A stretch of 64,000 nucleotides of DNA from Anthoceros angustus (GCA_010909165.1 MU008158.1:1451478-1515477), one strand, 5' to 3'. Counted from the stretch's first letter, positions 1 to 64,000 are shown. Translations and numbers: made by a program. The notes: generated from the sequence alone by a model not told the origin.

Positions 1-102
1 AGGGTCGGTGGATTTGCAGGCGAAGCCGAGCTCCAGCGTCCTGCGCAAGTTCGTCATCGACTCCTTGTTCGCTTTCTTGAGGAGGAATTCCCGGGACAGT
101 AG
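1..102 (-). CDS. possible internal exon of an unidentified host gene running off the left window edge
   Basis: Minus frame LLSREFLLKKANKESMTNLRRTLELGFACKSTDP is open to the edge, GC3-rich, and preceded by an AG. No family recognised. Confidence 0.25.
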
Positions 103-483
103 CTTTGCGCTCCACATTCCTCACAACAGGCTTTTACGAGTGGGTGTGACCAACCAGATTTGATCACTTTCATCCCGTGCGTCACCTTTTCCACAGCAAG
201 TGTGGAAATTTGCGCGCCAACTCTCAAACCTTCACATGTGGGAGTGATTGGGAACGGGTTGAGTGAAAAAAGTGCAAATTCTGACAATTTCAAGAAGTGT
301 GAATTGCTGGGTGCTGGAACAAACTCTGCAATTTTGGTAAGGCAGGTGAAAGTCACGTGTCTCACACAGGGTTGCATCTAATCTACGATGCAGGAGTAAA
401 TGGACAGGTGATGAGACCTACAGTTCCTGCTTCCGAACTACAGTCGCAATTCGCTTGCAAATGGTCATTGTCTCCCTGGTGTT

Positions 484-633
484 CACTAAGTCTCGCAGTT
501 GTTTCGTTCCAGACCCGGTCGTTATCTTACCACCAACTTGCACACACAAAGTCCATACCACTAAGTCTCGCAGTTGTTTTGTTCCAGACCCGGTCGTTAT
601 CTTACCACCAACTTGTACACACTTCATAAGTCC
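484..633. repeat. 75-bp direct tandem duplication
   Basis: cactaagtctcgcagttgttt(c/t)gttccagacccggtcgttatcttaccaccaacttg starts at 484 and again at 559. Confidence 0.9.
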
Positions 634-1592
634 ATAACTTCATGTAGTGGAGAAAGTCTGGCCCACCGCCCATCTCCACCACACTGACACCCTCTTCTCG
701 CGGCTATGTTGATGAGTTAAGGATCACTGTATGTATCCCCATTCCCGGGTTGGGCTGGCTGCAACCTTGAATGAGACTCCCAAGTGGTATGTGTGTCTGT
801 CGGCATCGTACATCGCTCAAGCTGTCTCAAGAGCTGAAAAGCCAAGTTCTCTGAGCCTCCTGAGAAAAAAGCATAATCATGTGCTACTTGCATACTGCAC
901 ACTGTGCACAGTAGGTAGAATGCAACTTCCCTCACTTGCATCCTCCAGGGCCCACACAGGCTTATCGATTCCTTTTTAATAAGTAGGGTATGGGCCAGGT
1001 AAATCTACCTTCGTACTCCGATTTCTAGATTGACGGGGCACTCTCTGCCCAGCCAGCCGATTTTGCAAACATCAAGAAGGACAGGCTTGGTTTTTGCGTT
1101 TTTCTCCTTGCAGAACGACTTTCAAAACATTCAGAATCATTAGGAAAGACATCTGTTCGTATTCCCCACCTGACCTCAGTCATTTACAGACATCTAGCAT
1201 CCGGAGTCAAGCCAGTCATGCTGCAATGTTCTCAGACCACATGTACAGCCGATATCTCTTCAACCGTGCTTGCCTATTCCAACAAAGCAGAAGCGCTGGA
1301 GAGCAAGCGAGCGAACTCCAAGAGGCTCTTCGAACACAAACATATGTGCAAGATGTGACCCACCATGGACAAAACTCTGCACTCGTAGGTGATGAAAGCG
1401 ATTCGGTATATAATAACACGATTTCAAGGGCAACGTCACAAGCTGACAAGGCTATCCCCTGTGTCACACACGTTCAGAACTAAAAATTGCCTGCCTGCAT
1501 CCATCCAAGAGCTTCTGCTCGGCCACCCACCCAAATATGGTCAGCTAGCCCCGCGGTGTAGACACTTGAGAAGAAGGCCTACAGGGAACATG

Positions 1593-1837
1593 TGCAAGGC
1601 TGCATGCATCACCGTAGGGATCTATGCAAGGCTGCCTCACTGCAGGGATCTATGCAAGGCTGCATCACTGCGGGAATCTATGCAAGGCTGCATCACTGAA
1701 GGAATCTATGCAAGGCTGCATCACTAAAGGAATCTATGCAAGGCTGCATCACGGCAGGAATTTTTGCAAGGCTGCGTCACTGCAGGAATCTTTGCAAGGC
1801 TGTATCACTGCAGGAATCTTTGCAAGGCTGCATCACT
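1593..1837. repeat. 28-bp minisatellite, about 9 copies
   Basis: Unit tgcaaggctgcatcactgcaggaatct(a/t), period 28 (1625, 1653, 1681, 1709, 1737, 1765, 1793...). Confidence 0.92.
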
Positions 1838-4789
1838 TATCCGAAATCGACCAGCTTCCAAATGTCATGGCGGCATCGTTCGACTGTCGGTCAAGGGACC
1901 CGCATGACAAAAAATGGCTCAAAGGGAACTCTCCTTTCCCTAGACAGGAGGTGGTCCCTCCGCTGTTCAAGATAGTCCACTACTTGCCCTCCACTTTTTC
2001 CCAACTTCCGAGAGACGGAGACTCACCCTAGTTGCCCAGTTCCACGTGTTTGGGCCTGGCCCGCACACAGATCGGGTTTGTGCTCTGCGAATAGGAATAG
2101 GTCTGTACAGTGTACACCTCATCAGCCTGTTCCCTGAACAATGTGGCCCACGAAGCTGGGTACATAGAAAGGTTGAAGTCATAAGGACTCTGAAAGACAC
2201 TTTATAATAGGTCTCAATCTCCCAAGAGATAGATGCTTCGCGCGTGTGACGTCCTCGGTGGCATGTCATATCCATGGCTTCGTATAGCAGGACATGCCTT
2301 ACTGTGCCTCACTCGCGTCTCTCTTACAACCCTGCGAGTTTGCCCTAAAACCTGAGGCTAAACCCAAGTTTCAAACTGCTTCAAACTAGCAAGGAGATGC
2401 TAGGGAAGCGGGGGAAGGCTAAGGGAGTGGGGTTTCACCGTCGGGCTGAGGGGACGAGATGAGCGGGGAACGGGAAGAAGAGGAGGAGAGGAGGAGTGGC
2501 AGCAGGGAGCGGGTTCGGAGTCTCAACTCCGTCCCAACTCTAAACTGCCTCTCAACTTGGAAGGTAGCAGTTCAGGGGCAGCAGATTGGAGCCCCTTCTG
2601 CCCCAGTGGGGTGGACAGCATTTCTTGACCTCCAAGGTCTGAGGATGCACATGATGAATTCAAAGAGGACGGCATCTTCGCCATCCATTGGGAGCTCAAC
2701 AAATGAACAGTGAGATCAGGCATCGATTTGTTTCTGAGCTCACGTTTCACGCCAGGAACGTGGCCTCAAGTCCATTTTGCAAAAGCTTTGGGTGCGCTAC
2801 ATCTATTGCCCGCAAGATTCTTCACGCTCAATTTTGGACATAGAAATGATGTGTCTGAGTTCCTTATTTCGAAAGTACAATTTGCTCTTCGTCGGAATTC
2901 GTTTCGAAAGAGCACTTCCCTCCTTGTCGGAATTCATTTCGAAAGTGCACTTTGGTCTTTCCCCACTGCCTGTTCAGCTCGCGCTCAGATTGCTGTGAAA
3001 ATCTAGACGATGAGTTTACCAACCACATGAACACAAAGGGCTATTCCCTGCAAACACTTTCAAACTGCCAGGCCATCAAAAACCGCCTTTCAACCATGAA
3101 ACATTGAAACGTGACGTGATTTGCTTTGAATGTTAGTGAACAAATATCTATCCCCTGCAACTTTCCGGCATATCATCCTTGCGGCTTCAGCACGCAATCC
3201 TTGTATGCCCGGGGCTTTGCAGCCGTGGAGTCATAGCCGGAAAAATCAAAGATGGTGCCCAACCTCTCAAGAACTCTGATGTGAGGAACCGAAGAATGCT
3301 TGTGTGAGTGACGCAGTGACACCGGGCGTTCTTGGTGCCACTAAGAACACTTAAGCCTCTTAGCAAAGGCTTGTGTGTGCGTGTGCGTTCTGGTAGGAGG
3401 GCGAGGGCTACGGAGAATACTCTGAAGCTTATGCTCGATTTGCAACCTGCAGGCTACAAGTGCAAGCCTGCGGAGAACAAGTGGAAAGCAGGAAGGAAAG
3501 AAAGACAGAAAAGATGGACCGTTGAACATCGCGGCCCTACCGCCCGCTCGCCGTCTGCCCACTCCCCGATCCCGTTGCTCCCCTAGCGCAACGACCTTGT
3601 TCCCCGCTGGTTTAAAAATACTTGTCCGCGTACGGTTGTTATTAGAGACCCGCGCGCCCCGCACAGTATTCCCTACCATATTCACGTGTACGTGCATGGC
3701 GAAATATGGAAGTTTTGACAATGTATGTCACTCTATACAGGTAGAGTGCGCATGGCGAGGCTATGGGGAGGCCATGGACATAGAAGAAGAACCATAGACG
3801 CAGGCATCAATGGTACTAGGAAATCCATTTTGAAGGAACACTCCTCAAGTCCATGAATCACAATGCTCATCATCGATAGGCCCGGAATCCAGAGCGTGGT
3901 TTGCAGCCAGCGTCATAACTGTTAGGACAAAGGTGTCCGATGTCGGTGCCTTTACAACAGGCGGCCCTGTAGAGCATTTTTACAACTGCTACCCATCCCA
4001 GCAGTGATCCGACTGAAGGGTGCCGGACCGTGGAATTCCAATGGACCCACGTGTAGATGTCATTCCTCAAGGGAAGACCGGGCCATTCAGGCATCTTTCG
4101 TCATCTGTGCAGAACGTGTGACAAAATGCAGCTGTCCAGTGTCCTCCATGTGTGGCCCTCGGGCCCACAATGAGGGATCCAGTGTGGCTTGTGGAGAGTT
4201 CTGACGAAGCTGCATTGGCATCCCAACTGATTCGAGAAGTTGGAATGCTGTTCCTGGTGGGCTGGACAGTCTCTAATATCTACTAACTTGTCTTGCATAC
4301 AGGAGCTTCAAAGTTTCCGCCACGGTCAGCCGCGTCTCATTCACTATCCCCCTGTCGGCACTGGGCGTCGAATGGCCGTCGATGCACGCAACCTGGAAGA
4401 TGTGGAGCCGGCCCTGGTCAGCAGGCTGCTGCAAACCTCACGACCGGCCTGCCGGATGTCGGTGAGGATCCCTACCTGCGCATCGATATCGGTGGTGCGG
4501 AAGAATTCTGGTTGCAACGTCGCTTGTCGTCCGAGGGGAATCGAATGACAGTATCTGCATTGGAGGGGTGAAGAAGACGTCCGACCGCAGGTCGTTGGGC
4601 GCCGAAAACGTGGGAGGGCGTGGAAGGCTCTCCGCTCCTCCTTCTGTTCACCGCATCAGTTGGCGCAATTTACAATCGGGAACAAAGCGCACGGGTGCGG
4701 GACTTCTGCTCCTGTACAAAAGCACAGGACTGGCCAGTGGTCATCGCATCTTCCCGGTTGCCCTCTGGAAGTGTAATATGATCACAAGC

Positions 4790-4900
4790 GACCCGCTGCT
4801 GTAAGCCTTGCCTGCTGAAGCTGCGCAACTTCCGACCTTGGGCCAAGTCACCGCATCCTGTTCACCAACTCCATCGCTGGGCGCCCAAAGAAAGCTGGTG
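4790..4900 (-). pseudogene. degenerate PPR motif remnant
   Basis: Translates SDGVGEQDAVTW, nearly the same as the PPR remnant at 5600-5724. Confidence 0.4.
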
Positions 4901-5361
4901 TGACGGTGTTCACGATTGTTCTCCACGACTGTGCCAGCAAAGCTGGAGCCTGGCTGTTGCTCCACGCCGTGCAAGCTAGCAAGCAAAATCACAAATACAG
5001 GTCAAATTCAAATTAGCTTGATCGATTATTTATAAAGTACTCAAGCTGTTGCCAATTTCTCGGTCTGTAGGGAGTCTACCCAGGTCTGTTGGCTGTAAGC
5101 TTGTCGTCAATGGCGTCCAATACACTGGTACAGATGATGAGGAATAAAATTATAACAAGTACTCATTTACTACTAGCTAAACATCTGAACCTGAGAGCTT
5201 CTGCTGCTGCCGTGTCTCCAGCCACAGATTCTGGTGGTAGCCCAGGTGAATGCTGATTTGTTGTCCCAATGGTGTTGAGCAGGCTCCATTTAAATTTGTA
5301 TGCAATTGCTTGACAACGTGTGAGGCTGCTCTGATGAGAAGACCCTCCTCAAGGACTGCTT

Positions 5362-5455
5362 TTTTGACAGGCTCGGTGATCAGGATGTGGTGACATGGAG
5401 TGCCCTGATAGCAGGGTATTCCCTGCAGGGCTTGGGACAGAAGCCCTTCGGCTAA
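5362..5455 (+). pseudogene. PLS-class PPR gene remnant
   Basis: FDRLGDQDVVTWSALIAGYSLQGLGQK is a typical plant PLS-PPR motif. No continuous ORF. Confidence 0.75.
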
Positions 5456-5599
5456 AGTTGGTACATGTTTGCCAACATGCCGACTACAAAACATCACATT
5501 CATGCCCTTGTTCTCTGAATTCAGAAGTATGACAATTCAGGTGCCCACACAGACACATGCCCCAGGGAGAGGCACACAAATGTTTAGAAAATTGAGTGC

Positions 5600-5724
5600 A
5601 GCCACCCCTATTCTCGTCGAATAGCAGTGGAGAGGAAGGCATCCTGCTTCATGACCTGCTGACAATACCGAGCCCGCCTATCATAGCCTTCCATGTCACC
5701 ACATTCTGTTCACCAACTCCATCA
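5600..5724 (-). pseudogene. PPR remnant interrupted by the copia insertion (continues at ~10990-11030)
   Basis: Removing the element and one TSD restores ETFDGVGEQNVVTWKAMIGG. Confidence 0.65.
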
Positions 5725-5909
5725 TATAAAGCAAGACTGACTTGACTCACAGCAATTGCTAGAAAGAATTAGATCAGTATCAAGGTGTCAAAAAAGGTAC
5801 ATCTTATATGGTTCACGGCCTTCAGTGCATCTTAGTGTCTGTTCAGTGACGACCCCTAGTATCTCGTGCTAGCTACTCTATGCTATATTTAATATGTAGA
5901 TCTCCTACA
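5725..5909 (-). repeat. 3' LTR of copia-1 (185 bp)
   Basis: Matches 10802-10984 except for a 2-nt difference in an A run. Adjacent to the PPT. Confidence 0.95.
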
Positions 5910-5923
5910 CTCCCACTCATAGA

Positions 5924-8900
5924 TTAGCTAGTGTCTTCATCTTGATTGATAGAGGATCTTAGATTCTTCACAAGGCCAAGTCCTGCAACACACTGATTAT
6001 GCTTGTCTCTCGGTAAGCTCTTCGTCAGTACATCAGCCACCATCTTTCCCGTTCCACAGTATTTCAAACAAATCTCACCACTTTGGATTTGCTCACGAAT
6101 ATAATGAAACTGAATGTCAATATGCTTGCTTTTAGCATGAAACTTCGGGTTCTCTGATAAGGCAATTGCACTCTGATTATCAGAGTAAATCAGAGTAGGT
6201 TTGTCTTGTGGAAATCCAAGTGACTGAAGTAATCTTCTCTGGAACACAGCATTCGTAGCAGCCTTTGAAAGTGCCATGTACTCTGACTCGGTACTTGACA
6301 GTGCCACAGATCTTTGCCTTTGGCTTGACCAACATACTGCAGCACCTGCCAAAATGAAACAAGATCCCGAGGTAGAGCGTCGTGTGTCTAAATCACCGGC
6401 CCAATCAGCATCTGAGTAGCCAAATAGCGGCTCAAAGGTTTGAGCTTTCTGATATTTCAAACAAAGTGTTGTAGTGCCACTCAAATACCGCATAATCCGT
6501 TTACATCCAACCCAATGCGGTGAGCCTGGATTAGAGGAATATTGCGCAACACTGTTGGTAGAGCAGGTGATGTCAGCACGTGTTCCAGTAGATGCATAAT
6601 TCAGGCTCCCAACTGCAGCTTTGTAAGGAATTGCGGCCATCTGAGTTTTGTCCTCCTCTGTGATAGGACAATCTTCCTTGCTCAGCCGAATTCCAGCCTC
6701 CAAAGGTGTAGAAACTGCATGTGAATCTGCCATATTGAATCTCCTCAATATTTCTTTGACATATTTCTCTTGGGACAGACAAATCCATCCTTGAGCACGA
6801 TTGCGGATGACCTCAATGCCTAAGCAATAGTGTAGATCCCCAAGTCCTTCATTTCAAACTCTGTCTTCAAGATTTTCTTGACCACTACTAATTTTGTAAT
6901 CGAGTTGCTTGCCAAAATGGCGTCATCAACATATAAAGCCAAAATGACAAATCCATCACTTCCCTTTAAGATGTATACATTAGAGTCCGCATCGGACCTG
7001 ATGAAACCAATTTTGAGCAGATATGCATCAAAGCGTTGGTACCATAAGCGCGGTGACTTTTAAGACCGTAGATGGCCTTCGCAACTTGCACACATTTCCA
7101 AATTGATTAGGAGGCACCTTTATACCCTCTGGTACTTCCATGTAGATTTCTTCTTCAAGAATACCATGGAGGAATGCGGTCTTAACGTCCAGTTGATGTA
7201 GTTCCAAATCAAATTGAGCAGCTAAAGCAATAATAATGCGAATGGATACCAACTTCACAACAGGGGCAAACGTTTCATCGTAATCAACACCTGGTTGTTG
7301 AGAATACCCCTTTGCAACCACTCTTCCTTTGAAGCGTTCGATGCTCCCATCCGCTTTGTACTTCACTTTAAAGACCCACTTGCATCCAACCAAGCTGCGG
7401 TTAGCGGGCAAAGGAGTTAATGTCCATGTCTTATTTTCCAAAAGGGATCAAGCTCGTCATCCATGGCTTGCCATTCACTGCAAATTCTCCAGACAAGGCC
7501 TCCTCCACACTTTGTGGCTCAATAATAGGTACTTGTGTCGTGAGCCTTGCGCTTCGACTTGGGTGTCTTCCTCCCTTCCAATGTCTCAACCAATCTTTCG
7601 GGCGGACGTCTACTTCTCTGACCACGTCAAGGAGAGGTGAGTCGGACTCCACCACAGCTGGACGTCTGCGCAAGCCTTCTGGGGAGCTAAGATCCAAGGA
7701 TGTTACACTTGCTCCCCCTGCTCCCCCAGTTGCACCTGCTCTCCCATCTTCGTCATCTCCCCCAGCAGGTGAACTCCCACTGCCCAGAGGAACGCTCCCA
7801 CTGCTTGAAGAGGGGCTCCCACTACTTGCGAAGGCGGTGGCTGAGGAGGAGGGACAAGAGGAGGAACTACAACGGGGACGACTGGAGGAGAAGGCCTGGG
7901 ATATGCCGGATTGGGAGGAGAAAACCGCCGCCAAAGAGATGCTTCATCAGGAGCGGATTCTTGAGGAGCATCGTCCTCTGAGGCGAGAGGCTCTACCCTC
8001 GGCGCGCGACGCTCATGAAAGACCACATCACGGGAGACCACCACCGTGCGCCGAGACTTGATCATAACCCGATAAGCCTTGCTCTCCTCACTATAGCCCA
8101 GAAAAATGGCTGCTTCAGACTTGCTGTCAAGTTTACGCCGTTTTTCATCTGGGACATGGACAAAAGCATTACACCCAAACACTGCAAATGAGAAATGTCG
8201 CTTATGTCCTGTCCACACTTCATAGGGGTACGGCCTTGGACAGATCGCGTGGGCAAACGATTCTTCACATAACATGCTGTTACAAGGGCTTCACCCCAAA
8301 AGGTTTTGGGAAGACCTGAATCAGCAAGCATACTCCTCACGGATTCATCAGAGAACGATTCTCTCGCTCAGCCACGGGGTTCTGTTGAGGAGTGTAGGGA
8401 GCCGTATACTGGCGACGAATGCCATGGGTGACACAAAATTCATTGAATTCATCACTCAAGTACTCGCCACCATTGTCGCTTCTTAGCGTTTTGATTTTGT
8501 GACCAGATAATTCTCGGCCATTGCCCGGTAGCGCTTAAACTTGTCAAAGGCCTCGGACTTCACCAAGAAGGTACACCACCGTGTACTTGGAGAAGTCATC
8601 CTTAAACGTAATGAAGTAACGCCTTCCGTATGAGTCGGAGTTTGCATGGGACCACAAATGTCAGAGTGCACCAGTTCCAGCAACGAGGTCGCCCGCGTAC
8701 CTCCTTGTTTGGGAAACTTCCCACGATGTTGCTTGCCTTCTAAGCAAGCTGAGCATGACGATGGAGAGCTGTGTCCACTGAATCAAGGCCAATGACCAGC
8801 TTTTCCCTTACCATTTGTTGAAGTCTTGCATCACTGAGGTGTCCAAGACGCCGATGCCAAAGTTCAGTTTTCTCGCCCACTGTTGCAGCAGCAGCAACAT

Positions 8901-10172
8901 GGGATTTGGTAAGGTTCTGAGTACTGCCCAGCTTGTAGAGGTCATGGACCATGGAACAGGTTGCTACCACCTGACCATGTTTATTAAGAAGGACTCCACT
9001 CCCTCCTTTAATCCGCAGCTCTCCACCAGCTGCAGCAAATTGTTTCACAGAGAACAGGTTCTTCTTTAAACCTGGTACATGTAACACATCTGGGACTTGT
9101 CTTGTACTTCCATCTAGGAGAGTAATTGCCACAGTGCCTTTTCCACAAATTGCTTGTGTGGTATTATCACCTAGATAAACCACCTGACCCACTGGCCAGC
9201 TTACATATTGTGAGAAACCTCCATGACTATGAGCCATGTGTTGTGTCGCACCCGTATCTACATACCAAGTCGTCTCCAGACTGTGATATGTGACTAGGGC
9301 AGCCACGTACAAGCTCGCATTACTCCCCGCAACATTTGCATGAGCATCAGCTCCAGCAGCCTCAGCAGCTATGCGTTTCCGACAATCCTTGATCATATGT
9401 CCGGGCTTCTTGCAATAAAAACATTTCACCTTCTTCTTAGAATTTTGGGTTCTCACCGACCCAAGTGAGGGCTTCAACGAGCCTCCTTGGCCACCTTTCT
9501 TAGGATATGGTCCAGAACGTTTACTTGTCAGTAATGCCGACGATGATGCTTCTGAGGCCGAACCAAGGTTCTTTAACATTTTCTCCTCTGAATTAAATAG
9601 CGATGAGAGCTGTCGTAGTCTCGACCTCTTAAGGAGATTAGAAAACCCCTATAACTAGGAGGCATACTCCTCATTAAGGCTAATACAAGATCCTCATCAT
9701 CTACCGTAGTTCCGAGCCGACATCTGTTCCAACAAGTCCTTAAAATTGTGAATGTGTTTAATCATGCTATCACCCTCCTTCATTTTAAGTGTAGCCAAAC
9801 TATCCCTTAGATACATTTTGGTGATGGAATCCTTTGCCTCAAAGAATCTAATCAACTCATCCCAAACTGCCTTTGAGGACTTGCAGGTTTGAACGTAGGG
9901 AACCACATTATTTTCAAGACAATTATTCAGATGAAATTGCAGAATTTTCTCTTCCTCCCAATGAGAAATACTTCCAACCCCACTTATAGGAAGTGGTGCA
10001 TGAGTTCTCGCAACCGTGCCGTTGGAGCAACTGGTATTAACTCTGTACCATCTACAACACTCCACAATTTTTCGGCTTTCAACAATAGTTGCATTCGATG
10101 TTTCCAAACATGGAAATAAGTTCCATCAAACTTGGGAATATGCCTAATATCTACTGGCCTCAAGGCTGCCAT
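5924..10172 (-). pseudogene. copia gag-pol polyprotein, frameshifted in this sequence
   Basis: Gag KFDGTYFHVWKHRM, zinc knuckle CFYCKKPGHMIKDC and protease WYVDTGATQH. GAG-pre-integrase LWHRRLGH and integrase LELVHSDICGP/FWGEAL. RT CKWVFKVK/LDVKTAFL and RNase H YSDADWAGD/SSTESEY/ADVLTK. Confidence 0.95.
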
Positions 10173-10192
10173 GGCCACTATTACTAATCTAT

Positions 10193-10510
10193 TTAGTACA
10201 AATGACCCTCTCTACAACAATATGTGCATGAAGGGAAATTAGCAGAATAATTTTGGGTAAGGCAATCTTTAATTGTGGTGGTTTCAAATTTTCTCATTAG
10301 CATTTCTAACTTCATTTCTATCTTTGATAGGCAATTTTTGGTTTGTAGGAAGCTATCTTGTACAACTTTGCCACTTTGCAATAACTTGCAACAAAGATAG
10401 ACTAAATTAGATGAGATGTCTTCTAAGTTAGAATACTGCATTTGAAGTTGTGACACTGTTGGATTTTGTGTCCTCCAGTGCCTTCTACCACTCTTCCTCC
10501 CATTAGCCAT
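10193..10510 (-). CDS. extra small ORF upstream of copia gag (coiled-coil-like, CxxC...H tail)
   Basis: ATG at 10510, 105 codons MANGRKSG...CTYCCREGHLY, ending 20 nt before the gag ATG at 10172. Confidence 0.5.
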   Translation of the reverse strand: MANGRKSGRRHWRTQNPTVSQLQMQYSNLEDISSNLVYLCCKLLQSGKVVQDSFLQTKNCLSKIEMKLEMLMRKFETTTIKDCLTQNYSANFPSCTYCCREGHLY

Positions 10511-10565
10511 TTCTTTAAATTGAATCAAGAAGATTCAATACTATCTTCATAAAATAAAGAAATGG

Positions 10566-10788
10566 CTAATTCTGCTTTTGGCTCACAATATGAGCCAATA
10601 AGCGGAGTTGTAGAGATCTAGGCATTTGTGTAAAGCCGAAAGGAATCCCGATTGAAAGGTTTGTTTTCATCGGAACTCTCTCATCGGCTTTAGTTTTATA
10701 CCCAGGCATTTTCCCTAACAAAAGGTTGTGAAATGCATCTGCACACACAAGGATGTGATCTCTAAGCTTCTTAGGATCACATTCCCAT
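10566..10788 (-). CDS. possible first small ORF immediately after the PBS of copia-1
   Basis: An ATG abuts the PBS. The open frame ECDPKKLRDHILVCADAFHNLLLGKMPGY needs one indel to join that ATG. Confidence 0.3.
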
Positions 10789-10801
10789 GGCTCTGATACC
10801 A

Positions 10802-10984
10802 TATAAAGCAAGACTGACTTGACTCACAGCAATTGCTAGAAAGAATTAGATCAGTATCAAGGTGTCAAAAGGTACATCTTATATGGTTCACGGCCTTCAG
10901 TGCATCTTAGTGTCTGTTCAGTGACGACCCCTAGTATCTCGTGCTAGCTACTCTATGCTATATTTAATATGTAGATCTCCTACA
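10802..10984 (-). repeat. 5' LTR of copia-1 (183 bp; TG...TA ends)
   Basis: Directly followed by the PBS on the minus strand. Confidence 0.95.
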
Positions 10985-12116
10985 CATCAAACGTCTCTGA
11001 TCTGAGCATCTTCCTAGCTGCCACGCTTGGCATCACAAATTCACTGCTCAAATTGAGCTTCCAGCGCTTTTCCTCCCTGAAGGCTGGCAGTCTTTGCATT
11101 AATTACTTTGTCATCTGCGATGTACAATTACAATGCTCACCGCCAGAAGCAACTTCGCAAAACTGATTTTCAGAAATTCCTTCAGCGCTTCAGCACTTCA
11201 GCACTTCCAGTGCTGTGCATCCAGGTGCGAGATGTGGAGTGCGGTCAAACTGCGTTGTCAAATTATCTGCCCGGGAGGCCTGGACTCCCGCCTCGTCTCA
11301 CACAGACAGTACCGTTACTGTAACTGCCAGGAGCGGGAACAGGTTTTTGGTTTGCTTCCCGCCAAGGCCAGGGAGTTGATTAGGGCGGCAACGCAAAACT
11401 GCGCCGCGGCCGCGGCTTCTTGATCAAACCGCTCGCTCCCTCCCTCCATCCTGGTTTTCTTGATTCGGTTTCAGGCATTCCATGTCCCACGTGGTGGCCT
11501 CTCCTGTCAGGTCGTGACGACACACCCGACTGGCAGTGGTGTCCCGTGTTGTGACGCGCCTGGGCCCTGGCCCCCGACCACCCTGATGACAAGCAATCGC
11601 GACAGGGCTGCGCGCAGGATGGGAACCGTCTCCACAACGTGCACCCCTGGGCCAGCCTAGCCAAATGTTGCTTCCCTTCAACTTCCCGCACGCTCTTGTC
11701 CCAGGAAGAGCCTGCATCTAGTAGGTAGTCGTCTTTCGTCTTTGTGCGTGCGCGCACTTCATAGCTGACTGCTTTTGTATGATATTGGATGTGATTATGC
11801 CGCACAATTTTGGGAGTCCTGATTTGGCTACACTTCAAATGTTCGTCTCCAGGTCTGCGGACTCTGTCTCAATTTACTCTGCTGCTTTAGTTGTTTACAA
11901 GTACTTCAGAGGAGCTTGTGGAGCGTTGCTGTAGTCTTGTCTGTGCTCTTGAAGGATCCGTATCTTGTAGTGTGCTTCTCAAGGACCCGCGTTGCCCTGG
12001 AAAGTGTTTGTAAAGGAACCTATGGTGGTCTTGAGAGTTGTTGGATTCAAAAGCTTGTTGTGTCTGGCTGGAGAGTTATTTGTGCTTTCAAGGAGCTTGT
12101 GTGCTTGAGGGCCGTC

Positions 12117-13019
12117 ATGGCCACCACGGCTTCTGCGCCGGTTATGGTACTCATTGTCATCTTCTCTTTACTGTTTTCACCCAAAGCTATCGAGGCGGGA
12201 ACTGCCCGTGTCTTCGGAGATCCTCATTTTGTAGGTTGGGATGGTGTGAATTTCGACTTCACTGGCAAGCCGGGCTCCACTTACTGCATGATCTCTGACC
12301 CTAAAATTCAAATCAACATGCATTTGGAAGGCCGCGTCGATTTTGATGTGCCTCCGGGCCACAATGTCACCAGGACGTGGATCACATCAATTGGCCTTCT
12401 CTTCGGATATCACAGGATTGCCTTGTTTGCACGTCGGGGAGCAGACTTGAGTCACTCCACCAGTTTTCTTGAAAGGATTGATGCGGACGGGGAGACGATC
12501 CATGTGCCACTGGGGTCCACCTACATAGCCCCGAATGGAGAGTATGTCATCAGTTATGACAGCAGCGGTGAAGATGGCCTCTCACCTTACGACACTTACA
12601 CAGTAACTAGTAGGAGTCTGGCCAAGATGCGCCTGACTATCAGGCCTGAGATTCCTGATTTACGTCTCGCCTCCGATGCATTTGTCCACTTTGCTGTAGA
12701 GATGATCCAAGCTGGACTCTCGCCCTCCGTGCACGGGGTGTTGGGACAAACTCACATGAATGCCCGCGGCCGTAGCAACGACGGATCCTACAAGACAAAG
12801 TGGAATAACTTGCTGCTGGTGCAACAAGTGGATTCTCCTAACGGCGAGGGATATTTGGATGGAACTGCAAAGGATTATGAGGTTTCGGACCTGCTTCACT
12901 CTGACTGCCGCTTCTCCAGATTTGACGTGAATGCCGACTCTGAGCACGGCCAGCCAAGGGTCGAAGTGTCCTCCGGCTACGTCCGTAAGTATTTTAGGGG
13001 CCACGGGGAGTTTTCATGA
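12117..13019 (+). CDS. secreted root-cap/LEA-related protein (Root_cap-type, VWD-like GDPH domain)
   Basis: First ATG of the ORF at 12117, then a hydrophobic signal peptide. Motifs FGDPHFVGWDGVNFDFTG, CMISDPKIQINMH, TWITSIG, LSPSVHGVLGQT and DYEVSDLLHSDCRFSRF are typical of plant root cap proteins. Intronless, 300 aa. Confidence 0.88.
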   Translation: MATTASAPVMVLIVIFSLLFSPKAIEAGTARVFGDPHFVGWDGVNFDFTGKPGSTYCMISDPKIQINMHLEGRVDFDVPPGHNVTRTWITSIGLLFGYHRIALFARRGADLSHSTSFLERIDADGETIHVPLGSTYIAPNGEYVISYDSSGEDGLSPYDTYTVTSRSLAKMRLTIRPEIPDLRLASDAFVHFAVEMIQAGLSPSVHGVLGQTHMNARGRSNDGSYKTKWNNLLLVQQVDSPNGEGYLDGTAKDYEVSDLLHSDCRFSRFDVNADSEHGQPRVEVSSGYVRKYFRGHGEFS

Positions 13020-15557
13020 TGGAGGAAAGCCAGCTGCTGCGCAGCCAAGGATTGGAGAAGATAGAAGTTTTGCTGTTTGTGTTGTACATTGTAGGTCAGG
13101 TGACAAGTTTTCCTTTGGCTAAGAGTTCAGACTTCAAGCAGTTTTGCTGAGCCAGTCCTGGGGCTTTGATTCATTCAGCTGTAGCATAATCTGCGACACA
13201 GTGTCATGAGGTAATAGGGGGGGGAAACAAGTAGCTGTTGTGATCCTGCCTTTCGGATTGTACAGTAGAAGTACTAAGCCAACAAATTTATTTATTAGGT
13301 CCTCCCTTGTGAACGTTTCCATCAGCGACATTCTCAATGAGCACAACCGATGCACCCGATGTAAACTTGTAACACTGGTAATCAGTCGCTGTTCGGAAGT
13401 ATTGTGTCAATGATTGCACAGGAGGAGGTTGTTGTGACCACCAAAGGTGCGCCGTCCGGAGGATCCAGGCAGCTGCACACTTCCTCCGTGGCTCCATAAT
13501 TTCTTTATCGCGTTTCTCCATCGTCCAAGCCTAGGGTAGGCGGCTTGATTGCCGTGGCGGCTGTCGCGGTGAGGCTCGCTCGCCACCCCGCTGTGCGGCT
13601 GATGAGGTTCTATCGCCGATGAGACCCCCCCCTCCGGTTCCGGTGTCGATGCTCATCATCCAGCCCAAGCCATAGCTCCCCGGCAATGCCCAAATCAGCC
13701 CCATACTCCCGTACCCTAAGCCACGATGCCCTCATGGTCCTCGGCTGGAACCCTTTTTGTTATTTTACATTCTTGCAACCCTGAAATGCTGGCGGGCTTT
13801 CTTGAGCCCTCGCCAGCTTACCAGCCTACCAGCCTTCGCTTTATCGTTGCCCGCTGCCGGTGACGCGTGGCCAATGGATGCATTGGTAGTAAGAAAGTGA
13901 AGTGAATGGCTGGCTTATCCCATACACATGACATGGGTTAAGGTGGGGCCCACCAACCTCGCCCAGTCTACTCTGGTGAGCACTGATGCCGAGCTCGCAG
14001 GCTATCAAACGAATGCAGACGCACACTCCATGACTCTGATGACTCTATGCGGATTTTGTTCCGACACAACATACTGTATGTAGCTATGTACGTGGTTGTC
14101 GCGGATGCGTACCTGTTTGCTTATTGCGGGCACGAGAGGGGCTGTGTGGAGGTCATGGGCATGACATGCCACGCGGTCGCCTGAAGCGGTTATCGCTTCC
14201 AGGATTGAGACACAGGAGGCTCCTGGTGCTGGTGCAGCAAAGCGCACGTCAGTCATATCGCAGGATATGGTGCGCGGCCTTACCTGATGATACCAAGTTG
14301 GGAAGTGGGGCGGCTCGACTCGGACTCGGAGCTCGGGCGGCTCAAGCAAATTCGTGCATGGAATGGAATGTGCTCTGATTGCATGGCTATTCCCATAGCC
14401 AGCAGGGTATGGAGGAGCTGGGTCCAGGCATGGGCATGTGTGGGCACTCGGGTGCGCGCTGGAGAAGGGCATGTGAAGCGTTCTCACGTGTTGTCATGAT
14501 TTTCGTCCCCCTTCAAGCGTACGTTGAGTGAATCCTGGCTGTGCAATTACTTGCCAAAGAACCTTCTTGGATGCTTTAAGAAACTGGGAGAAGCTTCTTC
14601 CAAACATGTCACAAGTGTTTCGGTTGGTGGCTCCATCACCATCAGCGCCGCTCTTCAGATTCACCGGGGCATGCCTGGTGCTGGTTTTGATTGTGCTACA
14701 TTATTGTGGCTATGGAGTTGAGGTTTTTTGACCCCGTGGTGCTGTAATTATATTCCAGTCCAAAGAACCTCGTAACTCAGGGTGGCAGTTATTCTGGAAC
14801 AATGCCGATTGGTGCCCAGTTCGAAGAACTCCAGCTCTCTGGAGTCCGGTGGGGGATAAGGAATTCTCCATTTCCCTCAGCTTCCAGCTCTCTGCTCCGG
14901 TGCAAAGAGGAAAGTGGGGACAACCGATTAGGTGAACTGTGTTAATTGCGTGAGCTACGAGTACCATGGCCGTCCTTTCTCCGAACAAGGAAGGACGAAA
15001 GCAGACTACGGCCCCTTGGCAATAGTCTCGATCAGCAATCCTGTCCATTCAGAATCCGGTGTGATCAACTAGGTTTGCGTATCCCTCACTTCAATTTCAA
15101 CGAGCTAATGAGGTCCTCTTTGAAGAAATTGTTGAGGTCGGTCACAATCAGGTACAACCTGTGTGCATGATTAGGAGGCTGCATCACTGAGTCATAGACG
15201 GAAGTAGTTTTCTCAACAATACCTTCATTCCATGTTGCACATCCGGCTGGCCGCATGGTCCTATGGATGAAGTGCTGGTCTGCGAAACCAGAGATTCTGG
15301 GTCCGATACCCAGTCTAGTCGGAGGAATAGAAAGTAGAGTTGAAACACAACTTTGCTTCCTTCCTTGTTCTCGGACTGCCAACGACTCAGGTTCACTGGA
15401 GTTGCGAGAGGGTGTCACACTCTTAGCGTGACACTCGAGTGTAATACCAATGGCTAAAGAGTTTGGGGCAGACGTACATGGGCAACGATGTTGGTACTCG
15501 TCCTGTCAATTTGAATAGGAACAAGTCCGCTTAGATCACGGCAAGTCCAAGGGAGGT

Positions 15558-15564
15558 TATATAA
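15558..15564 (+). promoter_or_regulatory. candidate TATA box of the Gnk2-like gene
   Basis: TATATAA about 190 nt upstream of the ATG, followed by a pyrimidine-rich initiator-like tract. Confidence 0.5.
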
Positions 15565-15618
15565 GCCCTTGTCCTTCTTTGGTCTCTTACCTGAATCTGC
15601 CTCCGATCACAAGCCAGC

Positions 15619-15713
15619 GTACGTGATTTCTACTAGTAATGCCTTCTTTGAATGTGTCTTCGGAGCGCATGTTACCAGTTGTATCACTGACTATCCTGGA
15701 TTGAGAACTGCAG
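15619..15713 (+). other. probable 5'-UTR intron of the Gnk2-like gene
   Basis: GTACGT donor, CACTGAC branch point at ~15685 and CTGCAG acceptor; 95 bp. Confidence 0.5.
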
Positions 15714-15754
15714 ATCCTACTGGAGCATAAACGTACCTCGTCTCGTCATCAAGA

Positions 15755-16177
15755 ATGGCATCTGCAAAACTCGCCATGAGCGGCATGAACATCCTGCTTT
15801 TCGTTGCGGCTATACTAGTACTGCTCAGTCCCAACCTCCTTTCCGCAGCCAATGCGCAGAACACCCAACTGGTGTCCGTGGGATGCAATACCGAGAAAAT
15901 TCCTGCCGAAAGTTCTCTGTGGAGCAACGTGGGAAGCGTGCTGGCAGACCTGGAGAAGAACACTGCCAACAACGGCTACTCCTACAAAGCACAAAAGTCT
16001 GGAGGAGACTCCACCGCCTACGGCGAGGCCACATGCAATCAAAAGCTCTCCAAGGATAAGTGCACTGCCTGCCTCACTGACATTGGTGACAAAATCTGGG
16101 GCATTTGCGGCAGCACCATCGGAGCCAGAGTGTACTATGTCGACTGCTACTTGCGCTACGAAGAATACCGGTTCTAG
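15755..16177 (+). CDS. ginkbilobin-2-like secreted antifungal protein (single DUF26/Gnk2 domain)
   Basis: Signal peptide plus NTQLVSVGCNTEKIP...LADLEKNTA...AYGEATC-x8-C-x2-C...IGARV...DCYLRYE, closely parallel to Gnk2. Intact, 140 aa. Confidence 0.95.
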   Translation: MASAKLAMSGMNILLFVAAILVLLSPNLLSAANAQNTQLVSVGCNTEKIPAESSLWSNVGSVLADLEKNTANNGYSYKAQKSGGDSTAYGEATCNQKLSKDKCTACLTDIGDKIWGICGSTIGARVYYVDCYLRYEEYRF

Positions 16178-17404
16178 AAAGAGAATGACATGATGCCTAT
16201 CACGTACACACATCATAATACCCTATTCTGGAATGGATTATCATTTGTTGTTGTTGTTGTTGTTGTAGCTAGGAACTTCATGTCTAAGCAACCCCCGGAC
16301 GAATCACTATTAGGATGGGGTATCTTCCACCCCCATTATCCTAGTCCTTGCTGGCCTCCCTTTAAACTTCACTACTGGCAGGAGGTTTCTTTCATCCCAT
16401 TACCCTGTGATCTTTGGTACCGTACCCCGAGGAGTGCTTCAACAGGATAATGCCGAAATAATTATTTTTTTGAAAAAATAAGGTTCAATATATATATTTA
16501 TATTTATATTTTTCAAATTTTCAACATTTACTAAAACTAAATTTATTAAATTTCAAAATTTATTCAAATACTTAGGTATATATATATAACTAATGAATAC
16601 GTATAGACCTCCCCTAAACAGGTCCTAATTTTCCATATAAACCCTAGTTTCTTTGTTTTCGGCATCTTAAACTCATAAATTTTTATATATTCAATATTTT
16701 AAGCATAATAATTTCCAGATTTTCAACTTTTACTAATTTTAATTAATTAATTCCGAATCACCCCTCAGGGTACGGTAGTCAGATTCTATTGATCAGCTTC
16801 TATTCCAAAGCCTGGGGCCGCTTGATATATGTTCTACTTAATTGTTATGTATTTACTTAATCATAACAACAATAATTTTAGTTACGTTCACCCTTCGGGG
16901 CCATCTGATATATGATCTAAGAGTGAAAAAAAATTACTATAAATAAAAATAATATATAAAATAGATTAAATTTTGAGAAAGAAAGCATCATCTCAATCTT
17001 ACATAGAAGCTTTGTGATGTGCGTGGCCAAAATGGCACTCGATTCCCCTAGTATATTTGGCGACCCAAAATTGTACAATTAGATCAACAAAAAAATTATT
17101 ATAATGTACAGGAAAATTTATTATAATTCACAGGAATGGAGTTTTTATGGGACTTGATACTTAACAACTTGCACAATCATGTGCCTAAGCCCCTAGCATC
17201 AAGGGCATCCACTCCCTCTAAGCCCCATCTGAGTAGATACCCCGTCTAAGTACCGATCCAAACGCAGGGTGCTTAACAGCCAAGTTCTTATAAATGTGTC
17301 CCATTTGGCGTAAGTATAGATACGTGATACATGAGAGGGTGGTGGTGCTTGATGCTCTAGTGAAGTGTGCCAGCTGATGTGACCCTCGCAGGCCTCCAGG
17401 ATAT

Positions 17405-19604
17405 CTTATCAGTAGTCTTTGTATGGAAACCGTTTTGGTCACGCGGCTTCGTGTGTGTGACTTTGTTTTTTTGGGTGTACTCTACGGAAATATGCCAGCA
17501 TGTTTAAGATTCATACGTATAATATGTGCTATGGCAGCTTCGTAGTTTCCAGGGCAAAAACTTTGTATGACACACTTTTCGCCTGGTGTTTATCGAATAC
17601 CGTTCTGGTCATCGTTTTTTCCTCTGCATCAGACCAGATGGGTTGGCACTCTGACGGACTATGTATTCCTGCTCATATCTCCCTTCATACGCATCTGTGT
17701 GCTCGGTCCGATACCAATGGATAAGAAAGTGAGGTCGTGGTGCATCTAGCCTTGCGTCAATGACCTCCCCAATCCAGAATGGGCTGTTATGCGTGTCTGT
17801 AGTGCACGGCACTGCCATAAACATCCCCTTCTGGATTTCCATTATGTCCGCATTCACCCGCGCCATTCCCGCTGTTGCCTTCCGGCATTTTGATATGCCC
17901 CCAAGTACACATCACGTTGTGGGAGGTCCCTTAATAATGCCTCATCCAATAAAGCTTCATCCGGCACTTGAAGTGGTCAGGTTGTATGATCCACTTCTGC
18001 ACGTGAAAACCACTTCCAATGACGCTCTAGCACTAGCCCGATGTTATTCTCCACAATGACAGCAATCTCCTTCTGGTCCACCCAAAAGGCTTCCGACCAC
18101 TTGTACTCTTTAGCAGCATATCAAAATGCCGGAAGGCAACAGCGGGAATGGTGCAGATGAATGGGGACATAACGGAAATCCGGAAGGGGATGTTTATGGC
18201 AGTGCCGTGCACTACGGACACACACAACAGGCCATTCTGGATTGGGGAGGTCATTGACGCGAAGCTAGATGCACCACGACCTCACTTTCTTATCCATTGG
18301 TATCGGACTGAGCACACATGCGTACGAAGGGAGATATATGCAGGAATACATAGTCCGTCAGAGTGCCAACCCATCTGGTTTGATGCTGAGGAAAAAAGGG
18401 AATAAGGTCCATCACCCAAAAAACATACAGGAGGTGTTTGTGAATGAAACAATCATCCTGTATTATGGGTTTGTGTTGAATGCACGGAAACATTTGTATG
18501 ATGGGCCCTAAAACAGCATTTAGTAGTCATTCCAGAAAACATCTTCGAAAAAAAGGGTGTCATCCAGTAAATTTACTACTTTCCAACCAGCAATGTTTCT
18601 GTTGAATAGTGGTCGCAAACTTGAACCTATGGGATTAATGCAAAGTGGGACCTGTAAGGAAGGCCGTTTCTGCCAGGAAGGGACGACCGTAAATTTAGTT
18701 TTGGAAGGAAAATATAGTTTACTAAGGACACAACAAAAGCCACGGACAGGCTATTTCCAAGACACGGTAACATCTGGAACCGGACGTACAACATTCACTC
18801 TGGGACCCCGGAACAAACCGTGATTTGAGTTTCACTCATCCCCAGAGTTCAATCCTTCGTCATCATTTGATCCAGCTTCTCCAGCATTGTCATCACTATC
18901 TTCAACAACAATTTAACTCACAGGCTGTATGAAGCCATGCAACTCGCAGAGCTTATCCCTTATCGCTTTTTTGTCCAAACCCCCTTCAGAGGTTATTTAC
19001 GGAAAACCCCCATCGAGATTATTCACCCCCTTCAAAAATTATGGTATTCTTCAGGAGGCACATACACATACTTTGATAGCATCACAATCACTCTGGGACA
19101 AACATTTCACAGTCACAGTCCAGCAGTGCACAATTTTTTCATACAAAGTTCTAAAACTACGTCATACAAAGTTTTTGCCCCAGCAGTGCACAATTTTTTC
19201 ATGCAGCATCGTGTGTTTGACTTTGTATATAATACATGTATAATATGTGCCATCAATACCAAGCGAAATGTGTGTCATACAAAGTTTTTGCCCTTTGTAA
19301 GAAACTACAAAGCTCACATGGCACATATTATATGTATATTATATGCATGAATCTTAAATATGTATGACGTTGTATATAATACATGTATAATATGTGCCAT
19401 CAACACCAAGCGAAAAGTGTATCATACAAAATTTTTGCCCTTTGTAAGAAACTACAAAGCTGACATGGCACATATTATATGTATATTATATGCATGAATC
19501 TTAAACATGCTGGCATATTTCCGTAGAGTACACCCAAAAAAAACAAAGTCACACACACGAAGCCGCGTGACCAGAACGGTTTCCACACAAAGACTACTGA
19601 TAAG
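17405..19604. mobile_element. foldback made of two head-to-head 3' ends of a DNA-transposon-like element
   Basis: 17405-~17592 is the inverse of ~19400-19604, and 17612-17898 is the inverse of 18116-18398. Both arms encode ...GMFMAVPC...PFWIGEV...IHWYRT.... Confidence 0.75.
19223..19505. repeat. ~147-bp tandem duplication inside the foldback right arm
   Basis: ttgtatataatacatgtataatatgtgccatcaa(t/c)accaagcgaaa at ~19223 and ~19370. Confidence 0.85.
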
Positions 19605-19684
19605 GCGTTAAAATTTTGCAACACCTGACAACACCCACACCTATGTACATACATAAATGGCTTGCTAGAACAAGCAAGCTACGC

Positions 19685-20293
19685 CTAGGCAGCTGCAGCT
19701 GTAGCGGTGACGTCGTAGCCAGTGCCGAGATTCACAAAGGTCCAGTCTCCCGGGATGTAGCCGTCCGCCTGGAAATTCAGATAGTTGAGCTTGTACACGG
19801 GCTCGGAGAATAGGCTAACGGACTCGTACAAAAGCCAAGCGGCCAACGGGTATCCAGACACGTCCTGAGCAGCGAAGCCGTCGTCCTCGTAGACGAGCAC
19901 TACTCCCGTGGCAATGTTTCTGATCGCAAAGGCGTTCAGGTACTGGGGTAGAAGAGGAGCGAATCCTTCAACTGACTCCCATATGGTGCTTAGGATGCCC
20001 ACCAAGGTGGGGTTTGACGTCTTCTTCACTTCCAGCCCGACCGAGTACAGATAGAGTCCACCTGCGTTCAACTTGAGCTGGAACCTGGTTCCTATAGGCA
20101 CTTTGTAGGGGAGGTAAACAGCACCATTGAGCTGGGTGCTAGTTTCAGTCGCAAGATTGGCAGCAGCAACAGCAGCATGCTGGCCATGGCCGGTCACGGC
20201 ATCCATATCCAGGTGGCGTGCATCGACCTGGGTGAAGGCCACGCACAAGGCCACTGCCAACTGGAGCACAATGAATAACACGCGGCTGGCCAT
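19685..20293 (-). CDS. secreted protein of unknown family, putative beta-trefoil (ricin-B-like) lectin; paralog A
   Basis: ATG at 20293, 202 aa, intronless and GC3-rich. Signal peptide MASRVLFIVLQLAVALCVAFTQVDA, an Ala-rich linker and a Cys-free beta-rich domain. TATA-like CATATAAG at ~20393-20400 is conserved in the paralog. The fold call is inference. Confidence 0.8.
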   Translation of the reverse strand: MASRVLFIVLQLAVALCVAFTQVDARHLDMDAVTGHGQHAAVAAANLATETSTQLNGAVYLPYKVPIGTRFQLKLNAGGLYLYSVGLEVKKTSNPTLVGILSTIWESVEGFAPLLPQYLNAFAIRNIATGVVLVYEDDGFAAQDVSGYPLAAWLLYESVSLFSEPVYKLNYLNFQADGYIPGDWTFVNLGTGYDVTATAAAA

Positions 20294-22060
20294 GGGGAAC
20301 ACTCGGCACTCGGTCTTCAAGGCTGGACAAATGCTATCGCCAGAAGGACTCCTGACTGGAAGCGGAGTGCCACACTGCTCGCTCTTCGTCGGCTTATATG
20401 CACCAAGACGCTTGCATGAACCTGTAAAACGCTACCAAGTCGATGACGTGGTCGCAATTCCAAGAGCAAATGTTTGTTGGGCACGTGGAAGTGGCCGTAG
20501 GATTTGTGCACCACCTTTTTGCAGGGTGTTTTGTCACTACGGCTGCATTATTTGAAGGCTGGTACGATCGATAGCTCAGTACAGCGGATGCAGGTACCCA
20601 CCTGGAAAGCAGGAGGGGACTGCAGACCAGCAGTAGTTTTCTTCTTTCCAGACTGTGAATTACCTGCTACTACATGGATGGAGTGTGTTCATCAGCGATG
20701 AGAGCAAGAGCTCCTTTCAGTACTCACTAGGATTGAGGGCTTGTGGAAAAGCACTGAATGCAGCATAAGCCTATGTAGGCACAGCCAAGTGTCATGGGGT
20801 GAAGAAAAACCCACATGAACATGAGGTGCCGGATGTGTAAACTCTGCGCGCTATACCCTGCTATGTTGTGAGGGACGGTGAACAGAAAGGTGCACTGCAT
20901 GTGGACACGCCGAGAAACTCGTGACATGTGGCGTATTACGTCTTTAGATTACATATTTACTCTGTATGGCTCACCTAGCCCCAAACAGCGAGAGACACCA
21001 GTCTTCGACATTTGCATCCAGTGCACCGCTGTGCTCATCTGGAAGGTCATTGATGCGCATATTCACAAGCGAGGATGTAATATACAGGAAAACATAGCTG
21101 ACACAGGAAGCCAGCCTGGCGTCTGGGATAAATGCGCGCCTTATCAGTGCCTCCACTGTACAATCCGAAAGGCACATTCACAACAGCTACTCGGTCGCAC
21201 TCCCTATTACCTCCACAAAGTTACTTGTTATGCTACAATTGAATAAATCAACGCCCCGCTGTGCAAAAATGTCACCTGACCTACAAAATGCAACACAAAC
21301 AGCAAACCTTGTATCTTTTCAAATCCCTGGCAGCACAGCAGCTGGCTTTCCTGCATCAAAAAACCTCCCAGTGGCCCCTAAATACTTACGGACGTAGCCG
21401 GAGGAGTTCTCTCTGAGCAAGCTTGACAAACATGCTCTTTGAGCTATTTCCAAGCTGCCGCACTTTGCATATGCTGCAAACATGACATTGCACGTCACCA
21501 GGTTTTTTTTACCAAGACCGTCAAACACTCTGTGAGCCTGTTCCAAGCTACCACACTTTGCATAGATGTCTACCAAGCTACAGCCTAAAAGAACATCTAC
21601 CTGAAGTCGTGGTTCTCTAACCTGAACAAGCCGCTGTTTCCCCCCTCCAAAGTTGCGGTGCCCACACTTGCGCATGCCTGCAGAAGAGACACAAATGTCA
21701 CAGAATCGGGTACCGCGATGCCGTCTTTTTCCACAGCACATTTTGCATTCAAGTTCACCAATTGCAAACTGTTGGCTGTAAACACATCAGCTTCATGTCC
21801 TCGTTCTCTAATCTATCCATGAACCTGCTTGCCCTTCTCCAAAGCAGGGGCTCCCACACTGGCACAAGCCTCAAGAGGCACAAAAACGCCACTGAATCAG
21901 GTGAAGCCAGGCCTCCTTTTTGCAAAGCACACTATACAGCCGAAGGGGTTGCTGCCCTATGCCCTGCTAAAAACACCCTGCTATCAAAGCATTTCACGAC
22001 ACCACATCCTTTTGACTAAGACTGTGAAACACTCGCTCAGCGTCTTCCAAGCCACCACAC
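19685..22060. repeat. segmental duplication unit 1 (~2.4 kb; copy 2 at 23337-25703, with its continuation inverted at 33360-33861)
   Basis: Co-linear homology of gene, upstream region and PPR pseudogene; roughly 90% identity in the non-coding/PPR parts by eye. Confidence 0.92.
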
Positions 22061-22160
22061 ACCGTGCATACACGTCCCAAGCAAATTCCACACAAGCCAA
22101 TGAGGCTCAGCGCCACTGGCCAACACATCAGCATGCACCTGCTGCCCAGTTTGCAAAAGT
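21415..22160 (-). pseudogene. PLS-class PPR pseudogene, copy 1
   Basis: PDSVTFVSLLQACASVG, LGCSLVDIYAKCGSLEQAHRVFDGLGKKNLVTCNVMFAAYAKCGSLE; frameshifted. Confidence 0.9.
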
Positions 22161-22164
22161 CCCT

Positions 22165-22830
22165 CCTATAAGATTAGAGGCGATGGCTAGGATGCAAGAG
22201 ATGTGAGAAGTGGATGACAAGCAATTAGGATTATGTTCAAGGGGCCTAAATATCCCCATATCAAGGGGTGTGACCCTTGGGCTTTGTCCCCTAAGTATCT
22301 GGCTGACATTGTAATTCCGATACTCCCCTAATTCCCATACTCCCCCTCATACTAGATACCTGGTTTAACTATCTTGACCATGCCCGCCTAACAAAGCAAC
22401 GCATATCATGTGCTTGTCTCTTGGTAGACTCTTGGTCAAGATATCAGCTCCTATAACTTCCGTAGGGCAATATTCCAGTCGTATCTCCCTTGGGCACTTT
22501 TCTCACAGTGATACTGAAGATTTATGTGTTTGGACTGTGAGCTATACTTGGGGTTACCGGCTAGGGCGAGAGCAAACTGGTTATCTATCTTGATGATGAT
22601 GGGCTTCTGCTGCTTCATACTAAGTTCATCTAGGAGCATAATGCAATCCACTACTCGCTTCATGGCGAGTGTAGCTGCCATCTACGTACTCAGACTCAGT
22701 GGAAGAGAGTGCAATGGCTGTCTGCCGCTTGGATCCTAATTAATAACGGCGTCACATAACATCAAGGCAAATCCTGATGTGGATTTCCTGGAGTCCACAC
22801 CTCCCCCAAATTACGGTCGGTGTAGGCTGA
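22165..22830 (-). mobile_element. old copia remnant: RNase H end, PPT and 3' LTR
   Basis: IKIDNQFALALAGNPKYSSQSKHINLQYH...ADILTKSLP, then PPT ATGAGGGGGAG and a ~135-bp LTR-like segment. Homolog at 33360-33750. Confidence 0.8.
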
Positions 22831-22867
22831 AAGTTGAGGAAAGGAGGGAGCAGAATTTGAGGTGCTT

Positions 22868-23056
22868 TGTGGAAGCGTTTGATCAAAGTTTAGTGCTTTA
22901 CTAATTGATACAATTAATTACAAAAGGTGGGCTTTTATAACCTGTGTATGAAGAGTTGTACCTCTTTAGTACAAGATACCAAAGGGCATAACCACGTTGG
23001 GTTAAGCTAAGCTAACCATAACCAACGTGGTCTGTACTTCTAACTCTCCCTCTCAA
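22868..23056 (-). mobile_element. probable copia 3' LTR with PPT (fragment)
   Basis: AT-rich LTR-like segment ending ttctaa next to ctctccctctcaa (purine tract on minus). Confidence 0.4.
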
Positions 23057-23248
23057 ACTAGTTGGATTATCTAAATCAAAGAACTAATACTGGCGTATTG
23101 TATAAGCACTATGGTCTTCAACTAAACTCAACTCACCGATCGTCACCGATGGCAAGTAAGATTGAAGCAAGTGGTCTACAATAGCTGTTAACTTCAAATA
23201 AGTTCTGAGATAAGATGCGCCTCACCAAATGTGTAACTGGTCCAGCTG

Positions 23249-23311
23249 CAAAAAGCTGCTACAATCAACTAATCCAAGCCAAAAAGCTGCTACAATCAAC
23301 TAATCCAAGCC
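23249..23311. repeat. 31-bp tandem duplication 3' of paralog B
   Basis: aaaaagctgctacaatcaactaatccaagcc x2. Confidence 0.85.
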
Positions 23312-23336
23312 CTGCTGTACGCAGCAGCCAATAAAG

Positions 23337-23972
23337 CTATTCAACTGCAGCTATAGCGTTGACGGAAACGCCGAGGTCCACAAAGGTCCAGTCTCCCGGG
23401 ATGTAGCCCTCCTGCTGGAAGAGCAGATAGTTGAGCTCGTACACGGGCTGAGACAATAAGCTAACGGACTGGTACAAAAGCCAAGCGGCCACAGGCCATC
23501 CACCTACGTCTTGAACAGCGAAGTCGCCGTCGTAGACGAGCGCTACTCCCGTCAACGTGTGTCTGACCGCAAAACCGTTGAGGTAACTGATTGAAGGAAG
23601 AGAAATGCCATTCACTGACTCCCACACGGTATGACTGCGCAAGTTGGGGTCTGACGTCTTATTCACGGTCACACCGTCCGTGTACAGATAGAGTCCACCT
23701 GCGTTCAACGTGAGCTGGAATTTGGTTCCTACCGGCACTCTCACGGGGAGGTAAACAGCACCATCGAGCTGGGTGCTGGTCTCAGTCGCGAGATTGGCAG
23801 CAGCAGCATGGTGGCCATGGCCGGTCACGGCATCCTTATCCAGGTGGCGTCTATCGAGCTGGGTAGAGGCCACCCACAGTGCCACTGCCGACAGGAGCAC
23901 AATGAAACACTCGGCACTCGACTGGACAAGGGATATCGGCAGACGGACTCGTGACTTGAAGCGGAATGCCAC
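23337..23972 (-). pseudogene. paralog B of the putative beta-trefoil secreted protein; open frame but ATG deleted
   Basis: Frame is intact and about 60-65% identical to paralog A. The ATG-containing ~22 nt are deleted, the ORF-track start is GTG, and there is no in-frame Met. Confidence 0.7.
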
Positions 23973-25054
23973 ACGACAGTGATCGGTCTTCGTCGGCTTA
24001 TATGCACCAACATGAAGACTAGAGCATGAACCCGTACAACGCGACCAAGTCGATGTTGTGATCGCAATTCCAAGAGCAAATGTTTGTTGGGCACGTGGAA
24101 GTGGCCGTAGGATTTGAGCATCACCTTTTTGTACGGGGTTTTGTCACGGCGGCTGCATTATTTGAAGGCTGGTACGATCGATAGCCCAGTACCGCGCGGA
24201 TGCAGGTACCCAACTGGAAAGCAGGAGGGGACTGCAGACCAGCAGTAGTTTTTTTCTTTCCAGACTGTGAATTGCCTGCTACCACATGTACGGAGTGTGT
24301 TCAAAAAGGATGAGGAGTAGGAGTTCCTTTCCGTACTCACTAGGATAGAGAGCCCGAAGAGACAGACTGAATGCAGCATAGGCCTATGGAGGCACAGCCA
24401 AGTGTCGTGGGGTGGGGCAAAACCCACATGAACATGAGGTGCAGGATGTGTAAACTCTGCGCACTATAGCCTGCTATGTTGTGAGGGACGGTGAACTAGA
24501 AGGTGTGGACACGCCGAGAAACTTGTAACATGTGGCGTATCAAGTCTTCAGATTACGTATCTACTCTGTATGACTCACCTTTGGTGGTCAGTGGTCACCA
24601 AGAACCTCCGGCTGTAGCCCCAAACAGCGAGAGACACCAGTATTCGACATTTGCATCCAGTGCACCGCAGTGCTCATCTAGAAGGTCATTGATGCGCATG
24701 TTCACAAGCGAGGATGTAATATACAGGAAAACATAGCTAACACAGGAAGCCAGCCTGGCGTCTGGGATAAATGCGCGCCTTATTAGTGCCTCCACTGTAC
24801 AATCCGAAAGGCACATTCACAACAGCTACTCAGTCGCACTCCCTATTACCTCCACAGAGTCACATGTTATGCTACAATTGAATCAATCAAAGCCCCCTGC
24901 TGTGCAAAAATGTTACCTGACCTACAAAATGCAACACAAACAGCAAAGCGTGTATCTTTTCAAATCCCTGGCAGCGCAGCAGCTGGCTTTCCTGCATCAA
25001 AAAACCTCCACGTGGCCCCTAAATACTTACGGACGTAACCGGAGGAGTTCTCTC

Positions 25055-25703
25055 TGAGCAACCTTGACAAACATGTTCTTTGAGCTATTTCCAAGCTGCC
25101 GCACTTTGCATATGCTGGAATCATGGCATTGCACATCACCAGGTTTTTTTACCAGGACCGTCAGACACTCTGCGAGCCTCTTCCAAGCTACCACACTTTG
25201 CATAGATGTCTACCAAGCTACAGCCTAAAACAACATCTACCTGAAGTCGTGGTTCTCTAACCTGAACAACCAGCTGTTTCCCCTCTCCAAAGTTGCGGTG
25301 CTCACACTTGCGCATGCCTGCAGAAGAGACACAAATGTCACGGAATCGGGTACAGCGATGCCGTCTTTTTCCACAGCACATTTTGCATTCAAGTTCACCA
25401 ATTGCAAACTGTCGGCTATAAACACATCAGCTTCATGTCCTTGTTCTCTAATCTATCCATGAACCTGCTTGCCCTTCTCCAAAGCAGGGGCTCCCACACT
25501 GGCACAAGCCTCAGGAGGCACAAAAACGCCACTGAATCGGGTGAAGCCAGGCCTCCTTCTTGCAAAGCACACTGTACTGCCGAAGGAATTGCTGCCCTAT
25601 GCCCTGCTAAAAATTCCCTGCTATCAAAGCATTCCACGTCACCACATCCTTTTGACTTTAGACTGTGTGAAACACACTCTCAGCGTCTTCCAAGCCACCA
25701 CAC
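25055..25703 (-). pseudogene. PLS-class PPR pseudogene, copy 2 (interrupted by copia-2)
   Basis: LGCSLVDIYAKCGSLEEARRVSDG; homologous to 21415-22060. Confidence 0.9.
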
Positions 25704-25921
25704 TGTTAGAATTAATACCACACTAGCCCTTAGGGCACGGTTCGTAATTATCATTAAGTAAGCTTAAGTATCTAGTGAACGAACACGATGACGGTTACAA
25801 GCACAATGCTTCGGCATATCCTCAATGTAATGAGCACAGTGCTTACAGATGCAATTCTAATCCATCTACAATTATCTAAATCCTAGGAATGGTAACATAG
25901 TATCAGAGCACGGACATTCTT

Positions 25922-26191
25922 ATGCCTAGCCAACGGCGTAGTGAGCACCTCCAACGGCGCGCCGCTAGGCAAGCAGATCTGCAAGAGTGGCAAAGAAACA
26001 ATCGTGAGAATTCATACCTCAAGGAGGCAGGAGAAAACTTGTGGGTTTATGCATGGATTCGAACCTGTTCCGTGCTCCTGATCATAGGAGAAGAACTCTC
26101 ACTGCGTCGGTTCTCCGGTCCACAAGAATATGGCTGGGCGTATGTAGATTTCTCCTTCCTGTTTGTAGAACAGACACCAAACCCACAATGA
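25922..26191 (+). CDS. extra ORF1 after the PBS of copia-2
   Basis: ATG 12 nt after the PBS, 89 aa. Its stop overlaps the next ATG (ATGA at 26188-26191). Confidence 0.5.
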   Translation: MPSQRRSEHLQRRAARQADLQEWQRNNRENSYLKEAGENLWVYAWIRTCSVLLIIGEELSLRRFSGPQEYGWAYVDFSFLFVEQTPNPQ

Positions 26192-26503
26192 TAAGGCAAT
26201 TTACCACTACGGTTGATGTTCACACACCACTCAACCCAGCACAAATAAGAGAAACATTAATCACCAGCTCAAAACCTATGTAGACAGCATAGCCTTCTAA
26301 TGGTGCCCAGCTCTGCAGATAACCTGTACATCCTCCCTTCACAATCAGAATTTGAGGAATTCCAAAATAAGATAATTCAGAATTTACAAGACCTAGAAGC
26401 ACATATAGAATCTAACTCTAACACCTGCAGAAACTACAAAATTGTAGTTACTCTCCAAATACACACAAATTGCCTCCTTAGGAGCACAATTCTTAGCCTT
26501 TAA
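26188..26503 (+). CDS. extra ORF2 (coiled-coil-like, frameshifted) upstream of copia-2 gag
   Basis: MIRQFTTTVDV... then ...EFEEFQNKIIQNLQDLEAHIES...; ends just before the gag ATG at 26531. Confidence 0.4.
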
Positions 26504-28031
26504 ACAGTCTACCAATAAAAACACATTACAATGTCCACCTCTCACCTCCTGGAGTCCAAAGAAGATAAGTTCGATGGACAGCAACATAACTTCCCTGTCT
26601 AGAAATTTCGTATTACAAATATACTCAAAGAATTTGAACGTTTCCTTTCTTCATGCTTTGCATGAGGACGTTTCGCGCTTGCTGATTTTTGTCCTCCCAC
26701 TCATCTCTTTCTTCCTGTGTTCTATTGGTAGGGAGTGGGATGGGGATTGCTAGGGTTCCAACCCCTCCGACGTAGCCCTGCCGGCGATATCATGCACACA
26801 ATTCATACCATTAAAAGTTACCTTGGATTGCGAATGGCAGAGGGCGATCACGTACATCACCATGCCATGGTCTTCTGTAGCTGGACAGTCAAATTCCAAG
26901 TTTTAGGATTTAATATTTCAGAAGAACTTCTCGCAGCAATCCTGCTATCTACACTACCCGAATCATGGATCAGCGTAGTTCAAAGCCTCCAAGGCATCCA
27001 ACCATTAACAGTCAATACACTGCTCAGCACAATGCTTACCGTGAAAGGACAACGAAAAGTATTTGCCCACAGCGGCAGCAGAGAAGCCTCCTCCAGCGCC
27101 TTCTTCACGGGCAGAGGCAAACATAGAGGCAGGGGAAGAGGCATCTTTAGAGGCAACTCTAGAGGGAGTTTTAGAGGCCGAGGCGATTCCTTCCCTAGCC
27201 ATGGAAGAGGTACATATAACCCCTCATGCTGAAGATCCTCTTCTCAAGGACATTATTATTAAGGACACCACACAACTAGATGATCCCGTTGACACAAGAG
27301 GCAGGCGTTCTCAAAGACATAATGCAGGTAAAATAAATAGATATTCCCCTACTAATTGGCGGGACCCTAAAAACACTCTAGCTTATTGTCTTAATGCAGC
27401 AATAGACCAACTCGTCCCCGCTAGCTATCAAGAAGCCATTACTTGCGCACAAAAGGAACATTGGAAACAAGCAATCATGTCAGAGTTAGAATCCCTATAA
27501 GCTAATAAGACTTGGACCTTAACTAGCCTACCTAAGGATAGAAAATTAGTGGGTTCTAAGTGGACTTTTAAGATTAAGTTAAATGCCGACGGTAGCATAG
27601 AAAGATACAAAGCTAGACTAGTGGCAAAGGGATATTCTCAAAAGTACGGTTTTGACTATGATGAAACTTTTAGTCCCGTACTTAAGATATCCTCACTTAG
27701 GATTCTCTTAGCCTTAGTATCTCACCACGACTATGAGTTATTGCAACTTGACATGAAGACAGCTTTTCTATACGGAGACTTGGACCACACAATCTACATG
27801 GAGATTCCCGAGGGAATAAATGTCAAGGACAGGGCAAAGTACAATGCTTGCCTATTACTAAAGTCCTTATATGGACTTAAGCAGAGTGCTATGAAATGGT
27901 ACTTTAAGCTAGATGTTAGTCTTAAGGAACTAGGTTTCACTAAGCTAAACTCTGATAGTAACATTTATATCAAAAGATCAGGTGCTCACTTTATTGTCTT
28001 AGGAGTATATGTAGACGTCATAGTCCTTGCA

Positions 28032-29047
28032 GCCGCTATATACCGAGTTTTGCCACCCAACTGCGGACAAGAATGCTCGTCAAAGGCGGGCGTCCGACAT
28101 CTCGATCACCTTGTGATGGCGAGACCTTTATTCTTTCATATGGATTTGCCGACAGAGAGCACGCTTTATGTGAGAACCCAAGAGCTCATAAAGACCAAGC
28201 TATTTGAACTCCACCATATGCAAAGTGCGGACGCTGGGAATAACGACAAGGGCCCAGCCCACCACCTTGAGGTGCAAGGAGAAACGTTTCAGAATGATGT
28301 CATGGTCAATGATATTAAAACCCAAGACCATGTTCGAGTTGAGGATGATCCGCGAGTCCATGTCGGCCAAAGCATTAGTTCTGGACCAATTGCAAGACGG
28401 ACACCGGATGAGGTATTGGAGATCCTAACCCAGCCGGGGTTTTCGAAGGCATGTTTGAAGAGAGCCCCCAACCAGGCGTCCGACGGACTAGACGGAAAAA
28501 ACGGGCAGCGTAACGGTCAGTTTGTCCTCTATAATTGCGAACCCTAAGGGTAGATGGTAGAGATGATCTTGCGATAAACCAGCAAGTGAGGAGCACCTAT
28601 ATTTGAAAAATAGCGGTTTTGCATTGCACTTGATTTGCAAACTTCATTTGTCCAAGAATTTCATATGTTAATCATTCTCACGGGCCAATATATAATTCTC
28701 CGCATGAGGCGTGAGTGCGCACACTTTGTGCGCTCATATCCTGGAGGCAAGCCGCCGAGCAAACCCCACGCTTTTGGATGACATGGAGACATGCTGAAAA
28801 ACCTATCAAAGCAGATATTTCATTGCATATACACCTTCTTAAATGGATCATTTACGTGTGCATGGAGATATTCTAGCGGTCAAAGCATGCGAGAACGGGG
28901 CACCACAGAATTGATCGCTCTATTCCAAGTAAAGTACATGCTAAAACCAGGAAAACATCCCGCTGGCGTTGCCTAAGAAAAGACGGGATTTTAGCCAAAA
29001 CCCCTTATTACCAGAGAAACCCCTTTCTACCCAGACGCTGTTTTATG
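28032..29047. mobile_element. unclassified ~1-kb insertion in copia-2 RT
   Basis: RT breaks after YVDVIVLA and resumes at SNTKAILEE. The insert carries an open frame fused in frame to RT. No TIR or TSD resolved. Confidence 0.7.
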
Positions 29048-29472
29048 TCTAATACTAAGGCCATATTAGAAGAGACCAGATCTATGCTAGCTAAGCTTTT
29101 CTCTACGACTACTTGTAGAGAGCTTTCTTTCTGTTTAGGCATCCAGGTTCTAAGAGATAGAAAGGCCCGAAGCATTCTTATTCATCAATCTAAGTATATT
29201 CAAGAGATTCTAACAAGTTCTAAGATGTTAGAGGCTAAACCTATCTCTACACCCATGGAAATGAACCTTAAGCTTAGCAAGGAAGCAGATCAACATGATG
29301 ACACTTCAGACACTACTCCTCCTCCTTACTCTTCAGCCGTAGGTAGTCTTATGTACCTCATAGTTTGTACTAGACCAGACCTATCCTATTCAGTGGGAGC
29401 CCTGTCACAGTTCCTATCAGCTCCTACTCAAGCTCATTGGAAGGCAGTTAAGAGGATATTTAGATACCTAAA

Positions 29473-29712
29473 ACTTGGGCAGTGCGGACCATTGAAGCAG
29501 GTGAGGAGTTGTTTGTTGAGTACAATTGGTTTGACCCAAATTATGCGATAGCGAGAATAAAGGCTGCAGAGCGTGAGTATGCACATACTAAAGAGTATGT
29601 GCAAAGAGAGTGGAAGAAGATGAAGGCAAAGTTAATGCATGAAGACAGGAGTGCGGATGCGGAGGAGTATGTAGATCTTGTAGAATATGCAAAAGGGAAT
29701 GGGAAAAGATGA
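29473..29712 (+). pseudogene. C-terminal part of a transposon-borne SET-domain ORF
   Basis: TWAVRTIEAGEELFVEYNW matches the SET C-terminal motif A-x-R/K-x-I-x-x-G-E-E-L-x-x-x-Y. Homologous to 57367-57540. Confidence 0.8.
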
Positions 29713-29930
29713 AGGCAAAGTTGATGAAAGAGGATGTAGATTTAGAGTAGTATTTGCATGACACGTGCTGAATGATATGAATATTAGTTTTTCCTTACTG
29801 TGTTTGAAGTTTGAACATAGTTTATCTAGGTGATTGATATCCTTTAGAGATCATGGTCAAGCTAGCCTATAATAAAGTATTATATATTTTATTTTAATAA
29901 CATGTTATGTATGTTTCCTCAAAAATTCTA

Positions 29931-32330
29931 GGTTGAAGGGGAAAAAAATCATGGTGAATCCATGCATGAGGAAGAAAACGAATACATTCACCCTCATGAA
30001 CAAGTGGCTATAGAGATGGTGGAGGCACTTGGTGGAGTAGCTGGTATTGCCGACATGACTGAGGAAGAGGTAAATTCTTTGCCTAAGGAATTGAAGAGAA
30101 TGCATACAGCTGCAACCACATCTTTATGGACCGGAGCCAAAACAAATTTGTCATTTACCTTATTATTGCTTAACGTCGGAGGAGGCATTGTTGGTCGGAT
30201 GCATCTGTGAATACTATGTTGGAATTAATAGGGAGCTTAGGACTCCCCGCTGACAACAAGTTGCCCAAGAATAGAGTTGAGATAAGAAAACTATTGAAGG
30301 GATTTGGCCTGTCTTATAAATCTATACATGCTTGTCCAAATGACTGTCTATTATTTCATGGCGAGCTACGCTCGCTAATGTCTGCAAGTGTGGGGCAAAT
30401 AGATGAACGGATACAAAGGGCAAAAAATACCGAAGGTGTTGCGTTATTTCCCATTAATTCCTAGGTTGAAGCAAATGTTTAGGTGCAAGAAGCTAGCTAG
30501 TATGATGTCTTGGCATGCAACATTTAAGTCTAGTGATGGGATCATGCAAATACCATCACAAACCAAGCGTGAATACCAAACATTTCCGAGTTTGCTATGG
30601 AGAGCGCAATATTCGATTTGGGCTTACTCGATGGGATTAACCTGCTTTGGACACCGAGTTCTCAATATTTCATTTGGCCAGTGCTACTTGTCAATTATAA
30701 CTTGCCTCCATGGATGTCCATACACAATGGACATATATTATTATCAATGATTATTCCTGGTCCGAAGCAAATGAAAAATGCAGACATTTATTTCCGACCG
30801 CTTATTGAAGAGTTGAAGACCTAAACCCAAGCTAAACCCTACCCTTGGGCCCCAACCTAAACCCAAGCCCAAGGGTAGGGCTAGGGCTAGGGCCAGGGCC
30901 ATGGGCCATGGCAGTGCCAAGCCCCAAGCCAAGTATGGGCCTAGGCCTAGGCAATCAAGGAAAAGGAAGAGAGGACAAGATGATGCAGTTGATGAAGGAA
31001 ACGCTCGGGAACGTGTGCATATACTGGACTCCGCACCTTGGGTTCTTGGACATGGCACTAACTATTCTTATCCTAAAGCATTGGAGAAATTGAAGAGAAG
31101 GGTTTGCAACATCCAGTATGCCCAGGGTATGGGTCCAACTTGAAACGTTGTTTTAAGAAAGGGACACGAGAGACAATTTCAGGCCTGAAGTTCCATGATC
31201 ATCATCATTTGTTATGTGACATATGGCCAATTGCCTTGAGAGGGTTGATACATCCACATGTGCATAAGGCTATATGTGATCTCGCAGAACTAATGCGTTG
31301 GCTTACCGCAAAAGAAATTGTGAAGGATGAGATTCCTTCTATGAAGGTCAAAATTGCGGAGGTGATGTGCATTTTGGAGAGAGAGTTTCCTACAACATTT
31401 CTGACAAGCCAGGTCCATGGTGTTATTCATCTAGTGCAGGAGGTTGAATTATGTGGGCCCACACGCTATCGTTGGATGTATTTTCTTGAACGACATATGA
31501 AAGTGCTAAAGAACCTTGTACGACAAAAAGCTCGACCGGAAGGAAGCATGGCTTTAGGATATCTAGCACAAGAGACAATGTTTTACTCTTCGAATTCTTT
31601 GGAAATATCCATAATGCAGCTCCACGGATGTGGACAATGAAAGAAGATGTTACTCAAAGTGGGAGTTGTTACAAGGATATGGAAGATAAAGCGTCGCCGG
31701 ATGTGGAAAGGAGTCAAGTGAGGAAAGTGATATTAGAGAACTGAGTGGACTAAGCAATGGAAAGAAGTATATGATGACAACGAAATCAAGATCGCCTTTG
31801 TGGAGTTAAGCGATGAGGTGGAAGATCTAAAAGGGGAACGCATTAGAAATATATGGAAAGGAGGTGGTTGCACTTGTAAGAGGGCCATTTGAATCTGCGT
31901 TCTTATAGCATGATGTGGGCATATGGACATCATATTCGGACGGCGGATCTTGATGCTGGGAAACAAATTTGTGATAGCATCATAACACAACTATATACAT
32001 TTCTATGTATTGAAAAACAGGGTGACCTTGAACCCATTGCAGCACAGCTTCCATGTTGGAACAATGGAGAGGATTTATGAAGTTGATTTTGGAGTTACTA
32101 CAAATATAAATGTGCTCAAGGTAAAGTGGTTCCACACGGAATGAGGATAGGATAGAGAGAAAGAGATGACTCCGGTATGGTCATGTTGAATCCAAACAAA
32201 ACGTTATCTCAAGAAAAGCTGAAAGACGAACCATTCGTTATGGTATCTCCGAAATTGGAGCGAGCTTTTATGCAAAATACCCAAAAATCTTGGAAACTTG
32301 TAGTTGGTACAAGCCCGTGGAAGACGTGTA
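29931..32330 (+). pseudogene. CACTA TnpD transposase, frameshifted and internally deleted
   Basis: IHACPNDC, LRYFPLIPRL, WPVLLVNYNLPPW, IIPGPKQ...YFRPLIEEL, GLKFHDHH, HLVQEVELCGP..RWMYFLERHMKVLKNLVRQKARPEGS. Confidence 0.95.
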
Positions 32331-32339
32331 GTAGAATGT

Positions 32340-32610
32340 GACGATTTTGATGGAAGACATGTCCATGAAGTGCTGGAATACAAGGATGACATGGAAGACG
32401 AGGATATCGATAGAAGACACGAAGTGGAAGATGATCATGAGCATATCGATGGAACTAGATATGTAGTGGAAGATAACGATGAAATGGAAGATGAGGATAT
32501 CAATGGAAGATATGTTGTTGAAGATGACATGGAAGATGAAGATATTGATGGAAGGCATGTAATCGAAGACGAAGCTGACATAGAAGATGAGGATATTGAT
32601 GAAAGACAAA
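32340..32610 (+). repeat. acidic coding repeat (DDMEDEDIDGRxVxE units) at the TnpD 3' end
   Basis: Five to six imperfect ~40-50-bp units. Confidence 0.75.
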
Positions 32611-33074
32611 TTACGCAGTGGATGACCACACTGCCTGACCTCGAGATCGGTGAATGGTTTGTGGCAGCGGTTGGTGGGCGCTTTTCAGCTTTGCGGTCAG
32701 TCGGCGGAATCCACCATAGGCGGTAGATGGAAGAGGATGCCATTCCTCCTGCGCAGTGCCTCGTATGGCCACACCCGTTGCAGGCATGGCCCAACATAGA
32801 TGGTGCACACAAATTGATTATAGGCGATGGCATAAATTACATGGCGAGCAGGTGGATGAGTCTGGGTCGTGATGCCTGTATTTGCAACTCGATAATGGCA
32901 GCGTGAAGTTGGCTCAGTTTTGCTGTAATGCAACGTTAATTGCGCGTATGCCCAAAATACAAATTTCAATGTTGTAGTAAAGTGTTTCGTCTTTGTATAG
33001 CATGTGAATGTGTTTGAAATAGTACAGAGGGGTGGCATGTGCGTGTTGGAGTGAACATCCTCCGCCGCAGAAAT

Positions 33075-33359
33075 AATGGGGTTTCCATAATGGGGTTTCC
33101 AAGTCTGCAATATATAGAAAGAAAAGAATGGTTCTAACATATATTCAGACATTGAGCACCTGGTGCTCTGATACCATGAAACTTTTGTGAGCGGAAGCTC
33201 GTTAAATTGCAAGAAGGAATAAAAGCAATTAATTAAAAGTTGAATACAAAATTGTCTTCAGTACTTCATGTGAGTAGGTGTGACCATTCACCACTAACCA
33301 AGATATTAAATAACTAAATAATAACTGGTAGGTTAATAGGAACCTTCCACATTCTAACA
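33075..33359 (-). mobile_element. copia-3 5' LTR (33177-33359), PBS and start of the internal region
   Basis: TGTTAG...TTTCA followed by TGGTATCAGAGC (33165-33176), then an ATG 12 nt later. Inserted in the old copia RNase H remnant. Confidence 0.85.
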
Positions 33360-33861
33360 GTTTGCTCTCGCCCTAGCCGGTAACCCCAAGTATAGCTCAC
33401 TGTCCAAACACTTACATCTTTTGTATCATTGTGAGCAAAGTGCCCAGGGGAAATACGACTGGAATATTGCCCTACAGAAGTTATGGGAGATGATATCTTG
33501 ACCAAGAGTCTACCAAGACATGAGCACATGACATGCGTTGCTTTGTTAGGCGTGCATGGTCAAGATACTTAAACCAAAGAGCCTCAGGTACCTAGTATGA
33601 GGGGGCGTTATAGCTAGATACTTAGGGGACAAAGCCCAAGGGTCACACCCCTTGATATGGGGGTATTTAGACCCCTTGAACACAATCCTAATTGCTTGTC
33701 ATCCACTTCTCACATCTCTTGCATCCTAGCCATCGCCTCTAATCTTCTAGGAGGGAGCTATTGAAAACTGGGCAGCAGGTGCATGCCAATGTGTTGGCCA
33801 GTGGCGCTGAGCCTCTGTGGCTTGTGTGGAATGTGCTTGGGCCGTCTATGCACGGTGTGTG
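33360..33861 (+). repeat. inverted homolog of 22056-22578 (copia RNase H/LTR remnant plus PPR flank)
   Basis: Reverse complement matches 22056-22578. Confidence 0.9.
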
Positions 33862-34203
33862 TGTTACGATCCCTGGGATTTAGACAATCGTAGATGGATT
33901 AGAATTGCATCTGCAAGCAGTGTGCTCATTACATTGAGGATATGCCAAAGCATTGTGCTTGTAACCGTCTATGTGTCGGTTCACTCAAATATCTATTCGT
34001 ATCTAGATACTTAAGCTTACTTAATGATAATTAGGGACCGTGCCCTAAGGGCTAGTGTGGTATTAATTCTAACACTCCCACTTAGCACCTAGTCCTTAGG
34101 TTGTATGTCTCTAATCTTGCTGAGTATTAAAACTAATTTATGAAATTCTTCTTAGTCCCATATTTCATGTGTGTTCTTGGTGTTTGATGGAGCTGAGTGC
34201 TTT
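33862..34203 (-). mobile_element. copia-2 3' end, now inverted: 3' LTR 33862-34074, PPT, RNase H C-terminus
   Basis: Reverse complement of the 25704-25897 LTR, diverged and with one ~18-bp indel. TSD GTGTG (= CACAC) at 33857-33861, PPT GCTAAGTGGGAG, and KALSSIKHQEHT. Confidence 0.92.
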
Positions 34204-35303
34204 CACTACTAGAAACATGGGGGTGTGGTTACGTTTTTATGTTACAATTTGGCCCTATTATGTAATATATGGGGGCCATTTGTGGGCTCATGTTACAGGT
34301 CTTAGCCGCGGGTCCATGGCTCAAAAGTGTAACATAAAACGTAACCTTTTCACTGTAACATGGCATCCTATGTTGAGTTTGGAGGGTCGGTTTATGTGGT
34401 TCGGCGGGCGTATAATACCTGTCGTGTTAGCGTAGGGATACTTTAATTTGCCACAGCTGGCGTGCAAGGGCCTCATTATTCTGTCAAGCATGGGCCCCGT
34501 CCAATCCTCTCTCCGCTTTGGCCACGTCACATACATGCTACAATACCATGGATGCACATGGCATGCTCGGACGGCTTTCTGCCTCGGGGGGACATATCAG
34601 CTCCTCCCCGTTCGCCACGCGCCCTTCCTCCCGCGAACTCAGCGTCAGTGGCATGATGACAAACATGTGCCGGTGCTTATGTGTACGATTGGTTGCCTTC
34701 CACATGGCACACTCTGCACCAACGCTCGTTTGTGTGCCTGTCTTTTGTATATTTCGGTTTACAAGAACCCCTCAATTGTATATTGCCAAAACTAGTTGTA
34801 TTCTGTACACAGGTGTTGTGGTGATACCCCGCTACGTGTTGTATACTGATCGCAATCACCCATACGCGGCGGTATACTTGATGCGCAATTTGCTTATCTT
34901 CAATGCCCGTGTGGCGTGCGCAGGTGATCGTGTTTTCGCCTGCGACCCCAATTGGTTTGCTTCGTTTAGTCTTGCCCCGTGATAGCTTTTTTCCGTGACC
35001 TGCCGCAGTGCGCATCTGCACTAAAGGGCACATGCAATCAATCGAAGTCTGCGGCAGCGAACTTGGATGGCCCCTCTGATGGACGGCCGTGAGAAGAAGG
35101 ATTCCTCTTTTGTTTTGACTTCTTCCCACTCATATGATTGGAGGCCTTTTCCTTCTGCTTATGCGCTGCTTCGTCCATTTGTTCGGTTGCCTGCCAATTA
35201 ATGAACAACAACAATTTTCACAACACACAACATGCAGGCGCTAGACTCACTGGTTTGTGTGACCACAACCGGCATACACAGCCAAACTGAATTCCCGGCA
35301 CAC

Positions 35304-35715
35304 CCTCGCCAAAATCTGCCATTGTCTGCCTTAATCGACCAACCCATGAATGCAGTGCAACATATTGAGGGTGCGATGGAACCGCCTCTCCCGACCCCAT
35401 TTTCAACTGTGACATGTCTCCAGCACACATTCGGCCCATGCACGCCGCAACCATCAGCACTTACCTTTTGCATCGGATGGCGTGCACGCTTGGCAGCCAC
35501 CCTTGCCCTCGCCAAAATCTGCCATTGTCTGCCTTAATCGATCAACCCATGAATGCAGTGCAGCATATTGAGGGTGCGATGGAGACGCCTCTCCCGACCC
35601 CATTTTCAACTGTGACATGTCTCCAGCACACATTCGGCCCATGCACGCCGCAACCATCAGCACTTACCTTTTGCATCGGATGGCGTGCCTGCTTGGCAGC
35701 CACCCTTGCCCTCGT
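35304..35715. repeat. ~203-bp tandem duplication
   Basis: cctcgccaaaatctgccattgtctgcc at ~35304 and ~35507. Confidence 0.9.
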
Positions 35716-35749
35716 CAATCGCCCAGGAATCTCCCGTGTTGTTCCTGGC

Positions 35750-37005
35750 CTTCCTTCGTCCTTCCGACGCTTTCGACTTGTCTTCGCAGGTGGTGACTAA
35801 ACCTCTTCCACGTCATCGCTAGAAGCACTGTTCCCGATAGATGGGATTTGTTGTGCACTCCTTCCCTCATTCTGACGTGCAGTGGACGACCTATGTGCAT
35901 GACTTCCATTATGCGCAGATTTGCGACTTTGTTCCTCCTCAACACCATTATCGTCCTGGACCATTTCCACCTCCTTCTGCCATTGTAGGTTGCCGTTTCC
36001 TACAATGTGGCCTTCCACCTCAGTCCTTCCGCATATGCCTGGCTTGACTCAACCATTTCTTCTTCCGTTGATTCCACCAACATGTCTTCCGGATCCATAG
36101 CGCATCGTTGTTTGCCGTGTGTCCTTGCTCATGTCCCTGTAGATTGCCACCGATCCCTTGTACATCGTCATCATTGCCAATACCCTGTAGGAGTTGTACC
36201 ATATTCGCTGTCGTCCGGCGGATGGATCTCATATCCAGCTCATCCGGAATTGAGTCTATTCCATGCCTGCATGTGCCACTCATCCTCCTTGCCCTTGCAT
36301 CCGTGATAACATTTGCCATATCTTGGCCTGCCTTCTTTGCATCCCAATACTCCTCGTCTCGCACGCCGTGTAATCGCCATACTACACCTCCTCCTCCGTT
36401 GGCGGCCGTGTTTACATTTGAACCTCTCCATCCAGCCTTGCTTGCCTCCTTTCCCCCATAGGTTGGGACCCATCCCCCCCGACTTCCCCAACCTCACTTT
36501 GGCTGCAATGGATGCTTTGGACGGGAGGAAATTGCCATGTTGGCGCAATTCAACTCTAGCCCAACTACGCTTGCCAAGATTTGTCGTCTGTGCCTGGGCT
36601 TTGTCGTTGTCTAGCACGCCTTTGTTCTCATCTCTTCCACCATTTCGCACATTCATATGGCCCGCAATGTTCATCACGGTTACGGAGGAGAATTTTTCCG
36701 ATTATTCTCTCATAAGGTGTCCGGAAGGCCTCCTCCACTTCCGCACACAGTTGTCGCTTCTGCTGTTCCGAAACGTCCTTCCACTTTTCCAACCCCGGCA
36801 TCTCCACCGTTGTTAAATTATGCCTCACCATTTTCACCATTTCCGCATGCCGTTCCGGACCGAGGCCCCCGTACGCCGCCGGATCTCCTGCCCCTTCATC
36901 TTGTTCAACTTCATCTGCCGGTTCATCCATGATGTTATGCACCCATTCTTTTCCTCTCCTATGAACAATGGCTTGCATCAAAGCCCTATTGTCCACCTTC
37001 TCCAC
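35750..37005 (-). pseudogene. CACTA TnpA-like (Transposase_24-like) ORF, frameshifted
   Basis: KWKDVSEQQKRQL..F and WGKGGKQGWMERFKCKHGR, similar to HFGNGGFVKFTNRFYQLFGRRPT in the 47-50 kb repeats. Family call by resemblance only. Confidence 0.55.
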
Positions 37006-37249
37006 AACAATCGGTGGGTGTAAGCAATCTCCTACACAGAACTGTGCGGCCGCCCACCACCTCCCTCAACAAAATTGTCATTCCACCTGTTGCCGAGGGT
37101 GGCAGCCGCCGCTTGATCACCGGCCGCAGTCCTTCTTCTCATCGTGGCATAGGTGTTGTGCGATGGCGGCTCTTCCCACCTCTTCCCGAGGCTCGACAGG
37201 TGTGGCCCTCGCTGCTTGTTCTCCCCGATAGGGCCGCATACTGTATGTG

Positions 37250-38105
37250 TTGCCCTCTGGATTCGTTATGGCCGGGGAGGTGGGTATGGGGATGAACCTC
37301 TGCTGCCCATCCCACCTACTTTCAGCGCCTGGCGCTGATAGTCCATGCCTCGCTCGCCTAACCCGCCTACACAAGTCCACAAGCATGCACCTTGTCAGTG
37401 GAGGTGGCACATGCGGGGTGCTATATTCCTGATACCAACTCTCCCACCGTTGACCTCACATGATGCTCCAGATCGTCGCCGGTGTGAACATCATCCAGTG
37501 TTCCGTCGAATCCGTCCAAATCTTCCAGCTGAGGCGTTGGTAGCCGAATCCGCTCCATAGCTGCAACACCGGCAGAAGCGTACCTTAGAAGCCGCGCACG
37601 CGAAGAGGGCCAACAAAAGCAGGTCACTGCTAAAGCGGAGCCTTCCTGAACACTCGCCAGGTGACATGCAAGATGATGGTCTCAAGTGCCCTCTGGATTC
37701 GTTATGGCCGGGGAGGTGGGTATGGGGATGAACCTCTGCTGCCCATCCCACCTGTTTTCAGGCGTTTCCTGGGCGTTGATAGTCCATGCCTCGTTCTCGT
37801 CTAACCCAGCCAGCTACACAAGTCCACAAGCATGCACCTTGTCAGTGGAGGTGGCACATGCGGGGTGCTATATTCCTGATACCAACTCTCCCACCGTTGA
37901 CCTCACATGATGCTCCAGATCGTCGCGGTGTGAACATCATCCGGTTAGTCGAATCGTCCAAATCTTCCGGTGGCGTTGGTAGCGAATCCGCTCCATAGCA
38001 TGCCGTGACGTACCGCGCCGCGAGAGGGCCAACAAAAGCGGTCCTTTGCTAAGCGGGCCTTCACGAACACTCGCCAGGTGACATGCAAGATGATGGTGTC
38101 AAGCG
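37250..38105. repeat. ~440-bp tandem duplication
   Basis: tgccctctggattcgttatggccgggg... at ~37251 and ~37687. Confidence 0.88.
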
Positions 38106-39480
38106 CCCTCTTGTGCTTGATGATGGAGTTCCCACGGGTTGCCACCAGTGCCGGTCCATGTTCAAAGGTCCCCGCCTCGCATGGAGTCCTTGTTTCTGAG
38201 CGCTTGGCGGCGGCCATGGACAACACACGGGCAGCGAAGGCAATCGAAGAGGCCATTCTCACCTTCTTCACAGACGCCGGCCAGCCCCTCGCCAAAATCT
38301 GCCTCCATCGCGCCACTTCACACCGATCACCAGAAGCATGGATACATGTGCCATGCCTCGGCTCATCACGTTGAATCCCACCGCGGTCGTGATTTCCACC
38401 AGACCTGCGTTGATGTTGAAGGGATCCTCCGTACTCCGGTAGTCGTGCATGCAACTTCTAGAAGACTTCAAGAGATCCAGGCCACGGTAGATGAATTGGT
38501 TGTTTCCCTTGAACAATTTAACTCTAGCAGAACTACGGCCTTCTCTGCGAGAGATCCAATTTATGCATTGTACTGCCCTAGCCTCAAGCAACGATGTGAG
38601 GAGGCTTCCAAGAGGGTAGCGCTGTAATTTCTTACCAGGATTGTGGTGCCTCAAGCCATAATTTCAGTGATTGCTTGTAGAATTTTGCTGGATTCTGCAG
38701 CATCTTGTTGCTGGCTCTGAAGAGGTGTCACGGGACTTGGTGGCGGTTGGTGTAGGGAGCCACCTGGAAAGGTGCCCTAACTTTAGTTTCCACCTTTCCT
38801 CTTTATTTTCTAGTAACCCTAAAAACACAAAACTGAAACGTTATTAGTTAAGTTCTTGTACCCCTTCTACTCTCGTTCAGTTTGCTGCCTGTCATGGCAC
38901 GCAGTGGTAGAAAGAGGTAGATAAGAATCTGAGTGTGATGGTGTGTGTGTGCTATGTGTGTGGTGGCATGATGAGTGGCATGGGTATGGAAATAGGATGG
39001 TGTCATGGCTATGTGGACCATACAAGGCGAATACGGTCAGCGCAATTAAGGCTCGGCGAAGATCTCCGACATGTCGGGTGTGATCAGCTCTCTAATCAGT
39101 CGAATTAAGATCGGCGGTGTAGGCTACAAAGTCCAAAGAATCCGTCATTGAGGCGGATTGTTGATGTCTGATTCAAGAGAACAGCCAGACAGATCCCAAG
39201 CACTTTTTCATGCACCTTGTGATGCTTCAGCTGTGGTGTGTGCATAGGATAACCATCCCAAGCCAGTAATTTTTGCTCATTTGCAAACGCAGTGAGACGG
39301 AGGTGGTGATGACGCATGTGGCCCAAGGTTACGAGTTGATAGCAAGTAGTTGAAAGACTTTCTGTTTTGTGGATTTTGATAGGATGGCATGCTGCCATGC
39401 CCGCTATGCGGCCGTGGCGCGACATGCCCCCTCTTCATATCTTTGTTATTCTTTTCTAGCCAACTTTTTTATTCCAGTTT

Positions 39481-41850
39481 ATGTCTGGATATTGGTGGGA
39501 CTTTAGTGATGACTTAGATGAGGGCATAGAGACTGAATCAGATTTTCTTAACTCGTTAGCCTCTCAGTTTCCTTCCTTCTCTCCACCTATTCCTCCTGTT
39601 TTTATCAAAATGGATGGAGGAACATCTTACAATGGGGAATTAAAGGAAAAGGACAGGTTTGATGGCAAACCTGCAAGGTACGAGAGCTGGCGAGCTAGGA
39701 TGAAGGCCTTTCTGGATGCACGTGATGTTTGGGAATTTGTGGATGGCTCCATTCCCCAACCAGAACCAAGCATTACTTGAAGAGATAGCCAAATTAACAA
39801 AGGCAACAAAATTGCATTTGCCATTTTGCTATCCGGTTTGGATGAGGCCACTATGAGGTTGAGTTTCTACCAACCGCAATACACGTCTGACAATCAAGGA
39901 CACCTATCAAGTGCAGAACATCCTAAACTTAGTTGCTGCAAGAAATGACTTCTATGGGTTAAGGATGAAGGAAGGAGACACGATATGAGCGCACATCAGC
40001 AAATTCAGATACCTCAAGGCGCAGCTTTCCATGCTTGGAAGCAAGCTTGAGGATATTGATGTTGTGGCTCAGGTTCTATCCAGCCTCCCTCCCTCTTATC
40101 AGCAATTTGTCTCAAGTCAAAATTCTTCGTTGCGTTCTTACATGTCCGTGTGAAAATTTGGGCCACTCTTACCCTCAATGAGCTCATTGGCGCTCTACAT
40201 CAAGAGGAGCAGTAGGACACGATTTGGTGGCACATGGTGCGCCGCGGATAAGGTCCTTGTTGCATCCAAGGGAAAACGTTTGGACAGGGAGAGACAAGGG
40301 AAGAAGAAAAAGTACCCAACACACACACTCCCGCTGCAAGCGTGAAGGTACACAATGGTGTCAAATTCAGGTCCTTTGGGAAGAGATTATTGTCGAAGAA
40401 GGCTGGTGAGCCACGAAGGATTCCAAACCTCTAGTTCATGTGGCTTCCAAGGGATCTTCCTCTGAGCCGCTCTAAGAGTAGCTCTTACATTCTCGCAGTG
40501 CCTTACTTCTTTTGTGAAGTCTCCCACTTTGGTTCATAGACTGCAGGCGCCATGAACAATCGACTCTCTCAACCTTCCAAAGTCGAGGCGGAAGCGGTTG
40601 GTCTATGTGGGGATTCTCGTGGAGTTGATGTGAAGGGTAGTGGTTCGATTGACATACCTCTTGATGGTTCCAGTTGCAATTGCTGGATGTTCTCTTGTTC
40701 ACGGAATGTCGAAGAATTTGCTCTCTATAAGAGCTCTTACACAATCGCCTTTTGGTTGGGTTCAGATTTGAATTGAGCATTTGCTTGTATAAGATTTTCC
40801 ATACGCATAGCAAGAGGTGTCCTGGTTAATGAACTTTATCAGCTACAAGTGTTGTCCCAAGTTCAGCAGGCTGCTATTGCTACATCGGCAAAATCTGTTG
40901 TTGAACTTTGGCATGCTCGCCTTGGTCATATCCACAAGGCAAAATTGAGTTTGATGTCTTCTATGGACTGTTACAAGGAGAAACTTCCAGCTCAATTCAA
41001 GGACCTTCCTGCTTGCAAATCATGTATCTTGTCCAAGCAAAAGGAATTACCTTTTAAAAATAAGGATGCTACTAGGGCCACTGAGGTACTTGAGCTTGTC
41101 CATGTGGATATTGCTGGCAAGCTGCAAGTCTCCTCCTTGGGGGGCGCTTGGTATTATCTCACTCTTACAGATGACTACTCTCGATTCACTTGGACATTTC
41201 CTTTGAAGTTGAAGAGTGAGGCATTTGATAAGATAGCCGCTTGGATTCCCCTGGTTCAACGACAAACTGGAAAGTTAGTTAAATGTCTACGGACTGATAA
41301 TGGTGGGGAATTTCTTGGGGCAAAGTATGATGATCTTCTTCAGAAAAATGGAATTAGAAGGCAACTCACAGTTCCATACACTCCTCAGCAAAATGGAGTG
41401 GCTGAGAGAAAAAATCAGACTTTGATGGGGATGACACGCAGTATGCTCTCCTGGTCAGGACTTCCAAAGGGATATTGGGCAGAGGCAATTGTGACGGCTA
41501 CTTATATCTTAAACAGAGTTCCCAGCCTCTTTACCTGATACAACCCCTTTTGAAGCCTTTTGGAGCAAGAAACCCAGTTTGTTGCATCTTCGTGTCTTTG
41601 GCTCCCTTGATTTTTTGTTCATTCCTGTGTCCAAACGTCAGAAGTTAGATCATAGGTTCAGGCCCTATTTCTTTGTAGGCTATTTTGAGGAAAGTAAAGC
41701 CTACAAGCTGTATGACCCTAAGACCAGGAAACTCACACTTACTCGTAGTGTCACCTTTTGTGAACTACATTCTCCTAACACTGTGGAAGATTCAGATCTG
41801 CATTTTTCTCCTTCACGTGAGTCCGCTGAAACTGAAAAGCCATTATTGTT
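39481..41850 (+). mobile_element. copia internal region gag-PR-INT (probably the body of copia-3), 3'-truncated
   Basis: RFDGKPARYESWRARMKAFL and LWHARLGH...CKSCILSKQ. Integrase LELVHVDIAG, RTDNGGEF, PQQNGVAERKN, WAEA. Confidence 0.9.
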
Positions 41851-43660
41851 GGGCGTTGGGCACCATTGAATGACAAGCCATTGTTGGGCGTTGGGCGCCA
41901 TTGTATGACAAGCCATTGACGGGCCCTAGGCACCATTGTATAGTCGATCATATTTGTGCCGGCGCAAAGCGGTTAACATTTCATCTTGGAAGGTTGATTA
42001 TCTTTGTTTATCCGGAGAAAGGCTAGACAAGCTATAGCTTGGCATGGTTACTCTTTGCTACCATTGGCAAAAGTACCCATGGAAATTGGATCATGATGAC
42101 AAAGGCATTGTAAGGTGTACAAATCAATTGGGAGTATGTTCAAAAGGGACTCATAGTACGAGTCCGCCTCATCGCATGTTCGAGTTCCCACACGTTGCGT
42201 CTTGGAAATTTGAATCGGTGTATATTAGTAAATAGATTGGGGTTTAGATTTTGATGGGGAGGTGGCGGTTCCGCCTTTTGTGGGCCATATGAAGTTCTAA
42301 TGCTTCCATATAGTCTTTTAATCATCTAGTTAGCCTTGGCTAGATTACGGATCTTCTTGTAGTCACTCGTCTCGAATTTACTTTGTGATTAAACTTCTCT
42401 AGAAAATTCATGCCCTCATTACATTTCTTACTAGCAAAGAGTAAAGCATGTTTCAGAAAGCTCTAGACTGGTTCCTCGGAAAATCTACGGAGATTACTTC
42501 AAGGATAAGTATGTCTTTGCATTGTTGCTTTCTCCGACTACATACTCTTTCCTTTAGGGGGGGAAGTGGGGGTAGGGATAACGAGGAAGAGTTTTTTATG
42601 GGGGGTGGAAGACGGGGGAGAGACGGGGTGGGGTATTTTAAATTTGGCATATTGTATTGGGCGCAATTTTTGGGCGTTAATTGAGCGCCATAGTTGAGCG
42701 TTGGGTCCCATTATTGTTGGGCGTTGGGCGCCATTATTGGGCGTTAATTGTGCGTCATAGTTGAGCATTGGGCGCCATTATTGTTGGCGGTATTGTTGGA
42801 CGTTATTTGGGCACCATTGTATGGCCAGCCATTAGGGCATTGTTGGCGCATTGTTGGGCGTTAATTGCGCCATTGTTGTTAGATGCCATTGTTGCGTTAT
42901 TTGGGCGCCATTGTTGGCGTTAATTGGCGCCATTATTGGGCGTTAATTGCCATTGTATTGTTAATTGGCGCCATTATTGGGCGTTAATTGGGTGGAGCCA
43001 ACAAGGGATGTTTGATCTGAGGAGGCTACTTACAATTGTATTGAATAGATTGGGGCACAAGGGGTGATTTTGGGAGGCGGTTTTCACTAAAAGCAGTTGG
43101 GGTTAACGTTTCATCTTGGAAGGTTGATTATCTTTGTTTGTCAGAGAAAGGCTAGACAAGCTATAGCTTGGCATGGTTACATGCTACCATTGGCAAAAGT
43201 ACTCAAGGAAATTAGATCACATGACAAAGGCATTTTAAGGTGCACAAATCAATTGGGAGTATGTTCAAAAGGGCTCATAGTTCGAGTCCGCCTCATCGTA
43301 TCGTTCGAGTTCCCATACGTTCGAGCTTCACGGTATTTGAATGAGCGTATATTAGTGAATAGATTGGGGTTTAGATTTTGATGGGGAGGTGGTGGTTCCG
43401 CCTTTTGTGGGCCATATGAAATTCTAATGCCTTCATATAGTTTGCTAATCGTCTAGTTAGCCTTGGTCGATTCTGGATCTGCAGTAGTCACTCGTCTCAC
43501 CGGTCGAATTTACTTGTGATTAAACTTCTCTAGGGAATTCATGCTCTCATTACATTTCTTACTAACAAAGGCGGAGCATGTGCCGAAAGCTCAAGGCTCC
43601 TTGAATATCTACGGAGATTACTTCAAGGATAAGTATGTCTTTGCATTGTTTCCTTGTCCC
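41845..43660. repeat. ttgggcgccattgt-type satellite (41845-41945, 42650-42995) alternating with a ~570-bp duplicated segment (41970-42540 / 43098-43660)
   Basis: Direct inspection. A partial third copy lies at ~43765-43950. Probably degenerate TE internal sequence. Confidence 0.8.
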
Positions 43661-44129
43661 ACGTCTATGTACCCTTTCCTTTCATAAGGCCACCAAGCTC
43701 GGGAAAGGATGTTTGCTATGAGGAAGGCTAATATTTGCTTGGGTTTGGTTTGGTTTGGTTTGACTATCTTTGTCTATCCAAAGAAAGGCTGGACAAGCTG
43801 TGGGAATAGTCGAGGATGTACATGCTATCGTTGGCAAAAATCGGAGGAAACTAGTTCAACACATTAATGACAAAGGCATTACAGACAGAAATGAACTAGA
43901 AGTATATATGTTTGATTATAAGCGGCTCATGGTTCGAGTCCGCACCATCGTAAAAATAATTCACACATTATAAGCAAGCCTTGTATATGTTATAATTAAG
44001 ACCAAACTCAAACCCCAAGCATTGTATCACATTTTGAAATTTCAAAACCTTCTAACACCGCATACATGACGTATCGCTCATTCTCAATTCCTCATCGATG
44101 TCGTAAGATGATATCTATCGTAGCTCATT

Positions 44130-44570
44130 CTTGTCCTCATCTTTTTATTGTCATCCTCGTCTTCGCTTCGTCCTCATCTTTGCTTTCATCCTCATCTTCC
44201 TTGTCATCCTCGTCTTTGCTTTCATCCTCATCTTCCTTGTCATCCTCATCTTTTCTTTCATCCTCATCTTTGCTTTCATCCTCATCTTCCTTATCATCCT
44301 CATCTTTACTTTCCTCTTCATCTTCCCTTCGTCCACATCTTCCTCTTCTTCCTTGTTGTCCTCATCTTCCTCTTCTTCCTTGTTGGCGTCCTCGTCTTGA
44401 TTCCATGTCCTTCTCATTTTCGCTACCCTCCTCATCTTAGTAGTCTCTTCATCGATATCCTCTCTACCGCATCCTCGTCTTCCTCATCATCCGCATCTTC
44501 CTTGTCATCCTCATCATCACTATCACCATCATCTTCCTGTCGTCTTCATCTTCCTGTCTTCATCTTGATC
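44130..44570. repeat. low-complexity 18/36-bp tcatcctcatcttcc array (D/E/K-rich on minus)
   Basis: Direct inspection. Confidence 0.85.
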
Positions 44571-44998
44571 CGTAGGTACCCGCCGCCCTTTCCATCTTCG
44601 ATTTGGGATTCCGGCGTCCCAACTCCTCAACAAGCCTGGTGCGACTGCCCTACTCCCGGTAGTCAGCGGACTACGGCGTGATGTTTGTCCCCACGGTAGT
44701 CTGGGACTACTAGTGGTAGGGTGGTCACCGAGGTAGGGTGACCCCTATGACTGTCCCCTCTCCCGCTCTCGCGCCGTCTCCCGATCTTGGCATCGCGGTG
44801 ACTCCTTCACCTCCCGACTCCTCGGTCTGCTCACACTCTCCCTCTCACGTCCACAGGCTCACGGACTCTCCCTCTCACAGGCTCAAGGCTCAATTTTCAA
44901 GGCTCACAAGCTCCAGCTCACAAGCTCTCACAGTGCTCATAGGCTCCTGCACTCAGGCTCGCACTCTTGCAGGCTCGCACAAAACTCACACACACACA

Positions 44999-45042
<44 letters not shown>

Positions 45043-46229
45043 TAAACACACAAACATAGAAGCCATTCCCCACACACAGACTCCCACAAACAAACATGGG
45101 GCCATTCCCCAGACACACACACTCCATTGGGGCCATTCCCCGGACACACACAAAGGGACATTCCCACAAAAAGCCGATGTCGATCAATTTCTAAGAGTTT
45201 CTAAGGAGCAACTAAAAGAAAGCACCAAACTAGAATTCCTCGCTCCTTGATCTCTTCAAATTGGACTTGAAGTTGAAGCCTCATTTCCTTCCTCTTCATG
45301 CTCTTCACCCTTGATGACTTGAGCTCTTTGGCGTAGTCCGGACCTAGCTTCACAAGGCGTTGAGCTTCAAGTTCTGTCGTCGATTCGATGAGAGGCCATG
45401 AGATTGAAAAACTTTTCCTGCATTTAGAGAGGGATACCTCAACCTCTTCAAATTCTTCCACCTCTTCCATGAGATGGAGTGGTTCAACTTCAACAAGTAC
45501 TTCATCGTGGCTTCGTTCCTGCTCTTGACCACACTTGGGAGGTTAAGGCTTCCCACCCGAGGGGCGGAGGCCACAGGTCTGCAAGAATCGAATATGTTAC
45601 CAAGAAGCCGGTGTTACAAGCAGACTTGAAAGATCTTCTATAAGAACTACAGAGGAGAAAGATCCTCACTTAACCCGGGCTTCAATCTAGGCACCAAATT
45701 GTCCAAAAACCAGCCGTCATCATCACTATCACCATCATCTTCCCCGCCGCCTTCATCTTCCTGGTCCTTCATCTTGATCCCAGAGGTGCTCTTGCACCGC
45801 ACTTTCCATCTTGAGTTGGATCTGCGTCCCAACTCCTCAACAACCGCCGTGTCTGCGGGCACGTTTTCTACTCCGGTAGTCCCGCAGCATCACGGGGCGT
45901 AATGTGTTGTCCCCACGGTAGTCTGGTGACTACGTAGGGTGGTCACCTCACCGAGGTAGGGTGACCCCTATGAGGCTGTCCCCTCTCCCTTGCCTCCGCC
46001 TGCCTCCCGATCTTGGCATCGCGGTGACTCCTTCACCTCCCGACTCCTCGACATGTGCTCACACTCTCCCTCTCCACAGGCTCAAGGCTCACAAGCTCTC
46101 ACAGCTCAAGGCTCAATTTTCAAGGCTCACAAGCTCGGCTCACAAGCTCTCACAGTGCTCATAGGCTCTCACACCGCTCCAAGGCTCGCACACACTCTTG
46201 CAGGCTCGCACAAAACTCACACACACACA

Positions 46230-46269
<40 letters not shown>

Positions 46270-46930
46270 TAAACACACAAACATAGAAGCCATTCCCCGG
46301 ACACAGACTATTAAACAAACATGGGGCCATTCCCCACACACACACTCACAAACATTGGGGCCATTCCCCAGACACACAAAGGGACATTCCCACAAAAGCG
46401 ACGTGATTCAATTTCTAAGAGTTTCTAAGGAGCAACTAAAAGAAAGCACCAAACTAGAATTCCTCGCTCCTTGATCTCTTCAAATTGGACTGGTTGAAGC
46501 CTCATTTCCTTCCTCTTCATGCTCTTCACCCTTGATGACTTGAGCTCTTTGGCGTAGTCCGGACCTAGCTTCAAAGAAGGCGTTGAGCTTCAAGTTCTGT
46601 CGTCGTTCGGAGAGGCCATGAGATTGAAAAACTTTTCCCATTTAGAGAGGGATACCTCAACCTCTTCAAATTCTTCCACCTCTTCCATGAGATGGAGTGG
46701 TTCAACTTCAACAAGTACTTCATCGTGGCTTCGTTCCACACCGGCCGACCACACTTGGGAGGTTAAGGCTTCCCACCCGAGGGAGGCCACACCCGATTCT
46801 GCAAGAATCGAATATGTTACCAAGAAGCCGTGTTACAACAAAGACTTGAAAGATCTTCTATAAGAACTACAGAGGAGAAAGATCCTCACTTAACCCGGGC
46901 TTCAATCTAGGCACCAAATTGTCCAAAAAC
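44510..46930. repeat. two ~1.2-kb tandem units (type A), each with a (CA)n microsatellite (~44986-45040, ~46217-46268)
   Basis: Co-linear homology between 44510-45720 and 45721-46930. Confidence 0.9.
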
Positions 46931-49900
46931 CAGCCGTCATCATCCACTTGCTTGCGCTCCAATGCCGTGTTACTCCTATGGCAAATCCAAAAACGAGTTA
47001 AAATAGGACAATCAAAACTTGCAAAGACATCAAATCAAAATCTTACCATCCAAATCATCATCTTTGTAACCAGCATCCTTGAGGTCCCGCCACAATTGTT
47101 TGGCACCTATTCTGGGGTTGGAGCCAAACGCTCCGGATGAGGAAGATTGGCGTCAATATGTTTCAAGTTTTATTATCCAATTTCCGGCCTTCTTGCCACC
47201 TCTCTCTCTTGCTCCGTGGGGCGTCTACCAAAGAGTTGGTAAAACCGATTTGTAAACTTCACAAACCCACCATTACCAAAGTGGGCATACGGTGGGCATC
47301 CGAGTTCAACTTCCTCAACATTGCTATGCGTTTTGTGCGACATCTCCATCCCGGCCTTGGCTTTTCATTCTCCACAATGCGATCCCACCGGTCACCGAGA
47401 TATCACGAGGCTTATACTTAGGTGGATGATTACCCTCAAGAAATTGTCTTGCGCATCTTGCAAGATTGTTCTTCCAATTGCGCAACATGGTGTTGAACAT
47501 TTGGTCACACACATGAGCCATGCTCCAAATCCCACCAACATCTCTTGAATGGCTGCCTCCACAATTGCTTGTGTCTCTAGTTTCTCTCCCGGTTGCCAAT
47601 CAATGGATCCATGAAGTGCCGCATTACCCACCTCAACCGAAATTGGAGCACTTCATATGAATCTTCTTTAATCCAACCGACACACATGAGAAGGAAAACA
47701 TCGAATATGCTTGTACATGCGTGCGAGCATGTGGCTGTAAGTGGCATGTATAGGCCACATGCTTGTCTGAGCACATGCTCTGAGCATGTGGCATGTACAT
47801 CCTTATGCAGTTAGCCAAGCGGGCCACACACTGCATGTTTAGCTTGCGGACCAACGAGAAACACACTGCTTAGGCTTGAGAGACCAAAGGAGAAACATGG
47901 GCGGTCAAGGCCACACCCGATTGCAAGAATCGAATATGTTACCAAGAAGCCAGGTGTTACAACAAACAGACTTGAAAGATCTTCTATAAGAACTACAGAG
48001 GAGAAAGATCCTCACTTAACCCGGGCTTCAATCTAGGCACCAAATTGTCCAAAAACCAGCCGTCATCATCCACTTGCTTGCGCTCCAATGCCAGTATTAC
48101 GGCTCCTATGGCAAATCCAAAAAACAGAGTTAAAATAGGACAATCAAAACTTGCAAAGACATCAAATCAAAATCTTACCATCCAAATCATCATCTTTGTA
48201 ACCAGCATCCTTGAGGTCCCCACAATTGTTTGGCACCTATTCTGGGGTTGGAGCCAAACGCTCCGGATGAGGAAGATTGGCGTCCAATATGTTTCAAGTT
48301 TTATTATCCAATTTCCGGCCTTCTTGCTGACCTCTCTCTTGCTCCGTGGGGCGTCTACCAAAGAGTTGGTAAAACCGATTTGTAAACTTCACAAACCCAC
48401 CATTACCAAAGTGGGCATACTGGGCATCCGAGTTCAACTTCCTCAACATTGCTATGCGTTTTGTGACATCTCCATCCCGGCCTTGGCTTTTCATTCTCCA
48501 CAATGCGATCCTTTGGTCGGCCGAGATATCACGAGGCTTATACTTAGGTGGATGATTACCCTCAAGAAATTGTCTTGCGCATCTTGCAAGATTGTTCTTC
48601 CAATTGCGCAACATGGTGTTGAACATTTGGTCACACACATGAGCCATGCTCCAAATCCCACCAACATCTCTTGAATGGCTGCCTCCACAATTGCTTGTGT
48701 CTCTAGTTTCTCTCCCGGTTGCCAATCAATGGATCCATGAAGTGCCGCATTACCCACCTCAACCGAAATTGGAGCACTTCATATGAATCTTCTTTAATCC
48801 AACCGACACACATGAGAAGGAAAACATCGAATATGCTTGTACATGCGTGCGAGCATGTGGCTGTAAGTGGCATGTATAGGCCACATGCTTGTCTGAGCAC
48901 ATGCTCTGAGCATGTGGCATGTACATCCTTATGCAGTTAGCCAAGCGGGCCACACACTGCATGTTTAGCTTGCGGACCAACGAGAAACACACTGCTTAGG
49001 CTTGAGAGACCAAAGGAGAAACATGGGCGGTCAAGGCCACACCCGATTCTGCAAGAATCGAATATGTTACCAAGAAGCCGTGTTACAACAAAGACTTGAA
49101 AGATCTTCTATAAGAACTACAGAGGAGAAAGATCCTCACTTAACCCGGGCTTCAATCTAGGCACCAAATTGTCCAAAAACCAGCCATTATCATCCACTTG
49201 CTTGCGCTCCAATGATACACTCCTATGGCAAATCCAAAAACAGTTAAAATAGGACAATCAAAACTTGCAAAGACATCAAATCAAAATCTTACCATCCAAA
49301 TCATCATCTTTGTAACCAGCATCCTTGAGGTCCCGCCACAATTGTTTGGCACCTATTCTGGGGTTGGAGCCAAACGCTCCGGATGAGGAAGATTGGCGTC
49401 CAATATGTTTCAAGTTTTATTATCCAACCCGCCTTCTTGCCACATCTCTTGTCTGTGAGGACGCCTACCAAAGAGTTGGTAAAACCGATTTGTAAACTTC
49501 ACAAACCCACCATTACCAAAGTGGGCATACTGGGCATCCGAGTTCAACTTCCTCAACATTGCTATGCGTTTTGTGCATCTCCATCCCGCCTTGGCTTTTC
49601 ATTCTCCACAATGCGATCCCACCGTCGTCACCGAGATATCACGAGGCTTATACTTAGGTGGATGATTACCCTCAAGAAATTGTCTTGCGCATCTTGCAAG
49701 ATTGTTCTTCCAATTGCGCAACATGGTGTTGAACATTTGGTCACACACATGAGCCATGCTCCAAATCCCACCAACATCTCTTGAATGGCCTCCACAATTG
49801 CTTGTGTCTCTAGTTTCTCTCCCGGTTGCCAATCAATGGATCCATGAAGTGCCGCATTACCCACCTCAACCGAAATTGGAGCACTTCATCGTATGAATCT

Positions 49901-50150
49901 TCTTTAATCCAACTCGACACATGAGAAGGAAAACATCGAATATGCTTGTACATGCTGCGGTGCATGTGGCTGTAAGTGGCATGTATAGGCCACATGCTTG
50001 TCTGAGCACATGCCCGCATGCATGTGGCATGTACATCCTTATGCAGTTAGCCAAGGTGCCACACACCGCATGTTTAGCTTGATGACCAACGAGAAACACA
50101 CCGCTTAGGCTTGAGAGACCAAAGGAGAAACATGGGCGAAGGCCACACAC
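46801..50150. repeat. three ~1.13-kb tandem units (type B) containing a TnpA-like exon
   Basis: Units start at ~46801, ~47922 and ~49051 with gcaagaatcgaatatgttaccaagaagcc. Near-identical ORFs recur in the ORF track. Confidence 0.93.
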
Positions 50151-50470
50151 ACGCCAGCTTTAGGCTTGCGAGACCAAAAGAGAAACATGGGCGGCAGGCC
50201 ACACACCGCCAGCTTTAGACTTGAGAGACCAAAAGCAAACACGGCGATCAAGGCCACACACTGTTTAGGCTTGAGAGACCAAAAAGAAACATTGGGCGGT
50301 CGGTCAAGGCCACACACTGCATGTTTAGCAGCGGACCAATAGAAAAATCGGCGATCAGGCCACACACTTGTGGCTTTAGGCAGACCAAAAAGAAACATCG
50401 GATCAAGGCCACACACTGTTCGGGCTTGAGAGACCAAAAAGAAACATTGGGCGGTCGGTGGCCACACACA
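50050..50470. repeat. ~50-60-bp imperfect tandem array (ggccacacac...ggcttgagagaccaaaa)
   Basis: Seven to eight units by eye. Confidence 0.8.
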
Positions 50471-51734
50471 CACAAGCTTATGAAAGTAAAAGCAAGGAGT
50501 CATTTTCAACTAAAACCAGTAAACACTTGATTCTGGATGAATGTCCGACTGTGGAATGACGTGCGTGCATTTGGGCAGTCTCCCTTAAATCCGATTTCTC
50601 CTCGGCAATTGCGGCGGATCTTCGTCCTACCATCTCCCCTCCTCCACTGGATTTTCCACTTCTTCTGCTCCATCACTGGCCGCACTTCTTCAAACCGAGA
50701 ACCAACATTGACGGAAGGGTTAGGAGTAGGAGTGGTGGAGGTGGCATGAGACGGTCTTTGGATTGAAGGTCCGTAAGTTTTGAGCCAGCGGTGTCACGGA
50801 CAAGGGAGGAAGCAGCTTGGCCTTCTTCGCAGCTATCATCTTTCTCAAAAGGTCTGCGTGTGCACATAAGCCCTTCTGGTGGCCCTTGTTCTCTCATCGC
50901 GAAGACCTAAGAGGAGGTGGTGGTGACTTGAGGCAGTCGGTTCGCTTCTCCACGGCGCGGCACCGAGCTCTTCCACAGCGGCGCCGCCATGGGATTGGCG
51001 GGCGGTACTCCTCCACGGCATCGAGGCGGCCTCCTCCTCCACGGCATTAGGAGGAGGGCTCCTCCTCCACGGCATCGGGAGGAGGGCTCCTCCTCCACGG
51101 CATCGGAGGAGGCGCTTGTTCTCCACCGACGGGCGATCGCTCGCTTTCCTACCACACACAAGTGAGAAAAGAAAAGCCATCGTTTAGAGCTCATTATCAT
51201 CACCGACCCTAGAGCTCGCAGAACTAGTTGAAGGCGGGCGATTCAAACCACAGGCTGCGGTCGATGCGCTTGGACAAAGCCGTTGATGCACAACTCACAT
51301 TTCGAGGTGACATCGGTGGCTTGCGCTTCCGCTCCTTTGAGACGCCCTCCCGCTTCTTTGCCTTCACGGTGGCCCATTTTTTCGCGCTAGGCTCGACAAG
51401 CGGAAGCGCTCCGCTTGCTGTCTACTAAACCCAACCGAGCCGTTAGGCGGATCCTTCCACCACGGCATCCTGCGTCCCCCACACTAATCTTGTTGTGGCC
51501 AAAAGTCTTGTTTCCTTATCGCGTTACGCGCTGCAAACCCAACTTGCGCACGTAGTGCACCATCTACATTGCAAGGTGGTTGGGGTTAGTAGAAAGGCGC
51601 TTAGCAACCTTTGCCCATGAAAGTGCGTGCCCTAAAAAGCACCAAGCATAAGAGATTGGGGATGCACACAAACCTTCTTGATCCAAGGAATTCAATTTCG
51701 TAAGCCCTAATTGTGTTGTAGGTCGATTCGTGCG

Positions 51735-52200
51735 GTCACTAACTAAACACGAGCTTGTGTGTAGTCACTAACTAAACACCATGTGCCGTTGTTAGAGCTT
51801 GTGTGCAATACACAACGTGTCTGATGCCCGACCAAGATCTCGGCGTGAGAGAGGGAGGCGGCGACTCAACATGTGTGCTGCCACCAGTCGTGCAATCTCT
51901 CTCGATCAAGCAATCCTTGGAAGCTGCCTGCAAAGCCAAGTCGACAATCTTAAGCAAACAAGGTGCAGCGGGCCTTGTGTGTAGTCACTAACTAAACACC
52001 ATGTGCCGTTGTTAGAGCTTGTGTGCGTGCAATACACAACGTGCGGTGCCGCGACCAAGATCTCGGCGTGAGAGGGAGGCGGCGACTCAACATGTGACCG
52101 CTAAGCAAAGTCGCAATCTCTCTCGATCAAGCAATCCTTGAAGCTGCCTGCAAAGCCAAGTCGACAATCTTAAGCAAACAAGGTGCGGGCCTTGTGTACG
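51735..52200. repeat. ~217-bp tandem duplication
   Basis: gtagtcactaactaaacaccatgtgccg at ~51761 and ~51981. Confidence 0.85.
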
Positions 52201-52329
52201 GATGGACGTCAAATTCCCGCTCGTGCTTCTTCTTCCGCTTTACAAAGCCTTCCCGCACTTCTCATGACCTTCCCGCTTCTAAAATGTGCGAGGCATGGTT
52301 GGCTTCCGCTTCTCTCAACACATAGACTC

Positions 52330-52660
52330 TCAATTATAATACACACTCTCATCACACACCCCGATGGCGGTATGGCCTCAATTACACTATCTGGCTCCCC
52401 ACTCGTCACACATCCCGATGGCAAGCCCGGCTCTCACACACCCCGATGGCTGGCCCCATGGCCCTCAATTACACTAGCTACACAAGCTCCCCACCTCACA
52501 CACCCAGGTGGCGGGCCGCCTCAATTACACTAGCTACACAAGCTCCCCACCTCACATACCCCGATGGCAAGCCGCATGGCCCTCAAGTACACTAGCTACA
52601 AGCTCCCCACGCCACACACCCCGATGGCAAGCCGGTTCTCACACACCCAGGGCAATCGAC
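52330..52660. repeat. ~60-bp imperfect array (cccgatggc...cctcaattacactagctac)
   Basis: Direct inspection. Confidence 0.75.
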
Positions 52661-52989
52661 ATACAGGCTCTCAACACATACGTCGCGGTATGTAAACATC
52701 TACTTATGCAGACATGAACCCGCCTTTATATCGATTTGTGTGCAAGCATGTTCCGCCTTGGACAAGATCTTGCATGCATTGCACCCGCCTCACGCCATGT
52801 GCACTGCGTCACCTACCTCGTGCACTGCAGTGCTGGTGAGTTTGTATGAAACGACTTTGAAACTACTATTTGCAACTCGTTGTTAAGTCGGAAGCGATTA
52901 CCATTTACAACACTCCGTTGTAAAATTAGAAACTATTACTATTTACAACGTTCGGTTCACTTTTACGTTCTAAAATCTCTAGTAGGTAA

Positions 52990-54292
52990 AAGTGGTACAC
53001 ATATGGAACGCACAAAAGGAAACTAAGAGACCCTCTCTTCTACCGTGCGGCTCGGCTCTTTTCTCGAAAGGTCGGCCACGGGCGCTTAGGATCCGATGTC
53101 ATGCGCTGATCCCCTACATTCTTGTGTACATACGTATCTGATTCACCTTAGTTCATGGTAGGCAAAGAAAGATGCTCACCTCACTGGTGCCCAAGGTGGA
53201 TCGAAATGGCTATGGAAATTTGTGCATGTTCCGAGGGGTGGTGCTTTTTGAACATATGGTTGGAAAGAGGAGGTCATCACGGTAATTGTGGTGTTGAGAA
53301 CATTGCGGTCGATTTTCTTGTAATTAGAAATTCATAATAACAAAAACGCCAAAATGGGGCAAAAGGCGTTCGGGTTAAGCATGCTCGGCTCCACGGCTGC
53401 ACGTGCAAAAGTTCTCGGCTTCTTAGTGGCGAACACTTCCGAGGCTTAGTTGAGAAAACTAGATTGCAAACTAGGTGGAGTGGAGCCGATGGGCCAGCGT
53501 AACGAATCCCGCGCCTCGAGAACCAAGTAATAAACTTGGTGAGGTTTAGGCGCTGGGCTGTCACGGTACACATACTCCGTGATGCTCGCACGTATTCACA
53601 TCCCATCTTAACAATCCCTTCATAATCACGCACGCAATGTGCGACTTTATGTACTTGTTCCAACTCGACAACTCAATTTGGAGCGGGTAGACATTTCTAC
53701 CATGGGACAATGCACATCAGCCATGTCATTGACCACCGTTGCAAACTCAAACACTTTTATCCTCCTTGATACTCCAGCAGTGGCAAATAGCTCGTCATCC
53801 CGATCAAACTCAATGCCGGACACAATATTGGAGGAGTGGAAGAGGTCCCCATGCCGCAACTCTGCAATTACCCAAGGCGGTAACGGGTGAAAGCATATGA
53901 GTGATGAGGTTTTGATGGTGACCCATGCAAGCCTACAAATAAAGCTTTAATGCTTCTTTCCTTTTGAGGGAAACCATTGGCATGAAAATGGCATGATATG
54001 ACAACGGAGTGCTTGAGCACGAGGCTGCTTAGCGTAGTGTGCTCCTCGGAGATATTTTGATGGCGATAGAGGGATTGTATGGAGCGTAGCTATGTTGTCC
54101 CTTAGGTGCTTTCAAGGCTATTGCTTGGGACTCGTGCCCCTTTAATGTGTAAAAGATCCGGTGGGAATGAATAGAATAAGGGCTAAAGGGCAATGCTTCC
54201 TCGGCCATCCACTTGAGCCCGAGTCTTAAAACCTCGATTCGCCCCTCCTTAAACGGTCTGCTAAAGAATTTAAGTCTTCTTGGCACTCATCA
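52990..54292 (-). mobile_element. LTR-like sequence (probably Ty3/gypsy) enclosing the COP1 fragment
   Basis: Starts TGATGAGTG at 54292 on minus. Non-coding LTR-like composition on both sides of the COP1 piece. No paired LTR or TSD found. Confidence 0.4.
53572..53897 (-). pseudogene. COP1: intronless fragment of COP1 (start of the WD40 domain)
   Basis: AFTRY-RL/VIAELRHGDLFHSSNIVSGIEFDRDDELFATAGVSRRIKVFEFATVVNDMADVHCPMVEMSTRSKLSC...DYEGIV..WDVNT..SITEY matches plant COP1; frameshifted. Confidence 0.93.
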
Positions 54293-56730
54293 TCATGCCG
54301 ATTGTTGATGTTGCCGCGAAGCGGCTAGGCGGTACCTAATGAGAGTTCAATCCTCGATCGCACACGAGCATTTCGAGGTTCCGTGCGCCCCACCACTCCT
54401 CTCGCTGGGGCAGTTGAAAGACCCACATATGGTTTCTTTGACGCCATGGAGTTTGAGAGTAAGGGGCTCCTTGGGGCTGTCACTTTGTTCCTGTTTCCCG
54501 AACTCGTGCACACTATAGTTTATAGCTGATCCGTTCCCAAGTCGGTTATGCGGCTCAAAGTGAGCACACACTTGAGCGATTGTGTTTGTCCGACCCCGAT
54601 TGTGAACTCGGTTGTGAACTCCGATTGTGTTAAGCGACCCGGCCGTCAAGTGCGTTTTGAGCGATGGCGGACAACTGGCGAGCCGGGCCGAGAACCATCC
54701 GGAGGTGATGGCGGCCGACAACTGGCCGTGGCCGAGGACCTTCCGGAGGTGGATCCCAGCGTCGAGGAGATGCGTGATGAAGAGGAGGTGATGCACGTGA
54801 ATTGTGCAAACTTTGACCCTTGTGACAAGGGTTGTGTAACATTGCGTCCGCTTCCTAGCCTTCCTCGGAGAAAGAGAAGGGTCCCACCCTTCCGGATGGA
54901 ACTCGTCCTTGTTTTTGGTCACATGCTTCCACGCGCACGCCTTGATGCAGCTATCATCACAGCTTGGTACTACTCTCGATCCGGGGTCTCCAAGGGCTTA
55001 CTTTTGTGAAAGCGGAACTGGATGACTCGACTGTTGAGAAATCTGAGATCTTGTGCCCAACCTAATCATCTCCTTCTATCGTAAGTGTAAAAGTCTGAGT
55101 GATCTTTCTTTGCATGATAAATGCTAATAAGGTAGATTTTGTTGAGGGCTCAAGGTTTTAATCGGCATCACGAATGGAGCACAGACAGCCACCTTCCTTT
55201 TGTGAAGACTATGCTCGATACGGACCGAGCCGGATCGAGTGATAATGAACTCATCACAAATGTGGTTTCGTAGTCTACCCAAGTCACGCGAGGTTGGCAA
55301 AGACGATCGCCTATCGAGATGTAAAAGTATCGAGCTTTTGATATAAAGTTGCTCACACATTTCACAATCTTGAGTCCCACGCAAATAAGGAAAGGCTTGC
55401 CCACCTTAAGTAAGCTAAGGCTATATCAATAGCACACTACGGTGCTTTGCAATGCTTTGCAATTGCCCAAGCTGTTGCGCTAGCGCTTTGGACCATTGCC
55501 GCACTGTAAGAGGCCAAGGCGCTTTCGCGGTTTCGCGGCATCGGTATAGGCCAAGCCGCCTTCCATTGTGCGTGCGAGGGCCTTCTCATAGCAAGGGTCA
55601 GCACCATCCGCGCGATGCTAGATAGCTACAAGTCCGTTCTGTCGGTGCTCTTTGCAAAGCGTTTTGTATTGTCGGTTGCATGCAATTGCTCATGATTAGA
55701 ATTGGCTGCTGCGGTGCGTTGCAAATGTTGCTGCGAGTGCGTTGATAAGAGAGCGCTGCAAATTTCCCAAACCGATTTACGCCTCGTGTTGTAAAGCGCT
55801 TTGGATTGACCGCCTAACAAGCACCGATCAGAAGAGGCCTTTCTCTTGTCCCAGCTACTAACCATCCACTACATAGCTAGAAGGGCCTTCCATCGTGCGT
55901 GGCGAGGGCCTTCTAGTAGCAAGGGTCAATAAAAACACGGTGCACCTAAATCGACCATCCGGATGCTAGATAGCTACAAGTCCGCGTTCGCAGGTCTATG
56001 CTCTTTGTAAAGCGTTTTGAGTATCGCGTTATCGGTTGCATGGAATTGCTCTAGATTAGAATTGGCTCGATTTATGCGGTTTACGCTCGGATCACGGAGG
56101 TTGGGCGAGGGCCGGAGCACTTCATCGAAGGTAGCCTCGCACTTTCCAACGTGCTCGGTGAAGGCAGGCAAGTGTTGTCGAGCTTAAGCTAACCCACGAT
56201 CATTGTTGAGGGTAGGTCCTTATGGATCGCTCGTAGATTTAAGCGCCCAAATATCCAATATATTTTCCAAAAATGTTGGTGCAAAGAGTGCAAGGCGAGT
56301 TCGAGCTAACCAAATCGTAAACATTTGCGCAAGAATGGACCTTACCCACGAATGAAGTCCCGGTGGAGAACCGCAAGGAGATGAAGAAGCGAGGAGGAGA
56401 AGGAGGACGAGGAGGAGAAGAACAACGAGGAGGAGAAGGAGGAGGAGAAGGAGGAGGAGGAGAGAGGAGGAGAAGAAATAGCGGAACAAGGAGAACCACC
56501 CGTAGCCACTGTGAGTTGCAATCCTTTTCTTCTATGCTAGGAAATAAACTAATGAAGTAATTATGGAGCCCTTTTCTTCTATGCTAGAAAATACAATAAT
56601 AAAGCAATTATATAATATTATCTATAGAATAATTACGATGTGGCATACTAATTGTGGTAAGTATGTTTGTCTTGTTATATTAAAGGTAGTTTAATTATTC
56701 ATATGTGTAATTATGGTTGTTTTTTTATAG

Positions 56731-57540
56731 TTGGAAGGAGTTTTTGTTTGCATGTTATAACAAGTATGACGTAGGAGTGGACACATGGCTTTGCGGTGTA
56801 GGAAAACCTTTGGATGGAAAGGCGGACCGCGGACCCTTTATTGCACCTCCTTATCATCCAAAAGAGGGGAAGATCCAAAGTCTCATGATGCTATTGTTTT
56901 ATACAAGCATCTTTTGAAAGGCGTGTACCCTAGAGAATGGGGAATGTGGGAGAAGGGACCTATTCCTATTAACAAGTCATTTCTATATTGGGGCGAAGGT
57001 GGATAGTGAAGGAGGCAACAAACCCACCATGGGGTTGGGTTTATTTTCCATGGAGAAAATCGTAGTGAGAAAAGATAATGTGAATGGAGTTCCTTTGTTT
57101 GTGTTTGGGGTCCAAAGTATACAGGAGAATATAACAAGATAGTGAACTACAACAGTTACCGATTTCCAAGTATGCATTGACTTTCAATAGACTCCGTAAA
57201 GATGTTAATGATGGCCCAATTGAGTACCTCGATGGGCATGTTGCATATAGAATGTGGCGGGATATATGAATAGTAGTAGTGGAAATATCGCAATCAAGCA
57301 ATTGCATATGGGAAGAAAGGTCGGATGGGCATGAGCTACTAAGTGACCATCTTGATTGGATTTGCACTTGGGCGGTGAGGACCATTAATGCTGGGAAGAG
57401 TTGTTTGTTGATTACAATTGGTATAAACGAACCATTTGAAGCCAAAAGGAAGGTGCGGAAGAGTACATAGACACATTAAATTACGCGGATGGAGTGGAAG
57501 AAATTGAAGGCAAAGTTGATGCACGAGGATGTGGAATAGT
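56731..57540 (+). pseudogene. transposon-borne SET-domain protein exon (frameshifted here)
   Basis: Starts after the acceptor ttttttatag at 56730. Reads MGLGLFSMEKI (57029)...PLFVF.G...KYAL...YLDG..NVAGYMNSS (57251)...SNCIWEE...ICTWAVRTINAG(E)ELFVDY (57415): the SET motifs in canonical order. Confidence 0.82.
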
Positions 57541-57795
57541 TTTTGTTGTAGGATGTAGAAGAGTTGATGTTGAGGGTCTTGTACCTTGTGTATATTGACT
57601 ATATGCAACAAAACAATTAGTATATCTTGTCCGACTTGACTTCTTAACCTTTTAGTTTTGCATGTTGTTCAATATTTTCCTTAATAATAGTGGTTATACT
57701 AAAGTTATTAAATTATAATATAATTTTTCTATATAGTACTACAATATTTTATATACTTATTTGATATTTATTTTTGCGTGTGATTGAATAATCAG

Positions 57796-60700
57796 TTGAA
57801 GAGGAACAAGATTTTATTGAGGTTGATGATCATTTTGAGGTTGATGAAGAACATGTCAACATTCATCCCGACGAACAAGTGACCATAGAGTTGGTGGAGG
57901 CACTTGGTGGGGTTTGCATCGCAGAAATGAAACAGTCGATTCCTTGCCCGAGGAATTAAAGGCGATGCACACCGCAACTACGCCTCTATGGGTTGGAGCC
58001 GAGATAAGTTTATTGGCATTCATTTTATTGTTATTGAACATCCAAGGAGGCATGGCTGGTCGGATGCATCTTTGAATTCAATTTTATCATTACTAGGCAA
58101 ATTAGGCCTCCCGGTTGGCAACAAGTTGCCAAAAGTAGGGCTGAAATTAAAAAGATGCTTAAGGGTTTGGCCTAACATATACATCCATACATGCTTGTCA
58201 AGATGATTGTATCGTTCAAAAGTTTTTGCTATTCGCAAGATGTGTGGGAAACATAGGTATCGAATTGACACGAAGCAGTGTGTGCAGTTAAGCTACTTGA
58301 TATTTTCCATTGATTCCTAGATTGAAACAAATGTTTAGATGTCCGAGCTAGCAAGTATGATGTCATGGCACGCCACAAATAAGTCTAATGATGGGATTAT
58401 GCGGGTCCCATCGGATAGCTATGCATGGGAACATGTGGACAACACTTATCCGAGTTTGCTAAGGAGCGCAACATTCGATTAGGACTTGCTACGGATGGGA
58501 TTAATCCTTTGGGCACCAAAGTTCTAGGTATTCTATATGGCCTGTGCTTCTTGTCAATTATAACGCCTCCTTGGTTATCTATCAAGAATGGGCATATATT
58601 GTTGTCAATGATTATTCCTCCAAGCAAGTCAAGATGCGATATATATTTTCAACCACTCATCAAGAGTTGAAGGTACGTGGGAGGAAGGTGTGGTCGTACA
58701 AGATGCTTCTATGGCTATTGGAAATGCTCAAAGACAATTTAAATTGAAGGCCTTATTGTTGTGGGCGATGCATGATTATCCAGGATATTCTTTCACTTCT
58801 AAAATGCAAACAAAAGGGAAGCGGGCATGTCCAATATGTTGGGACAAATTAGAAGCAAGAAAGTCAATGTTCACAAACAAAATGACGTATGATAAGAATT
58901 TTAGAAAATTTTACGAGGAACACAAGTTTAGAGTGGAAGAGCGGGATTCATTCAATGGAAAGGTGAGATGGAAATTATTCATCCGACTATGCACCAACTC
59001 CGGAGGATATTATGATCGAAAGCTTTAAGGAAATATGCAAAAGACAATGGTGAAGACGGTACAGGGTGTTACTAGCGGAGCCTTCAATTTTAAGGGAGCT
59101 TCCATCGGGAGGTATGTATGCATGCATATGGGGTCTTGCAAGTATTACCCTTTTCAAGAATATTTTAATTATATTATTGGTAGCATCGGTAGGTAGACTA
59201 ATAGCTATTCATGAAGGTTAACTTTTAGTCATGCTATTTGGTGGTTGCGAGTATTGTTGATCGGACACTTATTTGATATCATGCACATTGGAAAGAATGT
59301 AAGTCAATGATTTTGGCACATATGTGGAATCAAGATTCCCTTGGTAGTCGTGAGATCTTGAGTATTCAAATACCAAACAAGATTGGTGGCCCCATGCGAG
59401 GCCATCGCTTTGTTGGAAGGACAAAGAGGCCAAAACATTGTAAATGGGGTGCAAGGTAGCTAAAAACGCGAACCTGGGGACCGGACATTTATAACGACAC
59501 GGCACGGTTCTTGGACATGGCAGCAAAAGAGGCGAATGTATGCTAATGCAGAGGAAAAATTGAGAACAAGGATTTGCAGCATACGTACTCCTCAGGTATG
59601 GGGTCAAATTGAAGCGTTGTTTTCTAAAGGAGAGAAGAGGAATTTCGGGGTTAAAGTCTCATGATCATCACCATCATTAACGGATTTGTGGCCAATTGTC
59701 TTGAAAGGATTAATACATCATGATGTTCACAAGGCTATATGTGATCTTGCCGAGCTATTCGGTGGCTTTGTTCAAAAGAAATTGCGAAGGATGAAATTCC
59801 GCTATGAAGGTGAAAAGTGTGGAGATCATGTGTGTGTTGGAGGGAATTTCCAACGACTTTTCGACAAGTCAAGTACATGTTGTTGTTCATCTTGTGCGGG
59901 AGGTTGAATTATGTGGACCAACTCGATATCGATGGATGTATTTCTTAGAAAGGCACATGAAAGTGTTAAAGGGACTTGTTCTGACGACCGGAAGGTAGCA
60001 TGGCTTTAGGATACTTAGCACAAGAGATAATGTTTTATAGCTCGAGTTCTTTGGAAATACACATGAAGAGGCACCAAGAGTGTGGAAATCGAAGATGATG
60101 TCACCCAATGTGGGGTGTTATTGCAAGGAATGGCAAAATTATGACCGAATGATGTGGAAATGCACAGATGAGGAAAGTGTTAGTGGAAAACTCAGCTGTA
60201 CTCAAAAATGGCGAAAAGTGTATGACGGTATACGACGAGCAACGTCCTTTTGCGAGAATGGTTGATAGATGAAGTTAAAGTAGCGAAGAAAGGGAAATGC
60301 AGACAAACCTATGGGTTGGATGTGGCATTGTGCGAGGACCTCCTCGCGTGCGATCATATAAAATGATGTGGGCATATGGAAATCATATAAGGACTATAGA
60401 TGCGAGATAGGGAAAGAATACATGTGATAGCATTATAAAACATCTATATAGCCAAGCATGTGTTTCACATCAGGGACACCGAACCTATTATAGCGATTTT
60501 CCCTATCTTTGGAAAGGTGGAAAAGATTTTGGAGGTGGACTTAGGGCCGTCTAAAAAGTAAATGTGTTGAAGGTGAGATGGTTCAAGGCTCAATGGAACA
60601 AAGAGCACACTGACCATCAAAACAGATACATCTCGTATGTTCATGGTTAACGATGTCATGTTATCCAATGATAAGTTGGAGGATGAGCCATTTGTACTAG

Positions 60701-60900
60701 TATCGGAGAAAGTGGAGCAAGTCTTTTGTATGAGAATTCTAAAATGCATGGAAAATTGTGGTGGGTACAAGCGCACGTGGAAGACGATAGTACAAGGTGA
60801 GGCTCAAGACGAGGATAACATGAGTCAAGATGATGAGGATGCGGATATCATAGGTGAGGATGATGAAGACAATGATAGCGTGAGCGATAATGACCAATGA
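57796..60900 (+). pseudogene. CACTA TnpD transposase, heavily frameshifted
   Basis: WSDASLNSIL, FPLIPRL, RNIRLGLATDGINP, LLWAMHDYPG...ACPIC, GLKSHDHH, HLVREVELCGPTRYRWMYFLERHMKVLKG, DEPFVLVSEKVEQVF. Confidence 0.95.
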
Positions 60901-61634
60901 CATAGTAGAGTTGGAGTAATAGACTTGTTATGTGGAAAGGAGAAGGCGGGGAAGGGAGATGATAGAGGGATAAGGAGTGGGAGGCGATAGAGGATAAGGA
61001 GTGGAGAGGGGGAGGATAGATAGGTAATTGATAGGTTGAAAAATATTTTAAAGCTTTTCTTATAAGTATAAAAAGTATCCCAAGTCTTAAATATTTCACT
61101 TATTTAATTATAATTATGGTGAGTACAAGCGTCGTGGAAGACGATAGTACAACGTGAGGCTTCTAGTGGAAGACGCTAGTACAACGTGAGGCTTCTAGTC
61201 GGGGATAGCATGAGTGAGGATGATGAAGATGACGATAGTATGAGCGGATGATGACCAATGAGTTACATAGTAGAGTTGGAGTAATAGACATGTTATGCGG
61301 GGCAAGGAAGGGTACAATGCGAAAGAGGTAAAGAGGGGAGAGACGATGGGAGGATAGATAGATAGTTGATATAGGTTGGTGTTCAAAAATATTTTTAGTT
61401 TTTCTTAAAAACATGCTAGGTCACCGTTGGGTTGGGGTTCTACTCGATGCGTGATCCTTGCATGTCCAAATCATCAATGTTGCAAAGCGGTGATACCATG
61501 GTCCATTTCCCACGCGACGCTCTGGTCACCGACCTACATGCGCCTCCTCGTAATCGACTTTCGAATGCATCCAAGGCAACGGACTTGAACTCGGATGCAT
61601 ATTAATGCGACATGGGTACCGACATCCGAGATAG

Positions 61635-63990
61635 TTAGTGCGTAGGCTCTTGCCACCGCACGCGTCCTTCTTCAAATTGCACATCCTCCACCGTTGGACT
61701 TCCGTTGGGGTTCCGTTGGGAGGCAACGGGTTCGTGGTTTAAGGGTTTACGCCGCCCAACGATGATTGTTGCGATGACGTAGTTGCGCCAATTTCGATGA
61801 TCGACCTCTTCCTTCTTGGTAGCGTGATGGCCACTAGAATTGGGCCACAAATCAATCTCTTTTTCTTTGAGTGTGGTCGATCTTGGCCGTTTGCCTCGGC
61901 GAGTCCCGAAAGAGTAAAGAAGAAGACGTTGATGATTTCTCTGCAGCGGACACCTTTGTTCCAAATAGCCGCACTCAAGCGGGAGCCGTTTTGTATCGGG
62001 TTCCACCTTTCACGGCTTCTTGTGGCAGGGCGCCGGTGTACTGGGCCGCCTTTGGCTTGTCCTCTGGAAAACCGGCTGCAGAGCCTTCGGACCATTGTTG
62101 AGGACACATAGTAAACAAGGTGAGGACATAGCGTCACTTGCTTCACAAGATGGTTGTGATACAAGTCTCCCGTTTCGTCGCCATGCGAACAAGTGGCGCC
62201 ATCTGGCTTGGGGTTCCCGCCGATGTAGGGAAGTTGTCCCGCCTACTCAAATTGGCGCCTAAGTACTCGAGGAGTCGGTGCGAATCCTCCTTCCGTGTTT
62301 TGGAGAATAAGTCGACAAATTTTGGACACTCGGAAGGCTACGCCCACGGATCATCTTATGGAGGAGGAATGGGAGCACCATGGATGTGGTCTTGGCGAGT
62401 GGGGATAATCGCTGTTTCTTGATTCAAGAATCTCGGTTCTGGGTTCATCCATCATATGCTATGATGGACAGCTATTGAACGACGACCCCTCGTTACATGG
62501 ATCGTCTTAATTGGCAAGTGGGGATGACTTGATTTCAAAGAACCCTCGGTTTAGTCTTCACTATGATGGACAACTAGTGGTGATTCCCTAACCTTTCTTG
62601 TAGTCTTGCTTGCTTTGTCGTGATATGGTGACATGGAATGCCCTTATGGGTACAGCAAGGGCTCGGCTGCTGGAGAATGTAGTGGTGGGCACCTACACCG
62701 TGGACATGTATGCAAAATTTGGTGAACGAAAATGCCCGCCAAGTTTTTGGTTGAACGACCCATGAAAGAGGACGGCGCAAAATATGGTGAGCTGGAAGAT
62801 GCAAAAGACGCGCGCACTCACAAATTGTGGAAGGAACGCGATTGCACTCATAGATGGTGGTGCATGTCTCTTGCCTAAGGGTGTTGCCCGATTTTGCAAA
62901 TGGAATCGAATGTCATGCGCGAAGAGATCCTTCAATGGCACTGAATCATCGAGCAAAATTCTGCATTAAGAAGGCGATTGCAACATGCTCCACACACCAT
63001 CATTCACCGCATGTCAACAACCTCCTCCTTTCCAAGCTTGGGCAATAATCTTTGCCGACAGCTCTAAACGCGTTGGTGCGTAATCACGAGCACCTGGAAG
63101 AGAACTCAAGCTTGAAGTCTTCCGCTGCGTCTTCCACATCTCTCCATCTGTTGAAAATGCCATTCCCCAACCGCTCTTCCAAGATGGGAAGGATTCCTTG
63201 CCATGAACTTAGTGCGTAGGCTCTTGCGGCCGCCGTCCTTCTTCAAATTGCATCACATCACCGTTGGACTTGTTGGGTTCCGTTGGGAGGCAACGGGTTC
63301 GTGGTTTAAGGGTTTACGACGCCAACGCACCGATTGTTGCGATGACGAGTTCTGCGCCAATTTCGATGATCGACCTCTTCTTCTTGGTAGCGGTGATGGC
63401 CGCACTAGAATTGGGCCACAAATCAATCTCTTTTTCTTTGAGTGTGGTATCGATCTTGGCCGTTTGCCTCGGCGATAGTCCCGGAAAGAGTAAAGAAGAC
63501 ACGTTGATGATTTCTCTGGACACCCGCCTTTGTTCCGATGGCGGGAGCCGTTTTTGTATCGGGTTCCACCTTTCACGGCTTCTTGGCGCACGGCCGGTGT
63601 ACTCGGGGCCGCCTTTGGCTTGTCCTGGAAAACCGGCGCAGCCTTCACCATTGTTGAGGACACATAGTAAACAAGGTGAGGACATAGCCCTTGCTTCACA
63701 AGATGGTTGTGATACAAGTCTCCCGTTTTTACGCCATGCGAACAAGTGGCGCCATCTGGCTTGGGGTTCCCCGATGTAGGGAAGTTGTCCTACTCAAATT
63801 GGCTAAGTACCTCGAGAGGAGTCGGTGCGAATCCTCCTTCCAGTTTTGGAGAATAAGGCAAATTTTGGACACTCTGGAGAGTCAGACGACGCCTCGTCAC
63901 CGGATCATCTTATGGAGGAGGAATGGGAGCACCATGGATGTGGTCTTGGCGAGTGGGGATAAGCTGCTTGATTAAAGAATCTCGGTTCTG
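61635..63990. repeat. ~800-bp direct duplication (61635-62440 and 63208-63990)
   Basis: ttagtgcgtaggctcttgc... through ...aagaatctcggttctg present in both. Confidence 0.9.
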
Positions 63991-64000
63991 TCTCTGGTTA

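Follow-up and report, generated by a model that had tools for sequence, protein, structure and literature searches.

A CACTA transposon family carries a SET-domain coding block upstream of its TnpD transposase gene in Anthoceros angustus (GCA_010909165.1 MU008158.1:1451478-1515477; 64,000 nt, hereafter the window), and our analysis supports this block as stable, selected cargo of the family. Judging from the sequence, tnpD probably contains the block in its first intron, and the two coding regions would share a first exon. A preliminary description of this locus had suggested stable CACTA cargo, a suggestion now supported by a second copy, contig depth, restoration of the reading frame, and dN/dS.

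The SET coding block (56731..57539, + strand) spans about 270 codons, with an unassigned N-terminal part of ~90 aa, a SET core at 57023-57424, and a short charged tail that ends at the stop codon 57537-57539. The four SET motifs previously claimed to occur in order were all recovered by translation of the + strand within 57032-57415, where they outscore shuffled controls: GLGLF (57032-57046), YAL (57171-57179), NVAGYMNSS (57251-57277), and a last motif interrupted by a frameshift, with AVRTINA (57372-57392) before it and EELFVDY (57395-57415) after it. These contain the PF00856 hallmarks GxG, N-x-S, and GEEL-x-x-x-Y in order, with His replaced by Ser; GxG, Asn, and the terminal Tyr are retained. 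In the read-through alignment described below, a long insertion precedes the last motif. Consistent with the initial account, no post-SET Cys cluster is visible in the translations of either copy, and a pre-SET domain is also absent; the N-terminal part has no Pfam match and no Atlas match of at least 0.9. The gap between the SET stop and the TnpD body measures 256 nt with both on the + strand, in agreement with the reported co-orientation at ~250 bp.

The preliminary description proposed a PF00856 search, and the outcome is divided. No in-frame piece reaches the Pfam SET cut-off of 22.4 bits (n=17; best 13.9 bits, E 0.077, from copy 2), but an X-bridged read-through of the block scores 30.5 bits in HMMER, against a self-built profile only, and covers columns 10-117 of 119. 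The profile derives from a reference set of viral and bacterial proteins gathered with a DNA pattern built on the last SET motif in the window. All 31 reference proteins judged SET-like by eye match Pfam SET (29/31 above cut-off), and 20 of these 31 were used to build the 119-column profile. The read-through joins eight pieces with an X at each of seven breaks, five of which were placed by hand. Its HHalign probability is 96%, dropping to only 9.8% when the motif used for selection is masked; with the same masking it scores 22.3, compared to 11.6 ± 2.5 for 40 shuffles (maximum 19.1). A stiff-penalty frameshift aligner run against the profile recovered only local pieces. We also computed a motif-chain score, which seeks SET motif blocks in any frame and leaves out the motif that selected the references. 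The chain at 57023 reaches 33.3 bits, the best in the window (runner-up place, 23.6), and 0/60 dinucleotide-shuffled versions of the full window reach this value (mean of maxima 25.1, maximum 29.9).

To assess the frameshifts, we used contig depth from one DNA run that contains the element and that may be the window's own sample. A second run, presumed to be RNA, did not cover the element and bears on its expression neither way. Depth summed over contigs, which is no copy count, is 46-445 over 55934-61141 compared to 7-18 in the flanks, a more than 10-fold excess. At least 99% identity to the element is seen in 339 of 621 contigs, and single contigs on it have depths of 137-178, compared to 14.5 in the right flank. 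Between 56960 and 57460, three indels are listed, each carried by all of the depth at its place. The letters missing at 57248 and 57299 are present in all of the depth (165.6 of 165.6, one contig), and filling the contig-supported indels with N unites the three motif-bearing pieces, KYAL through AVRTINA, in a single frame. Because deep contigs restore them, these two SET frameshifts are likely assembly errors. The remaining breaks of the read-through lack listed contig support, and a gap-free contig (depth 190.7 over 57027-57125) contradicts the break hand-placed near 57104, so the middle of the read-through is uncertain. The contig restoring the SET frame also has NSS, and since this deep contig keeps it, NSS is the state of the family.

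These data bear on the possibility that the block is a set of chance motifs stitched together over frameshifts. Such an origin would fit the failure of any single piece to reach the Pfam cut-off and the partly hand-placed breaks of the read-through. It is nonetheless extremely improbable, given that both the chain score and the masked read-through beat their shuffles, that dN/dS is low (see below), and that deep contigs provide read support for frame restoration. We regard the SET assignment as close to certain.

The TnpD transposase body follows at 57796..60900 (+). Though frameshifted, it contains Transposase_21 (E 3.8e-16 and 9.3e-13), DUF4218 (E 8.1e-14), and an acidic tail, with 3/12 of the pieces scanned passing Pfam cut-offs for the two domains. 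It also contains the motifs TDG (58491), HDYPG (58771), DIMH (59275), and WMYFLER (59933), which we take to be catalytic. Transposase_21 together with DUF4218 places the protein among CACTA/EnSpm transposases of the TnpD type, and copy 2 and the deep near-identical contigs indicate multiple dispersed copies. A candidate 5' element end, CACTA at 55867..55871 (+), fits the step in depth: a step at 55867 predicts 79.8 for the bin 55717-55933, and 88.9 was seen. We found no matching 3' inverted CACTA end or target duplication in the window, so that there is one candidate end only, and this element copy appears cut near 61250. A TAGTG at 61164-61168 was rejected as the 3' end, as it belongs to a segment of the tnpD tail that is duplicated; this diverged duplication (69%) pairs 60754-61065 with 61112-61410, and the high depth ends there. 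The CACTA pair at 25721/34057 was also dismissed as element ends, being part of inverted Copia-end repeats. Another CACTA-like end lies at 34204-34216, and minus-strand ORF pieces at 36000-37500 resemble a transposon accessory gene, with no Pfam match. No TnpA-like second product was seen in copy 1 or copy 2, both of which are truncated.

The window contains several features beside the element. An isolated COP1 WD40 fragment (53668-53871, - strand, 68 codons) has flanks that are not COP1-like in frame. Among the matches listed, a transcriptome protein is 96% identical to it, Mesotaenium follows with 94% and Ceratodon with 93%, and the seed-plant entries reach 87-91%. Frame pieces of Copia-type gag, integrase, and RT were recognized by eye at 5927-10125 (-). 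An ORF at 11823-13016 (+) matches Root_cap and VWD weakly, below the cut-off in each case, and an intact single-domain DUF26 (Stress-antifung) gene lies at 15731-16174 (+; E 1.3e-13), DUF26 being a family of land-plant range. Taken together, the COP1 fragment and the DUF26 gene point to a non-seed plant as host. Repeats include nested inverted repeats at 17405-19604, MITE- or foldback-like with arms of 43-203 nt (86-97%); a 3.64-kb tandem duplication at 19700-25900 (86% identity) with a secreted-looking ORF and PPR-like pieces; and, at 45500-50500, three to four tandem units of ~1.1-1.2 kb with identical stretches, followed by a 55-nt repeat array.

A second copy of the element is found at 29473-32341, with 70-72% DNA identity to copy 1. 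It retains the C-terminal end of the SET block and the tail with its stop (29473..29750, +; 72% DNA identity, supported by translation) and a TnpD body (29932..32723, +; 70% DNA identity; DUF4218 E 4.2e-28) with an internal replacement at ~30820-31040. The order is that of copy 1, namely SET end, homologous stop, A+T-rich spacer, and TnpD. The 5' part of SET is missing, having been lost where the copy meets Copia RT/RNase H sequence. The Copia fragment there (25700-29472, +) adjoins the SET end of copy 2 with its RNase H end, and inverted Copia end sequence (33358-34074) lies on the other side of this copy. Together with the high contig depth over 55934-61141, copy 2 bears out the initial view that the element belongs to a transposon family. 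The family appears recently amplified, and intact copies should therefore exist.

We compared the two copies over hand-picked ungapped codons. The SET end and tail gave dN 0.117 and dS 1.09 (42 codons), and TnpD gave dN 0.094 and dS 0.90 (89 codons), so that dN/dS at the SET end (~0.11) is similar to that of TnpD. The SET core alone (18 hand-picked codons) gave dN 0.101, dS 0.315, and dN/dS 0.32. The low dN/dS at dS ~1 indicates that the SET block has been retained as a protein, under purifying selection, across deep divergence. For the dN/dS comparison among copies that had been suggested at the outset, the value of ~0.11, from two copies and 42 codons, is thus far from 1.

We then turned to relatives, using the best 80 of 166 confirmed TnpD relatives, 79 of which were tested for SET. 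By pattern, tblastn, and profile, SET was found in 0/79 of these loci (best E 2.3); upstream sequence of at least 3 kb is included in only 26/79, and the set contains many near-duplicates of seed-plant elements. The zinc finger is present in the nearest TnpD relative, L001, and SET is absent from it. A 90-row tree, which carries a long-branch warning, joins copy 2 to L001, L045, and P0001 (99/98) and separates this group from seed-plant TnpD.

The absence of SET from all 79 related loci and the loss of most of SET in copy 2 would both be expected of a host SET gene fragment that was captured passively and has no function. For comparison with host genes, we followed the plant histone SET classes in the available part of PMC3264562, with pre-SET, AWS, post-SET, and PHD as flanking criteria. 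Host-type flanking domains are absent here and the SET core needs no intron; in addition, the SET frame is restored in deep contigs and dN/dS is ~0.11 at dS ~1, as in TnpD. We consider passive capture improbable and retain selected cargo as the supported reading.

Searches for SET relatives returned little. A protein search with the N-terminal SET piece gave 6 candidates, none at E <=10, and the C-terminal piece gave one match among 1.84 billion representatives, a repeat protein judged spurious. Scans of metagenome and viral sequences gave 23 and 4 pattern matches, respectively, none confirmed. The second Atlas match was a cluster with SET on 23% of its members (0.91), with recognition below threshold. 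PDB searches with short SET pieces returned nothing useful; a Tudor-like PHF20L1 match to the SET tail (E 0.01) was discarded as it overlaps the SET end motif. A likeness to ATXR5/6 found no support, these proteins being absent both from 18 PDB matches and from the 60 of 100 matches listed in another PDB search, nor did an affinity to PR domains: the best of 20 pairwise partners was a canonical bacterial SET (z 5.3), with PR-like partners at z 0.5-2.3. Separately, stand-alone PR/SET proteins were observed on viral contigs (L109:856-1251, - strand; L087; L088; L100), and that of L109 matches PRDM9 chains at E 8e-14.

The arrangement of SET and TnpD points to a shared first exon. A frameshifted candidate exon at 56222..56510 (+) opens with an ATG (MDRS) and contains a zinc-finger-like CxCxxC...HL motif (56274-56339, +), which has no Pfam match and looks like the TnpD N-terminus only to the eye, and an acidic linker. 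It is followed by a predicted intron (56511..56730, +; 74% A+T) with a GTGAGT donor and a T-rich AG acceptor; a contig of depth 178 is identical to the window over 56512-56725. Beyond the SET block, an A+T-rich spacer (57540..57795, +; 75%) ends in AG and is predicted to hold the SET 3' UTR and the distal tnpD acceptor. In copy 2, an AG at 29931 stands immediately before the homologous TnpD codons. Both TnpD bodies open right after the AG, have no conserved start codon, and lack the zinc finger usually found at the N-terminus. Of the 26 relatives with at least 3 kb upstream, 20 have the zinc-finger motif, at 1.6-2.4 kb from DUF4218 in 18 and at 0.8 kb in 2. In copy 1 this distance is ~3.3 kb, or ~2.0 kb without 56511-57795. 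The finger spacing and the absent TnpD start therefore favor one first exon with two acceptors.

Alternatively, SET and tnpD could be two genes, SET having a first exon to itself and tnpD a promoter in the 256-nt spacer, or they could be spliced into a SET-TnpD fusion. Either is compatible with the comparison of the exon 1 candidate to the zinc finger at the TnpD N-terminus, which is not significant (16.4 bits; shuffle maximum 19.7), and with splice phases that disagree as assembled: phase 0 in copy 2 and one base off in copy 1, where the SET exon read in phase 0 stays open for only 9 codons. Neither sits well with a TnpD that has no conserved start codon, with an AG before homologous codons in both copies and a spacing that fits nesting, or with a SET stop that is homologous in both copies and preceded by no donor common to both. 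We consider these alternatives unlikely. The preliminary description was thus right to place SET upstream of TnpD, but its account of SET as the element's own separate gene is probably wrong, with the block likely within the first intron of tnpD.

We hypothesize that both products would be served by a single promoter close to the element's 5' end. Splicing of exon 1 to the near acceptor (56730) would give a zinc-finger/SET protein of ~360 aa with its own stop, and splicing to the far acceptor (57795) would give TnpD. From the layout of the two copies, such use of one promoter and two alternative acceptors seems reasonably probable. The predicted SET product is, to judge from its motifs, likely to be catalytically active. 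The earlier doubt on activity was based on NSS, which stands; the doubt itself is weaker now, as NSS is the family state and the solved PRDM9 chains, which are named methyltransferases, have Cys where NHS has His. We propose that the zinc-finger/SET product would methylate histones at copies of its own element to keep these copies usable. For this proposal as a whole, with a multi-copy CACTA and a selected SET as likely alternative tnpD exon, we put the chances at slightly below even.

The same selected SET exon could also act on a non-histone target, such as TnpD or a host silencing protein, or serve as a catalytically weak, lysine-binding scaffold. The replacement of NHS by NSS, the lack of pre- and post-SET domains, and the long insertion before the last motif are all in keeping with this. 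Mixed-profile PDB searches rank EZH2, KMT5A, and KMT2A chains first and also leave room for it, since the bacterial scaffold drives these matches and they give no substrate class. However, the GxG, Asn, and terminal Tyr motifs are kept, the His is missing in PRDM9 structures too, and SET cargo recurs in unrelated transposon groups, where the cited authors, in the available parts of their papers, read it as epigenetic counter-action. We therefore rate a non-histone or scaffold role as rather unlikely and continue with histones as the proposed target.

Transposon-borne SET genes have precedents. The available part of bioRxiv 10.1101/2025.02.11.637652 describes a methylase-SET accessory gene, PAG2, in Plavaka (EnSpm) elements of red algae and cites SET in Helitrons and HarbingerS; SET in HarbingerS and Phytophthora MuDR is cited in the available part of PMC12730594. 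As described there, PAG2 resembles our case in placing SET on a DNA transposon of the EnSpm superfamily, with a proposed chromatin modulation, but its SET domain is fused to an adenine methylase, and the gene belongs to a cassette of three in elements 17-19 kb long. By contrast, our element has within ~5.4 kb a lone SET block of ~270 codons, with no adenine methylase fusion and with N-terminal pieces that have no Pfam match, next to a canonical plant tnpD gene and likely within it. HarbingerS, Phytophthora MuDR, and Helitrons likewise carry a SET lysine methyltransferase gene but belong to other superfamilies and hosts, and the available text does not describe SET as an exon of a transposase gene. 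Our full-text search found no paper on SET in canonical plant CACTA elements; Repbase or preprint supplements may contain entries. The original view of SET as undescribed CACTA cargo therefore survives for canonical plant CACTAs in the literature found. Its novelty was overstated, because published SET cargo is known from several groups of DNA transposons (HarbingerS, MuDR, Helitrons), including Plavaka of the EnSpm/CACTA superfamily.

The predicted two-product splicing would parallel the Spm split of transposase and accessory regulator. According to the available part of bioRxiv 10.64898/2026.08.24.746577, alternative splicing in Spm yields both TnpD and an accessory regulator, proteins like TnpA seem confined to flowering plants, and no SET domain is named among Spm accessory proteins. 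Maize En/Spm and Arabidopsis Spm3 share with our element TnpD and, as predicted here, an accessory product made by alternative splicing, and their TnpA has anti-silencing activity in the portions available. Unlike TnpA, a helix-turn-helix DNA-binding regulator, the candidate accessory here is an enzyme domain, and no TnpA was found. VANC of VANDAL, in the available part of the same preprint, is also an element-encoded factor acting on the silencing of its own family, a role only proposed here; VANDAL elements are Mutator-like, and VANC is not a SET protein and has a sequence-specific action that is shown. Further context was drawn from the available parts of PMC12477816 and PMC4158355. By analogy, the SET product may act on element chromatin as an accessory factor, taking the part that TnpA has in flowering plants, a proposition we hold to be evenly balanced. 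More tentatively, and with greater doubt, CACTAs outside seed plants may use an alternatively spliced SET, steered by the zinc-finger exon of the transposase, as an anti-silencing, self-targeting histone writer in place of TnpA.

The known plant anti-silencing factors VANC and TnpA are DNA-binding regulators. If our reading is true, a histone-writing enzyme made from the transposase transcript would give the element a direct route to alter its own chromatin. In green plants, H3K27me3 preferentially marks DNA transposons (available part of PMC11982613), and an element-borne SET would thus test whether the elements themselves write part of this marking, or the escape from it.
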